Origin: Candidatus Kuenenbacteria bacterium | GTDB taxonomy: Bacteria; Patescibacteriota; Patescibacteriia; UBA11705; JABHMO01 | NCBI GenBank assembly: GCA_013202715.1 | Contig: JABMRF010000007.1 | Coordinates: forward strand, 8,566 to 72,565 | DNA length: 64,000 nucleotides | Reading direction: 5' to 3' | Shown: one piece after another, positions 1 to 64,000 of the stretch | Layout: every line of letters starts with the position of its first letter | How positions within the stretch are numbered: position 1 is the stretch's first letter | Made by a program: the position numbers and the translations under genes | The notes under the pieces: generated by a model | What the model saw: the letters and a program-made list of their open reading frames with translations, nothing else | What the model was told of the DNA's origin: nothing | The model's database searches: none

Positions 1-201
1 TTCCAGGAATTGAATAAAATGTTTAAACGCATCTAACTGTGAATAGATCATTTGACAAAATGTTAAATTTTAGCTAAAATAGTTAAGTAAATTAAGAAAT
101 AATATTGTCCTCAGAAATTATTAAATATTAAGATAATTTCGCTAAAATTAGATAAATTTTATTAAACTATGTCAAACGATAGCTTGATATTAAGTTTTGT
201 G

Positions 202-229
202 TTGACATATTTTTTAAAACCATTATAAT
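202..229 (+). promoter_or_regulatory. sigma70-like promoter (TTGACA-16-TATAAT) upstream of infA
   Basis: TTGACA at 202-207, 16-nt spacer, TATAAT at 224-229, 17 nt before infA ATG. Confidence 0.55.
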
Positions 230-245
230 TAAATTACTTTAATTC

Positions 246-461
246 ATGGCAAAAAAAGACATCATTGAAATGCGGGGTGTGGTTGATGAACTATTACCTG
301 CAGCAGCTTTCATCGTAACTCTGGAAAATGGGCATACGATTACAGCTCATCTAGCAGGAAAAATGCGAATGAACAGAATCAGAATTCTGGTCGGAGATAA
401 GATAAAGGTGGAATTAACGCCTTATGACTTGTCTCGCGGTCGGATAACATATCGCTTTTAG
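246..461 (+). CDS. infA: translation initiation factor IF-1
   Basis: 71 aa; S1-like OB fold sequence MAKKD..GVV..LPN..F.V.LENGH...AH.SGKMR...I.IL.GD.V..E..PYDL..GRI highly typical of IF-1. Confidence 0.9.
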
Positions 462-529
462 CAAAACTGATCAAAATTTAAAATCCAAGAAAACTTTTTA
501 TTTTTTTAGTATCGTATTTTGAAATATAT

Positions 530-643
530 ATGAAAGTAAGAGCTTCAGTAAAAAAAATGTGTAAAGATTGCAAGGTTGTCCGTCGCGAACGGAGAGTCCA
601 TGTGATTTGTAAAAACCCTAAGCACAAACAGCGTCAGGGCTAA
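530..643 (+). CDS. rpmJ: 50S ribosomal protein L36 (zinc ribbon)
   Basis: 37-aa [40 protein letters not shown] (C-x2-C…C…H); not in ORF track (<60 aa); canonical position between infA and rpsM. Confidence 0.9.
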
Positions 644-649
644 ATTTTT

Positions 650-1036
650 ATGGCTAGAATTGCAGGTGTAAACATTCCAAACGATAAAAGAATAGTCATT
701 GCTCTGACTTATATTTTTGGAATTGGATTAACAACTTCAGGAAAAATTTTAGATACATTGAAGATTGATACGAATATTCGAACAAAAGATTTGAGTGAAG
801 ACCAGGTAAATACCATCCGAATAGAAGTTGAAAAAAAGAAAGTTGAGGGAGCATTGAAGAGAGATGTGATGTCAAACGTAAAAAGAATGAAGGAAATTAA
901 ATCATATAGAGGTTCACGGCACGACAAAAATTTACCATGCCGTGGCCAAAGAACAAAAACGAATAGCAGAAGTGTTCGTGGTAATACTAAAAAAACAGTA
1001 GGAAGTGGCCGAAAGGCGTCAGCGCAAAAAACTTAG
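650..1036 (+). CDS. rpsM: 30S ribosomal protein S13
   Basis: [24 protein letters not shown]…IKSYRG.RH..NLP.RGQRT.TN. signature. Confidence 0.9.
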
Positions 1037-1080
1037 TTGATTAAGTTGATTAGTTAATTAAGTTAATTTAAACGTTTACT

Positions 1081-1704
1081 ATGGCAGACGAAAAAACAAC
1101 AACAAATGAAAAAAAGCCAAAAGAAATTGTAGAGCCTGTACCAGCAGCTGCTCCTGTTGATGATGCATATGATTCAATTGTGAATTCTGCAGCAAGCGTT
1201 GATGATGCTTTTGCTTCAATAACTTCTGGTGGCGATGACAAGAAGGAAGAGGGAGGTCTCGAGTTTTCTGAAGAACCTGTTGAATTGGCAAAAAAGAAAA
1301 AAGAAGGGAAAAAGGGAGCAAAACCAAAAAAAGGGAAAAAGAAAAAAGTATATAGACAAGTAACAGTTGGTGCTGCTTATATAAAGGCGACTTACAACAA
1401 CACAATCGTTTCTTTGACTGATCAGGCTGGAAATGTGATATCTTTTTCAAGCGCTGGCGCAAATGGATTTCGAGGACCGAAAAAAGCTACACCTTATGCT
1501 GCAACTGTAATTGTTCGCGATGCTGCTGAAAAAGCAAAACCATATGGCCTCAAAGATGTAAATGTCTTTGTTCGTGGTGTGGGTATGGGCCGCGAGTCAG
1601 CAGTAAGAGCATTGAATGCAAATGGACTAAATGTATTATCAATAAAAGACGTAACTCCAATTCCGCACAATGGTTGCCGGAAAAGGAAACCTCGTCGAGT
1701 TTAA
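1081..1704 (+). CDS. rpsK: 30S ribosomal protein S11 with ~80-aa N-terminal acidic/lysine-rich extension
   Basis: C-terminal 125 aa match S11 (…AHIKATFNNTIVS.TD..GN..SWSSAG..GF.G.KK.TP.AA…NGCR..K.RRV); N-terminus is low-complexity (A/D/E/K). Confidence 0.85.
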
Positions 1705-1706
1705 AT

Positions 1707-2345
1707 ATGGGAAGAGATTTAACCCAAAAATGTAAACAATGTCGCAGAGAAGGCGTGAAGCTAATGCTGAAAGGCGAACGTTGTGAAAGTACGAAGTGCG
1801 CTCTTGTAAAAAGGAACTATATTCCTGGCGTACATGGTTTGAAATTGGGCCGAGGTGGTCGCATGTCAGGTTATGGAATTCAGCTTCGTGAAAAACAAAA
1901 GGCCAAGAGAACTTATCGACTCATGGAAAAACAGTTTAGAAATTATTTTGATAAAGCGATTAATACAAAAGCTGGAGAAACCGGTGAAAACTTATTCAAT
2001 CTTTTGGAAATGAGAATGGATAATGTAGTATATAAAGCTGGATTTTGTGGAAGTAGAGATTTTGCAAAACAAGCTATTGGCCATGGAGCTTTTCAAGTCA
2101 ATGGAAAAAAACTGGACATCCCATCATATCAAATGAAAGTAAAAGACAAGATAACTATTCGACCGAAAAATCTAAAGATGCCGCAATTTATCGATTTGGC
2201 TGAGAAATTAAAAAAGAGACAACTTCCAGAATGGTTAGCAGTTGATTTGAAGACATTAGAGATCACCGTAATCGGAGTTCCTAATTTACAAAAAGACATT
2301 CCGAGTTTCGATCTAAAGGCAATTATTGAGTTCTATTCTAAATAA
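1707..2345 (+). CDS. rpsD: 30S ribosomal protein S4
   Basis: MGRDLTQKCKQCRREGVKL… Zn-ribbon N-terminus + S4 domain; ATG at 1707 preferred over track start 1674, which overlaps rpsK. Confidence 0.85.
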   Translation: MGRDLTQKCKQCRREGVKLMLKGERCESTKCALVKRNYIPGVHGLKLGRGGRMSGYGIQLREKQKAKRTYRLMEKQFRNYFDKAINTKAGETGENLFNLLEMRMDNVVYKAGFCGSRDFAKQAIGHGAFQVNGKKLDIPSYQMKVKDKITIRPKNLKMPQFIDLAEKLKKRQLPEWLAVDLKTLEITVIGVPNLQKDIPSFDLKAIIEFYSK

Positions 2346-2411
2346 AGATAATTAATCAATATCTGTCGCAGGACAACATAAGTCCGAAGGCAGTATAAAC
2401 ACAAAAAAAAT

Positions 2412-3122
2412 ATGGAAAAGCTACTTTTACCGTCAAAGATCTCTTTTGAAAAATCAAAAGAAGCAAACAAATCTGTTTTTACCGTTGAGCCATGCTATTT
2501 TGGCTACGGAACAACACTGGGTAATGCACTTAGACGCGTATTGCTCTCATCACTTCCTGGCGCAGCAGTTACAGCTGTGAAAATCAAGGGCGCAGACCAA
2601 GAATTTTCATCTATGGAAAATGTAAAGGAAGATGTTTTGAATATTTGTTTGAACCTAAAAGCTTTGAATCTAAAAGTTTTTAGCTCAGAGCCAGTGAAGT
2701 TAACTTTGAAAACTAAAGGAGTAAAAGACGTAACTGCCGCTGATTTTGACAAGAACAGTGATGTTGAAATCATTAATACCGACTTAGTACTAGCAACTCT
2801 TACTGATAAAAACGCTGAAATGGAAATGGAAATTACAGTTGAACAGGGAAGAGGATATAGTCCGACCGAAGAGAGAAGTAAGGATGAAATTGAGATTGGA
2901 ACAATTTTGATCGACGCCTTGTTCTCACCAGTTCAAAAAGTTGGTTATAAAGTTATTCCAGTTCGAGTTGGTGATATCACTAACTATGATAAATTAACAA
3001 TGGAAATTGAAACTGATGGAACGATTACTCCTGAGGAAGCCGTAGATCAGACAGTAAAAATATTAATTGACCATTTTTCTCTATTAACAACTACTAAAGA
3101 AGAAGAAAAAGCCGCGGAATAA
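2412..3122 (+). CDS. rpoA: DNA-directed RNA polymerase alpha subunit, N-terminal (dimerisation/assembly) domain only, 236 aa
   Basis: αNTD motifs (…EPCYFGYGTTLGNALRRVLLSSLPGAAVTAVKI…); ORF ends ~aa 236 with no αCTD (see findings). Confidence 0.85.
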   Translation: MEKLLLPSKISFEKSKEANKSVFTVEPCYFGYGTTLGNALRRVLLSSLPGAAVTAVKIKGADQEFSSMENVKEDVLNICLNLKALNLKVFSSEPVKLTLKTKGVKDVTAADFDKNSDVEIINTDLVLATLTDKNAEMEMEITVEQGRGYSPTEERSKDEIEIGTILIDALFSPVQKVGYKVIPVRVGDITNYDKLTMEIETDGTITPEEAVDQTVKILIDHFSLLTTTKEEEKAAE

Positions 3123-3239
3123 AGCGGATCCAACCCTTCGATAAACTCAGGGCAGGCGCGGATATAGCGGAAAGTGCACAACACATGTTAGCACGATCCG
3201 TATTAATCCGCGTATAATCCGTTAAATCCGCGTTTACAT

Positions 3240-3590
3240 ATGAGACACCATAAAACAACACCAAGTTTAAGCCGAAAAGTAGGCCCAAGAAAAGCATTGC
3301 TAAGAGGATTAGCAACAAGTTTGGTGTTGAATGGAAAAATGAAAACCACTCTGCCAAAGGCAAAAGCAATTCAGCCGATTGTCGAAAAATATGTAACGAC
3401 CAGCAAGAAGAAAAATCTTGCCAATCGAAGACAGTTATTGAAATATTTTTATGAAGAAAAAGCTGTGAATATATTGCTTGATGAATTGGGACCAAAATAC
3501 AAAGAACGTCCAGGTGGTTACACCAGAATTGCAAAACTTGGTAAAAGAAAAGGTGATGACGCTGAAATGGCGCTAATCGAATTCGTGTAA
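3240..3590 (+). CDS. rplQ: 50S ribosomal protein L17
   Basis: MRHHK…LSR…RKALLRGLATSL… typical L17; canonical position after rpoA. Confidence 0.9.
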   Translation: MRHHKTTPSLSRKVGPRKALLRGLATSLVLNGKMKTTLPKAKAIQPIVEKYVTTSKKKNLANRRQLLKYFYEEKAVNILLDELGPKYKERPGGYTRIAKLGKRKGDDAEMALIEFV

Positions 3591-3699
3591 ATCACGAATA
3601 GCACGAATTAGCGCGAATAAGCACGAACATCATTAGCGAAATTAAATAATGTATTTATTGGCGAATATTCGAGTGAATTCGCGAAATTAGTGATTATAT

Positions 3700-4056
3700 A
3701 TGGAAAGAAAATTACACAAAATTGATGCAAATGGTAAAGTCTTGGGGCGTTTAGCTTCAGAGATTGCAATTATATTACATGGAAAACACAAGGTTGAGTA
3801 TCAAGCAAATACAGATATTGGTGATATTGTTGAAGTGACCAACTATGATAAAGTAAAAGTGACCGGTAATAAAGTTAATGATAAATTATACCACCATCAT
3901 TCAGGTTATATTGGAGGATTGAAAACCACCAATTTTAAAAAGAAAATGGAAAAAGATCCAAAGTTTATTTTACACAATGCAGTTTTCCATATGTTGCCAA
4001 AGAATAAGCTGAGAGCGCACATGATTAAACGACTTAAATTTATTGAAACTAAATAA
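3700..4056 (+). CDS. rplM: 50S ribosomal protein L13
   Basis: …DA.G..LGRLAS.IA..L.GKHK….D.GD.V.V.N…V.VTGNK..DK.Y..HSGY.GG.K… L13 signature. Confidence 0.9.
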   Translation: MERKLHKIDANGKVLGRLASEIAIILHGKHKVEYQANTDIGDIVEVTNYDKVKVTGNKVNDKLYHHHSGYIGGLKTTNFKKKMEKDPKFILHNAVFHMLPKNKLRAHMIKRLKFIETK

Positions 4057-4058
4057 AT

Positions 4059-4658
4059 ATGGCCACAGAAAAGAAAACAACTACTAAGACTGAAAAAAAA
4101 CCCCAGCCAAAGACTGATTCGCCTGTGGCGAAGGCAGTTAAAAAACCGGCAGCACCGAAAAAAATAACAAAGAAAAAAGCTGAGCCTAAAACAGCCGCCG
4201 TTAAAGTTGAAAAAAAAGAACCGGTAAAGCCAGCAGAAGTAAAAGAAAAAGTTGTAAAAAAGACAGGTGGTGAATATTTATATGGTGTCGGACGAAGAAA
4301 AACCGGCATTGCGCAGGTTAGAGTTTACAAAAAAGGTACAGGAAAAGTTACTGTTAATGAAAAAGATTCCTTGCATTATTTTCCAACCGCAGAGCAGCAA
4401 GAGCGGATAATGTCTCCTCTGAAAATTGTTGGGCAGGTTGGTAAGCTCGATGTAACCGTGAAAGTTAGTGGTGGTGGGCCGATCGCTCAGGCCGGTGCAA
4501 TTCGTCATGGAATATCTCGCGCACTGTTGCAGCTAAATCCTAATTTCAAAAAACCATTGAAAAAAGCCGGCTATCTGACTCGTGATCCGAGAAAGAAAGA
4601 AAGAAAGAAACCGGGTTTGAAGAGAGCCAGAAAAGCTCCACAGTGGAAGAAACGTTAA
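4059..4658 (+). CDS. rpsI: 30S ribosomal protein S9 with ~70-aa Lys/Pro/Ala-rich (histone H1-like) N-terminal extension
   Basis: C-terminal …YGVGRRKTGIAQVRVYKGTGKVTVN…GGGPIAQAGAIRHGISRAL…KKAGYLTRDPR.KERKKPGLKRARKAPQWKKR = S9. Confidence 0.9.
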   Translation: MATEKKTTTKTEKKPQPKTDSPVAKAVKKPAAPKKITKKKAEPKTAAVKVEKKEPVKPAEVKEKVVKKTGGEYLYGVGRRKTGIAQVRVYKKGTGKVTVNEKDSLHYFPTAEQQERIMSPLKIVGQVGKLDVTVKVSGGGPIAQAGAIRHGISRALLQLNPNFKKPLKKAGYLTRDPRKKERKKPGLKRARKAPQWKKR

Positions 4659-4683
4659 ATATAAGAATCAGATACTATATAAA

Positions 4684-4709
4684 AAACCGCTCCTTTGGGG
4701 CGGTTTTTG
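4684..4709 (+). terminator. rho-independent terminator (AACCGCTCC-loop-GGGGCGGTT + U-run)
   Basis: hairpin followed by TTTTTGG directly after rpsI. Confidence 0.7.
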
Positions 4710-4766
4710 GATTGAGGTCTTAGGAAACATTGCAATTTTAGTATATTTTAGTTATAATTCTTTTAT

Positions 4767-6221
4767 ATGGCTACGGAAACCGTAACAAAAAACACAACTT
4801 ATCTGACCAGTTCCTATATTTGGCAAAAACTTTTGTCGTTTTTTTATTTTGTAATGGTGGCTCGATTTATCGGTGTGGAAAATCTTGGTAAATATGCATT
4901 TGCAATTTCATTTGTAACGCTGTTCGCAGTTTTTGTTGATCTGGGCCTAAATCAGGCTCTGATTCGGGAGTCAGCAAAATTTCAGGAAAAATCAAAAAAT
5001 TACTTGTCTTCAATTTTGTCGGTCAAAGTTTTGGGATCATTTATCGTCTATATAATTGTGGTCGTTTTAATTAATCTCCTCAACTATCCAACTCTCACAA
5101 AAACTCTGGTTTATCTGGCCGGAATTCCAATGATTTTTGACCAGTTTGCAAATACTTTCTGGGCAGTTTTTCGTGGTCATCAAAATCTAAAATGGGAAGC
5201 AATCAGTATTGCCATTAATCAGGTGATAATTTTAGTGATTGGATTGACCGTACTGTATTTGCGTTTGCCTCTGGTCTGGTTAATGCTTCCGTTTATCTGC
5301 GCCAGCTTATTCAGTTTCTTGTTTGCCGGCTATAGCGTTAGAAAGATTTTGAAAGTAAAATATTTATTAAGATTTGACAAAAAGATCTTGCTGTTTCTGT
5401 TTTCAATCGCGGTCCCGTTTGCCCTGATCGCAGTTTTCAGTCGCGTGTATGGATATATTGATACAGTAATGCTCTCTAAAATGATTGGCGACAAAGCGGT
5501 TGGCTGGTATCAGGTGGCCATGAAAATTCCGTTTGCTTTGCAATTTATCCCAGCCGCACTCGCCGCAGCGATCTTTCCGGCCTTTAGTCATCATTTTTTA
5601 CATAATAAAGGACAGCTCAAATTTACTTTTGACCGCGTCATGAAGTTTTTGATGATTATTGTTGTACCGATCTCAGTCGGGGTGGCGGTTTTGGCAAGGC
5701 CAATTATCATGTTCTTTTATGGGCCCGAATATGAGCCTTCGATTCTGCCATTGCAAATCCTAATGGCAGGATTGATTTTTGTGTTTTTGAATTTTCCACT
5801 TGGTTCACTGCTAAATGCTTGCAATAAACACGTTACGAATATGATTTTGGTTGGGGTGATTATGGTTATAAATATCGGGTTAAATATATATTTGATTCCT
5901 GAATATAGTTTTGTTGGAGCAGCTTTTTCATTTTTAGTAAGCCATTGTTTATTATTTATCGTCAGTTTATTTGTTGCAAATAAAATTATTCCGTACAGCA
6001 AATTCAACTTATTGTCCGTTATTTTGAAAACAATGATCAGCGTTTTGGCAATGGGCGTTGTTTTGACGTATTTAATTAGCACGTTGCATTTTATAGTTTT
6101 AATTGCAATTGGCGCCTTGATTTACCTTGGTGTCATGTTTATTATCAGAGGCTTTACCACAAATGATTTAAAATATTTTTGGCAGGTTTTGATAAAAAGA
6201 AAGAAGGTGGGGGATTCCTAA
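4767..6221 (+). CDS. MOP-superfamily (Wzx/MurJ-like) polysaccharide/lipid-linked oligosaccharide flippase
   Basis: 484-aa polytopic membrane protein with 'polysaccharide biosynthesis protein' architecture; adjacent GT4. Confidence 0.6.
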   Translation: MATETVTKNTTYLTSSYIWQKLLSFFYFVMVARFIGVENLGKYAFAISFVTLFAVFVDLGLNQALIRESAKFQEKSKNYLSSILSVKVLGSFIVYIIVVVLINLLNYPTLTKTLVYLAGIPMIFDQFANTFWAVFRGHQNLKWEAISIAINQVIILVIGLTVLYLRLPLVWLMLPFICASLFSFLFAGYSVRKILKVKYLLRFDKKILLFLFSIAVPFALIAVFSRVYGYIDTVMLSKMIGDKAVGWYQVAMKIPFALQFIPAALAAAIFPAFSHHFLHNKGQLKFTFDRVMKFLMIIVVPISVGVAVLARPIIMFFYGPEYEPSILPLQILMAGLIFVFLNFPLGSLLNACNKHVTNMILVGVIMVINIGLNIYLIPEYSFVGAAFSFLVSHCLLFIVSLFVANKIIPYSKFNLLSVILKTMISVLAMGVVLTYLISTLHFIVLIAIGALIYLGVMFIIRGFTTNDLKYFWQVLIKRKKVGDS

Positions 6222-6279
6222 TTTGATTGACAATTCGTCAGATAAAGGATAAGAAGGGAGTGAACAGTTATTCTGATTT

Positions 6280-7419
6280 ATGAAAAGAACACTATTGGTC
6301 ACAATTGATTTTCCGCCAATGTTTGGAGGAGTGGCAAATTATTGGGCAAATTTATGTCGCTGCATGCCAAGCGATAGTTTTGTAGTATTGGCGCAGGAAT
6401 ATGACAATTCCCTAGATTTTGATATCAAGCAAAATTATTTAATATATCGAAAAAATTTAATTTCAAATAATAAATGGCTGTGGCCGAAATGGCTACCGCT
6501 TTTGTATCAAACTTACAAATTAATTCGAAGTGAAAATATAAAGAAACTGGTTGTCGGACATGTCTTGCCAACCGGAACGGTAGCATATATATTAAAAAAA
6601 TTATTACGTGTCCCGTATCTGGTTTCGATTCATGGACTGGACATTGCCATTGCGCAACAGAACAAAAGAAAAAAATGGCTTATGCGAAAAGTGTTTAGTC
6701 AGGCGGAAAAAATTATTACAAATAGTAATTATACAAAAGAACAACTTCTCAAATTGGATTGTTGTGTGAAAGATGATGTTGTTGTTGTCTATCCTTGTCC
6801 GAATAAAACCCTTGGAAAGGGAAGTGAGGAATTTAAACAAAGAGTGTTTCAGAATAATAATTTGCAGAATAAAAAGATCATCTTAACGGTCGGTCGACTG
6901 GTTGAAAGAAAGGGCCATGATAAAGTAATTGAAGCTATGCCTGAGATTTTGGAGAAGATTCCAAATGCAGTTTATATTATTGTTGGTCAGGGGAAGCAAC
7001 TTTCAGATTTAAAAACAAAAGCCGAAGAGATACAGGTAAAAGACAAAGTTTTATTTTTTACAGACATGATGGACAATGAGTTACCTACGTTTTACGAGCT
7101 GGCTGATGTGTTTATCATGCCGTCACGTCAACTTGCCAATGGCGATGTGGAGGGGTTTGGTATAGTCTATTTAGAAGCAAATATCTACGCTAAGCCTGCT
7201 ATTGCCGGAAAGTCCGGTGGAGCAGTTGAGGCGGTAGAGCATAATTTAAATGGATTGTTAGTTGATCCGTTAAATATCAATGAAATCAGCCAGGCAATTG
7301 TTTCAGTTCTTGAAAATCAGACCAAAGCAAAAGAATTGGGGGAGAGAGGGCGTGAGCGCGTAATCGAAAAATTCAATTGGGAAAAACAAGCGGCTGAGTT
7401 AGTGAAGATATTGAGTTAA
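6280..7419 (+). CDS. glycosyltransferase family 4 (GT-B)
   Basis: EGFGIVYLEA…G.P.IA…GG..E.V. motif of GT4 retaining glycosyltransferases. Confidence 0.75.
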   Translation: MKRTLLVTIDFPPMFGGVANYWANLCRCMPSDSFVVLAQEYDNSLDFDIKQNYLIYRKNLISNNKWLWPKWLPLLYQTYKLIRSENIKKLVVGHVLPTGTVAYILKKLLRVPYLVSIHGLDIAIAQQNKRKKWLMRKVFSQAEKIITNSNYTKEQLLKLDCCVKDDVVVVYPCPNKTLGKGSEEFKQRVFQNNNLQNKKIILTVGRLVERKGHDKVIEAMPEILEKIPNAVYIIVGQGKQLSDLKTKAEEIQVKDKVLFFTDMMDNELPTFYELADVFIMPSRQLANGDVEGFGIVYLEANIYAKPAIAGKSGGAVEAVEHNLNGLLVDPLNINEISQAIVSVLENQTKAKELGERGRERVIEKFNWEKQAAELVKILS

Positions 7420-7431
7420 TTAATCATAAAT

Positions 7432-8106
7432 ATGAAAAAATTCGTTCTTGATCTCGGCGGATCAATTGTGGCGCCGGAAAAGTTTGATACTGAGTTTTTG
7501 CAGAAAATGCGAAGTTTGCTGTTGCGTCACATTACAGATAGTCAGTTTTTTGTTGTAATTGGCGGCGGTTATGTTTGCCGAAAATACCTTCAGGGTGCGA
7601 AAAGTGTAACATCCCTTGAGCCAAGTGATTTGGATTGGCTCGGAATTCAGGCCACCAGATTAAATGCCAAATTTTTCCAAACAATAATAGGCGATGCTGC
7701 TTGTTCAGAGATTTTCTTGGATCCAAATGAAATGCCAAAAACTGACAAGAAAATAATTGTTGGTGGGGGATGGGAACCTGGAAATTCAACTGACTATGTG
7801 GCCACCGTCATTGCCAAGAATCAGCAGGTTGATACTTTGGTTGTCCTTACAAATGTGACGCACGTTTACGACAAGGATCCAAACAAATTCGATGATGCTG
7901 AGCAGTTTGATGATATGACATGGTCCGAGCTCAAGGCCATTATTGGCGATGAGTGGATTCCAGGCGCAAAGTTGCCACTTGACCCATTGGCTTGCCAATT
8001 GGCTGAAAAGGCTGGCTTGAAAGTTGTCGTCATGCACGGAGAAAATATCGACAATTTTGAAAAGTTTTTGAATGGTGAGGATTTTGTAGGTACAACAATC
8101 AGCTAG
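7432..8106 (+). CDS. pyrH: archaeal-type UMP kinase (amino-acid kinase fold)
   Basis: LDLGGS…VVIGGG…ARKY…GIQATRLNA…VGGG.PG.STD…LVV.TNV..VY..DP…GTTI(S) collinear with archaeal PyrH (~225 aa). Confidence 0.65.
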   Translation: MKKFVLDLGGSIVAPEKFDTEFLQKMRSLLLRHITDSQFFVVIGGGYVCRKYLQGAKSVTSLEPSDLDWLGIQATRLNAKFFQTIIGDAACSEIFLDPNEMPKTDKKIIVGGGWEPGNSTDYVATVIAKNQQVDTLVVLTNVTHVYDKDPNKFDDAEQFDDMTWSELKAIIGDEWIPGAKLPLDPLACQLAEKAGLKVVVMHGENIDNFEKFLNGEDFVGTTIS

Positions 8107-8179
8107 TTAATAAATATAAGCGCCATGAATTTAAATATATAAATTGCGTTTTTGTTTAATTTTAGCAAATAAATACCTC

Positions 8180-8208
8180 TTGACGCATGTTTTATTTTCT
8201 AGTATACT
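8180..8208 (+). promoter_or_regulatory. sigma70-like promoter (TTGACG-17-TATACT) of rplJ-rplL operon
   Basis: hexamers at 8180-8185 and 8203-8208. Confidence 0.55.
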
Positions 8209-8437
8209 AATAACAACAATAAAACTCCATAGACAGCAGGTGTTCTTTTCAAGAGCTTAATTTCCTGTCGAGGAATAAGTCAACTTAATTAACTCAATTA
8301 ACTTAATTAACTTGAGTTCATGTCTGTGGATGTTTTCACAGATTTTTTTAATTTCGAATTATGGATTTATGTAGATTTTACGGATTAGTTATATCCGCTC
8401 AATCCGCGTTTGATCCGCAATATCCGCGTTATATTAT
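8209..8437 (+). promoter_or_regulatory. rplJ (L10) leader with attenuator hairpin (8323-8350, TCTGTG…CACAGA + U8) and distal ATCCGC word-repeat array
   Basis: 230-nt 5'UTR; terminator-like stem + ATTTTTTT ~90 nt upstream of ATG, as in autoregulated L10 leaders. Confidence 0.5.
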
Positions 8438-8959
8438 ATGCCTAAGACAAAAGAACAAAAAGAGAAAATTGTAAAAGATTTATCAGATATTATATCTTCT
8501 GCTAAGTCTGTTATAATTGCCAATCATGAAGGGCTGACTGTGAACGATGCACAATTGCTCCGCGAAAATTGCAAAGAGCAAAATGTTCAATTCGTTTCAG
8601 TCAAGAAATCTTTATTAAAATTGGCATTCGCTTCTGCTGGACTAAAAGATGTTGATACAAAAGCAATGGAAGGTAGTTTGGCTGTAGCTATTAGTAAAGA
8701 AGACGAAGTTGCTCCGGCAAAGATTCTAAAAGAATTTGCCAAAAAGCACGAGCAGGTAGTTTTCAACGGCGGAGTTTTGGAAGGCGAGATGGTCTCAGTT
8801 GAGCAAATTGAAAAGTTGGCTGAATTACCAAGCAAACAAGAACTTTATGCCAAGATCGTGGGGTCAATCAAGGCGCCAGTTTCCGGATTTGTTAATGTTT
8901 TGAGAGGAAACCTAAGTGGATTAATTAATGTATTGAATTCTATTAAAGAAACAAAGTGA
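8438..8959 (+). CDS. rplJ: 50S ribosomal protein L10
   Basis: N-terminal …K..V..L…..S…V.A.Y.GLTV.D…LR… and position before rplL. Confidence 0.85.
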   Translation: MPKTKEQKEKIVKDLSDIISSAKSVIIANHEGLTVNDAQLLRENCKEQNVQFVSVKKSLLKLAFASAGLKDVDTKAMEGSLAVAISKEDEVAPAKILKEFAKKHEQVVFNGGVLEGEMVSVEQIEKLAELPSKQELYAKIVGSIKAPVSGFVNVLRGNLSGLINVLNSIKETK

Positions 8960-9057
8960 AAAGCAAGACGAGCAAGACAAGCAAGAAAAGCAAGACGAGT
9001 AAATTTGGATACTTGTCTGGCTGGTCTCGCTGGTTTCACTTGTCTCGCTAAAATAAT

Positions 9058-9555
9058 ATGACAGACGAAAAAACAACAGCTCCAGTAGAGGAGAAGAAAG
9101 AAGCAGCTCCAGTAGCTGAGGAAAAAGTATCCACCTCCGCTGAAGCTACGGCGGACAAGGAAGAAACAAAGGATGTAGAAGTTCCAGCAAAGTTCAAATC
9201 TCTAGTTGAAGAAATTGAAAAAATGTCAGTTATGGATTTGGCAGAGCTTGTAAAAATCCTTGAAGAAAAATTTGGTGTCAGCGCTGCTGCTCCAATGATG
9301 GCTATGGCTGCCGGACCTGGCGCTGCAGCTGAAATAGAAGAAAAATCAGAATTCGATGTAGAATTAGTTGCCTGTGGTGAAAACAAAATCGCAGTTATCA
9401 AGGTTGTAAAAGAAATCTCAGGCCTTGGTCTAAAAGATGCAAAAGATCTAGTTGACGCAGCTCCAAAGGTTTTGAAAGAAGCCGTGAAAAAAGAAGAAGC
9501 TGAAGAAATGAAGAAAAAGATCGAAGAAGCTGGTGGTACTGTAAATTTGAAATAA
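9058..9555 (+). CDS. rplL: 50S ribosomal protein L7/L12 with ~40-aa N-terminal extension
   Basis: …[24 protein letters not shown]…[64 protein letters not shown]. Confidence 0.9.
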
Positions 9556-9579
9556 GATTTATACTTCAAAATAAGCAAA

Positions 9580-9606
9580 AAATCCCGCTTTAACCGGGAT
9601 TTTTTG
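9580..9606 (+). terminator. rho-independent terminator (ATCCCG-CTTTAAC-CGGGAT + U6)
   Basis: hairpin + TTTTTTG after rplL; member of the ATCCCG/CGGGAT hairpin family. Confidence 0.75.
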
Positions 9607-9718
9607 TTTGACTTTTCGTCTTTGCTCAGGGTCCTTGACATTGTTTTGTGAATTTGTTAATATTAAAAGTCCGGTGTTCATCAAAAGAATTGAAGTTACA
9701 ATCAATAAGGAGAAGGAA

Positions 9719-9928
9719 ATGGAAAAAGTGAAGCTTGAAAGAAGGGCCACGATAGGAATTAGCGCATTGATAGACATAATGAAGCGTGGTTTCTTTGGAC
9801 AATTTGAAGCGTTTCGACCCGTTGAATGGGAAATAGAAGAAGCACCGAGTAGCGAAAACAAGTTCAAGGTTGATCTCTTGTTGCGTTGCCGTTTGGAAGA
9901 TATTGATTTCAATGAAGTTCTATCATAG
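9719..9928 (+). CDS. hypothetical small protein (69 aa) with strong SD (AAGGAGAAGG)
   Basis: ATG 9719 preceded by AAGGAG; no recognisable family. Confidence 0.35.
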   Translation: MEKVKLERRATIGISALIDIMKRGFFGQFEAFRPVEWEIEEAPSSENKFKVDLLLRCRLEDIDFNEVLS

Positions 9929-10085
9929 CCGTCTGACTGGATCAGCAACTATTCAGGTTTGGGTGAAGACAAGTAATGGCTTGATTCACGGTGATGTTTT
10001 TATGGTTCTGAGGTCTGGTGAAACCATAAAACTCGAGGGCGTGATGGTTCCTCCCGAACCAAGACCACAACTGGCTTTTGACTAA
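9912..10085 (+). CDS. hypothetical small β-rich protein (57 aa), overlapping the previous ORF in another frame
   Basis: ORF track 9870..10085; ATG at 9912; possible frameshifted continuation of 9719 ORF. Confidence 0.25.
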   Translation: MKFYHSRLTGSATIQVWVKTSNGLIHGDVFMVLRSGETIKLEGVMVPPEPRPQLAFD

Positions 10086-10092
10086 ACAGCAA

Positions 10093-10125
10093 AGCGCTCC
10101 GATATCAATCGGGGCGCCTTTTTAT
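10093..10125. terminator. bidirectional terminator (GCGCTCCGAT…ATCGGGGCGC) sharing the AAAGCGCTCCGATA core with 15212
   Basis: hairpin flanked by T-runs on both strands between convergent genes. Confidence 0.65.
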
Positions 10126-10147
10126 TATCCTAATCTAATTTGATTAT

Positions 10148-12367
10148 TTACTTTATGTCAGCCTCGTAAACTTTATTTCCGGAAATCAGATACATTTTGT
10201 TTCCACTAATTACAAAGTCTGCAATCGGGGCTTCTAGAGATTCAAATAAATATTGCTTGGCAAAGTCGCCGTTTTTGTTAGTTAAAATAATGCGTTTACT
10301 TCCGGCTTCGGAAATGTAAATATAGGGAAGCTCTGCTGTAGTGTAAATTTTATTGGCTTCAGCAAGAGCCGGCTCGATCAGCTTCAAGTCAAATTCCTGC
10401 AACTCTCCGGTATAAAATTTATAAACCTTGCCATCACTTGTCAAGACATAAATATCACCGTCAATAGTGAGGCTGGTTGCTTTGGAAAGATCAGCGTCTT
10501 TTTTGTCTTTGATCCAGATTTGTCCGCTACCATAGTTATTACCGCTGGCGCTGTATTTTATAATCTGCTGTCCGTTTGCATCAAGAGCGTAAATGCGCCT
10601 GTTGTAGAGCTCAGCGTGAGTGATCTTCGCGTTATCCGGCCAGGAAATTGATTTGTTTGTGAAGTTCTTTTGATCTGAACTATATGCCACCAGCTTGTTT
10701 TGATTTGTGATGAATGACAGGTTGCCGTCCTCTTCCATGCTTATTGCCAGATCGCCGTGTTCTGAATTTCCGATCGCACTTGAGGTTTTGTCTTCTGGAT
10801 TAACTTCGTAAAGAGTTAAGTCTTTGCTGTGAGTGAAAAGTTTGTCGCCAATCTTTTCAAGTTTCAGAAGATTGATTGGAATATCGTCCGGCCCCACCTT
10901 TGTAATTAATAGCGGGACTATTTTTTCAATATTCAAAAGCTTGTTTTTTATCGTTACGGACTGTTTTTCTAATTCTTCGAAGTTTGCCTTTTGGTTTGCA
11001 GTGGCTTGCGGTAAGTATTTAATAATGTCCTCAGCCTTTTTGATCAGTTCCAGACTCTTGCTGTCGTTTTTGTAAATTAAATTTATTTGAGCATCATTAA
11101 TAAGATCTTTTGCTTGCTGAATCTGAACGGCATAGATGGCTTGTTCCTCTTTTACTTGCTTGCGGTGCTTGACCCAGAAAATACTTGAGACCAATATTAT
11201 CCCAACAATTAACAAAGCAATTAGAATTGTTTTATTTAGCTTGCGCAGAGAAAATAGTTTGTCTTTTGATCGCACAACGGATGTTTCTGGGTGGGTTAGT
11301 GATTCTTTGGCTCGAAATAATTTGAGCTTTTTCTTGCCGGTGATTATTTTGAAAATGACCTTCAGTGCTTTGCCGATCGAAGTGAAGATTATTTTTATGG
11401 CATTAAAAAAATATTTAAGAATACCGAATTTCAATCTAACTGATTTATTTGGCCCTGCTAGCTGGCTTTTATCCACCTTTGATTTTTTGAAGAATTTTCG
11501 AAGGTGGGCTCTGATATTTAAGGCAAATGTTGGCGTGAGGAATTTTTCAGTTGTTTCTTTGGTTGAAATCAGTCGGGCAATTGACTTTTGGGAGACTGGC
11601 TTTTCATCAATTGACCGCTTTTCCTGCATTTTGATGAAAATCGCGCTGTATGTAAGGTGAGAATTATTTTTAACATTGTTAATCAGGCTTTTGAAATATT
11701 CAATGCCGTCACCAAATTCGTTACTGGAAAGGATTTTGTTTACTTTGTGCGGAGGAATATAGTTACTGAAAATTTCTGAACATATGAAGATAGTGTCATG
11801 GTAAAATATTTTTCCGCTGACGGTAGAAGAGAATATTTTTAATTTGCTTCCTTGCTCTTCTTTTAGTTTCGGTGTGTTATCAACAACGTTAATGACTTTG
11901 AAATTGTTCTGTTTTGTTTTGTGAAGAAGATAGGCATTGATTAATCCTTGTTGAGCAAAATAAAAATCAATATCCTTGGTTTGCAAGTTTGGTTTAGCCA
12001 CGGCGATTAAAAAGTTTAGGTTTTCTAAAACTAAACTGATGTGCCCAATCTGGATCATTTCTGTTAATGCAGTGTTGGTCTTTTGAAGAGCATGTTCAAA
12101 AACGGTTTCCAAATTTAATTTTTGAGGTTCGGGCGAAGAGTTGATCTGATCATAATAATTATCCTTCAGAGTATTGATCAGAGTCTGAATAATCTTTTCA
12201 CTCTCTGCAATTGGTGTGGCTCTAATTTCTACGATACCGATCAGGTAGCCGCCATTTTTTTCCTTTCCTTCTGGATAGATTATAAAATCCTCACAAAGGT
12301 AGGTGTCTTTGGCATGTTTTGATGGGATATAGATCTCTTCTAGTGAAATGTCGTGGTTTACTTCCAT
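10148..12367 (-). CDS. large membrane-anchored protein: cytoplasmic N-domain (~370 aa), 1 TM helix, coiled coil, C-terminal β-propeller-like repeat domain
   Basis: 739 aa; TM ILIALLIVGIILVSSIFWV; C-terminus has repeated …G.(I/V)Y(A/V)L(D/T)..G…Y strands. Confidence 0.6.
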   Translation of the reverse strand: MEVNHDISLEEIYIPSKHAKDTYLCEDFIIYPEGKEKNGGYLIGIVEIRATPIAESEKIIQTLINTLKDNYYDQINSSPEPQKLNLETVFEHALQKTNTALTEMIQIGHISLVLENLNFLIAVAKPNLQTKDIDFYFAQQGLINAYLLHKTKQNNFKVINVVDNTPKLKEEQGSKLKIFSSTVSGKIFYHDTIFICSEIFSNYIPPHKVNKILSSNEFGDGIEYFKSLINNVKNNSHLTYSAIFIKMQEKRSIDEKPVSQKSIARLISTKETTEKFLTPTFALNIRAHLRKFFKKSKVDKSQLAGPNKSVRLKFGILKYFFNAIKIIFTSIGKALKVIFKIITGKKKLKLFRAKESLTHPETSVVRSKDKLFSLRKLNKTILIALLIVGIILVSSIFWVKHRKQVKEEQAIYAVQIQQAKDLINDAQINLIYKNDSKSLELIKKAEDIIKYLPQATANQKANFEELEKQSVTIKNKLLNIEKIVPLLITKVGPDDIPINLLKLEKIGDKLFTHSKDLTLYEVNPEDKTSSAIGNSEHGDLAISMEEDGNLSFITNQNKLVAYSSDQKNFTNKSISWPDNAKITHAELYNRRIYALDANGQQIIKYSASGNNYGSGQIWIKDKKDADLSKATSLTIDGDIYVLTSDGKVYKFYTGELQEFDLKLIEPALAEANKIYTTAELPYIYISEAGSKRIILTNKNGDFAKQYLFESLEAPIADFVISGNKMYLISGNKVYEADIK

Positions 12368-12557
12368 GAAAATTAAGAATCAAGAATGAATAATGAAGAA
12401 TGCAGAATTAAGGCTGTGCGCTACTGTAGTCGCTTATTAATTCTATATTCTTCATTGTTAATTTGACTAAAAGTAAGTATCTATATTATACTATACATAT
12501 AAACAATTAATCAACTCAAAACGCCACAATAGGGGGGAAACGGCAAATGCTAAAATT

Positions 12558-13190
12558 ATGTTTGAACAACTATTTGGTTCAAAAACTAGAGTGAAATTAA
12601 TGAGGGTTTTTTTGGATAATCCTGAAAAAAGATATTTTGTCAGGGAACTGACTCGTGAAACGGACTGTCTTATAAATTCAGTACGGCGTGAATTGGATAA
12701 TTTGATCAATTTGAAGCTAATTAACGTTCAAGAACGTCGAGGCAAGGATGGGGATAAAAAGGCCCAAAATGTAAAAAAGTATTATCATTTAAATCAGAAA
12801 AATCTATTTCAACAGGATTTAATCAATTTATTTGCCAAAGGAAAGATATTACTTGAAAAAAAGTTGATTGAAAAAATAAAACGTCTGGGTGACGTTATCT
12901 ATATTTCATTTGGTGGAACTTTTATTGATGACGCAAAAGCGACCACAGACTTATTGATCATTGGTGAATTGGATAAACAAAAAGCCTCAGCAAGTATGAA
13001 AAAATTTGAAAAAGAGATGGGCCGCTCTATTCGTTATACCATTTTAGAAGAAGAAGAGTATATTCTAAGAAGAGATATTGCAGACCGATTTTTGCTTGAT
13101 ATTATAGAAAATGAAAACAATATTGTGGTTGTAGATAGACTTTCCAGAAAGCTAAAATCTAATTTGAATACAGAAATTGTTCAGTTATAG
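12558..13190 (+). CDS. putative wHTH transcriptional regulator with C-terminal nucleotidyltransferase-like domain
   Basis: N-terminal FGSKTRVKLMRVFLDNPEKRYFVRELTRET (archaeal-type wHTH); C-domain GDVIYISFGGTFIDD. Confidence 0.45.
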   Translation: MFEQLFGSKTRVKLMRVFLDNPEKRYFVRELTRETDCLINSVRRELDNLINLKLINVQERRGKDGDKKAQNVKKYYHLNQKNLFQQDLINLFAKGKILLEKKLIEKIKRLGDVIYISFGGTFIDDAKATTDLLIIGELDKQKASASMKKFEKEMGRSIRYTILEEEEYILRRDIADRFLLDIIENENNIVVVDRLSRKLKSNLNTEIVQL

Positions 13191-13232
13191 AGCTGAGGCC
13201 GCGCCTCTCCCTACGTCTGGACTTGTATAATT

Positions 13233-14660
13233 ATGTTTAACAAGAGAATAATTGTTGTCGCGATTGCCTTTGTAGCGGGGGGGATTTTTTTATTTATCCC
13301 GCCACCGGCGGGATTAGCAAATTTTTGTTTAGCTGCAGAAAATGAGCAGGTTGATTTCAAGGTATATTCAGACCAGCTCAAGCTTGAAAAAGATTTGGAC
13401 CTGATTCCGGATGATTTTCAGGGTTCAGCGCGCATGAAGCTTATTGATCTCGGCGGGGACGGACAAAAAGAAGTTGTTGTCAGCTACGGAAACTTTGAAA
13501 ACCCTATGATCAAGCTGTTTCGCCTGGACGGGAGCCTTATCAACGTTTGGAAACCATACGTAGAGGGGTTCACAGGTGAGATTTCAATTGCTGTGGCTGA
13601 TTTGGATAATGATGGAAAGGAAGAGATTATTGCCGGACCTGGGGCCGGTGGCGGACCACAAGTTAGAGTTTTTAATGGATACGGAGCACCGCTCTTTACT
13701 TTTGGGTTTTGGGCTCACGATCAAGATTATCGTAATGGAGTAGAAGTCGCAGCAGGGGATATTGACGGCGATGGGTTCAAAGAAATTATTGTGAGTGTGA
13801 TTAAAGATGATAAAGCATTGGTCAAATTTTTCAATCGTTTTGGCGAACAGTTAGGTGTGCCAATTGAAATCGAACTTGAAAATAATTTTGAGCCGGTTAA
13901 GATTTCTTCTATAGATATTGATAATGATGGTGTTGACGAAATTATTGTCGGTATGGGATCCGGCAATCAGCCCAAGGTTAAAATTTTCAAAAAAGATGGA
14001 ACTGTGCTCGAAGAGTTTTTTGCTTATGGTGAAAACTTTGAGGGCGGAGTGAATTTTTCTATTGTCAATGTAGATTCTAATAATATAATTGTAACTGGCG
14101 CTGGATTTAGCGGTGGGCCCCATGTTCGATTTTTTAATTCAAATGGAGATCCTCTGAAAAAATCAAATTTTTTCAGTTACACGGAAAGTTTTCGTGGTGG
14201 AGTAAATGTTGATTATGCAGATATTGATAATGATGGTGAATTGGAATTAGTAACTTTGCCGCAAATAATTAATAATATCAGTGGTAAGTATTTACATAAG
14301 TATATTGATATTGATATTTCCGAACAAAAGCTTCGTTATTATCAAAATGGAAAACAGGTTGATGAGTTTATAATTTCCAGCGGAAAGGTAAACATGCCTA
14401 CACCGCTTGGCGAATACAAGATTTTCCAGAAAAATCCTCGCGCTTATTCAAGTACTTATGGCTTATATATGCCGTGGTGGATGTCGTTCAAACCAAAATA
14501 CGGACTGCACGAACTTCCGGAATGGCCAAATGGATACAAGGAGGGCCAAGATCACTTGGGTATGCGTGTTTCTCACGGGTGTGTTCGACTAGGTGTTGGT
14601 CCGGCTGAATCTTTGTACAACTGGACGCCGATTGGAACTGCGGTGATTATACATGAATAA
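13233..14660 (+). CDS. secreted FG-GAP/integrin-α-like repeat protein with C-terminal L,D-transpeptidase (YkuD) catalytic domain
   Basis: signal peptide; ≥4 D.DNDG.(E/D)EI(I/V) Ca-binding repeats; C-terminal …HLGMRVSHGCVRLG… = L,D-TPase His/Cys motif. Confidence 0.7.
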   Translation: MFNKRIIVVAIAFVAGGIFLFIPPPAGLANFCLAAENEQVDFKVYSDQLKLEKDLDLIPDDFQGSARMKLIDLGGDGQKEVVVSYGNFENPMIKLFRLDGSLINVWKPYVEGFTGEISIAVADLDNDGKEEIIAGPGAGGGPQVRVFNGYGAPLFTFGFWAHDQDYRNGVEVAAGDIDGDGFKEIIVSVIKDDKALVKFFNRFGEQLGVPIEIELENNFEPVKISSIDIDNDGVDEIIVGMGSGNQPKVKIFKKDGTVLEEFFAYGENFEGGVNFSIVNVDSNNIIVTGAGFSGGPHVRFFNSNGDPLKKSNFFSYTESFRGGVNVDYADIDNDGELELVTLPQIINNISGKYLHKYIDIDISEQKLRYYQNGKQVDEFIISSGKVNMPTPLGEYKIFQKNPRAYSSTYGLYMPWWMSFKPKYGLHELPEWPNGYKEGQDHLGMRVSHGCVRLGVGPAESLYNWTPIGTAVIIHE

Positions 14661-14672
14661 ATAAAATGTAAA

Positions 14673-15119
14673 ATGAAAAATGTAAAACCACAATCAAAAT
14701 TAAAAAAAGAAAAAATAGTTTTAATTTCAACTCCGCAAAATTCACATTTTTCTGTAGCAATCGGTGATGATCAGATTGAAAAGTTTAAGATTGTAAATAA
14801 GCCATACAAGCAATCAGAGTTGCTGTTGCAAACAATTGACGAGCTAGTCAAGAGTCAAAAGTCAAAAGTCAAAAGTCTGTTTGTTGTGAAGGGGCCGGGA
14901 CAGTTTTCTGCGTTAAGGATTGGAATTTCAACCGCTAACGCCCTGGCTTACGGATGGGGGATCCCGGTTGTGGGAATAGAACTGAAAAAGAGCTGGGAAA
15001 AGTTGGAACCAAAAGAAAAGCTCGAAAAAGTTTGGCAAGTTGGAGTTAAAAAATTAAAAAAGACAAAGCCTGGCGTGATTGTTTTGCCGAAGTACGGTAA
15101 AGAACCAAACATAACGTAA
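14673..15119 (+). CDS. tsaB: TsaB (YeaZ)-like tRNA t6A biosynthesis protein, N-terminal domain only (148 aa)
   Basis: GPGQFSALRIGISTANALAYGWGIPVVGI matches TsaB GPGSFTGLRIG…G.P..G motif. Confidence 0.55.
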   Translation: MKNVKPQSKLKKEKIVLISTPQNSHFSVAIGDDQIEKFKIVNKPYKQSELLLQTIDELVKSQKSKVKSLFVVKGPGQFSALRIGISTANALAYGWGIPVVGIELKKSWEKLEPKEKLEKVWQVGVKKLKKTKPGVIVLPKYGKEPNIT

Positions 15120-15211
15120 CGTAATTATGTAAGAATCAAGGAAAAACAGGAATACAAGTAACAGGAAAAAATGCTCGATTAAGCTTGAGTATTTTTTAAT
15201 TTAAAATATAA

Positions 15212-15247
15212 AAGCGCTCCGATAGTTGTCGGAACGCTGTTTTTTTA
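15212..15247. terminator. bidirectional terminator (AGCGCTCCGATA-GTTG-TCGGAACGCT + U7)
   Basis: between convergent tsaB-like (+) and 834-aa ORF (-). Confidence 0.65.
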
Positions 15248-17749
15248 ACGAAGTCTTTTGCCTGAAGGTTCTTTCTCGGTCGGAGGAGACAATTTAGCAA
15301 TTAACTGTTCAAGTAAGTTCTTGAAAGGATCTGGTATATCTTGAGCTGGTATCATTTGCTCAGTTGCCATATCCTTGCGAGCTGAAATCCTTATTTTTGG
15401 TCTAGTAGCAACAATGTTTCCAGCCACTGCAGTTACTGTGCGTTTTTGGCTGGCATTCAAATAACCTGACTCATCTAGGTTGTGAATACCAATAACTGCT
15501 CGACTACAAATTTGTGGAATTTGCGCAAATGATGGATTGCTATCAATACTTTCTGACTTGGGTGGTTCATTTCTAGAAAGAATGTCCACGAACTGTTTAA
15601 GTAGGTATTCAGCAATACCACTAGCCATAAGTTTATTATTAGCCAGTACAGTCAAAGCTTCAATTGCTAGATCGTCTAGCCAAACCTTTTGTAAGGTGGC
15701 TTTGTTAAAAGCAAGCATGTACTTATTATAGATCGTACTATTGATTATAGGTGAACTCATAAGAGCAACAAAGGCTTGAACGATTTCATCCAGAGTTTCT
15801 CGCTCGTTAGTGGAATCTATGATTGCAATGTATTCATGCAAAAGCAAATCCAGTGCTTCAGCTAGTTCGATTTTAGCAGGCTGATCAAGTTGATCATGCT
15901 TAATAGCTGAGAATTTAGCTTTGGCAATGTTTATCCACGTTGTATTACTATATGAGTTTGTTTGGCTAACTACAAAGCCAATCAAGTTTACCAAGAATAG
16001 ATCACCGGTATTGATGAATCTGTCCAAAAATTCCGCATTTTGTTGCAAGATTGCTAGGTTTGGCTGTAGTGCTGGCCAGAATTTTTCTTTGTAAGCTCTA
16101 TTTCTTTTTTCACCCAAAATAAAGGTGGTTAGCAAAACTGCTCTTTGTGTGGCAGTACTTGACGGTTGACGTGCATTTAACAAGTAGAATTTTGCAATTT
16201 TTTTAACAATTTCACCTGGTAACTTACGTTCTTGATAGATTTTGTCCATCAAGTTGATGAAATGAACTTGTGCACCAGCTGTCCATTTTTGGAAGAAAGT
16301 CAAAGCCAGATCAAAAGCTTGATCAATTCGACTAACAAACTGGTTAACAAATTCCAGGGTTATAACTGCTTGAACTTCTGATTTGTCTTGGTTTTTACTT
16401 AGTGCATGACTGAAATAGTCAGCCCAAAGTTGCTCTTCCTGTAAAGCTTTTTGTCGTGGATCAGTTTCTAAGTGGAAAAGCACATGTTTGAAAGTGAAAA
16501 GTACTTGATCGTCATCGGTTAAATCAATATATTGGAGTAGTGGCTCAGTAATAAGTTCTGGTGCCAGTTGTTGGCCAAATTTCACCAAACAAGTTTCAAT
16601 AGTCTGTCTGTAGATTTTAGGATCTTCTACAAGAATTGTTCTGAGTTGGGCAACTAACCTAGTTTCTTGAACGAAATTTGGTAGTCTTCGACAGATCAAC
16701 TCAGCATTGGCTGTCAGGCAATTGATTACATGTAGCCTGACTTGACTTTTGGTGTCAACTTCTAGTAACTTTGCCAGAGTAATAACTGAAACGTTTAGTT
16801 CAACTTCAGTTTTATTTCTGTCCAGGTAGCCAACAATAATGTTGACTGCTTCGATTTGTAGTTTTGCTGAGCGTCCAGATTCGCACAAAAAGCTGATATT
16901 TTCCATTAATGTTGAATTACATCCATGGTCAGATAAAGCTTTTGCCACAATGCCTCGAGATCTAGTCGGACGATTGTGCAAGTTTGTGGTGATTGCGGTA
17001 ACAAAAGTTTCTTCCATTTTACCAAACATAGCTGGGCTGAGGGCATTGACAGTATTTTCAAATTCCTGAGGATCAACCATCATAGGTAAAGTAAACAGTT
17101 TTCTGCCCCACAGAGTAGCTTCTTCCAGCAAGCCTTCTTGCATTCTTTCTTGTACGGCTGGCAAAGCAAAAATGCCATCCTTGCCAGGAGCAGTCAAAGA
17201 CTGTTCTTGTTCCCTTACCGCTAGAGCCATTGTGCTTGAAGTAGCGTCAATCTCATCTTGCAAGGCAAGAATGATTTTGGGGTTGTTTAGTCCAGCGGGA
17301 ATTTCCATTTCTGGTTTGGTGTCTTCTTCTTCAATTTCAAACTCAGCGTCAATAATGTTAGAAGATTGTTCTGGCTCAGGAGTAGAGGAGACTACTCTTA
17401 ATTGCCAATAAATTTGCAAAGCTCGCAAACATTCTTCAGTTGCGGTTTTAGGCGTTAGATTTCTGTATTTTAGTTTGCGTTTAAAAAGAGAAAACAAGGC
17501 TTTGTTGATCAGGGCATCAAGATGGAATTGCGTCAGTATAGGCGAGGTTTTAAATTCTGGGAACATGAGTAAGGTTTCTATGATTTTTTTTGAGTCGTCA
17601 GGTTGATCAGTTTCCAGTAGCTCGATAATGCCTTCACTAATGTGAATGTTGTGCGCTGACAAAGCAATAATTCTTCTAGTTAGACGTTTATTTTTGATCC
17701 TTGCTTCAACTTGTTCTTGCCCAAGTGTAATAGCTGTGGAAATTTCCAT
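15245..17749 (-). CDS. large hypothetical α-helical protein (834 aa), no recognisable motifs
   Basis: uninterrupted 2.5-kb ORF on minus strand; predicted all-helical/repeat-like. Confidence 0.55.
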   Translation of the reverse strand: MEISTAITLGQEQVEARIKNKRLTRRIIALSAHNIHISEGIIELLETDQPDDSKKIIETLLMFPEFKTSPILTQFHLDALINKALFSLFKRKLKYRNLTPKTATEECLRALQIYWQLRVVSSTPEPEQSSNIIDAEFEIEEEDTKPEMEIPAGLNNPKIILALQDEIDATSSTMALAVREQEQSLTAPGKDGIFALPAVQERMQEGLLEEATLWGRKLFTLPMMVDPQEFENTVNALSPAMFGKMEETFVTAITTNLHNRPTRSRGIVAKALSDHGCNSTLMENISFLCESGRSAKLQIEAVNIIVGYLDRNKTEVELNVSVITLAKLLEVDTKSQVRLHVINCLTANAELICRRLPNFVQETRLVAQLRTILVEDPKIYRQTIETCLVKFGQQLAPELITEPLLQYIDLTDDDQVLFTFKHVLFHLETDPRQKALQEEQLWADYFSHALSKNQDKSEVQAVITLEFVNQFVSRIDQAFDLALTFFQKWTAGAQVHFINLMDKIYQERKLPGEIVKKIAKFYLLNARQPSSTATQRAVLLTTFILGEKRNRAYKEKFWPALQPNLAILQQNAEFLDRFINTGDLFLVNLIGFVVSQTNSYSNTTWINIAKAKFSAIKHDQLDQPAKIELAEALDLLLHEYIAIIDSTNERETLDEIVQAFVALMSSPIINSTIYNKYMLAFNKATLQKVWLDDLAIEALTVLANNKLMASGIAEYLLKQFVDILSRNEPPKSESIDSNPSFAQIPQICSRAVIGIHNLDESGYLNASQKRTVTAVAGNIVATRPKIRISARKDMATEQMIPAQDIPDPFKNLLEQLIAKLSPPTEKEPSGKRLR

Positions 17750-17928
17750 TTGGAGCCTCCAGTTTGTGTTTATATGTTAATGAACATTATATTTAATCTT
17801 AGAGAATTTTACCAAAAAAGTCAACAGTAGACAGTGAGGTAATCACTTAAACATATAAACAAAGAAATAAAGTACTTATAATTGTTTTTTGTTTAATTTA
17901 ATTAGAAAAGATATCCACAACTAAAGTG

Positions 17929-17957
17929 TTGATGTATGTATTGAGGTGGGGTATAAT
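17929..17957 (+). promoter_or_regulatory. sigma70-like promoter (TTGATG-17-TATAAT) for mraZ/dcw operon
   Basis: hexamers at 17929-34 and 17952-57; leaves ~160-nt 5'UTR containing ATCCGTA word hairpin. Confidence 0.55.
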
Positions 17958-18121
17958 GTAGGCAGAGTGAAGAAAAGTGGGGAATTGTGGAAGACCCTTT
18001 CATGTTTCTTATTTTCTTCATTTTTAAAATATACTGATTACGGATCAAATACGGATGTACAGATTCGTAACTGTAATCCCAAATCCGTACATCTGTACTA
18101 ATCGGTAATCCGTAAACTATT

Positions 18122-18553
18122 ATGTTTATCGGGCAATACAATTATTCAGTAGATTCAAAAGGCAGGTTAGCTATTCCGGCCAAGTTTCGGTCTGCTTTGA
18201 AATCCGGAGCAGTTGTCACAAAAGGATTGGATAACTGTCTTTTCGTTTACACTAAAACTGAATGGAATACTTATGCCAAAAAATTAGCAGCATTACCAAC
18301 AAGCCAGGCCAATAGCCGGGCTTTTTCTAGATTGATGCTCGCTGGAGCCATGGATGTGAAATTGGATTCACAGGGAAGAATTATGTTGCCTGATTATCTA
18401 AGAGCATATTCAAGTGTAAAGAAAAAGGTTGTCATTGCCGGCTTGTTTAACCGATTGGAAATCTGGGACGAAGCGAAGTGGAATCTTTACAAGAATAGAA
18501 CGGAAAAAGATGGGAATGAAATTGCCGAGCAGTTAGGTGAGCTCGGAGTATGA
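18122..18553 (+). CDS. mraZ: transcriptional regulator MraZ
   Basis: two DxxxR half-domains: VDSKGRLAIP and LDSQGRIMLP. Confidence 0.9.
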   Translation: MFIGQYNYSVDSKGRLAIPAKFRSALKSGAVVTKGLDNCLFVYTKTEWNTYAKKLAALPTSQANSRAFSRLMLAGAMDVKLDSQGRIMLPDYLRAYSSVKKKVVIAGLFNRLEIWDEAKWNLYKNRTEKDGNEIAEQLGELGV

Positions 18554-18728
18554 CGCGAATAATGCGAATATATACGCGAATGACACGAATCGCGAATATC
18601 GCAAATAGGACCTCTATGAATATTATTCGCGATTCGCGACATTAGCGTTATATATAAATAAAATAAAAACAAAAGTATGTTTAAACAATTGTTAAAAGTT
18701 CTTGAATTAATATTTATTTGGTAAAAAT

Positions 18729-19661
18729 GTGCTAACTATCCACAAGCCGGTTCTAATTAATGAAGTGATTGAGTTTTTGTCTCCCAAGAAAAACCAGAAT
18801 TTTGTTGACTGCACCATCGGTGGCGGGGGACACGCAGAAAAAATATTAGAACTTACCGGGCCAAATGGAAGGCTTCTCGGGATGGATTGGGATCCGGGAG
18901 CAATCAAACTTTCTCGGCATCGGTTAGAAAAATTCAAAAAGCGGCTTGTCTTAGTTAACCATTCTTACATAGAATTAAAAAAAGTAGTGTATGATGAAAG
19001 ATTTTTTCACATTAACGGTATTCTTCTTGACCTTGGCTTATCTTCAGATCAGCTACAAGCTTCAGGACGTGGATTTTCTTTTCAGGTAAATGAACCGCTC
19101 GATATGCGGTATTCACCGGAAGAAAATGAATTTACCGCAGCAGACATTATAAATAAGTGGCCGGAAGAAAAAATTAAAAAAATGCTAAAAGAAAACGCAG
19201 AAGAAGGGCATGCCGGCAGAATCGCAAAGGCGATTATTGAAAGACGTAAAGAAGAGGAGATTAAAACAACATTGGAATTAGTGGCGGTAGTTATCAAAAA
19301 TGTTCCTAGAAAAAGATCCAGAATCCATCCGGCGACAAAAACTTTTCAAGCTTTGCGAATGGAAGTTAATAACGAATTAACAAATGTCCGTTTGCTATTA
19401 AAAGATGTATTGGAAATAATGGAACCTGGTTGTCGCCTGGGAATAATCACATTCCATTCTTTGGAAGACCGGATCGTAAAGCAGTTTTTTAAACATGAAA
19501 GTATTGACTGTCACTGTCCGACTGAAATTCCTGTTTGTAGATGCGAGCACAAAGCGCAGTTGAAATTAATTACGAAAAAGCCGGTGGGGCCAAGTGACGA
19601 CGAAATATCTGAGAATTTTCGTTCTCGAAGTGCAAAATTAAGGGTAGTTGAAAAGCTATAA
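18729..19661 (+). CDS. rsmH: 16S rRNA (cytosine1402-N4)-methyltransferase RsmH (MraW); GTG start
   Basis: HKPVL..E…L……DCT.GGGGH…G…DP.A… + SAM-MTase fold; dcw position. Confidence 0.9.
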   Translation: MLTIHKPVLINEVIEFLSPKKNQNFVDCTIGGGGHAEKILELTGPNGRLLGMDWDPGAIKLSRHRLEKFKKRLVLVNHSYIELKKVVYDERFFHINGILLDLGLSSDQLQASGRGFSFQVNEPLDMRYSPEENEFTAADIINKWPEEKIKKMLKENAEEGHAGRIAKAIIERRKEEEIKTTLELVAVVIKNVPRKRSRIHPATKTFQALRMEVNNELTNVRLLLKDVLEIMEPGCRLGIITFHSLEDRIVKQFFKHESIDCHCPTEIPVCRCEHKAQLKLITKKPVGPSDDEISENFRSRSAKLRVVEKL

Positions 19662-19773
19662 GTTACGCGAATATGCATGTATGCGAATATCGCGAATCGC
19701 GAATAAGACGATTATTATTCGCATCATTCGCAATTTGCATCATTCGTATTAATATTCGCGACATTCGCGTCAT

Positions 19774-20121
19774 ATGACAAGATTCACAAAATCATTGAGA
19801 CCAGAAAAAAATTCTAACCTAAAGCGAAAGGTTAGAAAGCTATCGAAGCCAATTCTTTTGGTGGTTTTGGGGATATTTTTTGTGGGAGCGATTGGTATTT
19901 ATTTATTTCAAATAAATTACATTGCGGCAACAGGATTCCAGATTCGCGATTATGAAAAACAAATTTCTGAATTAACATATGAAAACGAGAAGATTCAAAT
20001 GCAAATAATTGAAATGAAATCTATGACAGATTTGTCAGCCAAGGTTGCTGAATTAAATATGGAACCTGTTGGCCAGATTACTTATTATGATACCAGTGGT
20101 CAGGTTGTGGCGCGGAAGTAG
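19774..20121 (+). CDS. ftsL: cell-division protein FtsL-like (single TM + coiled coil)
   Basis: 115 aa, TM helix then heptad-like region; position after rsmH. Confidence 0.6.
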   Translation: MTRFTKSLRPEKNSNLKRKVRKLSKPILLVVLGIFFVGAIGIYLFQINYIAATGFQIRDYEKQISELTYENEKIQMQIIEMKSMTDLSAKVAELNMEPVGQITYYDTSGQVVARK

Positions 20122-20158
20122 TGACTAGCGAATAGCGAATAGGGATTAGTGATTAGTT

Positions 20159-20184
20159 AAAAGCCTGTAGAAGGGGCTTTTTTG
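20159..20184 (+). terminator. rho-independent terminator (AAAGCC-loop-GGCTTT + U)
   Basis: after ftsL. Confidence 0.65.
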
Positions 20185-20190
20185 TTTGTC

Positions 20191-20219
20191 TTGACAAATA
20201 ATTAAAATTCGAGTAAGAT
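20191..20219 (+). promoter_or_regulatory. strong sigma70-like promoter (TTGACA-17-TAAGAT)
   Basis: perfect -35, 17-nt spacer; followed by ~75-nt structured GC-rich 5'UTR and GGAGGAGG SD. Confidence 0.6.
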
Positions 20220-20300
20220 GAATTGTTGAATGGTTCTTTTGACTGATCTCTCGACTGCGCCTTTTCGAGGGCTTCGCTCGAGATCTAGGAGGAGGTGAAC

Positions 20301-20621
20301 ATGTCTGAAAAATGGTTATTTGTGACCAGGCATATGTACGCACTTGTAAATGGTAAATTGAAATCTCGTCCCCGCATGACATCTTTTGGTACGGTTAGTG
20401 GTGAAGAATTGGAAGCAATTTTCGAAGAGCATGGTCTGGAAAAAGAGTCATCGGCATCTGATCCTGATACGGGAGAGCCGTTGTATTTACCCGAAGGAAC
20501 CAAGCTCGAAGAAGTGGATGGGAAATTGGTCATCACACTGGGCAGCGATGTGACAATGAAAGAAGGCGCTTGTATTTACGGGTTCAAAATCACTGAAGTT
20601 GACGGTCCTGAAGAAGATTAA
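20301..20621 (+). CDS. hypothetical acidic protein (106 aa), SD-bearing, compositionally GC-richer
   Basis: ATG 20301 with GGAGGAGG 8 nt upstream; own promoter and terminator. Confidence 0.5.
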   Translation: MSEKWLFVTRHMYALVNGKLKSRPRMTSFGTVSGEELEAIFEEHGLEKESSASDPDTGEPLYLPEGTKLEEVDGKLVITLGSDVTMKEGACIYGFKITEVDGPEED

Positions 20622-20635
20622 ACTTGTTGATTGAA

Positions 20636-20668
20636 ATAATCCTCGCCACGCGGGGATTTTTTTGTGGA
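20636..20668 (+). terminator. rho-independent terminator (AATCCTCGCC-ACG-CGGGGATT + U7)
   Basis: hairpin + TTTTTTTG. Confidence 0.7.
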
Positions 20669-20695
20669 ACAAATTAGAGCCGTAGTAGGTTTTCT

Positions 20696-20908
20696 AAACG
20701 GGGGCTCCATAGTCCCTTTGAAGCTAGACCCGTCCTTTGAAATCGGGATAGGAAGAATGAATAGCGAAGAAGGGCTGTGGAGTCCTTTTTGGGATGTTAT
20801 AAAAGCGACTTGGAAGTTTTTTAAATATCTCCAACAGGACTCCACAGCCTGTTCTTCGTTTCACTTCGAACAGGACTATGGAGCCCTCATTAAAGTAATT
20901 CTCCGTTT
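20696..20908 (+). ncRNA. candidate structured RNA / MITE-like element with two nested 21-bp helices (each: 14 perfect bp + 1x2 internal loop + 7 bp)
   Basis: 20702-20715↔20873-20886 and 20772-20786↔20836-20849 perfect complements; 20716-23↔20864-70 and 20765-71↔20852-58 extend both; ~47% GC; weak ORF potential only. Confidence 0.4.
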
Positions 20909-20984
20909 AGTATTATCGGCCCCTTTTAGTAGATGAGGACTTGATAAATATACAGTTTTGTAGTACCATTGACTAGAAAAGCAT

Positions 20985-22112
20985 ATGTATAAACTAAACG
21001 CAAAAAAATCAAATTCTCGCCGTGGCGAGTTGACCACTAGAAAAGGGGTAATTCAAACCCCTTGTTTTATGCCGATTGCGACCAAGGGAGCAATTAAAAC
21101 TATTACTGCAGATGAGGTTCGCGAGTTGAGTCCGGACGTTATCCTTGGCAATACCTATCATTTGATGCTGAGACCTGGCTCAGATGAGATCAAGGACCTC
21201 GGAGGTCTGCATCGGTTTATGGACTGGGAAAAGCCGATTTTGACCGACTCAGGTGGCTTTCAGGTTTTTTCATTGGCCAAAATACGAAAAATCACTGCCG
21301 AAGGCGTTAAATTCAACTCACATATTAGCGGTAAAGAATTTTTTATGTCGCCGGAAGACTCAATAAAGATTCAAATGAATATCGGCTCAGACATTATGAT
21401 GGTTTTGGACGAATGTGTGGAATTGCCCGCTGAGCGTTCATATTTAGAAAAATCAGTTGATTTGACCACAGTTTGGGCGAAGCGTTGCAAGGATTTTCTT
21501 CTCAATCAACCAATCAACCAGTCAACCAATAAACCTTTGCTGTTCGGAATCGTACAAGGGGGACTGGAATCGGATTTGCGAAAGAAGAGCGCCAAAGATC
21601 TGGTTGAAATCGGATTTGACGGCTATGCGATTGGCGGACTTTCGGTCGGCGAAAGTGAACAAGAAATGTGTTCAACTTTGGATTTTACTTGTCCTGAACT
21701 GCCAGAAAACAGACCGCGATATCTAATGGGAGTTGGCTATCCTCATCAAATTGTTGAGGCTGTTAAACGTGGAATTGACATGTTTGATTGTGTGATCCCT
21801 ACCCGCGAAGCGCGGCACGGCCGTCTTTATCTCTGGAATGATTTATTTCTTGAATCTGATAGAAACATCCTTGATCTGGGCGAATTTAGCAAGGAATTCT
21901 ACAACACTATTAATATCAAAAATGAAGAGTATAAATTTGATTTAAAACCAATAAACTCAAACAGTAAATTCCCTGAACTGCAAAAATATTCCAAAGCTTA
22001 TTTGCGGCATCTGTTTGTTACGGAAGATCCATTGGCGCAGCGATTGTCAACTTTGAATAATTTGGAATTTTATTTGGGCTTAATGGAGAAAATCAGAAAA
22101 GATATTCAATAA
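20985..22112 (+). CDS. tgt: queuine tRNA-ribosyltransferase, zinc-site Cys replaced
   Basis: …LTDSGGFQV…YLMGVGYPHQIVEAVKRGIDMFDCVIPTR.AR.G.L… catalytic motifs present; C-terminal CxCxxC replaced by NSNSKF. Confidence 0.85.
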   Translation: MYKLNAKKSNSRRGELTTRKGVIQTPCFMPIATKGAIKTITADEVRELSPDVILGNTYHLMLRPGSDEIKDLGGLHRFMDWEKPILTDSGGFQVFSLAKIRKITAEGVKFNSHISGKEFFMSPEDSIKIQMNIGSDIMMVLDECVELPAERSYLEKSVDLTTVWAKRCKDFLLNQPINQSTNKPLLFGIVQGGLESDLRKKSAKDLVEIGFDGYAIGGLSVGESEQEMCSTLDFTCPELPENRPRYLMGVGYPHQIVEAVKRGIDMFDCVIPTREARHGRLYLWNDLFLESDRNILDLGEFSKEFYNTINIKNEEYKFDLKPINSNSKFPELQKYSKAYLRHLFVTEDPLAQRLSTLNNLEFYLGLMEKIRKDIQ

Positions 22113-22163
22113 TAAAATTATTCAGCAAAAATACGTAATAAGCGTATTTTTTATTTGAGTGGT

Positions 22164-22192
22164 TTGACAAATAGCCTCAAATTGCTTAAGAT
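22164..22192 (+). promoter_or_regulatory. sigma70-like promoter (TTGACA-17-TAAGAT)
   Basis: same hexamer pair as 20191 promoter; precedes AGGAGG SD. Confidence 0.55.
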
Positions 22193-22230
22193 CTATTATT
22201 AGTATAAATTGTTCTTTTCAGGAGGATTAA

Positions 22231-22662
22231 ATGGCTATTTATCTATATATGGCTTTGGGAGTTGCTTTACTGCTGATACTCTTAGCAATAGTGTTTCGGA
22301 ATTCAATAAAAAAACAATTGAATAGTGGAAAAGACAAAGAAGCAAAGGCTGAGCTTGCGCGGATGGCAGCCATTATTCAGGGATTGTGCCAAAAGGATCC
22401 CAAGTGGAAAAAAAAATGGCCAGCAGCTGGTCGTCTTCACACTTTTATCAATACCAGTATTTTGGAAAAATATAGAGCCAGCAAGGCCTATGTCCGTGAC
22501 AAAGTAGCCAATAGATATGGCTTGGAACATCATAAAGCCAAGATCATGCTGAACTATTATCGTAGTCGCTATCTCCCAGAAGCTGGACGGCTCTATGAAA
22601 AAGAAAAAGCCAAACAAGAAAGGTTAGCGCAAAGAGCTAAAGAAAGAGGAAAAAAGAAGTAA
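22231..22662 (+). CDS. hypothetical N-terminally membrane-anchored basic protein
   Basis: TM ALGVALLLILLAIVF, then K/R-rich helical region; AGGAGG SD. Confidence 0.5.
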   Translation: MAIYLYMALGVALLLILLAIVFRNSIKKQLNSGKDKEAKAELARMAAIIQGLCQKDPKWKKKWPAAGRLHTFINTSILEKYRASKAYVRDKVANRYGLEHHKAKIMLNYYRSRYLPEAGRLYEKEKAKQERLAQRAKERGKKK

Positions 22663-22683
22663 ACAATTGTTAGGGAGGATAGC

Positions 22684-23379
22684 ATGAGTTTTAAATTCAA
22701 GGGCTTAGAGGGTTTTCAGGAAGAGATTCTCAATTACTTGAACGGAAAAGATTGGTGTTTATTGACTGATATTGTGAATACTGTTTTCAAAGACATTCAC
22801 ATAACAGCAGCATTAGTAACTGCAGAAAAGCGTCTTGAAGAATTGTGTGACAGGGGATTGGTAAGAAAGAGCGGAAAAGATAAATATATGATTTGTATTG
22901 ATCATGCTCGTCGGCTTGAGGTCAGAGTTGAACCGCAAGTAGTGAGATATCAGAATGATCCTCTTTCTCCAACCATAACAGCTCATCATGTTCTGGTTGA
23001 AGATGATCTCGGCCTTTTGCGCGAAATGCTGGCCAGGGAAAATGAAGTTGAGGCGTTCAAGCGTGGCTGTCAGGCAATGGCAAGTTTTTCCGGTGTGCAG
23101 TTGATTTTTGATCCGGAAACCTTTGATTATAAACAGATTTATGTTGCGCCAAAATGTGAAAAAGTTGAACTGCAAGTTGGGACCAAAATATTGGGTTCGC
23201 CTGAACTTGATTGTTTTCCGGAAATTGAAATTTATTTGGTTACAGTTTGCGATGATAATGGAGAATGGCAGGAAACATTTGGCTGTAGAAATGAGCTGAA
23301 TGCCTTTGTCCGCGGCTGCAAAGCTGTATGCTCATTTGCAGAAGTTCGCTTGGAAATAACACCGGAGTTTGAACGCTAA
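22684..23379 (+). CDS. hypothetical protein with internal ~25-aa duplication (EAFKRGCQAMASFSGVQLIFDPE / NAFVRGCKAVCSFAEVRLEITPE)
   Basis: 231 aa, GGGAGG SD; no family recognised. Confidence 0.5.
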   Translation: MSFKFKGLEGFQEEILNYLNGKDWCLLTDIVNTVFKDIHITAALVTAEKRLEELCDRGLVRKSGKDKYMICIDHARRLEVRVEPQVVRYQNDPLSPTITAHHVLVEDDLGLLREMLARENEVEAFKRGCQAMASFSGVQLIFDPETFDYKQIYVAPKCEKVELQVGTKILGSPELDCFPEIEIYLVTVCDDNGEWQETFGCRNELNAFVRGCKAVCSFAEVRLEITPEFER

Positions 23380-23389
23380 GGAGGAAAAA

Positions 23390-23689
23390 ATGGCTATCAG
23401 TCCATCAGATGTAAATCCCCTGTCCCCGGAAGATTTGGCGATTGTGCTTCGTTGGGAGAGCGTTATTGACGCTGAGCTTTACAACGAAGAAGATCGCAGG
23501 AATAGTGGAACTGCTCGAATAAAGATTTTATACGAAGAAGGCGAGGAAATACAAGGAACATATATGGACAGATTCACGGAGTTGGAGCGCAGATATCGCA
23601 GGGCCGGTTGGCATGTTGAACGATCTGCTCGAGACTCTGGGCCGGCTTTGGCTATTTGCGTCAACGAACATTGGAAAGCAAATTGGTAA
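23390..23689 (+). CDS. hypothetical protein (99 aa)
   Basis: AAGGAGG SD 7 nt upstream of ATG 23390; translationally coupled to previous. Confidence 0.45.
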   Translation: MAISPSDVNPLSPEDLAIVLRWESVIDAELYNEEDRRNSGTARIKILYEEGEEIQGTYMDRFTELERRYRRAGWHVERSARDSGPALAICVNEHWKANW

Positions 23690-23695
23690 AATGGT

Positions 23696-23722
23696 AATGC
23701 AGTTCAATGAGCTGCATTTTTT
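23696..23722 (+). terminator. rho-independent terminator (AATGCAG-loop-CTGCATT + U6)
   Basis: hairpin + TTTTTTAATTG. Confidence 0.65.
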
Positions 23723-23812
23723 AATTGAAAAAATTGACATTTGCCAAATCAAGCGGATTTGCTATACTGGAAAAAGTAAGCATCTTAGCTAATTATCTAG
23801 TTACCTAAATCT

Positions 23813-24133
23813 ATGCAAGATGATAAATGGCATGATATTTTAGACAGAGTCAAAGAGCAGTTTGAGATTCAGATGCAGGAGACTGAGCCTCATTCTAATA
23901 TAGAACGCGGCCAGGTTGAAACCGTGATTTTTGAGTCGCCTATTGGTAGAATTAAACTGGTCAGAACGACTACGCCGAGAGTTCTTGATAAGAAAACAAT
24001 CTATTCAGCTCGCGCAGGTAGCGACATGAACGTTCAATATGAATATTCTAAAACAGAATATGTGCACGATTTAAAAATATTCAAATGGGATGATGTCCGG
24101 GACGACTGGGTAAATGCTCGTTTTGAAATATAA
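23813..24133 (+). CDS. hypothetical protein (106 aa)
   Basis: preceded by extended -10 TGCTATACT (23760-68). Confidence 0.45.
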   Translation: MQDDKWHDILDRVKEQFEIQMQETEPHSNIERGQVETVIFESPIGRIKLVRTTTPRVLDKKTIYSARAGSDMNVQYEYSKTEYVHDLKIFKWDDVRDDWVNARFEI

Positions 24134-24138
24134 TGAAT

Positions 24139-24225
24139 ACGTGATCTACTGATTTTCTACGTGATCTACTGATGCTAACTGTTTTTAACTCATGTAGATC
24201 AGTAGTAAATCACGTAGATCAAGTA
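24139..24225. promoter_or_regulatory. operator-like array: 2 direct + 2 inverted copies of ~15-bp motif TACGTGATCTACTGAT
   Basis: tacgtgatctactgat ×2, then …catgtagatcagtag… and …cacgtagatca; immediately upstream of lipoprotein gene. Confidence 0.45.
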
Positions 24226-24240
24226 TTATTCAATATACTT

Positions 24241-25305
24241 ATGAACAGAATTTTAAAAGCAGGAGGAACAATTTTAATTTGTATGGCCGTGTTGCTTGCA
24301 ATTACGGGTTGTACACCAAAACCAGAAAAGGTTTTACAGAAAATGATTAAAAAAATGGCCGAGGTAAATTCATACGATCTCAATGTAAAGTTGGGGGTAC
24401 ATGGACAGTTCCCACAGCTAACAACTTTAAATCTCGAGGGAGCAAAACTTTTGCCAGGTGCAATAATTTTTGATCTTATGGGGCCGGTTGATTTAACAAA
24501 AGATTTAGCATACAAATTGAGTGGTAGTGCGAAATATCGTCTCCAAGATTCAGAGATCAAGTTTGTCGGCGATTTGCTATATCAAGGCAATACGCTCTTT
24601 CTAAAATTATCTGAAATCCCGGATTTAAAAATGGCTGACTTGACTGATTTAAAAAATAATTGGTACAAATTTGATTTTGATTCTTTTGCGCTTGCAAAAC
24701 AAATAACTGACCCGAAAGAAACCAAGGTTGATGAGCAGAAAAATAAAAAGCTTAGAAAATTAGTTCAGAAAATTAATTTTTTCGAGATTGTTTCTGATAA
24801 TGGTATTGATAATCTTGACGGGATAAGAACTTATCATTACAGCATAAAAGTAAATAAAGATGCAATGGATAAATTTTTTCACGAGGCAACAGAAATATTT
24901 GAAGAAAGAAAATTAACCGCCCTTGAAGAAAAAGAGCTTGATAAAAACTTGGAAAATTGGAGTCAGATAACCGGTCAGGTTTGGGTTGGAGAAAAGGATT
25001 ATTATTTATACCGAATTGAGCTTGGTACACAAGTGGAAAGTGAAGACTCAGGTACCACTCGATACGATATGGCATTAGATCTTCGGGATTTTAATAAAAA
25101 GTTTGAAATAAATGAACCGGAGAATGTGCGTGAATTTAACATGGCAGAAATCTTTATGCCTGGACTTGATTTAGCCTTGCCAGAAGCTGGAAGTGGGGAC
25201 ATTAACAGTGTTGAAGAAATGCTAAAAGGTATTGAGGGTGTAAGTGACGAAGAACTACAGAAAAAATTAGATGAATTGAAAATTGAATTAGATAAAGTTA
25301 AATAA
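24241..25305 (+). CDS. hypothetical lipoprotein (lipobox LAITGC)
   Basis: MNRILKAGGTILICMAVLLAITGC… signal peptidase II site; ATG 24241 preferred. Confidence 0.55.
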   Translation: MNRILKAGGTILICMAVLLAITGCTPKPEKVLQKMIKKMAEVNSYDLNVKLGVHGQFPQLTTLNLEGAKLLPGAIIFDLMGPVDLTKDLAYKLSGSAKYRLQDSEIKFVGDLLYQGNTLFLKLSEIPDLKMADLTDLKNNWYKFDFDSFALAKQITDPKETKVDEQKNKKLRKLVQKINFFEIVSDNGIDNLDGIRTYHYSIKVNKDAMDKFFHEATEIFEERKLTALEEKELDKNLENWSQITGQVWVGEKDYYLYRIELGTQVESEDSGTTRYDMALDLRDFNKKFEINEPENVREFNMAEIFMPGLDLALPEAGSGDINSVEEMLKGIEGVSDEELQKKLDELKIELDKVK

Positions 25306-25375
25306 ATTGTTAAATTGTTAGATTGTTATATTGTTAAAACAATTTAGCAATATGGCAATTTAGCAATATAATTTT

Positions 25376-26137
25376 ATGTGGATTTACATTATCGGTGCGA
25401 TCGTTTTTGTGATCGTCATCAGTCTTCGTCAGATCAATGCTTACCAGCGTGGCGTCATGTTTACCATGGGTCGATTTACTGGTATCAAAAAAGCGGGTTG
25501 GCGAATCGTGTTCCCAGTTTTTCAGCAAATGACAAAGGTGGATATGCGTACCAAAGCTGTGGACGTGCCAGACCAGAAAGCAATTACAAAAGATAATATT
25601 TCAGTTGGCGTGAATGCCGTGATTTATTACAAAGTAGTTGATGCGGACAAAGCAGTTTTAGAAGTAGAAAATTTTTATTACGCGACTTCTCAATTGGCTC
25701 AGACAACAATGAGAAATGTTGTCGGTGAAGTTGAGCTCGATGACCTATTGAGTCAGAGGGAAAAGATTTCCGAGAAAATTAAACTGATTGTTGATAAAGC
25801 AACGGATCCATGGGGGATTAGAGTCGAAAATGTAGAACTAAAAGACGTATCTTTGCCAGAAAATATGGAGCGAACAATCGCCAAGCAGGCAGAGGCGGAA
25901 AGAGAAAAAAGAGCTGTCATTATCAAGGCTGAAGGTGAAGTTCAGGCAGCATCAAATATGGCTGCAGCTGCGAAAACATTAGCTGGATCGGTTGGAGCTC
26001 TTCATCTTCGAACTTTACAATCTCTAAACGATTTAAGTTCAGATCAGTCCAATACAGTTGTATTCGCCTTACCGATTGAGATATTGCGAGCGTTTGAAGG
26101 ATTTGCAGGTAAGATGAAAAAGGATATTGGTGAGTAA
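25376..26137 (+). CDS. SPFH/Band-7 (stomatin-like) membrane protein
   Basis: N-terminal TM + …YQRGVMFTMGRFTGIKKAGWRIVFP…DVP.Q.AITKDN..V.V.AV.Y… stomatin signature. Confidence 0.8.
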   Translation: MWIYIIGAIVFVIVISLRQINAYQRGVMFTMGRFTGIKKAGWRIVFPVFQQMTKVDMRTKAVDVPDQKAITKDNISVGVNAVIYYKVVDADKAVLEVENFYYATSQLAQTTMRNVVGEVELDDLLSQREKISEKIKLIVDKATDPWGIRVENVELKDVSLPENMERTIAKQAEAEREKRAVIIKAEGEVQAASNMAAAAKTLAGSVGALHLRTLQSLNDLSSDQSNTVVFALPIEILRAFEGFAGKMKKDIGE

Positions 26138-26280
26138 ATTGAAATTTTATAGAAATAGGAAAGCGGGCTGGATGTTGTCCGCTTTTCAGTTTGAAAAATG
26201 ATGAAATTTTGCTATACTATTACAGCATGTCGATCCTAATTAAACAAAAAAAACGAGTCAGAATTCATTCTGGCTTTTCC

Positions 26281-28161
26281 ATGGCTTCAACAAAAAATAG
26301 ACGAGATTATCGCCTGGCTTTATTGATGTTGTTTTTTATTGTATTTGCTTTACTAATGCTTGGTCGACTATTCAAATTACAAATAATTGATCGTGATTAT
26401 TATCTAGCCCTAGCTTCTGGTCAGCATGAAATTTTCAAACAGTTGTATCCAGATAGGGGCACTATTTACGTAAAAGATAAGGAGGGAGATTTTACTAAGG
26501 GCGCTCAGAGTGTTTATCCTGTGGCAATCAATAAGAGTATGTATTTATTGTACGCAGTGCCACAAGATATTAGAGATCCAGAAACCGTACTTGGCGCCTT
26601 GAAAGAGGTTTTTGAGATAAAGGATGAAGTTTCAGCTGACGAAGTTGTACCTACGGAAGAAGTAGCAACTGAGGAGCAGACTGAAGAGGCAAAGCAATTG
26701 GAAGATATTGAGGGATTAAATCCGTTAACGGTTGATGAAGAAAATCAGTTGTTGGCTGAAGGATGGAAATATAAATTAAACAAAACAGATGACCCTTATG
26801 AGCCATTGAAGCATCTAGTCGACGAAAAGGAAATTGAAAAAATTAAAGCCTATAATCTGGAGGGAATATATTGGACAAAGGAGGTTTCCAGATATTATCC
26901 GGAAAAGAATATTGGTAGTCAGCTGATTGGTTTTGTCGGCAAACAGGCGGAAAATAACATGCTCAAGGGATATTATGGACTTGAGGGTTGCTATAACAAG
27001 GAATTAGGAGGAGATGCTGGATTTTTGCGTTCAGAATTGGACACTTTTGGACGCTGGATTGCCGTAGCTGGCAAAGATTTTAGGAAAGCTGAAGATGGTT
27101 ACAGTTTAGTTTTGACAATAGATAAGTCGATTCAATATTATGCTTGTGATCAATTGAACAAATTTGTTGTTCAGTTTGATGCTGAGGGCGGTAGTTTAAT
27201 CGCCATGGATCCGATAACTGGCGAAATTATGGCCATGTGTAATAATCCTGATTTTGATCCCAATCTTTATAATAAAGTTGAAGATATCAGTGTTTTTAAT
27301 AATTCCAGCCTATTGGCAAATTATGAACCCGGCTCAGTGTTTAAACCTCTCACTATGGCTGCGGCGCTTGACACTGGCAAGGTTGATCCATTTACAGGAT
27401 TTCAGGATACCGGTGAAGTGAAAATCGGACCACACACAATTAGAAATTCAGATTTCAAAGCCAATGGTTGGCAGACTATGACTGAGGTATTGGAAAAATC
27501 ATTAAATACGGGCGCAGTATTTGCTGCGCGACAAGTGGGACTTTCAGAATTCAAAAGATATATAGAAGGGTTTGGTTTTGGAGAAAAAACCAATGCTGGA
27601 TTGTGTAATGAGGGAAGCGGTGATCTTCGTTCATTGGATGAAAAAGGAGATATTTATTTGGCAACCGCCTCATTTGGTCAGGGAATAACAACAACCCCAA
27701 TTCAATTAGTTCGCGCCTATGCGGCAATTGCCAATGAAGGAAAACTTGTAGAACCCTACGTTGTTGATTCAATTGTAGATGACAAAGGAAATGTGATTCA
27801 AAAAACAGAACCAAAAGTTATTGGCCAGGTTATTTCACCTCAAACTGCAAGATTACTTGGCAGTATGTTGGTTTCAGTTGTAAAGTCCGGGCATGCGAAA
27901 AAAGCGGGAATCCCAGGATATCTAGCTGCCGGAAAAACCGGAACAGCGCAGGTGCCTGATCCAATAAAGGGAGGCTATAGCGACAAAACAATTCACACCT
28001 TCCTTGGTTTTGCACCGTATAATCAGCCCAAGTTTGCAATGATTGTTAAACTGGATAATCCAACTGCCGTAGAATTTGCTGCAGATTCTGCAACTCCACT
28101 ATTTAGTAAAGTAGGGAAGTTTATTCTTGATTATTATGAAGTTCCAACAGAAGTAAAGTAA
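26281..28161 (+). CDS. ftsI: peptidoglycan D,D-transpeptidase FtsI/PBP2 (class B PBP)
   Basis: SVFKP (SxxK), KSLNTG (SxN), KTGTA (KTG) motifs; TM anchor; dcw context. Start 26281 (alt 26191/26227). Confidence 0.85.
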   Translation: MASTKNRRDYRLALLMLFFIVFALLMLGRLFKLQIIDRDYYLALASGQHEIFKQLYPDRGTIYVKDKEGDFTKGAQSVYPVAINKSMYLLYAVPQDIRDPETVLGALKEVFEIKDEVSADEVVPTEEVATEEQTEEAKQLEDIEGLNPLTVDEENQLLAEGWKYKLNKTDDPYEPLKHLVDEKEIEKIKAYNLEGIYWTKEVSRYYPEKNIGSQLIGFVGKQAENNMLKGYYGLEGCYNKELGGDAGFLRSELDTFGRWIAVAGKDFRKAEDGYSLVLTIDKSIQYYACDQLNKFVVQFDAEGGSLIAMDPITGEIMAMCNNPDFDPNLYNKVEDISVFNNSSLLANYEPGSVFKPLTMAAALDTGKVDPFTGFQDTGEVKIGPHTIRNSDFKANGWQTMTEVLEKSLNTGAVFAARQVGLSEFKRYIEGFGFGEKTNAGLCNEGSGDLRSLDEKGDIYLATASFGQGITTTPIQLVRAYAAIANEGKLVEPYVVDSIVDDKGNVIQKTEPKVIGQVISPQTARLLGSMLVSVVKSGHAKKAGIPGYLAAGKTGTAQVPDPIKGGYSDKTIHTFLGFAPYNQPKFAMIVKLDNPTAVEFAADSATPLFSKVGKFILDYYEVPTEVK

Positions 28162-28298
28162 AGATCAAGGAGCAAAGATCAAAGAGCAAAGTAGGCGTAA
28201 AGCATAAAGATAAAAGCATAAAGAAGTGGCTCATAGGAATCCTTCTTTAGTCTTTTTCCTTGCTCTTTTATCTTCCTTTGATCTTAGCCCCTTGATCT
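28162..28298. repeat. word-hairpin spacer: (GCAAAGATCAARG)n forward then reverse complement
   Basis: aaagatcaaggagcaaagatcaaagagcaaag … ctttgatcttagccccttgatctttgc. Confidence 0.7.
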
Positions 28299-28328
28299 TT
28301 GCCCTTAAAACTGCTATACTTACGAAAT

Positions 28329-29606
28329 ATGAAACAAATCCTAGAAAAATTATTAGCAATACTGGCTCGAGCGATTATTCGGAAATATAAACCGAAAGTA
28401 ATTGGAATTACCGGGTCAATGGGGAAGACTTCTGCCAAGGAGGCTGTTTTTTCGGTTCTAGAGAGCAAGTTTAATGTGCGCAAGAATATTAAAAACTATA
28501 ATAATGAAATTGGAGTTCCTCTCACTATTATCGGATTGGAAAGCGGTGGAAAATCCCCGATCAAATGGGGGATAGTCTTTGCAAGCGCACTGAAACAAAT
28601 TTTAATTAAAAATAAGAAATATCCAGAGATGCTTGTTTTGGAAATGGGGGCGGACAAGCCGGGAGATATTGAATACTTAGTGAAGATTTCTCCTTGTGAT
28701 ATCGGTGTTGTAACATCGATTGGCCCAGCTCATTTAGAGGAATTCAAAACTATAGAAAATATTGCTAAGGAAAAACAAAAGATTGTTACGCATTTGAATA
28801 AAAATAATACTGCAATTCTAAATCGTGATGATGAATTGGTCAAGAAAATGCATCAGAGAGTCAAAGCAAATATAATATATTTTGGTTATGATGAGGCTGC
28901 TAATATCCGCGCAATAGATATGCATCACCATGGAGAAGGGCTTGATCTCTCTGGAATAAAATTCAAAATAGCATTTGGTGGAAGTACAGTCCCGGTCATG
29001 GTACCAGGAGTCGTTGGTGCTCATCAGATCAATTCCGCTCTCATTGGCGCTGCGGTAGGTGTCGCTGTCGGGATGAATTTGATAGAAGTTTCTGAAGGAC
29101 TGAAGAATTACAAGTCCCCTAATGGCCGAATGAGTTTGGTTCCGGGCGCGAATAACACCCTTATCATTGATGACACTTATAATTCATCACCTCGCGCGGC
29201 TCATGCGGCTCTGGATACGCTTGATAAGCTCAATATTGAGCAGGTAGAGCGGAAGGTTGCTATTTTGGGGGATATGCTCGAGCTTGGCGATTATTCAGAC
29301 GAGGCGCACATTGAGCTTGGTAAAAAGGCGGTAGAGTCTGGAGTTGATCTTCTGATTTCTGTCGGAAAGTTCAGAGACTTAGTTTTACAGGGCGCAAAGG
29401 CTGCTGGGTTAAGTGAACAAAATATGTGTTCATTTGAAGATTCAATAAAAGCAACTGAACAAATAAATGAACTGATTAAAGCTAATGATTTGATACTTGT
29501 AAAAGGCTCTCAAGGGTCTCGAATGGAGCGAGTTGTGAAGAAATTGATGAAAGAGCCAGAAAAAGCTGAACAATTGCTGGTGCGGCAAGATGATAGCTGG
29601 AAATAA
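28329..29606 (+). CDS. murF: UDP-N-acetylmuramoyl-tripeptide--D-alanyl-D-alanine ligase (Mur ligase, MurF-like)
   Basis: GITGSMGKTS P-loop, …DDTYNSSP… C-domain motif. Confidence 0.8.
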   Translation: MKQILEKLLAILARAIIRKYKPKVIGITGSMGKTSAKEAVFSVLESKFNVRKNIKNYNNEIGVPLTIIGLESGGKSPIKWGIVFASALKQILIKNKKYPEMLVLEMGADKPGDIEYLVKISPCDIGVVTSIGPAHLEEFKTIENIAKEKQKIVTHLNKNNTAILNRDDELVKKMHQRVKANIIYFGYDEAANIRAIDMHHHGEGLDLSGIKFKIAFGGSTVPVMVPGVVGAHQINSALIGAAVGVAVGMNLIEVSEGLKNYKSPNGRMSLVPGANNTLIIDDTYNSSPRAAHAALDTLDKLNIEQVERKVAILGDMLELGDYSDEAHIELGKKAVESGVDLLISVGKFRDLVLQGAKAAGLSEQNMCSFEDSIKATEQINELIKANDLILVKGSQGSRMERVVKKLMKEPEKAEQLLVRQDDSWK

Positions 29607-29681
29607 GGCCCCATCGTCTAGTGGTTAGGACGCATGGTTCTCATCCATGTAACCGGAGTTCGATTCTCCGTGGGGTCACCA
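29607..29681 (+). tRNA. tRNA-Glu (anticodon CUC)
   Basis: cloverleaf: acceptor GGCCCCA/TGGGGTC, D-arm CGTC-AGTGGTTA-GGAC, anticodon stem CATGG/CCATG loop TTCTCAT, T-arm CGGAG-TTCGATT-CTCCG, encoded CCA; starts 1 nt after murF stop. Confidence 0.85.
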
Positions 29682-29779
29682 CTTTAAAAATGAACAATGA
29701 ATAATGAATAATTCGCTCAATAGGTAGAAATATGGTGTAAAATTTGCCAGTTAAATGTTTTATGTTATAATGAATTTAT

Positions 29780-30211
29780 ATGCAGGACAATAATAACAAT
29801 GAAATTACCTTAGAAAAAATCTGGCAGTATCTTCAGGAACACATGGTAACCAAAAAAGAACATGCGCAGTTAAGTGGCAAGGTTGATGTTATCAATGAGG
29901 AAGTTGGAAGATTAAGAGAGGATGTTACTGTTCTTAAGGCGGATGTTTCGGTTTTAAAAGAAGATGTTGGTATTTTGAAAGAAGATATGGCTGATATAAA
30001 ACCGCGGGTTGGCCATTTGCAAAATCAAATGGTAACCAAAGAGTATCTTGATAAAAAAACAGCAATTATTTTAGCGGAATCTGGCGCCAGACTAATGCGG
30101 CACGCAGAAAAAGATAAAACTTTTCGGCAAAAACTGGTTGATATATTCCGCAGTAAAACTTTTCCAAGTGAAGAGGGTGTGCGACAGTTGGAAGATTTGG
30201 CTAAGCAGTAA
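29780..30211 (+). CDS. hypothetical coiled-coil protein (heptad repeats EDV.VLK)
   Basis: 143 aa; REDVTVLKADVSVLKEDVGILKEDMADIK. Confidence 0.5.
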   Translation: MQDNNNNEITLEKIWQYLQEHMVTKKEHAQLSGKVDVINEEVGRLREDVTVLKADVSVLKEDVGILKEDMADIKPRVGHLQNQMVTKEYLDKKTAIILAESGARLMRHAEKDKTFRQKLVDIFRSKTFPSEEGVRQLEDLAKQ

Positions 30212-30286
30212 CAATCTGTCTAAAATTTGTTTTGAAGGAAATCTCCACGGTTGGTGGGGCTTTTTTATTTTTCTTTTAATAAAAAA

Positions 30287-30332
30287 TCTCCCCCGCGATG
30301 CGGGGGAGAATGAGGAGACCATGGTCTCCTCG
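30287..30332 (-). terminator. tandem GC-rich hairpins (GAGGAGACC/GGTCTCCTC and TCTCCCCCGC-GAT-GCGGGGGAGA) + U-run on minus strand
   Basis: downstream of minus-strand lipoprotein gene; second hairpin resembles 34344 terminator. Confidence 0.65.
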
Positions 30333-30339
30333 CGTTCGT

Positions 30340-31287
30340 TTATTTCTTTGTCTTCATGGCCGTCTCGATCCGGACGATGTTGGCAATGCCGATATCTTTG
30401 ACTGAACCGAGAAGGTCTTCTCGGACAGCCTCATAGGGAATATCATGCTTTGCCATCAATTTGAGAAGTCCGCCGATATTGCCCTCCATGGCATAGAGCA
30501 CGACCAGGGATGTGGCTGTATGTCTTACCGCGTCCGCGCAAACCTTGTATTTGTCATGCAAGGACAGAACGGTCCAGTTTGAGTAGATGCTGGTTTCCGT
30601 TTGGAAATACTCGCAGCGTCTCTCGGCGACAGGAACTCTGAGGTTCATAGGGAGGTTGTACTTCTCCCCAAGGGTGAATTTGTCTTCGTCGTTGGTTTCT
30701 TCGTCATTGAATGCTTCGAGTGCCAGCGGGACAATCATCCTCTCATAATCCAGAGAAAATGCCACGCTAATCGAAAGCCTGCTTTCATAGCTTCTCTCGG
30801 GATCATTGAAGAGCTTCATGACCAGTGGCAAGACTTTTTTATCGCGGTCCATACCGGAGTTGTTGGCAACGATGGCAGCCTCTTGCCAACGCTTACGGCT
30901 GACCAAGTAATCATAATAATCGTTGGCAATCTGGAGTTTGGCTTCGGGTGAAAACGAGTCAATAAGATATTCACTACAGGTTGCAATGTAAATAGCGCTT
31001 GGGCTACTCATACTGATTTTTTCCAGGGAGTCTTTGACTTCCTCTTTTATCAGCAGTTGCAAGTAGGCTCTGGCAGCTTCGACTGCATATTTATTCCCGT
31101 CCCGACTGAACCCATTATCTACTGGCCAGTTTTTCTCTCCATAGGTAGTACTCGCATACAGCATCGCATTCCAGTACATCCCATCTTCCATGAGCTCATC
31201 GTAGTGTGTCTGCCCTTCTGATTGGCAGCCGGCAAAAGCCAGCATTCCAACAACAATCAACGTCAGCTTGATACACAGATTTTTCAT
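30340..31287 (-). CDS. hypothetical lipoprotein (lipobox LAFAGC), GC-rich (~50%) gene
   Basis: MKNLCIKLTLIVVGMLAFAGC…; AAGGAG SD; composition far above window average. Confidence 0.6.
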   Translation of the reverse strand: MKNLCIKLTLIVVGMLAFAGCQSEGQTHYDELMEDGMYWNAMLYASTTYGEKNWPVDNGFSRDGNKYAVEAARAYLQLLIKEEVKDSLEKISMSSPSAIYIATCSEYLIDSFSPEAKLQIANDYYDYLVSRKRWQEAAIVANNSGMDRDKKVLPLVMKLFNDPERSYESRLSISVAFSLDYERMIVPLALEAFNDEETNDEDKFTLGEKYNLPMNLRVPVAERRCEYFQTETSIYSNWTVLSLHDKYKVCADAVRHTATSLVVLYAMEGNIGGLLKLMAKHDIPYEAVREDLLGSVKDIGIANIVRIETAMKTKK

Positions 31288-31493
31288 ACCTTTACTCCTT
31301 GTTTGATTTGTCAAAAAACTTCTAACCTGAACAAATCATTATAGCAGAAAAACAAAATTCTGTCAAGGGATGTGCAATTTTAGACAAAATATATGGATAT
31401 TTTGGCTTCTTCATTTTTTATTTTTTTGACTTTCACCCCACAAACAGTTAAGCTAGAATATAATATGTTATTTAACAATATAAGAGGTGCACC

Positions 31494-33245
31494 ATGCTGG
31501 AATTTGAATTTTTGGACTCAGAAAAACTTGAAAGCAGATATTTTCAGCTAGAAGACGCGGAGATCATGATTGATCGCGGTCTGAAAGGTGAAAATTGCGG
31601 ATTGGTTTATCCAACTGGAATTGGAAAAACTATTGTCGCTTTTTTTGTTATGGATCATTATCTGCGTAGCGGCAAAAAGGTCCTTTTTCTGGCTCATACC
31701 ACAGCGCTGATAAATCAGCACATGGAATCAGCCAGATCCTTGTTCAAGTTGCCGGACGAGAAGATCAATAAGATTACCGGCCGGATTTCAGAGAAAAAGC
31801 GGGTCAAGCTTTGGGGAGAAAGCAGAATTATTTTTGCCACTCCGCAAACCATTGATAATGAAATTAAAAAGGGAACAATTGACTTTGATAATGTCGGCTT
31901 TGTAGTTTTCGATGAAATGCACATGGCTGACAAAAAGTATGCTTATGTCGCACTAGCCAAGTTGGCAAAAGAAAAGGACATTCGAACAATTGGACTTACC
32001 GCATCGAGTGGTCGAGCAAAACGGATTGAAGTTCTGGAAGACAATTATAATATCAAATGGTGGGTCTATCGATCGGCTGAAGAATTAAAAAAGTTTGTTT
32101 TCCCGAAGCAACATCTGCCGATCATTATTGACTATCCTCGATTGCACCGACACGCCATGAAGTTCCTGCGAAGTAAAATTGTTTTAATCCATAACGAACT
32201 GGCCTCAACTGGCTTGATTGATCGGATTGAGGCAACTGAAGATACTGATAGGCGCTTTCCGTTTTATCGTTTGACCGAATTGAACAAGTTGTACCCACCA
32301 TTAAAGCGTTGGCTGGATAACCAAAAAAAGGAAAAACCATATTTTACAGATCCTATTAATGGCAAGAGAAGTTCCTGGCAGCATTTCATGGTGATGTATA
32401 TTGCTTATTACAAGCTGATGCATCTTCTTCACGTTTTTGTGACGGAAGGCTATGAAGTGTCACTGGAATACGTTGAAAAGATTCGATGTGAATTGGTAAA
32501 TAAAGGCACTCCAGAGCGACCGCACTACAGATATAATGCCGCTTTTGTGATTTTGTTTGATTACAATACCGAGCGTTTCATAAAGGGGCTCCATTATTTC
32601 ATTGATAATGAGATTGCCCATCCGAAGATTGCCAGGATTTTGGAATTGATTGAGGAATATAAAGATAGAAATTATCGGATGTTGGTTTTTTCAAATTTTG
32701 AAAGCACAGTGAAGGCTCTCAAAGAGTATCTAACGAAAATGGGCTATACGGTTGAAACTATTGCTGGCTCTAAGTTCATGAAGCCAAAAGAACAGCAAGC
32801 TGTTTTGGCCAGATTCAAAGAGCGCGAATTTCAAATTTTGTTGTCAACAACTGTGGTAGAGGCCGGCATTGATGTACCCAAGATCGATGTGGTGATTAAC
32901 TATTCAATGCCACTTACCGGTATTGCTCGGATTCAGCGAGGCGGTCGAGCCGGCAGAACTGCAGTTGGTTTGGTTTACTATTTGATCATGGAAAATTCAA
33001 ATGACAGCAGTTTGTACTATGCTGCCCGGTCAGATAATGTGGCTATGGTAAAGGAACTCAAAAAGCGTTTGACGATTCAAGCGCTCAGAGAGCAGGGACA
33101 TTTCTACCCAATCAGAGTGGTTCAGCACACATTACTGTTTGCTTCTGGATTTGAAGAAAGGGAAGAGTTGACTACTCGGCAAAGAGAGTCAAAAGGGCGT
33201 CGAGCACCAAGCAAGAAAAAGATTGTGAATCCCAAATTGCTATAA
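31494..33245 (+). CDS. SF2 helicase of the Hef/RIG-I/FANCM-like family (PTGxGKT Walker A, DEMH box)
   Basis: YPTGIGKT (motif I), VVFDEMH (II), …LLSTTVVEAGIDVP.IDVVINYS (V), QRGGRAGR (VI); ~190-aa insertion between RecA-like domains; no fused nuclease. Confidence 0.7.
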   Translation: MLEFEFLDSEKLESRYFQLEDAEIMIDRGLKGENCGLVYPTGIGKTIVAFFVMDHYLRSGKKVLFLAHTTALINQHMESARSLFKLPDEKINKITGRISEKKRVKLWGESRIIFATPQTIDNEIKKGTIDFDNVGFVVFDEMHMADKKYAYVALAKLAKEKDIRTIGLTASSGRAKRIEVLEDNYNIKWWVYRSAEELKKFVFPKQHLPIIIDYPRLHRHAMKFLRSKIVLIHNELASTGLIDRIEATEDTDRRFPFYRLTELNKLYPPLKRWLDNQKKEKPYFTDPINGKRSSWQHFMVMYIAYYKLMHLLHVFVTEGYEVSLEYVEKIRCELVNKGTPERPHYRYNAAFVILFDYNTERFIKGLHYFIDNEIAHPKIARILELIEEYKDRNYRMLVFSNFESTVKALKEYLTKMGYTVETIAGSKFMKPKEQQAVLARFKEREFQILLSTTVVEAGIDVPKIDVVINYSMPLTGIARIQRGGRAGRTAVGLVYYLIMENSNDSSLYYAARSDNVAMVKELKKRLTIQALREQGHFYPIRVVQHTLLFASGFEEREELTTRQRESKGRRAPSKKKIVNPKLL

Positions 33246-33330
33246 TAATAATACATGATTTAAAATTAACAAGATTAAGGCCTTCTTCGCTTTGTACTTT
33301 GTCGGAGCTTCGAAGGCCGCAGGAGGAAAA

Positions 33331-34335
33331 ATGGAAGAAAAAACTTCACTATTTTCCGGTATACATAAGCATGACGGAACTTGGGTCAAGGATTTGCCAG
33401 ATCGAGTTGGCGAAACGATTTTTGAGCGGTTCATGGTCTATGAGCCACCTGAAATTCGAGAGTCAAAGAACGATACGTTCTTTTTGTCAGTTGTGATCGG
33501 AGACAAAACCGGTCGCATCAAACTGACTATGTGGCAAGTTCCCATCTTTGACAAAGCAAAAGCACTGGCTATGTTTGAAGTTGAAAAGGTCTACACCCTT
33601 GAGGCCAGAGTTCGTCTATATCGAGGTCAGATCAACTTGAGCTTGAGCTATGCTGGCAAGGAATCCAAGCTTTGGCTTTGTGAACATTCAGATGACGAAA
33701 GTAAATCTGATTATCAATTTGCGGATTACTGTCAGGTCCCAAATGACTGGACAGTTGTCCCTGTTCAGGAAATGATTGAATTTGTGACAGATGTGATTCA
33801 GAATGTCGAACATGATGCATACAACAGGATTCTTCGGTCCCTTTGGGAAGATGAAGAATGGCGTGCTCAGTTCATAAAATGGCCGGCTGCCAAGTGGTAT
33901 CATCATGCCTATTACGGCGGATTACTTGAACACGTTTACGAAATGCTTCAGGGAGTGAACACATTTATTGTTCATTATCCGAACTTGAATCTGGACCTAC
34001 TCCGAACCGCAATCATTCTCCATGATGTAGGGAAGTTCAAGGAGTATCGTGTAGGAGTTCAGATTGAAACCGTGAAAAGAGCCTATAGAATCGGCCACAT
34101 GGTATATATTCTTTTGCAAGTCGATCGGCTTGTTCGTAAAAAGGAAATTGAAATTACTGAGGAAGATTTGGAAGATCTGATTCATTTGATTATTTCTCAT
34201 CACGGCGAAGTCGAGCTTGGCTTTGGCTCAGCTGTAAGCCCAGACCTACCGGAGGCAAAGATCCTTTACCAATTGGATCAGCTGTCCTCAAAAACCAATC
34301 AAGAGTACTTGAAATCAAGGCGCGAAGCGCTTTAG
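33331..34335 (+). CDS. OB-fold + HD-domain nuclease, YhaM (3'-5' exonuclease)-like
   Basis: N-terminal OB fold; HD motifs H.AYYGGLLEH, ILHDVGK, SHHG; AGGAGG SD; 85 nt after helicase stop. Confidence 0.6.
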   Translation: MEEKTSLFSGIHKHDGTWVKDLPDRVGETIFERFMVYEPPEIRESKNDTFFLSVVIGDKTGRIKLTMWQVPIFDKAKALAMFEVEKVYTLEARVRLYRGQINLSLSYAGKESKLWLCEHSDDESKSDYQFADYCQVPNDWTVVPVQEMIEFVTDVIQNVEHDAYNRILRSLWEDEEWRAQFIKWPAAKWYHHAYYGGLLEHVYEMLQGVNTFIVHYPNLNLDLLRTAIILHDVGKFKEYRVGVQIETVKRAYRIGHMVYILLQVDRLVRKKEIEITEEDLEDLIHLIISHHGEVELGFGSAVSPDLPEAKILYQLDQLSSKTNQEYLKSRREAL

Positions 34336-34343
34336 ACAAGTTA

Positions 34344-34374
34344 AGTCCCCCCCGCATTGCGGGGGGGACTTTTA
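34344..34374 (+). terminator. rho-independent terminator (GTCCCCCCCGC-ATT-GCGGGGGGGAC + U4)
   Basis: 11-bp GC stem + TTTT. Confidence 0.75.
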
Positions 34375-34582
34375 AAATCCAAAATGCAAAATGCCGTTCG
34401 GCCTCGAGCTCACGGCCGAGAGGTAAAACCACAGTTAAAATTCAGAATAAAAAATATTTTTTAAATTTATTATTTAAGGTATGTGGTTTTACATTTTTCA
34501 TTTTACATTCTGCAGCTCTTGCATTATTTATAAAAATATACTACAATAATACAAGATAAATAATCGGAGAGAATTAATAAAT

Positions 34583-34768
34583 ATGTTTGGATTTGAACAA
34601 CTAGGATTTAAAAGAGATAAGGAGGTTGCGCTTGGTAACCCTGTTTCTGCTTTAATTAAGGAGTTAGAGACCATTCCTGACGGAGAAAGAGTAGAGGCTG
34701 GCCAGATTATTCATGGATTAAATAGTGATGTAGCTAGCTTTTTATTTGAAAATAAAGATTCTTTATGA
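34583..34768 (+). CDS. hypothetical small protein (61 aa)
   Basis: GGAGA SD; stop overlaps next start (ATGA). Confidence 0.35.
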   Translation: MFGFEQLGFKRDKEVALGNPVSALIKELETIPDGERVEAGQIIHGLNSDVASFLFENKDSL

Positions 34769-35049
34769 ACGATACTCAAGTAGCTCAAATCGAAGGGCTT
34801 TTGAAAAATTCAGAATTAGATAATCGCTCGCAGGAGTTGATGCGGCAGTTTTTTAATTCTATTGCCGAACAGCCACAATATCCTAAGATCGTCAGTTTGC
34901 TGGAAAGATTTCCTTCTGTTTTTGAAAACTTTTGCAACTGCTTTCAGGTGAAGCGAGATTTTCTTAAACAAGGAAAAAGTGAAGAAGAATGGAATACTTT
35001 TGTTGCAAAGGAAGATGAGATGTTTGAGCAGATGGAGAAGGAAGAATAG
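34765..35049 (+). CDS. hypothetical small acidic protein (94 aa)
   Basis: translationally coupled to 34583 ORF. Confidence 0.35.
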   Translation: MNDTQVAQIEGLLKNSELDNRSQELMRQFFNSIAEQPQYPKIVSLLERFPSVFENFCNCFQVKRDFLKQGKSEEEWNTFVAKEDEMFEQMEKEE

Positions 35050-35244
35050 GTAATAGGTAATAGGTAATAGGTAATAGCTTATAGACTGAAGGGCTAAAAG
35101 GTCCTTTTTTTGTTTTTAAATAGTTATCCACAGGTGATCCTTGCTGTTCGTATTTTGTTCGGTTATAATAAATATATACGAACAGAAACCGAACTGGAGA
35201 ATAAAATTTTCAATTTCCAATTTCTAGTTTACAATAAATTTTCA

Positions 35245-35631
35245 ATGACAAAATTTTCAAATATGAGTAGTAATAATAACAAATATGATTTAGAAGAAAG
35301 GACCGCCAAGTTTGGTGAGGATATTATTGATTTGTGTCAAAAGATAGAGAAAGATTTCATTAATCGTCCAATACTAAATCAATTACTTCGTTCAGGAACC
35401 TCTATTGGGGCGAACTATATGGAAGCAAATGGTGCCAGTTCAAAAAAAGATTTTCGTAATAAGATTTTTATTTGCAAAAAAGAAGCTCAAGAGACAAAGC
35501 ATTGGCTGCGTATGACTAAAAAGGCTATTTCAATTGAAAATCAAAAAGTAGAATATTTGGCAAATGAAGGACAAGAATTGATATTCATTTTTCAAAAGAT
35601 AACGAGTTCCTTGGACAGTAAAAAGGTTTGA
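35245..35631 (+). CDS. four-helix-bundle protein (TIGR02436 / '23S rRNA intervening-sequence protein' family), copy 1
   Basis: …FINRPILNQLLRSGTSIGANYMEA……EAQETKHWL… family hallmarks; start uncertain (35110/35245/35263). Confidence 0.6.
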   Translation: MTKFSNMSSNNNKYDLEERTAKFGEDIIDLCQKIEKDFINRPILNQLLRSGTSIGANYMEANGASSKKDFRNKIFICKKEAQETKHWLRMTKKAISIENQKVEYLANEGQELIFIFQKITSSLDSKKV

Positions 35632-35697
35632 AAATTAAAAATTGTAAATTTAATGAAAATTGTAAAATTGAAAATTATAAATTAACCATCATATCGT

Positions 35698-36300
35698 ATG
35701 ACTCTCACAAAACGTCAAAGTGAAGTACTCAAATTTGTAAAAACATTTATCAAAGATTATGACTATTCGCCGAGCTATCGGGAGGTCGCAGATGGCCTAG
35801 GATTGTCCTCTCCAGCAACTGTGCATCAGCATTTGCAGACTTTGAAGAGTAAAGGATATTTAAATATGGATCCGGAGTCAGCTCGTGGACTTGAGCTGAC
35901 AAGTAAAGTAATGAGGCTGGCGAAATCAATTGAACTGCCTCTGGTTGGTTTGATCACTGCGGGTGCTCCAATTGAAGCGGTTGAAGAAAATGAAACTATG
36001 GCTGTGCCGGCTGATCTTGTTCCAGATGAAAATGCCTTTGTGCTGAAAGTCAGTGGAGAGTCAATGATCGAAGAAGGAATTTTGGACGGCGACTTCGTCG
36101 TAGTCGAACGTAATCATTCTCCTCAAAATGGAGATGTCGTGGTGGCTTTGCTAAATAATGCCTTTGCAACTTTGAAAAAATTCTACCGTGAAACAAATCG
36201 TATTCGTCTGCAACCGGCTAATTCTGCCATGAAACCGATTTATTGCAGAGATGTAGCGATTCGCGGAGTTGTGCGAGCTATAATTCGTAAGTTCAACTAA
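35698..36300 (+). CDS. lexA: LexA repressor (S24 peptidase)
   Basis: N-terminal wHTH; AG cleavage site (ITAGAP), GESM Ser and LKKF Lys catalytic dyad. Confidence 0.9.
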   Translation: MTLTKRQSEVLKFVKTFIKDYDYSPSYREVADGLGLSSPATVHQHLQTLKSKGYLNMDPESARGLELTSKVMRLAKSIELPLVGLITAGAPIEAVEENETMAVPADLVPDENAFVLKVSGESMIEEGILDGDFVVVERNHSPQNGDVVVALLNNAFATLKKFYRETNRIRLQPANSAMKPIYCRDVAIRGVVRAIIRKFN

Positions 36301-36301
36301 T

Positions 36302-36769
36302 ATGTGCGCAGGAATTACATTCCCAATCGATACAATAGATGCTTTTGAGCTGGATCAGTTTTTTACACCGGAAGAATTCAGAAAACAAAGAAAAGGGGAT
36401 TCAATTCAAACGTTCTTTTGGCAAAATAAACCCTTTTTACCGGCAGAGGATGAATCAGGAAATATTCATCTCTATCCTTGGGGCAATCGAGACAAGCTCT
36501 TGAAAATGCCAAAAACTGGTTGGGCCAGACTGGAATCAATTCAGGATGGCCGGTGGGACTACTTAGCGCCAAAAGCTGTCTGGATTCCAAGTCTGATGGG
36601 TTATGAAAAACGCAAATGGTTCAAAACCCCGGGAGGCCTCAAGGGCGTCCGCGTTCGTCTCCATAATACAACGCGGGTTTACATGTTAACAACAAAGGCC
36701 AATCAAGAATTTAGAGAATATACGGGGCATGATAGGATGCCGGTTGGAAAAATAGTTTATTTGAAATAA
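36302..36769 (+). CDS. hypothetical protein with Met-Cys N-terminus; possibly truncated SRAP (SOS-response-associated peptidase)-like
   Basis: MCAG… N-terminus and …YPWGNRDKLLKMPKTGWARLESI… resembling SRAP WG…INARAE segment; 2 nt after lexA stop. Confidence 0.35.
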   Translation: MCAGITFPIDTIDAFELDQFFTPEEFRKQRKGDSIQTFFWQNKPFLPAEDESGNIHLYPWGNRDKLLKMPKTGWARLESIQDGRWDYLAPKAVWIPSLMGYEKRKWFKTPGGLKGVRVRLHNTTRVYMLTTKANQEFREYTGHDRMPVGKIVYLK

Positions 36770-37096
36770 TTAATAAAATATGGCAAGGGAGTTGAATATT
36801 TACAAGCCCCGAACCACTTACGTACTTTGTTCGTTTGGGTTCAGGGCAAGCATGGATATTTAACTCCGCTCTTGCCGGAAAAAAAGTATGTCTAAAAGAA
36901 AAATAAAAAAAGCTTACAGAGAAGTCAAATGTTTTTGGCAAGATTTAACAATTAACATCTAAATTTATGAAACAAGTTACTTTCGTTCCGCTAACTCCGG
37001 ATTTAATTATTAAGATTAAAGTTTAATTATGACAAACGAGGAGCTTAAAAAGTCGATTCTTACGTTTTTGAGGAGATTGGTGGAATAAAAAAATTT

Positions 37097-37757
37097 CTGC
37101 CCCACTTTAGTGGTTTCAACTCCCTCTCATTGTGTTTTTGCTATGGGCTATAAATATTACCCTAACAACATGTATTTTATTACTTATAAAACCTTCATGG
37201 GAAAAAAGTTTTTTGATACAGATGAGAAAAAGGGGATAATTACAGGGCAAATCAAAAAAGCTCAAGAAAAATTAGAATTGGATGTAAGAGCTTTTGCTGT
37301 GATGTCTAATCACTATACTATCATCTTCTAGTTAAATGTATTTATGGATTAAATATTACAAAGTCTTTACAATTGATAAATGGCGGCGGATCCTTTTTGC
37401 TTAAAAAAATAACAGGAATTCATCAAAGTTTATGGGGAGAAGAAAAATTTAGCAAACTTCTCTATGATGAAGATTCTTATTGGCGAGTTTTTGTATATAT
37501 TATTGGTAATCCATTGAAACATAATTTAGTGAAGGATTTAAACGAATTAGAAAATTATAAACATTGTAATTATGGAGAACGCCTAAAAGAGTCTGATAAG
37601 GAGTCTTTGCATAATTTAATTTTGGAAAATCAGAAATTTGATTTTGAAACAGACGAGGCCTGGAAGAAGTTATATGGTAGTGCGGAAGAAACCACTAAAG
37701 TGGGGCAGAAATTGTTTAATTAGGATTGGTGTGGAAGAAACCACTAAAGTGGGGCAG
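37097..37757 (+). mobile_element. degraded REPtron-like element: RAYT/IS200-like Y1 transposase remnant flanked by inverted REP-like palindromes (CCACTAAAGTGG core)
   Basis: left ctgccccactttagtggtttc (37097-37117) is the reverse complement of right gaaaccactaaagtggggcag, present twice (37686-37708, 37734-37757). Confidence 0.6.
37110..37723 (+). pseudogene. RAYT/IS200-like tyrosine (Y1) transposase, disrupted by frameshift (two ORFs 37110-37331 and 37373-37723)
   Basis: …LDVRAFAVMSNHYTIIF* (HxH-like motif, cf. …YAYCLMPNHVHLL) then …SLWGEEKFSKLLYDEDSYWRVFVYIIGNPLKHNLV… (Y-containing C-terminal half) in a different frame. Confidence 0.55.
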
Positions 37758-38007
37758 AAATTTATTTATATGCTCGAACAAATCAACCAACAAATTGAAG
37801 TTTTAGTTGCATTTATGAAGGGCAAGGTCCTCCCCTTGTCTTTTTGTTGGAATGATAAAAAGTACAGCATCAACAAAGTCAATTTAGTTCACAGTGAAAG
37901 AATTGGCCGTGATAAATATTATTATTTTTCAGTGAGCGCAGGCGAGGATTATTTTAAATTACAATTTAATACCGAAAACAACAAATGGTTGCTAGCCGAA
38001 GCGTATT

Positions 38008-39222
38008 ATGCCAGCTAGAATTATTTTCCACATCGACATGGACTCTTATTTCGCGACCGTTGAACAGCAAGCCCGACCCTATCTTCGAGGCAAGCCAATT
38101 GTGGTCAGTGGAAAGGAGGGATCTCGGAGCGTGATTGTTGCTTCTTCAAAAGAAGCAAAAAAGTTGGGCGTCAAAACTGCCATGCTGCATCACGAAGCTA
38201 GAAAGCTTTGTCCGAACTTAACTTTTGTAGAAGGCGATGGTGTGAAATACGGATATTTATCTGGGCAAATGATTGAGGTTTTCAAGAATTATACAGATAA
38301 GGTTGAGGTTTTTAGTATAGACGAAGCTTTTCTTGATATGACTGGCCATTGTCAAAGTTTCAAACAGGCAATCGATAAAGCAAAGCAAATAAAAGCACAC
38401 GTCAAACAGAAACTTGGAGAGTGGGTAACTGCCTCGGTTGGAATAGCGAATAATAAACTGCTCGCCAAATTAGCATCAGGACTAGATAAGCCGGACGGCT
38501 TATTTTTGATTGACCAAAATAATTTGGATCAAGTCTTAAAAAAAATAAAACTAACTGACTTTTGTGGCATCGGAAAGAGAACTGAAAGTAATTTAGCGCA
38601 GTTAGGAATTGATAGCATTGAAAAATTGCAATCGTGGAAGCTCGACCCCTTGGTCAAAGTTTTTGGGCCGTCTTATGGAAATAAGCTTTATAATATGGCG
38701 CGCGGGATTTGTCATGATCCGGTTGTGTCTTATTTGAACCGACCTGAAGCGAAATCAGTCGGCCGGTCATATACTCTATCAAAAAATACTTATGATAAAC
38801 AAGAAATACTGACAGTTTTGTTACATTTGTGTGAAAAGGTGGGTCGCGAGCTTCGCCGAAAAAAATTGGCCGGCAAAACCGTAGTTGTTTACTGGCGATA
38901 TGAGGATTTTACTCATGCCGGAGCTCGGAAAACTTTTTTGGGTTACTTGAATGATAGCCAAGCCTTTTTTAATCTTGGAGAAGATCGAATTAAGAAATAT
39001 ATATTTCCCAAGGCCGTTCGCTTGGTCGGTATTCATGTCAGTAACCTGATCAAGGATTATAAACAGCTCCCGCTCTGGCTCGGCGAGAGAAAACAAATTG
39101 AACTTTTGCCAGCACTGGACAAAATAAATGATACTTATGGTGAATTGACAATCAAGCCGGCATATTTATTGAAATTAAAAAGGTTGAAGAAAAAAGTGGG
39201 TGGATTTAAGCTGCCTGATTAA
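38008..39222 (+). CDS. dinB: DNA polymerase IV (Y-family, DinB)
   Basis: IIFHIDMDSYFATVEQ…SIDEAFLDMTG… catalytic motifs. Confidence 0.9.
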   Translation: MPARIIFHIDMDSYFATVEQQARPYLRGKPIVVSGKEGSRSVIVASSKEAKKLGVKTAMLHHEARKLCPNLTFVEGDGVKYGYLSGQMIEVFKNYTDKVEVFSIDEAFLDMTGHCQSFKQAIDKAKQIKAHVKQKLGEWVTASVGIANNKLLAKLASGLDKPDGLFLIDQNNLDQVLKKIKLTDFCGIGKRTESNLAQLGIDSIEKLQSWKLDPLVKVFGPSYGNKLYNMARGICHDPVVSYLNRPEAKSVGRSYTLSKNTYDKQEILTVLLHLCEKVGRELRRKKLAGKTVVVYWRYEDFTHAGARKTFLGYLNDSQAFFNLGEDRIKKYIFPKAVRLVGIHVSNLIKDYKQLPLWLGERKQIELLPALDKINDTYGELTIKPAYLLKLKRLKKKVGGFKLPD

Positions 39223-39264
39223 ATATGCTATAATGTGGTCAGATAACACATAACTTTTTGTCCT

Positions 39265-39351
39265 ATGAAATGCAAAAAATGTAGATGTCAGACGTGTAAA
39301 TGCAAATCCAAATGCACAGATTGTGACTGTAAACCCTGTAAGTGTAAATAA
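39265..39351 (+). CDS. 28-aa Cys/Lys-rich peptide (MKCKKCRCQTCKCKSKCTDCDCKPCKCK), metallothionein-like
   Basis: not in ORF track (<60 aa); 10 Cys in CxC/CxxC spacing; extended -10 TGCTATAAT at 39226-34 and hairpin terminator 39362-39395. Confidence 0.3.
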   Translation: MKCKKCRCQTCKCKSKCTDCDCKPCKCK

Positions 39352-39425
39352 CGGTATTTGAAGGAGTGACTTAACCACAATTCGCTCCTTTTGTTTTACA
39401 AAGAATTTTGCTATAATCTGACTAT

Positions 39426-40385
39426 ATGAAACAACCTGAAATTAACAAATTTTTAGCCAAATTGCTTGGTCAGGGTTTAGTTTACGCTCCAGTGAGAAAA
39501 GGGCCGGTTGTTTTGGTTGAACAAGTCGACTCGATTGATAGAATTGATTGGTCGGGCGATATACCGATTACAACTTTTAAATCTGTTTTTCTTCCACCAA
39601 AGGAAGTTCTGTTTGATAATAATAAAGCGGAGTTTGCAGACAAAATAAAAAAATTCGCCTGGGGTATGAATGTTCTTGACCTTCAGGCTTTTAGTTTATT
39701 TGAACAGGTTTTTGAAAAAGATATCTATTATCAGAAGCGACGACAAAATATTTTCATTATTGGATTTACAAATGGAATTGAAGACGATTTTCGAAAGTAT
39801 AAAGTCTTCCATCAAAAGTATGAGGAGAATGTCCTTGAGCATTTGATTTTTGATGTCTTCATCGAGCGACAGAAAAATGGCAACATGATTGTGTTTTCTG
39901 GTTCTGAAAAAGGACAACAGTTGCTCGAACAAAACGGAATCAAGGATTATGAAAATATCGAGTTTGCCGGATTAGTTCCTGAACAAGGAATTAATCCCAT
40001 AATTACTCGAAATCGTCAGGCAGTTGAGCTTGGTCGTGATAATCCAATTTGGGATGAGCTGGCAGAAATCTGTTTAGCTTGCGGGAAATGTTCAATCCAC
40101 TGCCCAACCTGTTTTTGTTTTGATGAGAAGGATCAGGCTGAGTTTGATTCTGTAAAAAAGGTCCGACAGTGGGGATCTTGCTTTTACCCTGAATTTTCAA
40201 AGACTGCCGGTGGAAACAAGGACTTGGATTCAGTGAAAAAGAAATTATATTTTTGGTACGAACATAAATTTGTGAGGATTCCTGATGAATTTAGTTATTA
40301 TGGCTGTGTGAGTTGTATGAGATGTTTCAAGGTTTGTCCTGTGGAAATAAATATTGCCAAGAATCTGCAAGCATTAAATAAATAA
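39426..40385 (+). CDS. hydB: group 3b [NiFe]-hydrogenase β subunit (2×[4Fe-4S] ferredoxin-like, HydB-like)
   Basis: CLACGKCSIHCP and CVSCMRCFKVCP cluster motifs; operon context. Confidence 0.65.
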   Translation: MKQPEINKFLAKLLGQGLVYAPVRKGPVVLVEQVDSIDRIDWSGDIPITTFKSVFLPPKEVLFDNNKAEFADKIKKFAWGMNVLDLQAFSLFEQVFEKDIYYQKRRQNIFIIGFTNGIEDDFRKYKVFHQKYEENVLEHLIFDVFIERQKNGNMIVFSGSEKGQQLLEQNGIKDYENIEFAGLVPEQGINPIITRNRQAVELGRDNPIWDELAEICLACGKCSIHCPTCFCFDEKDQAEFDSVKKVRQWGSCFYPEFSKTAGGNKDLDSVKKKLYFWYEHKFVRIPDEFSYYGCVSCMRCFKVCPVEINIAKNLQALNK

Positions 40386-40425
40386 AAAAAATCGCGCCCA
40401 AGATTGAGCGCGAAGTGGTTGTAGG

Positions 40426-40734
40426 TTATGGAAGCTGTTTTGATAGATCCTGATAGAACTTGTCTAACAGTTCATCCTCACTTTCAAATCCGGCAACAGC
40501 ATTGCCATGGTCTAGTTGCCAAGAAACATCAAACATACCGTTGTGAAAAATAAATCCAAGTTCGAACTCAGCAGTGTCCGGTTCACAACAGTACCAGGCT
40601 TGAAGACTTTTTCTGTTTTCTTGAAAGGCTTTTAAGATGTCCTCTCTTGTTTCAGAAGAGTTTGTCAATAGTTGTTTTGCCCTTTCCAGCAGTTTCATTC
40701 CCAAACATTCAACGATACTTTTTTGGTCATTCAT
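40426..40734 (-). CDS. hypothetical acidic protein (102 aa) antisense to hydrogenase operon
   Basis: only minus-strand ORF within the hyd cluster; no family recognised. Confidence 0.4.
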   Translation of the reverse strand: MNDQKSIVECLGMKLLERAKQLLTNSSETREDILKAFQENRKSLQAWYCCEPDTAEFELGFIFHNGMFDVSWQLDHGNAVAGFESEDELLDKFYQDLSKQLP

Positions 40735-40857
40735 GTTCGCCTCTCCAACTAGAGTAAGTTTAGTATTATATCATATAAATTGACCATTAGTGAATTATAT
40801 CACATAAAATTTATTTTGTCAATGGAGGATTATCTCGTTGTCTAATTTTACCAAAAA

Positions 40858-41655
40858 ATGAAGAATATTTACGAATTAAAACCGGCCCATGTTACAAAAG
40901 TAATTAAAGAAAATTCGATTACTAATACTTTTAATTTTAAATTAAAGAATCAAAATGAGTTCAAATTTTTAGCTGGCCAGTTTATGATGATTGGTGTGCC
41001 GGGATTTGGCGAGTGTCCGATTTCTATTTCATCCAATCCAAAGGACTCTACAAGGCATTTTAGTTTAACAATCCGAAGTGTTGGGGAATTGAGCGGTAAG
41101 TTAAATTCCCTTAAAGTTGGCGATAACGTTCTTGTGCGTGGTCCATTTGGAAATGGCTTTCCAGAAGTTACCAAAAATTTGATTCTGATTGGTGGCGGGT
41201 GTGGATTTATTCCACTTAGAAGTGTGTTTGAAGAAAATCGAAACCGTAAAGACATTAAACTTCAGGTTTTAGTTGGTTGTGCGACTCAGGATTCATTAGT
41301 ATTTAAAAGAGAATATTTAAAAATAAAAAATAAACACGATTTTGGATTAATTTTGGAACATGAAACAATGCCGGGATTTGCCAGACAAAAAGGATTTGTG
41401 ACGGATCTAATTAAGAAGAAAAAGCTGTTAAAAGATGCGCAAATCTTTGTTTGCGGGCCAGAGGTAATGTACAAGTTTGTTGCCAAGGAATTACTGGCAA
41501 AAAAAGTTGATCCAGCCAATATGTTTTTTTCACTTGAAAAAAGAATGCACTGCGGAGTTGGCGTTTGTCAACATTGCGCCATAGGAACAAAGTATGTTTG
41601 CAAGGATGGTCCTGTATTTTCGTATGATTTTTTGAAATTAAGTAAGTATTTATAA
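40858..41655 (+). CDS. hydG: group 3b hydrogenase γ subunit (FAD/NAD(P)-binding + C-terminal [2Fe-2S], PyrK/HydG-like)
   Basis: ferredoxin-NADP reductase-like fold; C-terminal CGVGVCQHCA cluster. Confidence 0.65.
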   Translation: MKNIYELKPAHVTKVIKENSITNTFNFKLKNQNEFKFLAGQFMMIGVPGFGECPISISSNPKDSTRHFSLTIRSVGELSGKLNSLKVGDNVLVRGPFGNGFPEVTKNLILIGGGCGFIPLRSVFEENRNRKDIKLQVLVGCATQDSLVFKREYLKIKNKHDFGLILEHETMPGFARQKGFVTDLIKKKKLLKDAQIFVCGPEVMYKFVAKELLAKKVDPANMFFSLEKRMHCGVGVCQHCAIGTKYVCKDGPVFSYDFLKLSKYL

Positions 41656-41667
41656 CTCTGAATTATT

Positions 41668-42141
41668 ATGAACATCATTTATAAGGAAAAAGTTCCAACT
41701 TATGTTTTTGTAACGGCAATTTTACTCATTACCTGTATTATTTTATTAATTATTTTAATGTCACAGCTCACCAGCAAGCCGATTGTGCTGGATCTGGGCG
41801 GAAAAGTTATTTTGTTGATTGTTTTGATTTTTAATATCGTAGTTTTGTTTTATTTTCGTGAACTGGTTATTATTGTTACTGAGAGCAGAATTCTGTTTGG
41901 TTTTGGGAAGTTTAGAAAAAAGTTTTATACCGGAAATATTGAAAGTATTGAGATTGACGATTATAAATTTTCAAATTATCTTGGCTATGGTATTCGATAT
42001 GGTCGTGATAAATCAATCGGCTATGTTCCCCGTGGTGGCAAAGGACTGAGAATGAAATTCAAAAATGAAAAGCGGATTTATTTTTTCTCAACTGACAGAC
42101 CTGATGAACTGAAGTTGCTTTTGGAAAAATATATTAAATAA
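41668..42141 (+). CDS. hypothetical membrane protein (2 TM + soluble C-domain)
   Basis: inserted between hydG and hydD. Confidence 0.45.
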   Translation: MNIIYKEKVPTYVFVTAILLITCIILLIILMSQLTSKPIVLDLGGKVILLIVLIFNIVVLFYFRELVIIVTESRILFGFGKFRKKFYTGNIESIEIDDYKFSNYLGYGIRYGRDKSIGYVPRGGKGLRMKFKNEKRIYFFSTDRPDELKLLLEKYIK

Positions 42142-42143
42142 TT

Positions 42144-42896
42144 ATGAAAAAAAGTAAAGTCAAAATCGGAATTTTTCCACTTACTGGCTGTGAAGGATGC
42201 TGTGTGGCGATTTTAGATTTGCCGGGAAAACTTTTAGAATTGCAAAGTAAGATTGAAATTGTTAACTTTCGTTTAATGGAAGAGGAAAGTCATTTGGAAA
42301 CAGAATCGTATGATATTGTTTTTGTCGAGGGTAGTCCGCTGACAGTGCATGACATTCAACTCTTGAAGCGTGTTCGAAAGCATTCAAAATATGTTATTTC
42401 AATCGGCTCTTGTGCTCACATAGGTGGAATTTATCATATGAAGCAGTATCATGATACAGATAAGATTCATAATTATGTTTATCGTGGAAAAAAAGGAATT
42501 GAAAATATTGATGTAAAACCACTAAGTGCATACGTTAAAGTCGATTTTGCACTGCCAGGATGTCCAATTACCGGCGAAGAGTTTTACGATTTTGTTTATC
42601 AACTCTTAATTGGTAAAGCGCCAAGTATTACTCAAAATCCGGTTTGCTATGAATGTCAAATCCAGGGCAATCAATGTTTATTGCAGCATGGCGATGTTTG
42701 CCTGGGTCCAATAACGCAGGGAGGCTGCTCAGCAATTTGTCTCAAATCAAAACAAGGCTGTTGGGGGTGTCGAGGCTTGGTTGAAGATGCAGAAGTGAGT
42801 AACTTAGTAAAAAAATTAAGAGAAAAATATTCGGATAAAGAAATTGCAAAGTTTTTTGAGGTGTTTGGGGTAAAAGAAATGATAAATAAAAAATGA
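42144..42896 (+). CDS. hydD: [NiFe]-hydrogenase small (δ) subunit
   Basis: GIFPLTGCEGCCVAILD… NuoB-like FeS-binding N-terminus, further Cys clusters. Confidence 0.75.
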   Translation: MKKSKVKIGIFPLTGCEGCCVAILDLPGKLLELQSKIEIVNFRLMEEESHLETESYDIVFVEGSPLTVHDIQLLKRVRKHSKYVISIGSCAHIGGIYHMKQYHDTDKIHNYVYRGKKGIENIDVKPLSAYVKVDFALPGCPITGEEFYDFVYQLLIGKAPSITQNPVCYECQIQGNQCLLQHGDVCLGPITQGGCSAICLKSKQGCWGCRGLVEDAEVSNLVKKLREKYSDKEIAKFFEVFGVKEMINKK

Positions 42897-42899
42897 TTT

Positions 42900-43349
42900 A
42901 TGGATAAAAAATTTCCAAAGGTGGGAATGGGGGTTATGATAATGCGTGATAATAAAGTTTTACTTGGTCTGCGTCAGGGTTCACATGGGGCAGGTGAATG
43001 GTCATTTCCTGGTGGGCATTTAGACTTTGGTGAATCTCTATTTACAGGTATCAAACGTGAGGCGATGGAAGAGACCGGATTAGAAATTGATGATTTGGAA
43101 GTAGTATCAGTTTCTGATGATTTTCGATACATTAAATCTGATGGAAAGCATCATTTAACGGTTGGAGTAAGAGCTAATTCGGTTGAAGGTGAATCCAGAA
43201 TCATGGAGCCTAATAAATGTCAGGAATGGCGCTGGTTTGGCTTGGAGGAATTACCAGAAGACTTGTTCGAAGCAACAGAAACAATGATTAATAATTACAA
43301 AAATAACCGACTTTATAAAGAAAATATTGATAATTATGAAAACCATTAA
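42900..43349 (+). CDS. NUDIX hydrolase
   Basis: Nudix box GGHLDFGESLFTGIKREAMEETGL. Confidence 0.8.
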   Translation: MDKKFPKVGMGVMIMRDNKVLLGLRQGSHGAGEWSFPGGHLDFGESLFTGIKREAMEETGLEIDDLEVVSVSDDFRYIKSDGKHHLTVGVRANSVEGESRIMEPNKCQEWRWFGLEELPEDLFEATETMINNYKNNRLYKENIDNYENH

Positions 43350-44598
43350 AATAAATCACATCGCTAAAACTGAAGGCCACCTAAGTTTTGTCGGCGCTAT
43401 GCTGGACAATAATTTTGCGCAGGCACATATTGAAACTGAGGAAGGCGCGCGCTTGATTGAAGGAATCTTGCTGGGCCGGAAATATTACGAGGCACCGATC
43501 ATAACTTCCAGAATTTGCGGAGTTTGTCCGATTGTGCACAATCTAACTTCAATCAAAGCAATGGAAAGTGCTTTGAATGTCAAGGTCACACCGGAAATAA
43601 TATTGCTCAGAAAAATTCTAGAAAATGCGCAGATAATTCACAGCCATGCTATCCATGCTTACTTTTTTTCCTTTCCGGATATTATTGGCGTTTCTAATAA
43701 TTTCAATTTGATAAATAAATTTCCCAAGGAGTCGAAAATTGCGCTCGAAGTACGAGATTGGGGCGTGCAATTGGCTCGAATTATCGGTGGCAGAACTGTG
43801 CATCCGATCAATAGCGTGATTGGTGGGTTCAACGTTGAGCCGGATTTGAAAGAGCTTGATGAATTTATGGCTATGAAAGATGAAGTTTTGAAAAAGGCGG
43901 CTCAGATCTACAATTTTGTAATTAAGTACAAGCTTCCTAAATTTCAGCGACCGACAAATTATGTTAGCCTGAAATCAAATAGTGAGTACGCTGTTTATGA
44001 TGGCAAAATATATTTTTCAGACAACAAGAGCTATGATTCAGCGGAAACATTTTTGAGGGATGTGCAGGAAATAGTTTTACCTCATGAAAAGGTAAAGCGA
44101 ACGCAACATTTGGAGCGTGCCTTTATGGTCGGCGCACTGGCGCGACTGAATAACAGTTTTGACCAATTAAATCCAGAAGCCAAGAAGGCTTGGAACAAAT
44201 TGAAAATTAAACTGCCATGTTACAATTCATTTTATAATATTTTGGCGCAGGTGGTTGAAATTGTAAATTGTATTGAGGAACTCGAGAAGGATTATAAGCT
44301 ATATAAGAAAATCAGCGACAAGAAATTGTTGGTTGAAGTCAAACCGCGATCCGGAAAGGGATACGCAGTGATGGAAGCTCCTCGTGGACTTTTGTATCAT
44401 GAATATGAATTAAATGCGCAGGGAAATATTTTGCACTGCAATGTGATTACACCAACTGCCATGTTTTTGGCCAACTTGGAAAAGGATCTGGAACAGTTAT
44501 TGCCACAAATCAAAAATTATTCTGACAAAAAACAAAAAGATTTGATCAAAACCTTAATTCGCGCCTATGATCCTTGCATCAGTTGCGCAACCCATTAG
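43336..44598 (+). CDS. hydA: [NiFe]-hydrogenase large (α) subunit
   Basis: N-terminal RICGVCPIVH (RxCGxCxxxH) and C-terminal DPCISCATH (DPCxxCxxH) Ni-Fe ligands. Confidence 0.85.
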   Translation: MKTIKINHIAKTEGHLSFVGAMLDNNFAQAHIETEEGARLIEGILLGRKYYEAPIITSRICGVCPIVHNLTSIKAMESALNVKVTPEIILLRKILENAQIIHSHAIHAYFFSFPDIIGVSNNFNLINKFPKESKIALEVRDWGVQLARIIGGRTVHPINSVIGGFNVEPDLKELDEFMAMKDEVLKKAAQIYNFVIKYKLPKFQRPTNYVSLKSNSEYAVYDGKIYFSDNKSYDSAETFLRDVQEIVLPHEKVKRTQHLERAFMVGALARLNNSFDQLNPEAKKAWNKLKIKLPCYNSFYNILAQVVEIVNCIEELEKDYKLYKKISDKKLLVEVKPRSGKGYAVMEAPRGLLYHEYELNAQGNILHCNVITPTAMFLANLEKDLEQLLPQIKNYSDKKQKDLIKTLIRAYDPCISCATH

Positions 44599-44642
44599 TC
44601 ATGAATCCTGAAACATGAAACATAAATCATAGGGCTTGAGGT

Positions 44643-45020
44643 TTGAAACATGAAGCAATTACTTATATGATTGAAACATATCACCAAGCATTAAGGAAAA
44701 AAATGAATGATTATGCTCATTTGGTTTATAAGATCACAAGGGACTTTCCAAGAGAGGAATTGTACGGTGTTACAAGTCAGTTGAGAAGAGCTTCTCTTTC
44801 GGTAATTTTAAATTATATTGAGGGATATGCTCGGATTAAGGATAAAGTGCATAAGAATTTTTTAGAGATATCCTATGGTTCCTTGAAAGAATCTGATTAT
44901 TTGTTGGAATTTTCAAAAGACGAAAAGTATATCAATAGCGACCAAGATTATATAGTAGCCAGAAAGCTAGCAGATGAAATTGGCGCTATGCTTTGGTCTA
45001 CAATAAAAGGACTCGATTAA
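44643..45020 (+). CDS. four-helix-bundle protein (TIGR02436 family), copy 2, flanked by inverted repeats
   Basis: …ELYGVTSQLRRASLSVILNYIEGYAR……SLKESDYLLEF…; flanks 44599-44642 / 45021-45088 share CATGAAACAT-type words in inverted orientation. Confidence 0.6.
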   Translation: MKHEAITYMIETYHQALRKKMNDYAHLVYKITRDFPREELYGVTSQLRRASLSVILNYIEGYARIKDKVHKNFLEISYGSLKESDYLLEFSKDEKYINSDQDYIVARKLADEIGAMLWSTIKGLD

Positions 45021-45088
45021 AGACATAAAATGTGAATCGTTGTTAACATTTATGATTCAAGTTTTATGCTTCATGTTCCAAGACTAAT

Positions 45089-45349
45089 ATGCATGATTTA
45101 CATGTTGCTGACAAAATTCACAAACTTGTTATTGAACAAGCACAAAAAAATAACCTTAAACAAGTTAAAAGTGTTATAATTGATTTAGGTTCAGTAATTG
45201 AGCACGGTGCTGATATTAGTTCGGAAAATTTGGAATTCAATTTAAAAATGCTCAGCAAAAATACGATTGCCGAAAACGTGAAAGTTAAGATAAATCGAGT
45301 GGACGGCAATTCATGGAAGTTAATTTCAATAACTGGCGATGAAAAATAA
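45089..45349 (+). CDS. hypA: HypA-like hydrogenase Ni-insertion protein, N-terminal domain only (no Zn-binding Cys)
   Basis: MHDLHVADKI… (MHE-type Ni-binding N-terminus); 86 aa, zero cysteines. Confidence 0.45.
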   Translation: MHDLHVADKIHKLVIEQAQKNNLKQVKSVIIDLGSVIEHGADISSENLEFNLKMLSKNTIAENVKVKINRVDGNSWKLISITGDEK

Positions 45350-46511
45350 ATTGAGAACAATCAAGAGCGTAAATTTGAAAAACAAGCATATTGTACTGCG
45401 GGTAGATTTTAATGTTCCTGTGAAAAATGGGAAAGTCCTAGATGATACAAAAATTGAACGGGCCCTGCCAACCATTAAATATTTACTTAAACAAAGATGC
45501 AAGTTGGCAATTGTTTCTCACTTTGGACGGCCGGAAGGACGACAAGTCAAGAAATTAAGTTTAGAGCCGGTTTACGCAGTTTTAAAAAATAAACTGCCAA
45601 AGGCAGCGATACAATTTAAAAATGGAATTCCCAAGTTGGCCTCTTCAGTTCTTGCTCAAAATGATATCGTTCTTCTTGAGAATATTCGTTTTGACAAGAG
45701 AGAAGATGAGAACTCAGTTGTCCTGGCAAAAGAATTAGCAAAGATGGGAGAAGTATTTGTAAACGAAGCATTCGCTTTTGCGCATAGAAAGACAGCTTCT
45801 ACAGTTGCAATTACAAAATTGCTGCCAAGCTATGCCGGGTTAAACTTTGCAGATGAAGTTAAGTTTCTGACAAAGGCGCTAACTCCAAAAAAACCGGCAG
45901 TAGCTCTGATTGGTGGAGCAAAAGTAAAAACAAAATTTGAAGTTGTGGAGAATTTCTTGAAAATATATTCAAAAGTGATGGTGGCTGGTGGCGTAGCGAA
46001 TACATTTTTGGCGGCCCAGGGATATGATATTGGCGATTCAATATCTGATCCATCAAAAATTTCTAAAGCAAAAAAATTATTAAAATCCACGAAGATGTTA
46101 TTGCCGCGTGACGTCTTAGTTAGCAATAAAAATCAACGAAAAGTAAGGGTTGTTAAAATTGAAAAGCAAAAAGTTTTGTGTAAAAAGGGCGAGCAGATTA
46201 TGGATATTGGACCGGAAACAATAAAATACTATTCGCAGCAAATCAAAAAAGCGAAAACAATAGTTTGGGGTGGTCCGCTTGGCATGTTTGAAAAACCAAA
46301 GTTTAGTCATGGAACACTTGCAATAGCAAAACTAATTGGTTCACGCGGTTCAAAACATGCGATTGTTATCGCCGGTGGCGGAGAAACAACACTCGCAATT
46401 GAAATGTCAAAGATGGAGAAGTATTATGATTTTATTTCTACCGGTGGAGGTGCAATGTTAGAATTTCTAAGTGGAAATATTTTGCCCGGAATTAAATCAT
46501 TATTAAAATAA
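45339..46511 (+). CDS. pgk: phosphoglycerate kinase
   Basis: …K.VL.RVDFNVP……HLGRP.G… and hinge motifs. Confidence 0.9.
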   Translation: MKNKLRTIKSVNLKNKHIVLRVDFNVPVKNGKVLDDTKIERALPTIKYLLKQRCKLAIVSHFGRPEGRQVKKLSLEPVYAVLKNKLPKAAIQFKNGIPKLASSVLAQNDIVLLENIRFDKREDENSVVLAKELAKMGEVFVNEAFAFAHRKTASTVAITKLLPSYAGLNFADEVKFLTKALTPKKPAVALIGGAKVKTKFEVVENFLKIYSKVMVAGGVANTFLAAQGYDIGDSISDPSKISKAKKLLKSTKMLLPRDVLVSNKNQRKVRVVKIEKQKVLCKKGEQIMDIGPETIKYYSQQIKKAKTIVWGGPLGMFEKPKFSHGTLAIAKLIGSRGSKHAIVIAGGGETTLAIEMSKMEKYYDFISTGGGAMLEFLSGNILPGIKSLLK

Positions 46512-46515
46512 TTTT

Positions 46516-47775
46516 ATGAGGATTAAGAAGATTTTTGCCAGAGAAATTTTAGATTCTCGTGGCAACCCAACAGTGCAAGCAACCGTGGAATTAGTTAATG
46601 GAATAATGGCAACTGCTTCAGTTCCGTCAGGTGCGTCAACAGGAATTCATGAAGCATTGGAGTTGAGAGATGGAAATAAAAAAAGGTATGGTGGAAAAGG
46701 TGTTTTGAAGGCAATAAACAATGTCAATAATAAAATTGCCCCAAAATTGAAAGGCATGAACGTTACTCAACAAGAAAAGATTGATCAATTTATGCTTGAT
46801 CTTGATGGCACACCAAACAAAGCCAAATTTGGAGCTAATGCGATATTGTCCGTTTCTTTGGCTTGTGCCAGAGCTGGAGCTCTCACCTCAAAAATGCCGC
46901 TGTATAAATATATTCGAAAAACCTACAAGCTCCGAGAAAAAGGTTGGAAGATGCCTTTGCCCACCATGAATATTATTAACGGAGGAAAACACGCTGATAA
47001 TTCAGTTACTGTTCAGGAGTTTATGGTTGTGCCAAAAGCCAGGACAATCGCCAAGCGTGTGCGAATTGGAACTGAAATTTTTCACGCTTTGGAAGAGTTG
47101 TTACAGGTTGCTGGCTATCAAACTTTAGTTGGTGACGAGGGTGGATTTGCGCCAAATCTGAAATCCAATGAGGAAGCCTTTGAATTCATTATAAAAGCGA
47201 TAAAAAAGGCAGGTTATAAGCCAGGCAAAGATGCGTTTTTAGCATCAGATTTAGCATTGTCAGAATATTTCGATAAAAAATCCGGTAAGTACTCGCTCAA
47301 TGACAAAACAGGGAAAAAGAAAGTTACTGCAGATGAAGTTATCAAAACGTTAGACAAGTGGGTGAAAAAATATCCGATCATTTCCCTTGAAGATCCATTG
47401 GACGAAGATGACTGGCTGAACTGGATGAAGGCTACCGGATTTCTGGGCTCTGGGGTTACTTTGATTGGCGATGATTTGTTTGTAACTAATGTGGAGCGAT
47501 TGCAAAAGGGAATTGATATGGGAGTTGGTAATGGAATCTTGATTAAACTAAATCAGATCGGAAGTTTGACTGAAACTATTGCTGCGATTTATTTAGCAAA
47601 GAAAAATAAATATAAAGTAAGTATTTCTCATCGCTCTGGAGAAACCAGTGATACCTTTATCGCAGACCTCGCTGTTGCTGTAAATGCCGACTTTATAAAG
47701 ACCGGTTCTCTGTCTCGCTCTGAGAGAGTAGCAAAGTATAATCGGCTAATGTCAATAGAGGAGGATTTGAAGTAA
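46516..47775 (+). CDS. eno: enolase
   Basis: …IL.AREILDSRGNPTV…SVPSGASTG.HEA.ELRD… signature. Confidence 0.95.
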   Translation: MRIKKIFAREILDSRGNPTVQATVELVNGIMATASVPSGASTGIHEALELRDGNKKRYGGKGVLKAINNVNNKIAPKLKGMNVTQQEKIDQFMLDLDGTPNKAKFGANAILSVSLACARAGALTSKMPLYKYIRKTYKLREKGWKMPLPTMNIINGGKHADNSVTVQEFMVVPKARTIAKRVRIGTEIFHALEELLQVAGYQTLVGDEGGFAPNLKSNEEAFEFIIKAIKKAGYKPGKDAFLASDLALSEYFDKKSGKYSLNDKTGKKKVTADEVIKTLDKWVKKYPIISLEDPLDEDDWLNWMKATGFLGSGVTLIGDDLFVTNVERLQKGIDMGVGNGILIKLNQIGSLTETIAAIYLAKKNKYKVSISHRSGETSDTFIADLAVAVNADFIKTGSLSRSERVAKYNRLMSIEEDLK

Positions 47776-47776
47776 G

Positions 47777-49336
47777 TTGTTACATTGTTTTATGAATCCA
47801 ATAGTTTTATTAATCCTAGACGGGTGGGGAATTGCACCCAAAAGTAAAGGAAATGCAATTGAATTGGCAAAAAAGCCGAACTTTGATTTGCTTTGGAAAA
47901 AATATCCTCATGCACTATTAAATGCACACGGATTAAATGTTGGTTTGCCAAAATATTATGTTGGAAATTCTGAGGCCGGGCATATTAATATTGGCGCCGG
48001 CAGGATTGTTAAGGATGATGCAGTTGAAATTTCTGAAGATATTTTAAATGGGAAGTTCAAGAAAAACTTGGCTCTAGTTCAAACAATTGAATCAGTAGCA
48101 AAAAACAAGTCAGCTTTGCATTTGATGGGAATGGTTTCGGACGGAGAAAGTCCTCATTCCTCACTGGATCATTTATATTCATTAGTTGATTTGGCATATA
48201 ATAAAGGACTTAGAAAAATTTACTTACATTTATTTACGGACGGGAGAGATGCTCCTCAATTTCACGCGCTTAAAATTGTGGATGAGGTTTTGAAAAATGT
48301 TTATGGAAAAGCTGTGATTGTCAGTTTAATCGGTCGATATTATGCCATGGATCGTGGAAAAAACTGGAAGCGAACTCAAAAGGCATATGAATGCATGGCG
48401 AGTGGCAAAGGCGTATTTTTTCGAGATTATCGAGATGCGATTATTCATTCATACAATAAAAAAGTAACTGATGAATTTATTGAGCCGTCAATTATTGGAA
48501 AAGATAAAAAGCAGGCGACTGAAGCTAGAATAAAAGACGGTGACGGCGTAATATTTTTTAACGCTCGATCTGATCGCGCGCGTCAACTTGCAAAATGTTT
48601 TGTACAAAAAGAGTTTAATAAGTTAAATCCTGGTGCGTTTAAACGAAGCAAAGTTTACAATAAGTTATCGTTTTGCGCTTTAACAGATTTCGGCCCGGAC
48701 TTGGACCATATTCTTACTGCTTATCCTTCGGCCGATCTTGATTTTACATTACCAAAAGTTCTGAAGGACACGAAACAGCTCTATCTCGCAGAAACGGAAA
48801 AATATGCTCATGTGACTTACTTTATGAATGGTGGAAGTGCGGATCCGGTTAATGGAGAAAAAAGAGTTCGAATTGATTCTCCTAGAGTAAAAAGTTATGC
48901 TCAAAAACCGGAAATGAGTGTTTATAAGATTACCAATACTTTGAAGCGCGCACTTGAGCAAAAGAAATATGATTTTGTCGCTGTAAATTTTGCAAATCCG
49001 GATATGCTGGGGCATACTGGAAATATAAAAGCAACTATTGATGCGATTCAGCACGTGGATAAATGTGTTAAAGAGTTGGCCGATTTGATCATAAAACAAA
49101 AAGGAACATTAATTATAACAGCAGATCATGGAAATGCTGAGAAAATGATTAATCTCGAGAATAATGAGATATGGACCGGCCACACAACAAATCCTGTACC
49201 CTTTGTTTTGGTTGCCGATGAATTCAAGGGGGCAAGATTGAAAACTGGTGTCCTCGGAGATATTGCGCCGACAATTTATCAAATACTAAACATGAAAAAA
49301 TTACCTAAAAAAATAAATAAAGGATTAATTAAATAA
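47777..49336 (+). CDS. gpmI: 2,3-bisphosphoglycerate-independent phosphoglycerate mutase, paralogue 1
   Basis: LLILDGWG…GNSEAGHINIGAG…TDGRD…ADHGN. Confidence 0.85.
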   Translation: MLHCFMNPIVLLILDGWGIAPKSKGNAIELAKKPNFDLLWKKYPHALLNAHGLNVGLPKYYVGNSEAGHINIGAGRIVKDDAVEISEDILNGKFKKNLALVQTIESVAKNKSALHLMGMVSDGESPHSSLDHLYSLVDLAYNKGLRKIYLHLFTDGRDAPQFHALKIVDEVLKNVYGKAVIVSLIGRYYAMDRGKNWKRTQKAYECMASGKGVFFRDYRDAIIHSYNKKVTDEFIEPSIIGKDKKQATEARIKDGDGVIFFNARSDRARQLAKCFVQKEFNKLNPGAFKRSKVYNKLSFCALTDFGPDLDHILTAYPSADLDFTLPKVLKDTKQLYLAETEKYAHVTYFMNGGSADPVNGEKRVRIDSPRVKSYAQKPEMSVYKITNTLKRALEQKKYDFVAVNFANPDMLGHTGNIKATIDAIQHVDKCVKELADLIIKQKGTLIITADHGNAEKMINLENNEIWTGHTTNPVPFVLVADEFKGARLKTGVLGDIAPTIYQILNMKKLPKKINKGLIK

Positions 49337-49337
49337 T

Positions 49338-50921
49338 ATGAAGTCAATACCAAAGCCAGTAGCATTAATTGTTTTGGACGGATGGGGCGTTGCTCCGGAG
49401 TCGGAAGGAAATGGAGTCACTCTAGCGAAAACTCCGAACTATGATAAGTATGTTTCCAGTTACCCGGCAATGACCTTGCTTGCGTCAGGTGAAGCCGTTG
49501 GTTTGTCTTGGGGTGAAATGGGGAATTCAGAAGTAGGTCATTTGAATCTGGGAGTTGGGAAAATATTTTATCAGAATTTACCGCGAATTGATAAAGCAAT
49601 TGAGGATAACAGTTTTTTTGAAAATGAAGTTTTGAAAAAAGCGATTGAGCATACCAAGAAACATAATTCAAAATTACACTTATTGGGTATAATTAGTCAA
49701 GGAAAGGTACATGGTGTGAATACTCACTGCTATGCACTGTTGGAATTGGCAAAAAAACAGGGAGTAAAAGACGTTTTTGTCCACGCGTTTCTAGACGGTC
49801 GAGATTCAAAGTTTGACAGCGGAAAAACTTTTATCAAGGAACTGGAAGAGAAAATAAAAGAAATTAAAGTTGGTGAAATTGCTTCTTTGCACGGACGGCT
49901 CTATGCAATGGATCGTGATAATCGTTGGGAGCGTGTTGAAAAAACATTTAAAGTTTTAGTTGAAGGCAAAAGTGAAGAATATGATAAAAATCCGGTTAGT
50001 TCGATTGAAAAGTCCTACAAGGACAAGGTTTACGATGAAGAATTTGTTCCGGTTGTGATTGGAAAGGAAGGTGCTCCTACCGCCGTAATTGAAGATAATG
50101 ACGCTGTGATTTGTTTCAATTACAGAGCTGATCGAGCCAGGCAATTAGCACATGCGTTTGTTCTAGATAAGTTTGATAAATTTGATCGTGGAGAAAAGAT
50201 AAAGAATCTATTTTTTGCATCAATGACTGAATATGAAAAAGGTTTACCTGTGGAAGTTATTTTTCCAAAAGAAGAAATTAAAACTTCACTACCGAAAGTA
50301 ATCAGTGAAAAAGGGTTTAAACAACTTCATATTGCTGAGACTGAAAAATATGCTCATATTACCTTCTTTTTTGCTGGTGGAGTGGAAGATCCATATGAAG
50401 GAGAAGATCGGATTGTGATTCCATCACCAAAAGTAGCTTCTTATGATGAAAAACCAGAAATGTCTGCGCGAAAAGTTACAGATGATTTGCTAAAAGAAAT
50501 ATTAAGTGAAAAACATGATTTCATTATTTTGAATTATGCTAATCCGGACATGGTCGGGCACACCGGACAAATTAAGGAAACGGTAAAATCCATTGAAACC
50601 ATTGATAAATACTTGGGGGAAGTTGTTGAAATGATTTTATCAAAAAACGGTTTGGCGATTATTGTTGCTGATCATGGAAATGCTGAGGAGCTGACAAATT
50701 TGCAGACCGGTGAAAAAGACAAAGAGCACAGTACGAATCCTGTTCCTTGTTTGATAATAGGAAAAGATTATGAAGGCAAAACAATTGAAGATGTTCAAAC
50801 GGTTGGTAATGATTTGAGTTTAGTTCAACCAACTGGATTGCTGTCCGATGTTGCGCCAACAATTTTGAAAATAATGGGAATTGATGCACCAGATGATATG
50901 ACCGGTCGACCTCTAATTTAA
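49338..50921 (+). CDS. gpmI: 2,3-bisphosphoglycerate-independent phosphoglycerate mutase, paralogue 2
   Basis: LIVLDGWG…GNSEVGHLNLGVG…LDGRD…ADHGN; divergent from paralogue 1. Confidence 0.85.
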   Translation: MKSIPKPVALIVLDGWGVAPESEGNGVTLAKTPNYDKYVSSYPAMTLLASGEAVGLSWGEMGNSEVGHLNLGVGKIFYQNLPRIDKAIEDNSFFENEVLKKAIEHTKKHNSKLHLLGIISQGKVHGVNTHCYALLELAKKQGVKDVFVHAFLDGRDSKFDSGKTFIKELEEKIKEIKVGEIASLHGRLYAMDRDNRWERVEKTFKVLVEGKSEEYDKNPVSSIEKSYKDKVYDEEFVPVVIGKEGAPTAVIEDNDAVICFNYRADRARQLAHAFVLDKFDKFDRGEKIKNLFFASMTEYEKGLPVEVIFPKEEIKTSLPKVISEKGFKQLHIAETEKYAHITFFFAGGVEDPYEGEDRIVIPSPKVASYDEKPEMSARKVTDDLLKEILSEKHDFIILNYANPDMVGHTGQIKETVKSIETIDKYLGEVVEMILSKNGLAIIVADHGNAEELTNLQTGEKDKEHSTNPVPCLIIGKDYEGKTIEDVQTVGNDLSLVQPTGLLSDVAPTILKIMGIDAPDDMTGRPLI

Positions 50922-50934
50922 TTATATTTAAAAA

Positions 50935-50968
50935 AAGAAAATTTCTCCACTGCAGGAGAAATTTTCTT
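50935..50968. terminator. bidirectional terminator (GAAAATTTCTCC-ACTGCA-GGAGAAATTTTC)
   Basis: 12-bp perfect stem between convergent genes. Confidence 0.7.
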
Positions 50969-50981
50969 GATTTGTGAATTG

Positions 50982-51410
50982 CTAAAAAATTAAAATATAC
51001 GATACTACAATTACTGCTCCGACTAAAGAACCAAAGAAAAGCTCCAGTGGTGTATGGCCCATTCGCTCTTTCAAGTGGGGGTATTTGTAGGATTCAGTTG
51101 ATTTGAGATTGTGAATCAGCTGGTTCAATTCCTGTGCATGCCTGCCTAATACCTGACGAAAACCACCAGCATCACGGATAACGATGATTCCCAGGATCAG
51201 GGCCAGGGCAGCTGCTGCCGAGTCCCATCCCTCAAAATAACCGGCCATTGCAAACAAGGCGGTCACTAACGCCGCATGAGACGATGGCATTCCTCCATAA
51301 CTGTTTAGGTCTTTCCAGGTAAACTGGCCTTTGATTCCGTTAATAATCAATTTAATAATCTGAGCAATGATCGCCGCGATGAGCGGGATTAAAATTAGTT
51401 GATAACTCAT
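50982..51410 (-). CDS. divergent PAP2-family membrane protein (YuiD/DUF212-like)
   Basis: …YGGMPSSHAALVTALFAMAG… typical. Confidence 0.7.
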   Translation of the reverse strand: MSYQLILIPLIAAIIAQIIKLIINGIKGQFTWKDLNSYGGMPSSHAALVTALFAMAGYFEGWDSAAAALALILGIIVIRDAGGFRQVLGRHAQELNQLIHNLKSTESYKYPHLKERMGHTPLELFFGSLVGAVIVVSYILIF

Positions 51411-51536
51411 ATTAAGAGCAGTTAAAAGGTAAAATGTCCCGCGTGACGGGATCCCGCTACGCGGGATAAAAGTTAAAAGTAATCGATTTATTGTCTTTGT
51501 ACTATTAACTTTGAACTTTGAGCTTTTAACTAATGT

Positions 51537-52349
51537 ATGTTATATATTTATTCGTTAATTCTTGGAATTGTCCAGGGCATAACTGAGTTTGTACCAGTTT
51601 CAAGTTCTGGGCATCTTGTAGTTCTTCACGACATTATTAATTTCAATGTCGTGGATAGCCTGGCTTTTGATGTTGCGCTTCATTTAGGTACTGTTCTCGC
51701 TGTGATTATCTTTTTTAGAATTGAGATACTTCGTTATATTGTTGCGATTTTGGAAATATTTATTCCAAAGCGAAAAGTTAATCGCCAGGATTTGAGTGAA
51801 GTCCTTTTGATAATTTACGCTACAATCCCGGCGGCCATAATTGGTTTTTTGTTTGAAGATGCAATCAAGAAATTGTTTAGAAATACAATCACTGTGATTA
51901 TTACGTTGGTACTCGGGGCTATGTTATTTTTCTTGGTTGAAAAATATGCAAAGCATTATAAAAATTTTTCCGGGATGGGGATTGGCAGAGCACTTTATAT
52001 TGGTTTGGCGCAAGCTCTAGCTTTGATCCCAGGAGTTTCCCGATCCGGCATAACCATTGTAGCAGGAATGAGTGTAAAATTAAAGCGCAGTGAAGCAGCT
52101 CGTTTCTCTTTTTTACTTAGCGCCCCGATCATCCTTGGTGCAGGTGTTCTTAAATTAAGGGAAATTGAGTGGTCTCTTTTGCCCGCGGAAGAAATTGGAA
52201 TGTTTATAATTGGATTCATTAGCTCATTTATTGTTGGATTTTTTGTTATTAAATATTTTCTTAAATTTTTACAGCATCACAATTTGAATGTGTTTGGGTG
52301 GTATCGAATTGGACTTGCTCTTCTCTTATCTGCCTGGTTGATTTTTTAA
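51537..52349 (+). CDS. uppP: undecaprenyl-diphosphatase
   Basis: …GITEFVPVSSSGHL… and …SRSG.TI… BacA motifs. Confidence 0.85.
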   Translation: MLYIYSLILGIVQGITEFVPVSSSGHLVVLHDIINFNVVDSLAFDVALHLGTVLAVIIFFRIEILRYIVAILEIFIPKRKVNRQDLSEVLLIIYATIPAAIIGFLFEDAIKKLFRNTITVIITLVLGAMLFFLVEKYAKHYKNFSGMGIGRALYIGLAQALALIPGVSRSGITIVAGMSVKLKRSEAARFSFLLSAPIILGAGVLKLREIEWSLLPAEEIGMFIIGFISSFIVGFFVIKYFLKFLQHHNLNVFGWYRIGLALLLSAWLIF

Positions 52350-52374
52350 GTAAAATGAGTTAAGGTTCATACAT

Positions 52375-53460
52375 ATGAAAATTATCATTCTCGCTGGTGG
52401 TGGCGGTACTCGCCTGTGGCCACTAAGCCGAGAAAAAAAACCAAAACAATTTTGTCAGATCGTTGGAGAAAAAACCATGTTTGAGCAAACCGTAGAGCGG
52501 TTTTTGCAGGATTTTGATATCAAAGATATATATGTTTGCCTGAATAAAGATCTTGCTCAAACAGCGCAAAGTTTAATGCCAAGTATTCTTCAGGAAAATT
52601 ACATTATTGAACCGGAAAAAAGAGACACCGCACCGGCTATGGGATTGATCGCTGCAAAATTGTACCTTGATTTCCCGGATGAGCCTATTGCCTATATTCC
52701 ATCTGATCATTCTATTACTGATGTTGATAAGTTTATAAGGATGATAAAAAGGGCCGATGAACTAATTTGGCAAACTGGTAAAATGTTTGACATCGCAATT
52801 CACCCAACATTTCCAAGTACAGTTCTTGGTTATACCAGGATCGGGAAGAAGACTGAGCTCAGCAGTAATGGAATTCAAATCTTTGAATTTAAAGGCCATA
52901 CCGAAAAACCTGAATTTGAGATTGCGAAACAGTATTTAGAAGATGGCGATTGTTTATGGCATGCGAATTATTACATGTGGACACCGCGAAAGATTCTCGA
53001 AGCATTCAAAGATTACAGCCCAGGTCACTATGTTTATCTGGAGCAAATAGTAGAAGCTCTTGGAGCGCAGGATTCTGAAAAGGCAAATTGGGCTTTTTCG
53101 CAAATGGAAAAAACATCTTTTGATTACGCTATCACTGAAAAGATCAGCCCGGAAAATGTTTTGATTATAAAAGGCGATTTTGGCTGGAGCGATGTTGGCG
53201 CATTTGATGTCTTGTATGAAGCGCAAAAATCAAAAGGTGACAAAAATGGCAATGTTGTAAAAGGAAATTATATTTCAAAGGACAGTGCGAATAATTTAAT
53301 TTATGGAAAAGCGAATAAACTAATTGCTGGAATTGAAATTGAAGATTTGATTATAATCGATACAGATGATGTGCTTCTTGTTTGTCCAAAATCCAAAGCG
53401 CAAAAGGTCAAAAAAATAGTTGAGAAATTAAAAGAACAGAATAAGTTAGAGTATTTATAA
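52375..53460 (+). CDS. mannose-1-phosphate guanylyltransferase-like nucleotidyltransferase
   Basis: N-terminal ILAGGGGTRLWPLS…KQF pyrophosphorylase signature. Confidence 0.75.
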   Translation: MKIIILAGGGGTRLWPLSREKKPKQFCQIVGEKTMFEQTVERFLQDFDIKDIYVCLNKDLAQTAQSLMPSILQENYIIEPEKRDTAPAMGLIAAKLYLDFPDEPIAYIPSDHSITDVDKFIRMIKRADELIWQTGKMFDIAIHPTFPSTVLGYTRIGKKTELSSNGIQIFEFKGHTEKPEFEIAKQYLEDGDCLWHANYYMWTPRKILEAFKDYSPGHYVYLEQIVEALGAQDSEKANWAFSQMEKTSFDYAITEKISPENVLIIKGDFGWSDVGAFDVLYEAQKSKGDKNGNVVKGNYISKDSANNLIYGKANKLIAGIEIEDLIIIDTDDVLLVCPKSKAQKVKKIVEKLKEQNKLEYL

Positions 53461-53461
53461 A

Positions 53462-54094
53462 ATGGAAGAGTTTCTTACAAATATCTATCATTACATTAAC
53501 TATTTGCCCCTAAAGGGCTATGGTGTAATATTTTTATTTTCGTTTCTAGAAGCTTTTGCTTTCGTCGGAATTTTATTTCCCGGAACAATAATTATTGTTT
53601 TGATTGGTCTTTTGTCATATCTTGGTCACTTTAATATTGCTTTAGCCTTTGCCGCAGCCGTACTTGGCGCCCTGGCGGGTGACTTGGGCAGTTATTATTT
53701 GGGCAAGAAAAAAGGACTTGATTTGAAATTAGGAGACAAAGGAATATTCAAATTTCTATACATGCCTGAAGCCGGAGAGTTCTTGCTTGAAGGCGGCGGA
53801 ATAAGTATTATTACTGGTAGATTTATTGGTCCTACGCGAGCATTTGTTCCGTTTTATATGGGCGCAGCAGGTGAAAAAGAAAAAAAGTTTATTATTTACG
53901 ATGTGGTTGGCGTTCTTGTTTGGGCAGCTTTTTATTTAATGCTTGGATATGTTTTCGGTAATTCGTATGAATTTGTAAAACAATTTATCAGTGGTTTGCA
54001 GTTTTTTGTAATTCTTTTTATAGTTCTTACTGTTGGATCCTTGGTTTTAACAAAATTATTTAAAAAGAAGTTACCAGATTCAGGTAAAAAGTAA
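53462..54094 (+). CDS. DedA/VTT-domain membrane protein
   Basis: …GYGVIFLFSFLEAF…LFPG… DedA motif. Confidence 0.7.
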   Translation: MEEFLTNIYHYINYLPLKGYGVIFLFSFLEAFAFVGILFPGTIIIVLIGLLSYLGHFNIALAFAAAVLGALAGDLGSYYLGKKKGLDLKLGDKGIFKFLYMPEAGEFLLEGGGISIITGRFIGPTRAFVPFYMGAAGEKEKKFIIYDVVGVLVWAAFYLMLGYVFGNSYEFVKQFISGLQFFVILFIVLTVGSLVLTKLFKKKLPDSGKK

Positions 54095-54166
54095 ATTGTT
54101 ATACTGTTGTATTGTTATATTGTTCAAAAACAGTATAGCAGTATGGCAATATAACAGTATAATCCG

Positions 54167-55162
54167 ATGAAAAAGTATTTAATTGTAGTAATTTTAATTA
54201 TAATAATATTTGCGTTCTATTTTGCAAATCAGATTTATAATTTTAATGACAATCAGTTTGGAGATAAGGTTTTTGTAATTGAAAAAGGTCAGAGTGTTGA
54301 GCAGATTGCAAAAAACTTGCAGGAGCAGGGAATTATTAAAAGCTCTTTTTGGTTCAAAGTTTATGTTTTTTCTACTGGCAACAAAGCCAAATTTGTTGAC
54401 GGTGAATTTAGTTTACGCACGGATACAAATTTGAAAACGATTGCCCATGAATTATTAACCCAAAGAGAGACAAATGAAGAGGTTGATATAACATTACTGG
54501 AAGGATGGACCATCGAACAGATGGATGAATACTTAGCCGTAAAATTATTGATCGAGCAGGGGGACCTCATTGATTACACAAAGAAATTTAACGATAAAAG
54601 TTGGTTTTTCTTAATTGATAGACCGAAAAAGGCCAGCCTGGAGGGATATCTTTATCCAGATACGTATCGAGTATACCAGCAAACAACGCCGGAGCAGATT
54701 GTAAAAAAAATGTTGGATAATCTGGAGACAAAATTAACTGAAGAATTGAGAGCGCAGATAAAGGCACAGGACATGTCCGTCTTTGAGATAATTACCCTGG
54801 CCAGCATTGTTGAGCGAGAAATGTTTGGCTATGAAAATCGTCGTGTTGTCGCAGAAATATTTTTGAAAAGACTAAAGATAGGAATGGCCTTACAATCGGA
54901 TGCAACTGTTAATTATGTAACTAGAAAGGGGATTGCCGCCCCCAGTCATGATGATATTCGAGTTGATAATCTATATAATACATACATGTATCCAGGCCTG
55001 CCGCCAGGTCCAATTTCAAATCCAAGTATTGAGTCGATCAGAGCTGTATTAAATCCAACAAAAACAGATTACTGGTATTTCCTGAATACACCTGAAGGCG
55101 ATATCATTTTTAGCAAAGACCATGATGAGCACGTAGCAAATAAATTTAAATACTTAAAATAG
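54167..55162 (+). CDS. mltG: endolytic murein transglycosylase MltG (YceG-like)
   Basis: LEGYLYPDTYRV and downstream …SIVEREM… motifs; N-terminal TM. Confidence 0.8.
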   Translation: MKKYLIVVILIIIIFAFYFANQIYNFNDNQFGDKVFVIEKGQSVEQIAKNLQEQGIIKSSFWFKVYVFSTGNKAKFVDGEFSLRTDTNLKTIAHELLTQRETNEEVDITLLEGWTIEQMDEYLAVKLLIEQGDLIDYTKKFNDKSWFFLIDRPKKASLEGYLYPDTYRVYQQTTPEQIVKKMLDNLETKLTEELRAQIKAQDMSVFEIITLASIVEREMFGYENRRVVAEIFLKRLKIGMALQSDATVNYVTRKGIAAPSHDDIRVDNLYNTYMYPGLPPGPISNPSIESIRAVLNPTKTDYWYFLNTPEGDIIFSKDHDEHVANKFKYLK

Positions 55163-55237
55163 TCTTGAGTCAAAATTCAGAAGTCTTGAGTTGTTAACTC
55201 CAGACTTTTGACCCTAGACTTTTGACTGGTAGTAAAT

Positions 55238-55813
55238 ATGTTAGACAAGAAATTTTGGAAAAAAACATTGGAAGACCAAAGTGAATATGATATTTCACGA
55301 CGGAAAATTATTAGTGAAGCTTCTGGTGCTCAGCATTTGGCGAAGCAGGCTATCTTTGCATTGCAAAGAGATGATAAACAAGAGGCAGAAGAAAAAATCG
55401 CTGTAGCAAAAGAAGGCTTGATAAGTTTAGAAAAAAGATTTGGTAAGGATGGGAAACTTAGAACTGAGGGCGTGTGGAAAGCGGCCGTGGAAGAGTTTGT
55501 GGAAGCAAAGTTGTTCATGGATTTTATTAAAAAAAAGGATATTCAAGGCATTGAAGAGTTTTTTGTTTTGCCGGATGAGTATATCGGGGGATTATCCGAT
55601 GTTACAGGCGAAATCCTGAGAATGATGGTGCTTTGGACTACAAAAGGCAACATTGAAGAAGTTAAAAATTCAGCGGAAGTGATCAGTGAAATAATTCATG
55701 AGTTGATGCAGTACAATTATGGCGGATATTTGCGCACAAAGTTTGATCAGGCAAAAAGATCTCTTCAAAAAGCAGAACAAATTCTTTACGATCTTAGTAT
55801 TCGGAAAAAATAG
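55238..55813 (+). CDS. translin-family protein
   Basis: C-terminus …YIGGLSDVTGEILRM……ILYDLSIRKK matches human translin …YGLYLSAELMRL……VVYDLSIRGF. Confidence 0.7.
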   Translation: MLDKKFWKKTLEDQSEYDISRRKIISEASGAQHLAKQAIFALQRDDKQEAEEKIAVAKEGLISLEKRFGKDGKLRTEGVWKAAVEEFVEAKLFMDFIKKKDIQGIEEFFVLPDEYIGGLSDVTGEILRMMVLWTTKGNIEEVKNSAEVISEIIHELMQYNYGGYLRTKFDQAKRSLQKAEQILYDLSIRKK

Positions 55814-55825
55814 TATATTTAATTT

Positions 55826-56326
55826 ATGAAACATTCTTCAGAAAAAACAAAACGTGAGCAGGAGTATGCCCAAATGAATCGGGAGTATGTTGAGGATAAA
55901 CGTAGTCAGCTGAAAGATTTAAACCCAAAAGAGAAAGGCGGTAAAAAAGGTATTTTGGGAAAAAGAAGTACGAGGATGTATTGTTGTTTGTTTATAGTTT
56001 TAATTGTTGCTGTTGCTGCTTACATTATTTATTTTTTTGTGATGGACGTTAAGTATAATGTATATAAAGATAAAAAAGAACAGGTCGAAGAAGCTCTGCC
56101 TCAAGCGAAACAGGAAGTGAAAACCGGAATTGAACAAGGCGAGCAACTTTACAATGATACAAAAGAAAATATTGAAGACATTCAAGAAAAATACAACAAA
56201 GCAAAGGACACAATTGAAGATGTGGAAGAAAAATATGATCAGGTGAAAGGAACAATTGAGGACGTTGAGAATAAATATGATCAGGCAAAGGAAGCTTTTG
56301 AAGATGTCAAAGATTTGGTAAATTAA
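55826..56326 (+). CDS. hypothetical membrane-anchored coiled-coil protein with three 14-aa repeats (TIEDVEEKYDQVKG)
   Basis: TM CCLFIVLIVAVAAYIIYFFV then repeats. Confidence 0.5.
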   Translation: MKHSSEKTKREQEYAQMNREYVEDKRSQLKDLNPKEKGGKKGILGKRSTRMYCCLFIVLIVAVAAYIIYFFVMDVKYNVYKDKKEQVEEALPQAKQEVKTGIEQGEQLYNDTKENIEDIQEKYNKAKDTIEDVEEKYDQVKGTIEDVENKYDQAKEAFEDVKDLVN

Positions 56327-56338
56327 AAATTTTGCAAA

Positions 56339-56362
56339 TCCCGCCGTTGCCGGGATAAATAA
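56339..56362. terminator. terminator hairpin ATCCCG-CCGTTGC-CGGGAT (ATCCCG/CGGGAT family), bidirectional
   Basis: between convergent genes, followed by A/T runs. Confidence 0.6.
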
Positions 56363-56394
56363 AAAACAGAGGCTTGAATGGCCTTTGTTTTAGT

Positions 56395-56988
56395 TTAAAT
56401 TCCGATTTGAAGTCTTAATTTGTTTAAGGCACTTTGGCGGTGGTTGAGCTCTCGATGTTCCTCTCCGGATAAATCTGTAAACATTTTATTGAATTTAGGG
56501 ATGAGCATTATAGATCGGAAAGGATAGCCTTTTATAATTGGCGTTATCTGTTTTTCTGTAATAATACTTTCAATCGCCCCTTCGCTAAAAAGAGGTCCTT
56601 TGTTTTCTGAAATGAAACACAAAACAAGTTTTAATCTGGCAGTTCGTTTTTCGGCTGGAACTCCTTGAAGTTTTTCCAAAGTATAATCAACCATTTCCTG
56701 ATCGGTCATTGGATAGCCTTTCCATCTGCGGCTTTTGACGCCCGGCTCGCCATTTAAAAAATCAATTTCAAATCCACCGTCATCTGCAATAGTAGGGAGG
56801 CCGGCTAATTTATAAGCAAATTTAGCTTTGATTAACGCGTTTTCCTGGAATGTTTTGCCTGTTTCTTCCACATCATCCTTGATTCCAATCTCTTCCAATC
56901 CAAATATTTCAAATGGCCAGTCCTGCGTTTGTTTTTTGAACTCATTAACCTTACCTGGATTGTGAGAGGCGATAATTAGTTTCTTCAT
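56395..56988 (-). CDS. rdgB: non-canonical purine NTP pyrophosphatase (RdgB/Ham1)
   Basis: MKKLIIASHNPGKV…EETG.TF.ENA.IKA……DDGG… Ham1 motifs; M11 start. Confidence 0.85.
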   Translation of the reverse strand: MKKLIIASHNPGKVNEFKKQTQDWPFEIFGLEEIGIKDDVEETGKTFQENALIKAKFAYKLAGLPTIADDGGFEIDFLNGEPGVKSRRWKGYPMTDQEMVDYTLEKLQGVPAEKRTARLKLVLCFISENKGPLFSEGAIESIITEKQITPIIKGYPFRSIMLIPKFNKMFTDLSGEEHRELNHRQSALNKLRLQIGI

Positions 56989-57103
56989 ATACCTTAATTT
57001 TACAGTTAAATAAGGCAAAAGTCAAAGGTAATTGACAAATCAAAAAAAGTATGTTATCTTATAGGGTGATGTTTATTGAAAAGACTGAACAAAGGGGGAT
57101 TCA

Positions 57104-57955
57104 ATGACCAAAGTTCATGAAGAATGGATTACAGAGATGATGGAGCGTCATGCTTGGGTAAATGATCTGGCCAGAGAATTTTGGGACAACAGTTTTCGCC
57201 ATGAACAAGTGCTTGAGTTGAATAGTGCTATCAGTGCTGGAAGAGAAGAAAGGGTGAAGGAACTCCATGCACGATTGATTAGCTCTATTCATTGTAATGT
57301 TTGTGGGACGAAGATTGCACGCGGTTGTATGGGTGCTGAGCAGTTTGGCAAGCGACGTAAATGCGATGACTGCCTTGAGGCTGAGCGCGAGTCTGATGGA
57401 AAAAAGTATTGCCGGCATTGTGGTCGGATTTATACGAAAAAAGAGCATTATGCTGGAATGAAGCAGCCACTTGATCCTAAGTCATTTGCCGCCATCAGTT
57501 GTTGTCCTGATTGTAAGACATTTGCGATTACCATTGCCAAGACCTGTGAAAGGCTAGCGAGGGAAAGTGTGCAGCCACTGATGGAAAGAAGAGATGATTT
57601 GAAGCGACCTGTATGCAGACCTGAGTTGTCTGTCGGAGATCAGGCTATTTTTGATCAGTATGGTGTAGACCATTCACTTTTCTTCAAGGGAACAAAGCCG
57701 CTTTTTATTCAAGGGATTGCCAAGGGTCATCGACCTCTGTTGCGTGCACTTGAACAAGGGTTTGTTCCTCGGTGTCGAATACGACACAAGGAATATGGAT
57801 ATGAAGGTGAGCTTCAATCTCTCACTCCTGTGATCAGAAAAGATGGGATGGGAACATTCATGACAAAACTGTTGAAGGCCAAAGTCTATTACGATGGAAG
57901 ACTGGCATTTACGGTTATTGGTGAATTCAAGATTGATGAATTTGAAGTAATGTAA
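57104..57955 (+). CDS. hypothetical protein with two CxxC…CxxC Zn-ribbon pairs; GC-rich gene; candidate restriction-endonuclease partner of adjacent MTase
   Basis: CNVCG…CDDC and CRHCG…CPDC; AAGGGGGA SD; ~47% GC; convergent with MTase. Confidence 0.45.
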   Translation: MTKVHEEWITEMMERHAWVNDLAREFWDNSFRHEQVLELNSAISAGREERVKELHARLISSIHCNVCGTKIARGCMGAEQFGKRRKCDDCLEAERESDGKKYCRHCGRIYTKKEHYAGMKQPLDPKSFAAISCCPDCKTFAITIAKTCERLARESVQPLMERRDDLKRPVCRPELSVGDQAIFDQYGVDHSLFFKGTKPLFIQGIAKGHRPLLRALEQGFVPRCRIRHKEYGYEGELQSLTPVIRKDGMGTFMTKLLKAKVYYDGRLAFTVIGEFKIDEFEVM

Positions 57956-58005
57956 CAGAAAAGCAGAACTAAACCAGTTCTGCTTTTAAAATATTTGAAT
58001 TTAGT

Positions 58006-58854
58006 TTATTTTTGTAATCTTTTTTGACAAAGTATATAAAATTTCTTCTCAATTTCAAATCCTAAATACTTTCTTTTGAGCTTTTTGGCAACAACCGCAG
58101 TTGTGCCGGATCCCATAAACGGATCGAAAACAAGCTCGCCTTCGTTTGAGCTGGCCAAAATTATTCGCTCAATAAGTTTTTCCGGTTTTTGAGTTGGATG
58201 TTCAGTGTTTTCTGGCATAGACCAAAAGGGGACAGTGAGATCAGTCCAGATATTGGATGGGTGAGTCATACGAAATTTTTCGCCGTTAATTTCCTGCCAG
58301 TCCTTTGGTTTTCCTTTTTCGTCAACATATGGAGCAATGACCGCCTTCTTTACTTTGACGTCATCCAGATTGAAAGTATAATTATCACCTTTGGTTGCAA
58401 ACCAAATATCCTCCATGTTATTTTTCCAGTTTCGTTTCGCTCCGCGTCCCTTGTCGCGTTTCCAGGTAATTCGATTTCTAACTGTAAAATGTTTTTTAAG
58501 AATCGATTCAATAATAGAAGACGCTTCCCAGTTTATGCAAATGTAAATTGAACCGTTTGACTTAAGAATTCGATGGCACTGCTTAATCCAATTTTCGCAC
58601 CAGCTAATGAATTCTTTTTCCTTGACTGAAACTGTCCCTTTACCAAAATCTTTTCGAATTGTATATGGCGGATCGGTGACAATTAAGTCAATGATATCGT
58701 TTGGTAGTTTATTTGTTTCTTCAAGTGAATCGCCAAAGAATATATTATTTTCTAAATTGTTAATTCTTAATCCTTCATTCTTAATTTCAAAAACGGGAAA
58801 ACTGCTCAGGTCTTCTTTTGTAACTGTAATAGTTTTGTTGCGTTTTGACTTCAT
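58006..58854 (-). CDS. β-class DNA N6-adenine/N4-cytosine methyltransferase
   Basis: DPPY (motif IV) near N-terminus precedes FMGSGTT (motif I). Confidence 0.8.
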   Translation of the reverse strand: MKSKRNKTITVTKEDLSSFPVFEIKNEGLRINNLENNIFFGDSLEETNKLPNDIIDLIVTDPPYTIRKDFGKGTVSVKEKEFISWCENWIKQCHRILKSNGSIYICINWEASSIIESILKKHFTVRNRITWKRDKGRGAKRNWKNNMEDIWFATKGDNYTFNLDDVKVKKAVIAPYVDEKGKPKDWQEINGEKFRMTHPSNIWTDLTVPFWSMPENTEHPTQKPEKLIERIILASSNEGELVFDPFMGSGTTAVVAKKLKRKYLGFEIEKKFYILCQKRLQK

Positions 58855-59348
58855 TAATTTGATTATAGCAAATTTTCACAAAAAAAATAGCACCGGCTAT
58901 TTTGTGCAATCCTTGTTTGTCATTTCTCTTGGTTTGACCCAGTGATTTCAGGCTTTTTATCACCTGTTATTTGGTGTCCAGTGACCAGTATGACGGGATT
59001 GCAACGAAGCTCGGTGCTCTGTTTGGTTTGCTGCGCGACGGGTCGTGGCGTCTTCTCGCAGACTAAGATCCCTAGTGGGTCTCTTCCGTGTTCGGACTAA
59101 TTGTCAGTAACTCTTGGCATCGCCCTCCTTTTTGAATTCGAAGCCAGGATGTAAGATTGTGCCCACTTTTCACATGGGCACAAGCATTGTAACGAATTAT
59201 TTTCTCAATGTCAATCGCTTTTGTGGATAAAAAAAAGAGCGCTGAGGTGAATCAGCGCTCGAGGTGCGGTTTTTAGCCGCAAATCATAGTTTGCCTCCCT
59301 GTTTCTTGATGCTCTTGTCCTTATCAGGACCTAGATCAGTGACTGCAT

Positions 59349-59415
59349 TATAGCATACACATGGGCCTTTGTCAAGACCCTGAGCGACTAGCAGGAGTCG
59401 AAGGGTCAAGGCCTT
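59349..59415 (+). repeat. direct repeat copy 1 (~65 bp: …TTATAGCATAC…TTGTCAAGACCCTGAGCGACTAGCAGGAGTCGAAGGGTCAAG + U-run)
   Basis: hairpin GACCCT-GAGCGACTAGCAGGAGTCGA-AGGGTC followed by TTTTTT; matches 59798-59865. Confidence 0.7.
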
Positions 59416-59797
59416 TTTTAAAAAAAAATGGAGCATCACGATGATCGTGATGCTCCGGTGAAGATACCCAGGGTCTAGCCTATCCTGGGATGGCTCGACT
59501 GGCACGTCCTTCAAAACGTACTATGCCGCTACAGTCATTCTACGAGGTCTGTAGTTCTCGTCACGCTCTCGCCGGATTGCGCTCTTTTTCTCGTTTGTGT
59601 TGACGGATGGGATGTTCCGTCTTGGTCAGGTCCAGGTCATTATCCATGTCCTCCTGTGGAAGGGGTATGGCCGTTCCCGAAGCTTCAAACTTCGGGCAGC
59701 CTGTCCGTTTGCGTTAGGGCCAGTGCATACCGTCCTCTCGTCGTTCGGGCCTTTGGCGATGTCTGTCTGAAGCTTCTAACTTCTTGACATGTAACCG

Positions 59798-59865
59798 CAT
59801 TATAGCATACTTTTGTAATCTTGTCAAGACCCTGAGCGACTAGCAGGAGTCGAAGTGTCAAGTGC
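59798..59865 (+). repeat. direct repeat copy 2 (hairpin-terminator module)
   Basis: 47/50 identity to copy 1 over the hairpin core; followed by TTTTTTT. Confidence 0.7.
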
Positions 59866-60045
59866 TTTGTGTTTTTTTCTCTAAAATTAGATAAATGTTT
59901 ACTTTTAGATTCCAATCGAAACGTAGATTGTTTTGCAAGTCATAGACAAAATTGTCAAATTTGGTATAATTCATTCAAGAAAACAAAAAAGCATGAAAAC
60001 AAGAACTCAGCCTGAAGGATTCATTGTTTTTTTGTTTTTTACTAT

Positions 60046-60690
60046 ATGTTATATATCGTAGGTACACCAATTGGAAATATGCAGGATATGACAATGCGCG
60101 CTATTGAAACCCTAAAAGGCGTTGATGTTATCCTCTGCGAGGATACAAGACAAACCAGCAAACTGGTTGTTCGCTTTGAATTGAACAAAAAACTGGTCAG
60201 CTTGCATCAGCATACATCGGACGACAAGACGAAAATGCTTTTGGAAGAATATGAAAATATTGCTTATGTAAGTGATGCCGGAACTCCAGGGATTTCAGAC
60301 CCGGGCGGGAAATTAGTTCAGCTTGCAATTGAAGCGGGGCACGACGTTGTTCCGATTCCAGGACCGAGTGCAGTTGCAACCGCACTCAGTGTTTCAGCAT
60401 TTCCCGCTGATAAGTTTTTCTTTTTGGGTTTTATGCCCAAGAAGGGGCAACAAAGAACATTTGATTTAATTAAAGATTCACAATATACAGTTTGTTTTTA
60501 CGAATCACCGCACCGCATTATCAAAACATTAGAAAAATTAAAAACTGAACTGGAATCTGATCGACAGATGATGGTGGCGCGTGAATTAACAAAAAAATTT
60601 GAAACAATATATCGCGGAACAGCAGAGCAAATCCTCGAGCAAGTAAAAGAAAAGGGTGAGTTCACAATTGTTATTTCGCCAAAAAAATAA
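60046..60690 (+). CDS. rsmI: 16S rRNA (cytidine1402-2'-O)-methyltransferase RsmI
   Basis: MLYIVGTPIGN..D.T.RA…L…D.I.CEDTR.T..L tetrapyrrole-methylase fold. Confidence 0.85.
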   Translation: MLYIVGTPIGNMQDMTMRAIETLKGVDVILCEDTRQTSKLVVRFELNKKLVSLHQHTSDDKTKMLLEEYENIAYVSDAGTPGISDPGGKLVQLAIEAGHDVVPIPGPSAVATALSVSAFPADKFFFLGFMPKKGQQRTFDLIKDSQYTVCFYESPHRIIKTLEKLKTELESDRQMMVARELTKKFETIYRGTAEQILEQVKEKGEFTIVISPKK

Positions 60691-60691
60691 T

Positions 60692-62215
60692 ATGGAAAAA
60701 AATAAATTTTACATTACAACCCCCATTTACTATGTAAATGACCGCCCGCACATAGGTCACGCTTACACAACGGTGATCGCAGATGTGCTGGCAAGATACA
60801 ATCGGTTCAAAATTGGAAGCGACAAGGTTTGGTTTCTGACCGGTACAGATGAGCACGGCGCCAAAGTTGCGCAGTCAGCTGAGGCTGAAGGAAAAGAACC
60901 ACAAGCATTTGTTGATGAAATTTCAGAGGAATACAAGAATAAATGGGAAAAGTTAAATATTTCTTATGATGATTTTATCCGAACTACTGAGGCACGGCAC
61001 GAAACAGTTGTAAAAGAAATTTTAACCAAATTGAAATCAGCAAAAACCCCGCAAGGAAAAGACGTTATTTTCAAAGATACCTATGAAGGACTCTATTGCG
61101 TCGGTTGTGAAGCTTACAAAAAAGAAGAAGACTTGGAGGACGGAAAATGTCCAGATCATGGCAAAGCTCCTGAAACCTTGTCCGAAGAAAATTGGTATTT
61201 TCGATTGTCTGATTATACGGACGAATTGAAACAAAAAATTGAATCAGATGAAATAAAAATCTTACCGGCTGACAAAAAGAAAGAAGTTTTGAGTTTTATC
61301 GCCCAAGGGTTAGAAGATATTGCTATTAGTCGCGCAAATGTTGATTGGGGAATTCCAGTTCCGTTTGACAAAGAGCAAACTATTTATGTCTGGGTTGATG
61401 CGCTCATTAATTATATTTCTGCAATTGGTTATCCAGATGACGAGAAGTTCAAAAAGTTCTGGCCGGCGAATGTCCATTTGCTAGCAAAAGACATATTAAA
61501 GTTCCATTGTATCATCTGGCCGGCAATGCTTCTGGCCGCAGAGATTGAACAGCCAAAAGAGTTGTTTGTCCATGGGTATTTTACTTTGAGTGGCAAGAAA
61601 ATGAGTAAGACCCTCGGAAATGTAATTGACCCGGACGAATTGGTTGAAGAATACGGAGCTGATGCTGCTCGTTATCTTATAATTTCGCAATTTGTTTTTG
61701 GCCAAGATGGTAATGTGAAAGTTGACGAGTTTCCAATCAAATACAACGCAGATCTGGCAAATGGAATTGGCAATCTTGCCAGTCGTGTGCTCAGTATGGC
61801 TGAAAAGTATTGTGAAGGAAAAGTTCCGGATAAAAAGTTTGATGCGGATTTGGATTTGAAAAAGATCTGGCAAAAGATTGACAAAGGCTTTTCGGATTAT
61901 AAAATTTTTGAAAATCTGAAAGAAATCTGGGAAGTAATTCGCTGGTCTGACACATACATTGACGAAACTAAACCATGGGTTCTTGGAAAAGAAAGTAAAC
62001 AAGAGGAACTTGATCAAATCATCTATAATCTTCTGGAAATACTTCGTCATTTGGGCTGGCTTATCAAACCAATCCTGCCTGAAACTTCAGACGAAATTTT
62101 GAAGCGACTTGGTGAATCAGAGTCAGATTGTTCTTACTCCGATGCAATAGCTGTTGGCAAAATTAAATCTGGAACAAAAGTTGAGAAGGGCGAAGCACTT
62201 TTTGCACGGAAATAA
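60692..62215 (+). CDS. metG: methionine--tRNA ligase
   Basis: HIGH (PHIGHAYT) and KMSKT motifs. Confidence 0.9.
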   Translation: MEKNKFYITTPIYYVNDRPHIGHAYTTVIADVLARYNRFKIGSDKVWFLTGTDEHGAKVAQSAEAEGKEPQAFVDEISEEYKNKWEKLNISYDDFIRTTEARHETVVKEILTKLKSAKTPQGKDVIFKDTYEGLYCVGCEAYKKEEDLEDGKCPDHGKAPETLSEENWYFRLSDYTDELKQKIESDEIKILPADKKKEVLSFIAQGLEDIAISRANVDWGIPVPFDKEQTIYVWVDALINYISAIGYPDDEKFKKFWPANVHLLAKDILKFHCIIWPAMLLAAEIEQPKELFVHGYFTLSGKKMSKTLGNVIDPDELVEEYGADAARYLIISQFVFGQDGNVKVDEFPIKYNADLANGIGNLASRVLSMAEKYCEGKVPDKKFDADLDLKKIWQKIDKGFSDYKIFENLKEIWEVIRWSDTYIDETKPWVLGKESKQEELDQIIYNLLEILRHLGWLIKPILPETSDEILKRLGESESDCSYSDAIAVGKIKSGTKVEKGEALFARK

Positions 62216-62266
62216 CCTCCCCCAACCATGAACTATAACTCGTTACGCTCGTTAAATTCATGGCAA

Positions 62267-62291
62267 GCCCCCTCCTTGGTAAGGAGGGGGC
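62267..62291 (+). promoter_or_regulatory. 11-bp perfect GC-rich hairpin (GCCCCCTCCTT-GGT-AAGGAGGGGGC) sequestering an AAGGAGG SD 13 nt upstream of tatD ATG
   Basis: arms 62267-77 / 62281-91; second hairpin 62226-62263 (CCATGAA…TTCATGG) just upstream. Confidence 0.5.
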
Positions 62292-62300
62292 TAAGAAGAT

Positions 62301-63131
62301 ATGTTTGATACTCACGCCCACGTAAACTTCAACGCGTACAAGGATGACGCAGATGAAGTGATTAAACGCGCGCAAGATAAAGGCGTCAGTGTTATTTTAG
62401 TTGGCTCACAATTTTCAACAAGTGAGCGGGCAATAAAAATGGCGGAAAAATATGACAATGTTTATTCTGCAGTTGCCCTGCATCCAATCCATCTCGAAGA
62501 GCAAGTGATTGCAAACAAGGTTGATAATGATGAAACTGTTGAGTTTGTTTCTCGGGCGGAAGAATTTGATTACCGGAAATATTTACAGCTGGCAAAATCA
62601 AATGCTAATGTTGTTGCTGTTGGAGAAACCGGTTTGGATTATTTTCATTTAAAAGAAGATGCTCGAGATCTGCAGATTGAAAAACAAAAACAAGTTTTTA
62701 TTAAACATATTGAATTGGCAAATGAATTAAATCTGCCAATGATAATTCATTGCCGGGAAGCTTATACAGAGCTGATCGAAATTTTGAAACAAAACAAAGT
62801 GAATAAAGGCGGAGTGATTCATTGTTTCATTGGCAACTTAATCCAAGGAAAAAAATTATTGGACATGGGCTTTTATCTAGGGTTCAATGGTGTGATCACA
62901 TTCAAAAAAGCAGAACCATATTTAGCCGCTCTGAAATTGGTCCCGCTGGACAAAATTTTGATTGAAACTGACTGTCCTTATCTGACTCCAGTGCCAAATC
63001 GTGGCAAGCGAAACGAACCGTCATTTGTTGAGTTTATAATAAAAAAAATAGCGGATGTAAAAGGACTTTCTTTTGAGGAAGTTGAAAAACAAACTGATAA
63101 AAATGCAAAATCGTTGTTTAATCTTTTGTAA
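62301..63131 (+). CDS. tatD: TatD-family metal-dependent DNase/hydrolase
   Basis: MFDTHAHVNF… TIM-barrel TatD motifs. Confidence 0.85.
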   Translation: MFDTHAHVNFNAYKDDADEVIKRAQDKGVSVILVGSQFSTSERAIKMAEKYDNVYSAVALHPIHLEEQVIANKVDNDETVEFVSRAEEFDYRKYLQLAKSNANVVAVGETGLDYFHLKEDARDLQIEKQKQVFIKHIELANELNLPMIIHCREAYTELIEILKQNKVNKGGVIHCFIGNLIQGKKLLDMGFYLGFNGVITFKKAEPYLAALKLVPLDKILIETDCPYLTPVPNRGKRNEPSFVEFIIKKIADVKGLSFEEVEKQTDKNAKSLFNLL

Positions 63132-63274
63132 AATAAGTAGATAGAGGTTCCCAAATTTTAATGTTTGGATTTTTTATTTCGCTTAAATTAGGAATTTATT
63201 TTTACTTTATGTTTTATGTGTACAAATGTACTTGAAGTTTTTTTGTATTCATGATAGAATAAGGTTGCTTTTAT

Positions 63275-63538
63275 ATGCCAGGACAGATAAAACAAGACAA
63301 GTTGTGGTGGAAGCCGGCAATTGAGTTATTTGCCCAGGTTTCTTGCTGGATTGTTTTCCCAATTATCATTGGGCTTTATTTGGGACGCTGGTTAGACGAG
63401 AAGTATAGTAGCGAGCCGCTTTACCTAATTGTTTGTTTGGGAGTGGCTTTTTTAATTACCAATGTTGGTTTAATTGTGCAAACACTGAAAACTGCTAAGA
63501 AGATGGACAAAACGGAAAAGGAAAACAAAAAAGTATGA
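63275..63538 (+). CDS. small 2-TM membrane protein, AtpZ/AtpI-like (ATP synthase protein I)
   Basis: 87 aa, two TM helices, immediately upstream of and overlapping (ATGA) atpB. Confidence 0.45.
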   Translation: MPGQIKQDKLWWKPAIELFAQVSCWIVFPIIIGLYLGRWLDEKYSSEPLYLIVCLGVAFLITNVGLIVQTLKTAKKMDKTEKENKKV

Positions 63539-64000
63539 CTACCCAAAACCAACCTGTAGAAAACCGAGAGAGCGAGGTTCACGTTTTGGATGAAGCTGTT
63601 GTTCTTGAAGTTTCATCTGAACAAGAAACACACGCGACCGAAGAACATGTTGGACATGAGATATCTCTTGGCGCGGAACCAATTGCGCATGTTGGAAATT
63701 TTACTATCACGAATTCGCTTTTAAATACCTGGATTGTTGTCGTGGCGTTGGTAGTTCTGGCGGTCGTAATAAGATTGAAATTAAAAAAAATACCAAAGGG
63801 AATTCAAAATATTTTTGAAATGATAGTTGAAGGAGGAGTAAATCTTTGTGACTCTGTTACGGGTGATCGCAAAAAGTCGATGAAGATTTTTCCTATTGTC
63901 TTGTCGTTTTTTATATTTATTTTGGTAAACAATTGGTTGGGACTTTTCCCAGGTATCGGATCAATTGGTTTTCTCGAGGGCGGTGCAGGGCATCAAGTTT
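63535..64000 (+). CDS. atpB: F0F1 ATP synthase subunit a (partial, runs off window end)
   Basis: …NSLLNTWIVVVALVVLAVV……IVEGGVNLCDSVTGDRKKSMKIFPIVLSFFIFILVNNWLGLFPG… typical subunit a N-terminal half. Confidence 0.7.
   Translation, partial: MTTQNQPVENRESEVHVLDEAVVLEVSSEQETHATEEHVGHEISLGAEPIAHVGNFTITNSLLNTWIVVVALVVLAVVIRLKLKKIPKGIQNIFEMIVEGGVNLCDSVTGDRKKSMKIFPIVLSFFIFILVNNWLGLFPGIGSIGFLEGGAGHQV

Follow-up and report, generated by a model that had tools for sequence, protein, structure and literature searches.

Repeat-word hairpins in the operon spacers of a Candidatus Kuenenbacteria contig: candidate families of palindromic simple-sequence elements

Candidate-phyla-radiation genomes are about 1 Mb in size, and it is assumed that they have shed non-essential DNA. 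What, then, are the long self-complementary spacers that occur even inside the ribosomal-protein and cell-division operons of a genome of this ~1-Mb type? The stretch of DNA analysed here, referred to below as the window, is 64 kb of contig JABMRF010000007.1 from Candidatus Kuenenbacteria, and it was considered together with about 130 kb from close and Moranbacteria-like relatives. A first-pass annotation of the window had described seven gaps in its ribosomal and dcw operons in which copies of a short CGAAT- or ATCCG-type word are followed by copies of the reverse complement, and had suggested RNase III or other processing sites, attenuators, a REP/BIME-like repeat family or binding arrays for a dimeric regulator as explanations.

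Pfam matches bore out the gene context of these gaps (rpoA-rplQ, rplQ-rplM, the region 5' of rplJ, the mraZ 5'UTR, mraZ-rsmH and rsmH-ftsL-like), and the succession of forward words and reverse complements was present in six of the seven but not at 20122-20158, where only direct copies were found. The suggestion that the gaps fold into hairpins also held in part: the z-scores against dinucleotide shuffles (-4.2, -1.8, -0.9, -4.4, -5.2 and -2.2, in map order) make four hairpins clearly stable and two marginal. Use of related CGAAT/ATCCG words is true of the listed sites only, and CGAAT and CGGAT clusters are restricted to 3.1-20.1 kb, but equivalent architecture built from other words spans the whole window (Table 1), with at least eight further spacers using, for example, ATTGTTA, AAAGATCAA or AGCAAGAC. 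The elements usually begin 0-3 nt past a stop codon, the hairpins reach from stop to start, and about one-quarter of the spacers of at least 40 nt in the 64 kb hold one. Direct-only arrays of the same words are also found behind stop codons. In a separate observation, the 55163..55225 element is related to an AGTCAAA array inside tsaB (14846-14877).

Table 1. Repeat-word elements in the 64-kb window (z, fold z-score against dinucleotide shuffles)
Coordinates	Strand	Element and position	Words	Stability or other evidence
3124..3231	+	Word hairpin, rpoA-rplQ spacer; begins 1 nt past rpoA stop, 8 nt remain before rplQ ATG	GCGGAT / GCGCGGAT / GCGGAA, then ATCCGTA, ATCCGCG, ATCCGTT, ATCCGCG (direct reading)	MFE -38.6, z -4.2
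3591..3694	+	Word hairpin, whole rplQ-rplM spacer; 0 and 5 nt from neighbouring stop and start	CACGAAT x2, CGCGAAT, CACGAAC, then ATTCGAG, ATTCGCG (direct reading)	z -1.8, weak
8363..8430	+	Weak word hairpin, L10 leader to rplJ start; adjoins, without overlap, the separate Rfam L10_leader (8209-8359)	Degenerate (A/T)GGAT type, ATGGAT / GTAGAT / ACGGAT, then ATCCGC x4	z -0.9
8962..9049	+	Word hairpin, whole rplJ-rplL spacer; absent from the first-pass list	AAGCAAGAC x4, then GTCT(C/G)GCTG x4	z -6.4
12385..12463	.	Word hairpin, divergent spacer; within inferred 5'UTR of minus-strand 739-aa gene	ATGAAGA-type x7, then TTCTTCAT	
14662..14692	+	Direct array, YkuD-tsaB junction; provides tsaB start codon	TAAAATG	28 nt identical to reverse complement of 34482-34509
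18032..18114	+	Word hairpin, mraZ 5'UTR, 3' of GTGGGG MraZ-box promoter	TACGGAT x2 and TACAGAT, then ATCCGTA, ATCTGTA, ATCCGTA (18039-18114, direct reading)	z -4.4
18554..18655	+	Word hairpin, mraZ-rsmH, from first base past mraZ stop	18554-18606: CGCGAAT, GCGAAT, CGCGAAT, CGAAT, CGCGAAT, CGCAAAT (direct reading); then ATTCGCG x2 (18625-18638), degenerate ATTAGCG	MFE -37.7, z -5.2
19666..19769	+	Word hairpin, whole rsmH-ftsL-like spacer	(C)GCGAAT x4 (19666-19705), then ATTCGCA x2, ATTTGCA, ATTCGTA, ATTCGCG x2 (direct reading: five or six ATTCG(C/T)(A/G) up to 19769)	z -2.2
20122..20158	+	Direct-only 7-nt array, ftsL-like stop to canonical terminator (about 20160-20187)	GCGAATA x2, GGGATTA, GTGATTA	z -0.1
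24136..24227	+	Word hairpin	ACGTGATCTACTGAT x2, then reverse complement x2	Reading, block count
25306..25375	+	Word hairpin, whole spacer 5' of SPFH/Band-7 gene	ATTGTTAN x4, then TAGCAAT / TGGCAAT x4	z -9.2; one G.U pair per word
28162..28298	+	137-nt word hairpin, whole PBP-Mur-ligase spacer	AAAGATCAA / GAGCAAAG / AAAGCATAAAG	z -6.1
34374..34509	+	Paired arms flanking GC-rich inner hairpin	AAAATGC x3, with TTTTACA / CATTTT x3	
35045..35077	+	Perfect direct heptamer array, stop codon to terminator	GTAATAG x4.7	100% matches
51420..51531	.	Paired words, divergent spacer	AGTTAAAAG, with CTTTTAACT / CTTTGAA x5	Block count, repeats
54095..54166	+	ATTGTTA-family hairpin, second copy, whole DedA-MltG spacer		z -7.5
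55163..55225	+	Word hairpin, MltG-translin-family spacer	AGTCTTGAGT, then AGACTTTTGAC x2	

The elements are real and far more abundant than chance would allow. Two forward and two reverse-complement 7-mers lie within 160 nt of each other at 7 loci, whereas 30 block-wise (local) dinucleotide shuffles of the window averaged 0.23 such loci and never had more than 1; the 6-mer version of the count gave 13 loci against 2.7. For the listed words, density between genes exceeds that in coding DNA 4-43-fold (5.7-fold for GCGAAT, 16.7-fold for CGCGAAT and 43-fold for ATCCGC; ATCCGTA occurs three times between genes and never within them). The first-pass annotation had named two outcomes that would speak against it, absence of intergenic word enrichment and paired blocks no commoner than in shuffled sequence, and these results therefore dispose of both. 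Tandem arrays of period 7-9 number 27 in intergenic DNA, which is 12% of the window, and 16 in coding DNA, a 12-fold difference in density, and Tandem Repeats Finder assigned the intergenic arrays most often to period 7 (13 arrays, against 9 with period 9 and 5 with period 8). An assembly artefact was ruled out by the presence of the same architecture in many independent assemblies.

The position of the elements after stop codons, with the L10 leader and MraZ boxes close by, might suggest a known class: an intrinsic terminator or attenuator, a ribosomal-protein leader, an MraZ operator or a TIGR/CRISPR-like guide array, TIGR arrays being common in candidate-phyla-radiation bacteria. We find this hardly credible. 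Instead of a short GC-rich stem ahead of a U-tract, the elements have long AT-rich stems, after which comes a start codon or an A-rich leader, and canonical GC-rich terminators lie elsewhere in the window, which argues against the attenuators or terminators proposed earlier. The significant Rfam matches were the L10 leader (8209-8359), the only cis-regulatory leader among them, and one tRNA, and what matched over the hairpins was sub-threshold microRNA-precursor models. The MraZ operator was likewise rejected, since its boxes correspond to the GTGGGG repeats found at 17946-17992. TIGR-Tas arrays have 36-nt units of alternating edge and loop repeats with two ~9-nt spacers, and a Nop-domain Tas gene (PMC12045711); the period here is 7-12 nt, the flanking genes are housekeeping genes, no Tas gene was found, and the neighbouring ORFs of unknown function gave neither a Nop nor a PDB match. 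Three further candidates were rejected. UACGGAU is similar to the GGA motif of CsrA sites, but the CGAAU words do not contain GGA; DNA uptake sequences were dropped on account of the excess of different words in each genome; and integron attC sites do not suit core, syntenic genes and a GTTRRRY box that is missing.

Comparison of the same spacers in relatives showed differences in the presence of an element, in whole words and in word identity. The rsmH-ftsL spacer holds hairpins of 112-139 nt in the window and in relatives L086 and L003, made of GCGAAT words in the former and TACGGAT words in the latter two, and is just 1-31 nt long in five others (L004, L005, L087 and the P0007 and P0023 genomes). 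L086 and L003, whose RsmH proteins are 80% identical, differ in this hairpin by two extra 8-nt TACGGAT units in L086, whole-unit copy-number change being seen in this one pair, and by two G-C to A-U double changes. The mraZ 5'UTR element has a homologue in L004 and is absent from L003, L005, L086 and L087, and L004 has CGCGAAT x3 at the position equivalent to 20122..20158. The PBP-Mur-ligase spacer is occupied in five of the eight genomes examined, with a different word in each (the window, L003, L004, L005 and L088), which hints at positional selection or a hotspot. A hairpin directly 3' of rsmH is not general in bacteria (median z -0.2 over 60 loci). L002 is identical to the window and hence carries no polymorphism information. 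A genome-contig search with RsmH gave one distant locus, and the metagenome search, since it was built on the most conserved peptides, returned distant loci, 80 of them at 38-51% identity, which served as controls only.

Whole elements also occur in more than one spacer. Families have 2-4 copies within the 64 kb, and the best pair, the ATTGTTA-family elements at 25306 and 54095-54166, are paralogues that lie 29 kb apart and are 85-89% identical over about 72 nt. Positions 14665-14692 and 34482-34509 form a 28-nt exact inverted match, two elements in L088 are 84% identical over 108 nt, and three CACAGAG elements in L021 have common arms around unrelated 90-nt loops. The ATTGTTA family alone has TAA at both ends; the element alignments revealed no conserved termini, inspection by eye found no target-site duplication or consistent flanking direct repeat, and the Pfam scan of 72 window ORFs contained no transposase or RAYT.

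On balance, and at somewhat better than even confidence, we favour the view that these are several lineage-typical families of palindromic simple-sequence elements, grown by slippage, copied between spacers and tolerated where they are harmless. One arm consists of a 7-9-nt word repeated in near-tandem fashion, and the opposite arm is its reverse complement. Such elements would arise and resize through replication slippage of the word, gain their palindromy by intrastrand template switching or inverted duplication, be copied to nearby or distant spacers, and persist only at harmless sites. Self-complementarity would let the inserted 70-140 nt fold out of the polycistronic transcript into a single long, imperfect hairpin, and this folding out would be the reason that they are tolerated behind stop codons. 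It may also bring the upstream stop codon beside the next start codon; Shine-Dalgarno sites are rarely used in this genome (11 of 72 genes), so translation of the downstream gene by termination-reinitiation could be kept. Gene order and the absence of a promoter or terminator suggest co-transcription across the elements, which probably behave as intercistronic stem-loops. Once present, a hairpin would be expected to block 3' exonucleases and to be a likely substrate of RNase III, and would not be an essential, sequence-specific regulatory site. Besides the failure to find a mobilising enzyme or target-site duplication and the repeated occupation of the PBP-Mur-ligase spacer, two further points count against this explanation: the retention of about 2% junk is not expected of a streamlined genome, and the recurrence of CGAAT in Kuenenbacteria-like and Moranbacteria-like genomes is not predicted by pure structural drift.

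Fast turnover, presence and absence between relatives, the many direct-only arrays and equal numbers of G.T and A.C mismatches (63 of each over 21 hairpins) would also be in keeping with pure mutational debris, which slippage and quasi-palindrome conversion would leave behind in a genome poor in repair and dominated by drift, and which would affect neither RNA nor expression and be free of any pairing constraint. We consider this improbable. Substitutions between copies affected 107 of 634 paired columns against 105 of 232 unpaired ones (p = 1.6e-16), so that divergence is 2.7 times slower in stems than it is in loops and linkers. The elements are also found near-exclusively in transcribed non-coding gaps, and the hairpins of the window occupy co-directional or divergent spacers, the inspected convergent ones having ordinary terminators.

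The slower change of stems fits a selected function as well as tolerance. The elements might be cis-acting RNA hairpins selected to set the relative expression of neighbouring cistrons, through RNase III cleavage, protection of the 3' end of the upstream segment or gating of the downstream start codon, the repeated words being merely how the stems grow; we treat this as an unlikely but serious candidate. The phage T7 intercistronic RNase III sites are long imperfect stem-loops between the cistrons of a polycistronic mRNA, with conserved sequence, no repeated words and cleavage shown by experiment. The elements resemble them in their predicted stems of 27-57 pairs with internal loops, long enough for an RNase III site, which has at least about 20 bp of double-stranded RNA; they differ in their repeated words, and cleavage is only inferred here. 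The processing sites of the first-pass annotation are thus plausible on predicted stem length; no rnc gene was found in the window. Pairing also appears to be kept: in the ATTGTTA family all five pairs that changed between the two copies remain paired, two of them through double changes, and eight wobble pairs function in the sense strand only, to which the G-C to A-U double changes between L086 and L003 can be added. The elements sit where stoichiometry shifts (rplJ-rplL, rpoA-rplQ and mraZ-rsmH), and structure-preserving changes in four copy pairs amounted to 41/81 for the sense against 11/66 for the antisense strand, in a test that used single-sequence structures, was confounded by two wobble-rich families and favoured the sense strand in those families only. 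No uniform sense-strand wobble signature was found in mismatch counts, fold energies or the substitution test: the equality of G.T and A.C mismatches speaks against one, and the better-folding strand is heterogeneous across elements, being the antisense strand in 10 of 15 CGAAT/CGGAT elements. Direct-only arrays without a hairpin at equivalent positions, and the lack of any element where relatives have the same genes 1-31 nt apart, are also difficult to reconcile with selected cis-acting hairpins.

The words themselves are conserved while linkers vary, and related ones recur (CGCGAAT, CACGAAT, TACGAAT, TACGGAT, TACAGAT and CACGGAT). The MraZ box aside, no non-coding word array recurs more widely than CGAAT (11 arrays at 6 of 87 loci), which occurs in Kuenenbacteria-like and Moranbacteria-like genomes, including the Moranbacteria-like L061, and at locus L031, and the majority of direct-only arrays have CGAAT on the sense strand. 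This pattern would suit binding-site arrays for a conserved DNA- or RNA-binding protein recognising YRC(G/A)(G/A)AT, the forward and reverse orientation being incidental or serving dimer binding. We judge such arrays very improbable, and the dimeric regulator of the first-pass annotation is not supported: word spacing is irregular (7, 9, 12 and 16 nt), many unrelated words occur within one genome, the elements are dispensable, being missing from orthologous spacers of relatives, and the window holds no candidate protein, although L087 has an RRM protein that would be one candidate RNA binder. A sense-strand rule for direct-only arrays is contradicted by L031 6027-6108, which has the opposite orientation, and an Acidobacteriota contig has the same architecture built from CACGGAC. 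A bolder idea, and a long shot in our estimation, is a prokaryotic counterpart of foldback transposons or a Patescibacteria-wide system, in which a conserved trans-acting factor recognises YRC(G/A)(G/A)AT in arms of tandem words. If true, it would explain the recurrence of words in Kuenenbacteria-like and Moranbacteria-like genomes, their conservation amid drifting linkers and the copying of elements between ribosomal and division operon spacers, and such a factor might either move the elements or read them as a post-transcriptional tag common to core operons.

The favoured families of tolerated, slippage-grown elements have practical consequences. For annotation, they matter as a potential source of stop codons, of start codons and even of coding heptamers (tsaB is an example); being hypervariable, they affect assembly and strain typing; and they bear on how operons are expressed in organisms mostly lacking Shine-Dalgarno sites. 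If the hairpins do process or couple transcripts, they would open a simple route into the post-transcriptional control of uncultured lineages.

Among known systems, the closest relatives are cyanobacterial STRR hairpins, with REP and foldback elements as looser analogues. A REP unit is a 20-40-nt imperfect palindrome with a GTAG-type head, mobilised by RAYT transposases, and REP elements are known to stabilise upstream mRNA. The REP/BIME-like family was the closest of the original suggestions, in that the elements have dispersed near-identical copies, are extragenic, lie within operons, often after stop codons, form imperfect mRNA hairpins, evolve fast and belong to species-specific families as REPINs do; the defining features are nevertheless missing, as the elements have no 20-40-nt palindromic unit with a GTAG-type 5' head, but a 7-nt non-palindromic word in far less uniform copies. 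Foldback elements are kilobase-scale and eukaryotic; they have target-site duplications, and some also carry transposase genes. The likeness to these and to MITEs lies in terminal inverted arms built from tandem short repeats, in a variable or unrelated core and in dispersed copies (the L021 elements and the 25306/54095 pair), whereas kilobase scale, target-site duplication and a cognate transposase were not found in the window.

Long simple sequence repeats with 5-11-nt units were reportedly described by Mrazek in 2007. Heptamers are the commonest unit of such repeats and lie inside ribosomal-protein operons in Beggiatoaceae (PMC4679880), where TAACTGA repeats form 169 direct sets against 1 inverted (MacGregor 2015, PMC4679880). 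As in those cases, heptamers predominate here, are intergenic and also lie within ribosomal-protein operons, downstream genes lack Shine-Dalgarno sites, and an origin by slippage has been proposed. Those repeats, however, use one word per genome just 5' of start codons, whereas here inverted pairs are the rule, words are many and the elements start at the stop codon. STRR arrays of 7-bp repeats form hairpins between the co-transcribed hupS and hupL genes in four cyanobacteria, and transcript stability or translational coupling has been proposed as their role (PMC2670836). The elements described here match STRRs in having units of 5-11 nt, typically 7, that follow one another in tandem or nearly so, several different unit sequences in one genome, many intergenic loci with arrays 12 times denser in non-coding DNA, whole-unit copy-number change between relatives (the one pair L086/L003) and inverted arrays that are predicted to fold into a hairpin between genes of apparent co-transcription. 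They differ in their host, a member of the Patescibacteria with genomes of about 1 Mb, in their words, in the irregular linkers that interrupt strict tandem order in many arrays, and in the copying of whole elements to other spacers. Overall, the elements resemble repeat hairpins known from cyanobacteria and enteric bacteria and, with the Acidobacteriota contig also in view, STRR-like hairpin repeats are not a cyanobacterial peculiarity.

The window belongs to a Candidatus Kuenenbacteria (Patescibacteria) genome, and its RsmH shows 100% identity to an NCBI protein of that name. Pfam annotation confirms the ribosomal and dcw operon context that the first-pass annotation had assumed for the gaps of the CGAAT/CGGAT word family. 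The claim that these gaps hold forward copies of a word and then its reverse complements stood on direct reading, except at 20122, where there are only direct 7-nt units followed by an ordinary terminator. We scored a block wherever two non-overlapping copies of a 7-mer were followed, no more than 160 nt on, by two reverse-complement copies. The window contains 7 such blocks, whereas 30 shuffles preserving local dinucleotide composition averaged 0.23 and never yielded more than 1; for 6-mers, the window has 13 blocks, against 2.7 in shuffles. When coding and intergenic DNA were separated by gene calls based on a codon-usage score, the words proved denser between genes by 5.7-fold (GCGAAT), 16.7-fold (CGCGAAT), and 43-fold (ATCCGC), and all three occurrences of ATCCGTA were intergenic. 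The word enrichment and the excess of paired blocks thus exclude both refutations named at the outset, namely, that the words are not enriched between genes and that paired blocks are no more frequent than in shuffled sequence.

CGAAT and CGGAT clusters lie only within 3.1-20.1 kb of the window, and the idea that the gaps share related CGAAT/ATCCG words holds only for the gaps first noted: an unbiased inverted-repeat scan, combined with folding spacer by spacer, showed the same architecture built from other words. The hairpins occupy whole spacers, with the 5' base mostly 0-3 nt past a stop codon and the 3' base 0-23 nt ahead of the next start. Of the period 7-9 arrays that Tandem Repeats Finder detected, 27 fall in the intergenic 12% of the window and 16 in coding sequence, a 12-fold higher density between genes, with period 7 the most frequent. 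One heptamer array, AGTCAAA x4.6, lies within the tsaB-like coding sequence (14846-14877; translated KSQKSKVKS), and the same word family builds the hairpin at 55163. A tRNA-Glu (CTC) gene (29607-29681), whose first base adjoins the Mur-ligase stop codon, has an AATGAAT x3.4 array 3' of it.

Genes, word hairpins, and direct-only arrays in the window (genes from Pfam; fold z, RNA folding versus dinucleotide shuffles)
Position	Feature	Word or context	Fold z
3123-3239	word-hairpin gap	after rpsM-rpsK-rpsD-rpoA, before rplQ	-4.2
3591-3699	word-hairpin gap	after rplQ, before rplM-rpsI	-1.8
8351-8437	word-hairpin gap	before rplJ	-0.9
8438	rplJ start		
8962-9049	word hairpin	between rplJ and rplL; AAGCAAGAC x4, then GTCTCGCTG x4	
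12385-12463	word hairpin	ATGAAGA type	
14662	direct-only array	immediately 3' of stop codon	
18040-18121	word-hairpin gap	before mraZ	-4.4
18122-18553	mraZ		
18554-18650	word-hairpin gap	after mraZ	-5.2
18729-19661	rsmH		
19662-19773	word-hairpin gap	between rsmH and ftsL-like gene	-2.2
19774-20121	ftsL-like gene		
20122-20158	direct-only array	immediately 3' of stop codon	-0.1
24136-24227	word hairpin	ACGTGATCTACTGAT	
25306-25375	word hairpin, ATTGTTA family	ATTGTTAN x4, then TAGCAAT x4	
28162-28298	word hairpin, 137 nt	PBP/Mur-ligase spacer	
29689	direct-only array	immediately 3' of stop codon	
34374-34509	word hairpin		
35045	direct-only array	GTAATAG x4.7, immediately 3' of stop codon	
44599	direct-only array	immediately 3' of stop codon	
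51420-51531	word hairpin		
54095-54166	word hairpin, ATTGTTA family	ATTGTTAN x4, then TAGCAAT x4	
55163-55225	word hairpin		

Known classes of element do not account for the word hairpins. They carry no trailing U-tract and canonical GC-rich terminators are present elsewhere in the window, so neither a reading as intrinsic terminators nor the earlier suggestion that the hairpins are attenuators is supported. A scan of the window against Rfam matched only an L10 leader and one tRNA, and under permissive thresholds the hairpins matched only microRNA-precursor models, below threshold. The L10 leader (RF00557; 61.9 bits; 8209-8359), 5' of rplJ, is distinct from the adjoining hairpin at 8363-8430, which lies between it and the rplJ start codon. 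The MraZ operator corresponds to a separate repeat set (GTGGGG, GTGGGG, GTGGAA; 17946-17992) overlapping the mraZ promoter. TIGR arrays, frequent in this phylum, have 36-nt units beside a Nop-domain gene (PMC12045711); the word hairpins repeat with a period of 7-12 nt and are flanked by housekeeping genes. Pfam revealed no transposase, RAYT, Nop-domain protein, or RNase III among the 72 window ORFs, and no PDB relatives of the large unknown ORFs were found.

Several other features were seen nearby. Between the mraZ hairpin and rsmH lies a conserved 15-codon micro-ORF (18677-18724; MFKQLLKVLELIFIW, then stop), with counterparts in the Kuenenbacteria-like loci L004 (~9940-9987; MFKHLLRVLELIFIW, then stop), L005 (~9938-9985; MAKQLLKILELIFIW, then stop), and L087 (~9952-9996; MKKVLQILELIFVW, then stop); the four versions show synonymous changes, and it is missing from L003 and L086. 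It probably encodes a real small hydrophobic protein or an rsmH leader peptide. Upstream of mraZ, L003, L004, L005, and L086 have one or two DnaA-box-like TTATCCACA motifs, where the window has ATATCCACA (17911-17919). The 363-nt gap 5' of tgt contains a very stable GC-rich hairpin (20763-20860; -53.9 kcal/mol), and the same gap holds different long GC-rich hairpins (GTCATTCCG...CGGGATGAC) in L003 (11408-11812), L005 (11300-11564), and L086 (4064-4371); the window hairpin has no Rfam match and may represent an unannotated small RNA or another kind of mobile hairpin. Only 11 of the 72 window genes have a Shine-Dalgarno-like motif, and in several a TATAAT box ends 7-8 nt 5' of the ATG (e.g., 4767, 29780, 39426, and 58854 on the minus strand), a placement that suggests leaderless mRNAs. 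An unannotated cysteine-rich 28-codon ORF (39265-39351; MKCKKCRCQTCKCKSKCTDCDCKPCKCK, then stop) just 5' of an Fe-S/NiFe-hydrogenase cluster resembles a metallothionein or metal-binding peptide. The window also encodes a translin-family protein, unusual for bacteria (55238-55813), two tandem paralogues of cofactor-independent phosphoglycerate mutase (47777-50921), and two "23S rRNA intervening sequence proteins" (35110-35631 and 44643-45020).

Orthologous spacers were compared in five Kuenenbacteria-like loci (L086, L003, L004, L005, and L087; RsmH 71-65% identical to that of the window), with two further relatives represented by gene maps only. Between rsmH and ftsL, the window has a 112-nt GCGAAT hairpin, L086 (139 nt) and L003 (132 nt) have mutually homologous TACGGAT/TACAGAT hairpins, and the other five genomes have merely 8, 21, 31, 8, and 1 nt. 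Between mraZ and rsmH, five of the six genomes compared have forward words (CGCGAAT, TACGGAT, TACGAAT, CACAAAT, and TACNTGAT), and four of these five have a reverse arm that is degenerate or absent. The PBP/Mur-ligase spacer carries arrays of four unrelated words in the window, L003, L004, and L005; L087 and another genome have an array-free spacer of 40-46 nt. The window and L004 share the mraZ 5'UTR element, which the closer relatives L086 and L003 lack, and an orthologous element is two 8-nt units longer in L086 than in L003 (RsmH 80% identical). Position is thus only loosely conserved, sequence turnover is fast, and size shifts by whole words.

Dispersed copies were also found. The ATTGTTA elements, 29 kb apart, are 85-89% identical across the full 72 nt; 14665-14692 (28 nt), which provides the tsaB start codon, is the exact reverse complement of 34482-34509; and in a Moranbacteria contig (L088) the rsmH/ftsL and PBP/Mur-ligase elements are 84% identical across 108 nt. 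The distant RsmH locus L021 has three CACAGAG elements with common arms and unrelated ~90-nt loops, and two rsmH-flanking elements in L086 have ~35 nt in common, linkers included. Such near-identical copies indicate that elements have been copied and are not only independent local expansions, and no consistent target-site duplication was found.

Across four homologous copy pairs, substitutions affected 107 of 634 paired columns versus 105 of 232 unpaired columns (p = 1.6e-16), so the arms are maintained, which may reflect selection for base pairing in RNA, selection on the word sequences, or DNA-level homogenisation. In the L088 pair, copy differences break none of 32 consensus pairs and alter only two (U-A to or from U.G). 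All five changed consensus-fold pairs in the ATTGTTA family still pair, two via double changes, and eight wobble pairs favor its sense strand over the antisense by 16-17 kcal/mol; this looks like RNA-level structure, and here the main rival reading, a selected role for the hairpins in processing or coupling, finds its strongest support. No such support comes from the CGAAT/CGGAT family, in which the antisense is the more stable strand for 10 of 15 elements, among them all six from the window. The better-folding strand is heterogeneous among elements, and the RNA-level signature is not general (63 G.T versus 63 A.C mismatches in 21 hairpins); we consider a selected role rather unlikely.

Eighty distant RsmH loci served as controls, several of which, including L021, L031, and L038, have word-hairpin architecture. 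At 9180-9285 and 17735-17840, an Acidobacteriota contig (L059) has CACGGAC x4-5, spaced strictly every 10 nt, and GTCCGTG x4 after it, forming near-perfect hairpins with complementary 3-nt linkers; the architecture is therefore present in another phylum too, in a genome of 58% GC. The Moranbacteria-like L061 has TACGAAT hairpins 5' of mraZ and directly after rsmH. CGAAT arrays occur in 6 of 87 loci, the top recurring noncoding word array after the MraZ box, and a hairpin 3' of rsmH is not general (median z, -0.2; 60 loci).

On balance, we favor the view that word hairpins are slippage-prone, copy-spreading palindromic simple-sequence elements. They would originate by slippage and template switching, would be tolerated in transcribed gaps through folding out as hairpins, and would then behave as generic intercistronic stem-loops that RNase III may cleave. 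We found no account of such elements in Patescibacteria in the literature searched. The suggestion of a REP/BIME-like family survives as a functional and architectural analogy, as for foldback/MITE elements, but the defining features of these classes were not found in the window. Bacteria in general have intergenic stem-loops that cluster 3' of genes' coding regions and group into repeat families (PMC1590033). Further precedents are the long simple sequence repeats, among which heptamers predominate, and the TAACTGA heptamers within ribosomal-protein operons of Beggiatoaceae (PMC4679880). The nearest described counterpart is the STRR heptamer repeats of filamentous cyanobacteria, which form hairpins between the cotranscribed hupS and hupL in four species and for which roles in transcript stability or translational coupling have been proposed (PMC2670836).

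Follow-up and report, generated by a model that had tools for sequence, protein, structure and literature searches.

The reading we favour, to which a probability of roughly 0.6 was assigned, is that two, or really three, expression architectures occur in the DNA analysed here, and that the Shine-Dalgarno (SD) class is a heritable property of clade-specific gene families. The window, that is, the whole stretch of 64,000 nt, derives from a small uncultured groundwater bacterium of the CPR (Patescibacteria), assigned to Candidatus Kuenenbacteria by NCBI. In the proposed scheme, housekeeping genes would be expressed in one of three forms: (a) leaderless-type, with an extended -10 box (TGnTATAAT/TATACT) 7–8 nt before the ATG; (b) coupled, with a start at most 25 nt from the upstream stop codon; or (c) without SD, behind a G-poor, A/T-rich upstream sequence with T at -1. 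A minority class of about 11–15% of the genes, encoding clade-specific proteins mostly without a known domain, would be transcribed from promoters in which a consensus -35 box (TTGACA/T) is separated by 17 nt from a -10 box, frequently TAAGAT, and translated by pairing of the 16S 3' tail with a canonical GGAGG 4–7 nt before the ATG. The genes at syntenic positions would be passed on together with their promoter, leader motif and SD, and new genes would occasionally be inserted into SD units, such as 22684 and 23390 downstream of 22231.

Strong SD sites, defined by a duplex energy of -9 kcal/mol or lower at the accepted start, were found at 8 of the 72 window genes, 4–6 nt upstream of the start, with energies from -9.3 to -17.2 kcal/mol; three further window genes carried moderate sites. 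As 2.4% of random start triplets reached this threshold, about 1.7 strong sites would be expected by chance in the window, and the excess was approximately five-fold. Complementarity to the 16S 3' tail (CCUCC core) covered at least 5 nt at the eight genes (GGAGG, AGGAGG or GGAGGTGA), and GGAGGTGA in the SD of 20301 is the 8-nt complement of the canonical tail. The spacing between SD core and start (4–6 nt in the window, 5–7 nt in orthologues) agrees with the canonical distance of about 4–9 nt. As an earlier note on this DNA had stated, no SD was found at the ribosomal-protein, rpoA, tgt, ftsI, murF, lexA, dinB, hyd, pgk and eno genes, also if the most favourable start among the first 30 codons was chosen for each gene, and the cell-wall and glycolysis genes of the window likewise lacked one.

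All SD sites listed in that note were located in the sequence. Those at 9719, 20301, 22231, 22684, 23390, 31287 (minus strand), 31494, 33331 and 57104 were retained, and two had to be regraded: the site at 34583 is weak (GGAGAG, 12–13 nt from the ATG), and the AAGGAGG at tatD was rejected as an SD, since it lies 13 nt from the ATG and makes up the 3' side of a hairpin resembling a terminator. A GGAGG upstream of iPGM1 was also rejected, as it sits inside the coding end of eno. Two SD genes on the minus strand, 17749 and 40734, were missing from the list; the latter lies antisense inside the hydrogenase cluster. The features are collected in the table.

Table. Predicted features of the tgt locus and of SD genes elsewhere in the window (positions counted from the first letter of the window)
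Feature	Position	Strand	Remarks
Terminator-like hairpin closing the mraZ-rsmH-ftsL unit	20159..20181	+	
Promoter P1, TTGACA-17-TAAGAT	20191..20219	+	conserved with L088 at DNA level
Leader of 20301, ~75 nt, with GTTCTTT motif	20226..20300	+	
SD AGGAGGAGGTGA of 20301	20287..20298	+	GGAGG to ATG 5 nt; -17.2 kcal/mol
20301, 106-aa protein, no assigned function	20301..20621	+	
Intrinsic terminator of 20301	20638..20665	+	
Near-perfect hairpin, ~190 nt	20697..20891	+	-100 kcal/mol, z -11.5
tgt promoter, TTGATA-17-TACCAT	20941..20969	+	-10 box to ATG 15 nt
tgt, queuine tRNA-ribosyltransferase	20985..22112	+	core gene, no SD
Promoter P2, TTGACA-17-TAAGAT	22164..22192	+	followed by leader with GTTCTTT
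SD AGGAGG of 22231	22220..22225	+	GGAGG to ATG 5 nt
22231, 143-aa protein	22231..22662	+	N-terminal hydrophobic, predicted transmembrane segment (from sequence)
SD GGGAGG of 22684	22673..22678	+	GGAGG to ATG 5 nt
22684, 231-aa protein	22684..23379	+	orphan at whole-protein level
SD AGGAGG (AAGGAGG) of 23390	23379..23384	+	overlaps 22684 stop codon; GGAGG to ATG 5 nt
23390, 99-aa protein	23390..23689	+	GC 0.47
Intrinsic terminator of 22231-23689 operon	23696..23718	+	
Promoter P3, TTGCCA-16-TGcTATACT	23741..23768	+	conserved in L003, L087, L088
23813, 106-aa conserved protein	23813..24133	+	leadered, without SD in four genomes
17749, 834-aa protein, no assigned function	15245..17824	-	GGAGG 6 nt from ATG; TTGACT-17-TAAGAT promoter
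31287, putative lipoprotein (call of the earlier note), 315 aa	30340..31366	-	SD AAGGAG; TTGACA-17-TATAAT; GC3 0.57
Hef-like DEAD helicase, start 31494	within 31426..34335	+	SD GAGGTG
YhaM-like OB/HD protein, start 33331	within 31426..34335	+	SD AGGAGG, 4 nt
57104, 283-aa protein, no assigned function	57032..57955	+	SD GGGGGA, 4 nt; TTGACA-17-TATCTT promoter
9719, 69-aa ORF	9635..9928	+	SD AAGGAG (moderate); TTGACA-17-TAATAT promoter
40734, 102-aa gene, no assigned function	40426..40822	-	SD GGAGAGG (moderate); TTGACA-17-TATAAT promoter

The SD genes form a coherent, non-random class, as had been proposed, with a common promoter type, a leader, mostly Pfam-negative products and slightly higher GC and arginine. 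Six of the eight strong SD genes were Pfam-negative versus 12 of 58 others, so the earlier description of these genes as having no recognisable function applies to six; the other two, encoding the helicase and an HD protein resembling YhaM, have Pfam domains. The two classes were compared by means of Pfam, PHROG, NCBIfam and PADLOC. Their promoters are of the type TTGAC[AT]-17-TAxxxT, often with TAAGAT as the -10 box, which lies 38–81 nt from the start codon. The pattern TTGAC[AT]-N16-18-TAxxxT occurred 25 times in the window versus 7.4 in shuffles, and 8 of the 10 window matches adjoining a gene start preceded SD genes, which confirms the promoter association described in the earlier note; in the relatives only, the association was 7/15 versus 1/75 (p = 6e-6). 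The leader motif GTTC[AT]TT was common to three SD gene families. GC was raised in the window (0.423 versus 0.375, p = 7e-4), as was GC3 (0.386 versus 0.335, p = 0.012), with arginine slightly up and lysine down; the claim of higher GC thus stood in the window and not in the relatives, where the difference was not significant. This shift in composition, GC3 included, is what would be expected of foreign DNA, and inheritance does not account for it.

For comparison, only three to four relatives, including L003, L087 and L088 and picked around tgt, were used. Syntenic orthologues among these Patescibacteria were found for 20301 (L087, L088), 22231 (L003, L087, L088) and 17749 (L003). Around tgt, identity to L087/L088 was 68–69% for 20301 and 57–62% for 22231, with flanking core genes at 48–90%. 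The start of 20301 is confirmed by full-length, syntenic 106-aa homologues (P0010 and P0011, 68–69% identity). Orthologues of 22231 lie directly downstream of tgt (57% in L087, 62% in L088, 28% in L003), all with GGAGG. The 17749 orthologue has 30% identity versus about 70% for its neighbours, and both GGAGG and promoter are kept. Across the three families, GGAGG was kept at 5–7 nt in 9 of 9 members while the flanking bases vary, which points to purifying selection on a working SD and thus to its use by the host ribosome. The host therefore almost certainly uses SD pairing, contrary to the suggestion that it is SD-independent, and we infer an intact anti-SD as the pairing partner of the SD sites; neither the window nor the loci of the relatives contained a 16S gene. 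Given synteny, the retained GGAGG and promoter and, for 20301 and 22231, core-like divergence, the three families appear to be inherited, and most SD genes would have been inherited along with their signals, not acquired recently.

At the tgt locus, the promoter of 20301 was 82% identical to that of L088 over 62 nt, and its leader, compared with those of L087/L088, contains an inserted local hairpin; the leader folded no better than shuffles (z -0.3). The large hairpin between 20301 and tgt is single-copy and matched no Rfam family, and its slot in L087 and L088 is taken by two further SD-led small genes. From the position of its -10 box, tgt would have a leader only some 8 nt long, and it carries no SD; in L087 and L088 the tgt promoter reads TTGAAA-17-TATAAT/TATACT. 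Downstream of tgt, 22684 and 23390 were absent from the syntenic loci of L003, L087 and L088, and 23390 had no homologue in the relatives' loci, viral contigs or family libraries. The C-terminal domain of 22684 (~55 aa), of which a second, more divergent copy was seen by eye further upstream in the protein, matched, with E values from 2e-5 to 7e-4, only small proteins of phage-like contigs that carry an integrase, TnpB or DUF5131. These two genes, and only these, look like genome-specific additions. The leadered gene that follows, 23813, is a counter-example to the rule that a leader implies an SD.

An older foreign origin, in which moron-like cassettes entered the clade ancestor and were domesticated, with donor signals surviving because they function in the host, is unlikely. 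In its favour, each SD unit is self-contained (a gene with its own promoter, leader and SD, flanked by terminators on both sides), unrelated SD genes have one promoter and leader module in common, the gene content of the two slots flanking tgt differs between genomes, and the 22684 domain has phage-like relatives. However, viral-contig scans gave no phage or plasmid homologue of 20301, 23390 or 57104, PHROGs gave no match for 20301, 22231 or 17749, mobility genes are absent, and such cassettes are hard to separate from native clade-specific genes on present data. Phage morons and small genomic islets resemble the SD units in being self-contained, placed between core genes, slightly off in composition and variable in slot content, but here prophage context and mobility genes are lacking, and three families are syntenic and appear to be vertically inherited.

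The earlier note had explained the SD genes as recent phage or plasmid imports from SD-using donors into a non-SD host, with signals not yet decayed. This is rather improbable, and by the comparison of loci it is already contradicted for the families of 20301, 22231 and 17749. It would fit the composition, the scarcity of Pfam domains, the absence of 22684 and 23390, and of these alone, from the relatives' loci, the phage-like context of the 22684 domain, the position of 57104, convergent with an adjoining type II DNA methyltransferase, and that of 31287, with its high GC3, a few genes downstream of tRNA-Glu (the 30.3-34.8 kb cluster, to which 31287 belongs, is found a short distance past this tRNA). 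However, the slight GC excess was also found in the L087/L088 orthologues and is thus not a transient signal, no integrase or transposase domain was found in any window protein, no flanking or att-like repeats around 20122-24133, and neither PHROGs and PADLOC nor four viral scans gave matches for the proteins without assigned function. Moreover, foreignness does not predict an SD, since the putative R-M pair includes a methyltransferase whose start is of the leaderless type, and the clade-specific, Pfam-negative genes 10148, 12558, 23813, 24241 and 29780 have no SD.

As an extension of the favoured reading, the SD units could form a dedicated regulon (TTGACA-17-TAAGAT, GTTC[AT]TT in three families, GGAGG) in a bacterium that translates the bulk of its genes without SD, under a global switch operating via anti-SD access or a factor that targets the common leader. 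This idea is doubtful; if true, clade-specific and possibly host-interaction or phage-related proteins would be toggled apart from housekeeping protein synthesis. A further alternative, in which GGAGG has no part in ribosome binding and reflects chance matches or some other signal (for example DNA operators or RNA stability elements), is very improbable: the motifs at tatD and in the eno end are clearly something else, but the spacing of 4–7 nt in all strong cases and all orthologues, complementarity reaching GGAGGTGA, the excess over chance and the presence of the motif at internal operon genes, even across an upstream stop codon (23379-23384), speak against it.

Among the starts without SD, the pattern TGnTATA[AC]T-N7/8-ATG was observed 8 times in the window versus 0.37 in shuffles. 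A -10 box was found 7–8 nt upstream of the start in six first genes (flippase, ftsI, murF, 29780, hydB and the methyltransferase), with the TGn extension in all except the flippase, and the arrangement is kept in the L003 orthologues of murF and 29780. The leaderless status and the transcription start positions would follow from these placements. This third regime had been overlooked in the earlier note. A T at -1 was present at 81% of non-SD starts versus 2 of 12 SD starts. Transcription starts usually favour pyrimidine-purine, and T(-1)A(+1) would be in keeping with this preference. The coupled pattern was found for 19 non-SD genes, which are at most 25 nt away from the gene before them; a further 33 non-SD genes matched neither this nor the leaderless-type pattern, which counts against the favoured reading.

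Bacteroidota, and Flavobacteriia among them, reportedly translate with few SDs while retaining the anti-SD, and are said to have A-rich, G-poor upstream sequences with A at -3, -6 and -12 and a few functional SD genes such as rpsU. Similarly, most genes here lack an SD and have G-poor upstream sequences, and a few specific genes carry one; the phylum differs, however, T at -1 is found here, and the SD genes are accessory ones rather than rpsU. Mixed leaderless and SD initiation defines group C of GeneMarkS-2 (e.g., Mycobacterium, Deinococcus), whereas group X has weak signals (PMC6028130). As in group C, a -10 box 6–8 nt before first-gene starts would give leaderless mRNAs, and leadered SD genes occur in the same genome (PMC6028130). 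In group C, however, SD is the default for every non-leaderless gene (PMC6028130), whereas here internal operon genes also lack it, and SD is limited to about 11–15% of the genes, which are clade-specific, accessory and share a consensus -35 promoter. Tsurumaki et al. (2022, RNA) found that about half of Parcubacteria 16S genes lack CCTCCT, suggesting no SD helix (PMC9297842). The present bacterium is likewise of a CPR lineage with little SD-dependent initiation, but unlike in those Parcubacteria (PMC9297842), its conserved GGAGG argues for an anti-SD that is present and used by a subset of genes.

Strong Shine-Dalgarno (SD)-like motifs were catalogued exhaustively on the two strands of the window, each with its downstream content, and the duplex energy against the canonical 16S tail was computed for each candidate start in 72 genes, which are named here by their start coordinates. 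A strong SD was found 4–6 nt from the start in 8 of the 72 genes, a moderate one in three (9719, 31287(-) and 40734(-)) and a weak one in 34583. As −9 kcal/mol was reached by 2.4% of random start triplets, only ∼1.7 genes were expected. No housekeeping gene named in the earlier note had an SD, and allowing the most favorable start among the first 30 codons did not change this; the two initiation regimes described there were borne out. Most of the SD sites it listed were strong or moderate, but 34583 was weak and the tatD motif was a hairpin arm, and 17749(-) and 40734(-) had been overlooked. The hairpin, GCCCCCTCCTT-ggt-AAGGAGGGGGC, lies in the metG–tatD gap (62262-62300). The SD-like sequence forms the 3′ arm of this hairpin and is separated from the tatD ATG by 13 nt, so a role in termination or attenuation is more probable than one in ribosome binding. 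The GGAGG ahead of iPGM1 fell within the coding end of eno. For 20301, 23390, 24241 and 33331, the starts supported here differ from those in public gene calls.

Features of the window, with protein identity to the related loci L087 and L088 and the class (core or SD) of the compared gene
Feature	Position	Signal or property	Identity (class)
Flippase	4767	−10 box 4753, 7–8 nt to ATG, TGn missing	
17749	17749(-)	strong SD, GGAGG	
mraZ			88–90% (core)
rsmH			65–66% (core)
ftsL-like gene			57% (core)
ftsL terminator	20159-20181		
Promoter P1	20191-20219	promoter of 20301	
Leader of 20301	after P1	∼75 nt	
SD of 20301	20287-20298	strong SD, AGGAGGAGGTGA	
Gene 20301	20301-20621		68–69% (SD)
Terminator of 20301	20638-20658		
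190-nt hairpin	20697-20891	−100 kcal/mol, z = −11.5	
tgt		own weak promoter, ∼8 nt leader, no SD	74–75% (core)
Promoter P2	22164-22192	promoter of the 22231 operon	
22231	22231	SD-led, after P2; strong SD, AGGAGG	57–62% (SD)
22684	22684	SD-led, after P2; strong SD, GGGAGG	
23390	23390	SD-led, after P2; strong SD, AAGGAGG	
Terminator after 23390	23696-23718		
23813	23813	promoter P3, then SD-less gene	56–60% (core)
Lipoprotein	24241		48–51% (core)
SPFH			89% (core)
ftsI	26227	−10 box 26210, TGnTATAAT/TATACT extended −10	66–67% (core)
murF	28329	−10 box 28312, TGnTATAAT/TATACT extended −10	
29780	29780	−10 box 29763, TGnTATAAT/TATACT extended −10	
Helicase	31494	strong SD, GAGGTG	
YhaM-like gene	33331	strong SD, AGGAGG	
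hydB	39426	−10 box 39409, TGnTATAAT/TATACT extended −10	
57104	57104	strong SD, GGGGGA	
Methyltransferase	58854(-)	−10 box 58870(-), TGnTATAAT/TATACT extended −10	
Promoters in 58900-60000(-)	59827, 59375	TTGACA-17-TGcTATAAT	
Promoter in 58900-60000(-)	59214	TTGACA-17-TACAAT	

The SD genes also differed as a class. Six of the eight strong SD genes were Pfam-negative, against 12 of the 58 non-SD genes (Fisher p = 0.004), and the proportion rose to 10/12 when the moderate SD genes were added (p = 7e-5). The earlier description of these genes as having no recognizable function therefore held for six of the strong SD genes and not for the remaining two, which have Pfam domains. Searches of Pfam, PHROGs, NCBIfam and PADLOC gave no match for 9719, 17749, 20301, 22231, 22684, 23390, 31287 or 57104, and AlphaFold models of 22684 (pLDDT 65.6) and 20301 (pLDDT 84.4) returned nothing significant from Foldseek against the PDB (best E-values 0.07 and 0.15, respectively). 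Within the window, both GC (0.423 vs 0.375, p = 7e-4) and GC3 (0.386 vs 0.335, p = 0.012) were higher in SD than in non-SD genes, with arginine up and lysine down, but the GC difference was not significant in the relatives. Codon bias was rejected as the source of the higher GC3: the ribosomal and glycolytic genes had the lowest GC3 (0.298), so expression-linked bias in this genome does not explain the excess.

The link to consensus promoters claimed in the earlier note was upheld. The promoter TTGAC[AT]-N16-18-TAxxxT occurred 25 times in the window, compared with 7.4 times in shuffles, and 8 of the 10 matches located 16–81 nt upstream of a gene start preceded SD genes. The relatives alone repeated this, with a consensus −35 promoter at 7/15 SD genes vs 1/75 others (p = 6e-6). 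The common promoter and leader of the SD units suggest common regulation. A leader motif, GTTC[AT]TT, was found in the 17749, 20301 and 22231 families; its inverted orientation in L003, a related Patescibacteria locus, hints at a DNA-level site.

The nearest tgt loci in the genome collection belonged to Patescibacteria MAGs, L003 at 71% identity and the next ones at 50–58%. L003 was syntenic with the window from 12558 through 29780, and its core genes likewise lacked SD sites. It contained a full-length orthologue of 17749 (30% identity) that retained GGAGG at 7 nt and a TTGACA-17-TAAGAT promoter, and, directly after tgt, a 125-aa gene with AGAGGAGG that was 28% identical to 22231 (E = 5e-7). 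A database search with 17749 had returned only a fragment of 17749 itself, despite this orthologue. Full-length homologues of 20301 (106 aa, 68–69% identity), one of them named Candidatus Falkowbacteria, were found on contigs L087 and L088; a metagenome scan for further family members gave only a contig identical to L087. The gene order on both contigs was that of the window: mraZ, rsmH and ftsL, then SD genes including the 20301 homologue, then tgt, followed by a 143/145-aa homologue of 22231, a homologue of 23813, the lipoprotein, SPFH and ftsI. All genes in the two slots flanking tgt had an SD and all core genes lacked one. As the identities in the table indicate, 20301 and 22231 have diverged much as their flanking genes have. 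GGAGG was kept in 9/9 members of the 17749, 20301 and 22231 families while neighboring bases varied, and the promoter and early leader of 20301 were 82% identical to L088 across 62 nt. On this comparative sequence evidence, recent acquisition, as proposed in the earlier note, is ruled out for 20301, 22231 and 17749, and the synteny, neighbor-like divergence, retained GGAGG and promoter conservation argue that the host, described there as SD-independent, uses SD pairing.

Two SD genes, 22684 and 23390, do look like additions: both were missing from L003, L087 and L088, and both are placed between the 22231 stop codon and the operon terminator. A JGI metagenome contig of 203.8 kb encoded an identical 22684 protein (NCBI name: hypothetical protein, Candidatus Kuenenbacteria bacterium), and the whole protein had no relatives among 5.8 billion proteins. 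An exhaustive HMMER search detected its C-terminal ∼55-aa domain in proteins of 68–155 aa (E = 2e-5 to 7e-4), and a second, more divergent copy was seen by eye upstream within 22684. The matching proteins are encoded within runs of small ORFs that share one strand, and their neighbors include a phage integrase (contig L083), a TnpB-like gene (L085) or DUF5131/DUF2201 (L086, a 212 kb contig); this is suggestive, but not proof, of a mobile-element gene pool. In four viral-contig scans, no relatives pointing to a phage origin were found. Elsewhere, the SD-led 57104 (283 aa) and a type II N4/N6 DNA methyltransferase with a leaderless-type start are convergently oriented (57104-58854); they may form a restriction-modification pair with a different initiation mode for each gene. 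The 30.3–34.8 kb cluster, which contains a gene with a GC3 of 0.57, is located a few genes downstream of tRNA-Glu, and an SD-led gene with a consensus promoter (40426-40734(-)) lies antisense between two hydrogenase subunit genes.

Among the SD-less genes, a third regime overlooked in the earlier note was recognized from promoter position: six first genes are of leaderless type as read from the sequence, with a −10 box 7–8 nt before the ATG, an arrangement described for leaderless genes (PMC6028130). The strict extended −10 motif at this distance was seen 8 times vs 0.37 in shuffles, the arrangement was kept in the L003 orthologues of murF and 29780, and public gene calls concurred on the starts of ftsI and murF. 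For a further 19 non-SD genes, the start lies ≤25 nt from the preceding gene, as would suit coupling or re-initiation; 33 match neither pattern. T was present at −1 in 81% of the 58 non-SD starts, including 29 of these 33, vs 2/12 SD starts, and G was nearly missing from −6 to −1, a context unlike the A-rich one reported for Bacteroidota. A leader alone does not demand an SD, since 23813, with its conserved TTGCYA-16-TGnTATACT promoter, was leadered yet SD-less in four genomes. At 33238-33263, TGCTATAAT is followed after 8 nt by ATG ATT TAA; this mini-ORF of two codons, placed as in a leaderless gene, opens the ∼77-nt leader that precedes the SD-led YhaM-like gene.

The SD-led units would most likely be leadered mRNAs to which 30S subunits are recruited via SD/anti-SD pairing, and housekeeping mRNAs would be leaderless or coupled, or would depend on an A/U-rich stretch that is unstructured and has U at −1. 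For chloroplast mRNAs, such a U has been proposed to lengthen the pairing with initiator-tRNA A37, and it could do so here. CPR bacteria have reduced ribosomes, and their translation initiation is hardly described. The window holds no rRNA, and 1.34 Mb of fetched loci gave no 16S signature. The sole CPR-specific statement in the literature searched is that 48% of Parcubacteria 16S genes were found to carry an anti-SD motif (PMC9297842); no paper there joined "leaderless" with Parcubacteria, and those joining it with CPR addressed other questions. Genomes mixing leaderless and SD initiation are well known (PMC6028130). Overall, the earlier finding was confirmed and extended and its interpretation partly supported: the window and three related genomes show a clean split between leaderless-type or SD-less housekeeping genes and a conserved, clade-specific minority with consensus promoters and textbook SD sites. 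If true genome-wide, CPR gene callers would need three start models, the "unknown" genes that make up a separate expression class could be singled out for further study, and SD presence would not serve as evidence of recent horizontal transfer.

The window has 37.9% GC and carries nearly all genes on the plus strand. Pfam recognized infA, rpsM, rpsK, rpsD, rpoA, rplQ, rplM and rpsI, followed by a flippase, a glycosyltransferase, rplJ and rplL; mraZ, rsmH, the ftsL-like gene and tgt; an SPFH protein, ftsI and murF, then tRNA-Glu; lexA and dinB; a NiFe hydrogenase cluster of group 3b type with hypA; and pgk, eno, two iPGM genes, uppP, yceG, rsmI, metG, tatD and the atp operon start. The rplJ-rplL unit (7432-9555) has a recognizable L10 leader, and its upstream neighbor is an amino-acid kinase gene, not rplK-rplA; uL1 loss has been reported to go with anti-SD loss in some Parcubacteria. 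A NUDIX gene (42900-43349) splits the hydrogenase cluster, and the peptide EETTKVGQK[LF] is repeated in two overlapping ORFs between the lexA unit and dinB (37373-38018), which may represent a gene fragment that was frameshifted or duplicated.

The hairpin upstream of tgt is near-perfect and single copy, with outer arms of 19 nt and inner arms of 32 nt. The relatives carried two extra SD-led small genes in its slot, and L088 two smaller hairpins; Rfam at a permissive E-value gave generic miRNA-precursor matches only and no Rfam family. A regulatory RNA was rejected for the leader of 20301, whose fold was no better than shuffles (z = −0.3). Three short units at 58900-60000(-) each have a near-perfect promoter and a terminator, with a GC of 0.46 and mini-ORFs only, and a 78-nt upstream module is repeated at 59339-59416 and 59791-59868 (83%). 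Rfam returned nothing there, even at E ≤ 1, which left RNase P RNA unsupported for one of the units; they may be uncharacterized small RNAs. Short intergenic tandem repeats (period 7–9 nt, 3–7 copies, the unit differing per array) were found throughout the window, for example at 1035-1068, 3199-3233, 8961-9049, 12366-12412, 25303-25367, 35045-35084, 44599-44630, 51495-51531 and 54095-54161. Their density was 4.07 per kb in intergenic vs 0.64 per kb in coding sequence, and they occupied 23 of the 49 intergenic regions that were ≥40 nt long, with nearly none upstream of SD-led genes.

Follow-up and report, generated by a model that had tools for sequence, protein, structure and literature searches.

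We found that the structured element between ftsL and tgt, at positions 20696-20908 of the window (the whole stretch of 64,000 nucleotides analyzed here), is very probably an inverted doublet of REP hairpins, REPIN- or BIME-like, from a RAYT-associated REP family of the Patescibacteria (CPR). Doublets of this sort are a known, ordinary type of miniature mobile DNA. The element is neither a gene for an RNA or a protein nor a classical MITE.

The original prediction described two nested helices of about 21 bp, and these were confirmed at window positions 20700-20886 by the sequence, by an inverted-repeat search and by folding. The four strands of the two helices are as follows.

20702..20723, + strand: outer helix, 5' strand; the 5' arm of REP A plus an extension, pairing with 20864-20886
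20765..20786, + strand: inner helix, 5' strand; the 3' arm of REP A plus the extension CGAAGAA, pairing with 20836-20858
20836..20858, + strand: inner helix, 3' strand; the 5' arm of REP B (+ strand reading), then TG and TTCTTCG
20864..20886, + strand: outer helix, 3' strand; an extension plus the 3' arm of REP B (+ strand reading)

In the outer pair, GGGCTCCATAGTCC (20702-20715) and GGACTATGGAGCCC (20873-20886) are exact reverse complements, as are GGCTGTGGAGTCCT (20773-20786) and AGGACTCCACAGCC (20836-20849) in the inner pair; both inverted repeats were recovered by a repeat search of the window. The arms first proposed are thus complementary as claimed, but the lengths quoted for them were unequal by 1 nt (15 versus 14), a trivial discrepancy. 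Both helices had also been said to continue as a 7-bp stem, which is perfect for CGAAGAA/TTCTTCG and includes one G.U pair for TTTGAAG/CTTCGAA. The nested rod is the minimum-energy RNA fold of 20680-20920 on the + strand (-107 kcal/mol, z = -9.4), the - strand RNA folds at -92.4 kcal/mol (z = -8.6), and 0 of 200 shuffled controls were as stable as the RNA fold. The internal loop of the rod is one-sided, with about 40 nt on the 5' side versus about 5 nt on the 3' side. As single-stranded DNA, the + strand rod of the doublet folds at -53.3 kcal/mol (z = -10.7) and is far more stable than its two hairpins taken apart (-13.6 and -11.0 kcal/mol). The element is richer in GC than its surroundings (44-46% versus 37.9% for the window, or about the 90th-95th percentile of 213-nt windows), but the contrast first claimed, 47 versus 35, was overstated.

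What gives the two helices the same design? Each of the four helix arms is a copy of the same unit of about 25 nt, with the orientation alternating from arm to arm; the unit consists of a core, GGRCTCCAYAGYCC, and an extension resembling TTCTTCG. Arms 1 and 4 read CTCCATAGTCC and arms 2 and 3 read CTCCACAGCC. Transitions are the sole differences between the two variants, and therefore arm 1 is also able to pair with arm 2 through G.U or G.T pairs. The element can accordingly be described as two hairpins and a spacer, for which we call the strand reading CTCCATAGTC...GGGCTGTGGAG the T form.

20703..20785, + strand: REP hairpin A, T form (regex classification against the family)
20786..20836, no strand assigned: AT-rich spacer of 51 nt between the inverted REPs, forming the apical region of the nested rod
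20837..20885, - strand: REP hairpin B, T form on the - strand and C form on the + strand

Hairpin A has the arms GGCTCCATAGTCC(C) on the 5' side (20703-20716) and GGGCTGTGGAG(TCC) on the 3' side (20772-20785). The apical segment between them is 55 nt (20717-20771), which is atypically long for the family, and its 3' half, AGCGAAGAAGGG, is the same as in a long-stem subfamily found in two of the metagenome contigs described below (L175 and L184). Alone, hairpin A gives the ssDNA fold of -13.6 kcal/mol. Hairpin B reads GGACTCCACAGCC (20837-20849) ... GGACTATGGAGCC (20873-20885) on the + strand, with an apical stem of 7 bp (CCTGTTC/GAACAGG) and a loop of 13 nt. As ssDNA it folds at -14.6 kcal/mol (z = -5.5) on the - strand, whereas the + strand, with two C.A mismatches, gives -11.0 kcal/mol; its 5' flank, TTAATGAGGGCTCC, also occurs at site 6813 of contig L188. 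Both hairpins carry an imperfect palindromic stem with the two fixed non-Watson-Crick positions of the family. Their flanks differ from the family consensus at -4 and -3 in both cases, and in hairpin A at +8 as well. REPs A and B repeat one sequence in opposite orientations, so that arms 1 and 4 are perfectly complementary, as are arms 2 and 3. The feature that first drew attention to this element, a pair of nested helices of identical design, therefore arises automatically from inverted copies of one hairpin repeat.

The repeat is widespread. JGI metagenome contigs were scanned with the pattern CTCCAYAGYC-N{3,33}-GGRCTRTGGAGYC, and hairpin matches were found in at least 120 contigs (679 kb listed), many of them with several sites and some with up to 5-6. 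Since these matches were picked by the pattern itself, they carry an ascertainment bias, which is offset in part by two RAYT genomes chosen by protein. The REP hairpin is scattered among ultra-small groundwater bacteria. Oriented on the T form, the 78 unique sites among the matches listed give the family consensus yGCTGG-CTCCATAGTCC(C)-[variable stem-loop]-(G)GGCTGTGGAG-CC-N4-TGC. Beyond the stem, the conserved flanks of these 78 sites are (Y)GCT at the 5' foot and TGC at +7 to +9, 7-9 nt 3' of the stem, with G at -5 in 96% of sites, T at +7 in 94% and G at +8 in 91%.

Two features of the hairpin indicate how it is built. First, the basal stem is about 13 bp, is fixed in sequence and includes two fixed non-Watson-Crick positions. 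On the T strand these are G.T and on the opposite strand C.A; for the second, a bulged T is an alternative reading. Arms with both mismatches account for 215 of the 259 strand matches among those listed (129 CC/AA and 86 TT/GG). Fully Watson-Crick hairpins make up only about 6 of the 259; these lie on high-GC contigs and resemble chance terminators. Second, the apical stem is variable in length and sequence yet paired. Counted from the base, its 106 distinct inner segments have on average 3.64 Watson-Crick pairs in a row, whereas shuffled inner segments gave a mean of 2.22 and a maximum of 2.42 over 1000 rounds. The apical stems co-vary through compensating changes, the alternatives being CCC/GGG, GGC/GCC, TGC/GCA and TCC/GGA.

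The sites are concentrated between genes. Among the matches listed, 55 of 85 sites (65%) fall between ORFs of 100 aa or longer, while such ORFs make up 83% of the bases. The neighbors of the sites listed are co-directional in 26 cases, convergent in 4 and divergent in 1, and the median distance from the upstream ORF to the site is about 77 nt. The T strand shows no bias with respect to the sense strand of the upstream gene (22 versus 19 among the matches listed). This lack of bias fits recognition at the level of DNA and argues against RNA-level selection as the source of the strand asymmetry. Rfam matched no family at 16 multi-copy REP loci. Two other searches were set aside: viral contigs scanned with a degenerate hairpin pattern yielded only two perfect-palindrome terminators, which are unrelated, and a profile of seven 29-nt units for nhmmer proved too weak for use.

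Singlets outnumber doublets in the sampled contigs. Five other contigs among those listed nevertheless contain T-then-C doublets with spacers of 18-120 nt (L115, L161, L168, L187 and L197). The spacers of these doublets are unrelated in sequence, and all five fold into the same outer-plus-inner helix rod. The recurrence of the same doublet and nested rod in five other contigs identifies the window element as a REP doublet, REPIN- or BIME-like.

The family is associated with a transposase gene. All ORFs of the 120 contigs listed were clustered, and the most recurrent protein family is a protein of about 180 aa, present at 13 loci among these contigs with hairpins immediately on both sides. This protein matches the Pfam family Y1_Tnp (PF01797) with 31-36 bits (cutoff 23) and the NCBIfam model for REP-associated tyrosine transposases (NF047646) with 106.8 bits (cutoff 80); the NCBIfam IS200 transposase model gave 25.1 bits, below its cutoff of 55. 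The nearest solved structure is E. coli TnpA_REP (4ER8, E = 8e-5). There are 587 homologs at E <= 1e-20, of which the named ones are mostly from Patescibacteria (Pacebacteria, Doudnabacteria and Parcubacteria), and several are labeled 'REP element-mobilizing transposase RayT' by JGI. The RAYT of contig L192 is identical to the database protein P0186, whose NCBI source name is Candidatus Doudnabacteria. As an independent check, two RAYT homologs were chosen by protein similarity alone, P0195 (GCA_018897195.1) and P0172 (GCA_004321885.1). Both genes come from Patescibacteria genomes at NCBI, and each has hairpins of this REP family on its flanks.

The RAYT gene with its flanking REPs is a REPtron-like arrangement. 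In at least 6 loci with both flanks readable, the T form lies to the left of the gene and the C form to the right. The T-then-C order in the window matches the order around RAYT genes, but here the REPs are 51 nt apart. In the two genomes chosen by protein, the neighbors of the RAYT are housekeeping genes, uvrC and uvrB in L221 and pyrG/sugar transferase in L223, and within the 20.5 kb of L221 the two RAYT-flanking sites are the only REP sites. That the repeat flanks a Y1/HUH REP-associated tyrosine transposase gene further identifies the window element as a REP doublet (REPIN).

How does the element sit in its own genome? The database name for the source of the Tgt gene is Candidatus Kuenenbacteria, a Patescibacteria/CPR lineage, and the surrounding features in the window are listed below.

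18122-18553: mraZ
18729-19661: rsmH
19774-20121: FtsL-like gene
20301-20621: 106-aa gene with its own promoter-like site
20638-20658: terminator-like hairpin (consensus match only)
20941-20969: promoter-like site upstream of tgt (consensus match only)
20985-22112: tgt

The element had been placed between a terminator and the tgt promoter, and both sites are present, as predicted by consensus matching alone. The element sequence is identical in three other contigs from the same population or species. In relatives with 71-76% Tgt identity, the mraZ-rsmH-ftsL...tgt arrangement is retained and the interval between ftsL and tgt is variable, with the following contents.

L004 and L095: no gene
L084: a 207-aa gene on the opposite strand
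L092: 106a, 106b and a 178-aa gene
L096: HD, 106a, 106b and a 110-aa gene

The 106-aa gene of the window is the ortholog of 106a in these relatives (68% identity). The element and its core motif are missing from the ftsL-tgt interval of every close relative examined (71-76% Tgt identity). Together with the identity among contigs of the same species, this presence/absence pattern is an indirect sign that the element may be mobile. An origin of the element from a decayed gene was considered and rejected, since tblastn found no remnant of the 106b, 110-aa or 178-aa genes in it.

Searches with the whole element gave a similar picture. Blastn and nhmmer against 83 Tgt-anchored loci and the close relatives returned only the element itself plus a 15-nt seed in L019, and 1.4 Mb of relatives' loci, with the syntenic interval among them, contained nothing similar to it. 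L019, the source of the seed match, is a Candidatus Kuenenbacteria MAG with 52% Tgt identity. An intergenic region of L019 carries both arm variants as a tight hairpin, GGCTCCACAGCCC-taagag-GGACTATGGAGCC, with a half-site 730 nt away. A phage database search with the element gave no match. In about 82 kb of the 203,828-bp source contig (the window together with L217 and L219), a search allowing <=2 mismatches per arm found the one doublet and no further REP, and there is no RAYT gene within the same 82 kb. Near-identical copies, which had been anticipated genome-wide if the element were mobile, are plentiful across metagenomes (at least 120 contigs), but the source contig holds one doublet in about 82 kb.

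The original prediction had left three options: a rod RNA resembling 6S, a novel sRNA and a miniature inverted-repeat element. We consider it very unlikely that the element is a stand-alone structured ncRNA gene, whether 6S-like or a new sRNA, with its own promoter. Such a gene would agree with the strong structure predicted on both strands and with an intergenic position between terminator and promoter. However, the element has no Rfam family at the gathering score, no convincing promoter lies upstream of it, and it is not conserved in syntenic relatives. Moreover, its structure is fully accounted for by two inverted copies of an interspersed, RAYT-flanking repeat. The resemblance to 6S RNA (Rfam RF00013) consists of a rod-like fold of about 190 nt. 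Unlike 6S RNA, which has a central bubble, the rod has a one-sided internal loop, gives no covariance-model match even at E <= 10, lacks a counterpart in the syntenic interval of relatives and is built from an interspersed repeat. A novel sRNA fares no better: there is again no Rfam family, the element is missing from the relatives' ftsL-tgt interval, and its arms are a repeat found in at least 120 unrelated metagenome contigs. At E <= 10, Rfam returned only spurious plant or animal miRNA-hairpin matches on the element. Elsewhere in the window, Rfam matched an L10 leader and one tRNA.

Of the three proposals, the mobile-element reading came closest, but in a different form. A classical MITE would derive from an insertion sequence with a DDE transposase and would carry TIRs and a target-site duplication. 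The element is short, non-coding, bounded by inverted repeats and missing in relatives, all of which a MITE would share. It is nevertheless highly improbable that it is one, as no TIR and target-site-duplication signature, and no direct repeat of any kind, brackets 20696-20908. In addition, the unit is a subterminal-type imperfect hairpin beside a Y1/HUH rather than a DDE transposase gene, and the family occurs most commonly as single hairpins.

An invertible DNA switch, in which a site-specific recombinase flips a promoter lying between inverted repeats, could also be suggested by the nested perfect repeats (14-21 bp) just upstream of tgt. Such a switch is hardly credible here. The orientation is the same in 4 of 4 independent contigs and no recombinase lies nearby, and the same arms occur as tight hairpins with loops of 3-5 nt at hundreds of places where inversion would be meaningless. 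The overlapping 90-aa ORF (20664-20936) exists as first described, and the earlier judgment that it is non-coding was borne out. Although two gene-calling pipelines annotated it (L002 and L003), there is next to no chance that it encodes a real protein: it matches no Pfam family and resembles none of the neighboring proteins of relatives, the only homolog found among 5.8 billion proteins is the identical sequence itself, and the REP doublet spans it.

How might an inverted REP doublet have come to lie between ftsL and tgt? By analogy with E. coli TnpA_REP and IS200/IS605, the hairpins would form in single-stranded DNA and the RAYT would bind them through the mismatched stem and the foot nucleotides. 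Cutting and rejoining would then disperse copies of the REP or REPIN into intergenic DNA. Most likely, the window copy is a passive, possibly decaying insertion in a permissive, variable intergenic interval. This interval is downstream of the terminator of the 106-aa gene and upstream of the tgt promoter.

It is also conceivable that a REP-derived element has been exapted as a cis-acting structure, acting either between the 106-aa gene and tgt, as an insulator or a back-up terminator for both directions, or as a 3' mRNA stabilizer, although we regard this as unlikely. Some enterobacterial REPs have been reported as 3' mRNA stabilizers. In the window, a very stable rod begins about 40 nt past the intrinsic-terminator-like site and ends about 55 nt before the promoter-like site. 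Family sites among those listed lie mostly between co-directional or convergent genes, close behind the upstream ORF as described above, and a gene-orientation and location pattern of that sort is reported for REPs (PMC3733652). However, no U-run follows the rod on either strand, the listed sites lack a strand bias relative to transcription, and relatives do without the element at the ftsL-tgt site. Exaptation is compatible with a REP origin. For the doublet as a mobile-DNA insertion, an influence on its surroundings, for instance through added termination or insulation, would be putative and secondary. The evidence suggests an otherwise ordinary selfish or domesticated repeat, and nothing points to a role in tgt or cell-division biology.

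Do these repeats constitute a class of their own? We consider the question evenly balanced. The proposed class would be a previously undescribed, Patescibacteria-wide REP/RAYT class with a non-GTAG foot (GCT on the 5' side, TGC at +7 to +9), a near-invariant 13-bp stem and RAYTs that are 55-70% identical to each other. The host lineages, by name, belong to different candidate phyla (Kuenenbacteria, Doudnabacteria, Parcubacteria and Pacebacteria), and a literature search returned no article linking REP, REPIN or RAYT with REP sequences of CPR bacteria. If the class is indeed Patescibacteria-wide, the transposase-hairpin pair would have to have either spread horizontally time and again or been conserved over a very long time in streamlined genomes of about 1 Mb.

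The immediate gain for annotation is the removal of one false ncRNA candidate and one false 90-aa gene call. For the study of mobile elements, the gain is a searchable consensus for a CPR/Patescibacteria REP family and its RAYT in hosts whose genomes are tiny and repeat-poor. The fixed pair of non-Watson-Crick positions and the non-GTAG flanks also lead to testable predictions on how this RAYT clade recognizes and cuts its substrate. What is worth keeping from this work is the family consensus, the non-GTAG flanks, the two fixed non-Watson-Crick positions and the breadth of the family across the CPR.

Three groups of known elements provide a context for these repeats. With IS200/IS605 and their PATE-type derivatives, the family shares a Y1/HUH transposase, the absence of a target-site duplication and subterminal imperfect hairpins that, by analogy, would be recognized in ssDNA. 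Unlike in IS200/IS605, the protein here favors the RAYT model over the IS200 model (106.8 versus 25.1 bits, the latter against a cutoff of 55), the hairpins around the gene are mostly inverted rather than direct, and the gene lies between housekeeping genes.

The E. coli REP/BIME elements and TnpA_REP, reportedly treated by Ton-Hoang and colleagues in 2012, are a second point of comparison. Like them, the family consists of imperfect palindromes with conserved stem mismatches, here two fixed C.A/G.T positions, which occur in pairs of alternating orientation and flank the transposase gene (REPtron). The E. coli REP stem has a C:A-containing mismatch or bulge that is contacted by TnpA_REP and whose repair abolishes binding (Messing et al. 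2012, PMC3479197). The RAYT here is a sequence relative of 4ER8 but only distantly similar to the E. coli enzyme. Unlike the E. coli REP, the family has an unrelated stem sequence and no 5' GTAG foot. The described REP superfamilies carry a GTAG / GT[AG]G or CGTC foot (PMC6006769, PMC3733652), and neither foot appears in the flank consensus of the 78 unique sites among the matches listed. Atypical feet are known for some TnpAY1 subclasses (PMC6006769), and the missing GTAG therefore marks a different REP class rather than excluding the family from REPs.

REPINs together with RAYTs were defined in Pseudomonas fluorescens SBW25 as pairs of REPs in inverted orientation that form hairpins, with RAYTs as the proposed agents of their mobilization (Bertels & Rainey 2011, PMC3116915). 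Like the SBW25 REPINs, the window element is an extragenic, inverted pair of short repeats with a non-conserved spacer that folds into one long hairpin; the repeat also flanks the RAYT gene, and singlets occur alongside doublets. In contrast to SBW25, most of the sites sampled here are singlets, copies are sparse (one doublet in about 82 kb), and the host, a CPR bacterium, has a small genome. Finally, unlike in SBW25, each REP here is a complete hairpin of at least 13 bp. As a consequence, the doublet has two nested helices, which brings it closer to the BIME of E. coli.

Around tgt in Kuenenbacteria-like relatives we repeatedly found three mutually unrelated protein families, each exactly 106 aa long (106a, 106b and 106c) and none with a Pfam match. 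106a and 106c are both conserved, with identities of 55-86%; the window has no 106b, and the REP doublet, a pair of short imperfect hairpin repeats, occupies its place. These genes and the features flanking the first of them lie as follows.

Features near tgt in the window and in relatives' tgt loci (L004, L092, L096)
Window 20122-20160: GCGAAT-type repeat, reading TAGCGAATAGCGAATAGGGATTAGTGATTAG
L004 9860-9900: GCGAAT-type repeat, reading CGCGAAT...CGCGAATGACGCGAAT
Window 20238-20290: long hairpin in the 5' leader of a 106-aa gene, GATCTCTCGA...CGAGGGCTTCGCTCGAGATC, right before the GGAGG ribosome-binding site
Window 20301-20621, 23369-23689 and 23813-24133: 106-aa family genes
L092 2524-3179 and 5811-6131: 106-aa family genes
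L096 8884-9539 and 11954-12274: 106-aa family genes
Window 20642-20660: terminator stem 3' of the 106-aa gene, CTCGCCACGCGGGG
Window 21011-21029: tgt stretch complementary to that stem, CTCGCCGTGGCGAG

The short tandem GCGAAT-type repeats stand immediately 3' of the ftsL-like stop codon in both the window and L004, and may represent a conserved motif, either for protein binding or at the 3' end. The leader hairpin could be a cis-regulatory structure. The terminator stem shows 79% complementarity over 19 nt to the start of tgt, within the first codons and 350 nt apart, a match that is probably due to chance. L004, L005 and many other genome contigs carry the public title "uncultured Gammaproteobacteria bacterium". 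Several of the MAGs named in this way are clearly Patescibacteria-like in both Tgt and gene order; these names are likely wrong.

Across the whole window, the sole Rfam matches at the gathering score are a ribosomal protein L10 leader (8209-8359, 61.9 bits) and one tRNA (29607-29678). About 1.2 kb at 58855-60045 (6555-7745 of L217, a piece of the source contig) holds no called gene and no Rfam match at that score; it is flanked by a minus-strand gene for an N6/N4 DNA methyltransferase and by a TP_methylase gene.

REP copies also occur beyond the window. In L019, a Candidatus Kuenenbacteria MAG, a 25-nt half-site (7306-7330) and a full hairpin (8034-8058), 92% identical and in direct orientation, enclose a flavodoxin-like ORF of 191 aa lying roughly 2 kb upstream of tgt, an arrangement with the look of a cassette. 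Local rearrangements are seen at REP sites in three metagenome contigs (L166 1290-1350, L168 1346-1360 and L208 128-203). The REP 5' half is duplicated in tandem, with GCTTTGCTGGCTCCATAGTCCGAA present twice in L166, and entire hairpins recur at a spacing of 50 nt in L208. Finally, at the locus of the REP-associated tyrosine transposase (RAYT) in GCA_018897195.1 (L221), the stretch that separates the upstream REP from the start of the RAYT gene contains another hairpin, similar in design but diverged (GGCTCCACCGGGACGCGGTTGCATGGAGCC, 9930-9985), which suggests decayed REP copies beside the transposase gene.
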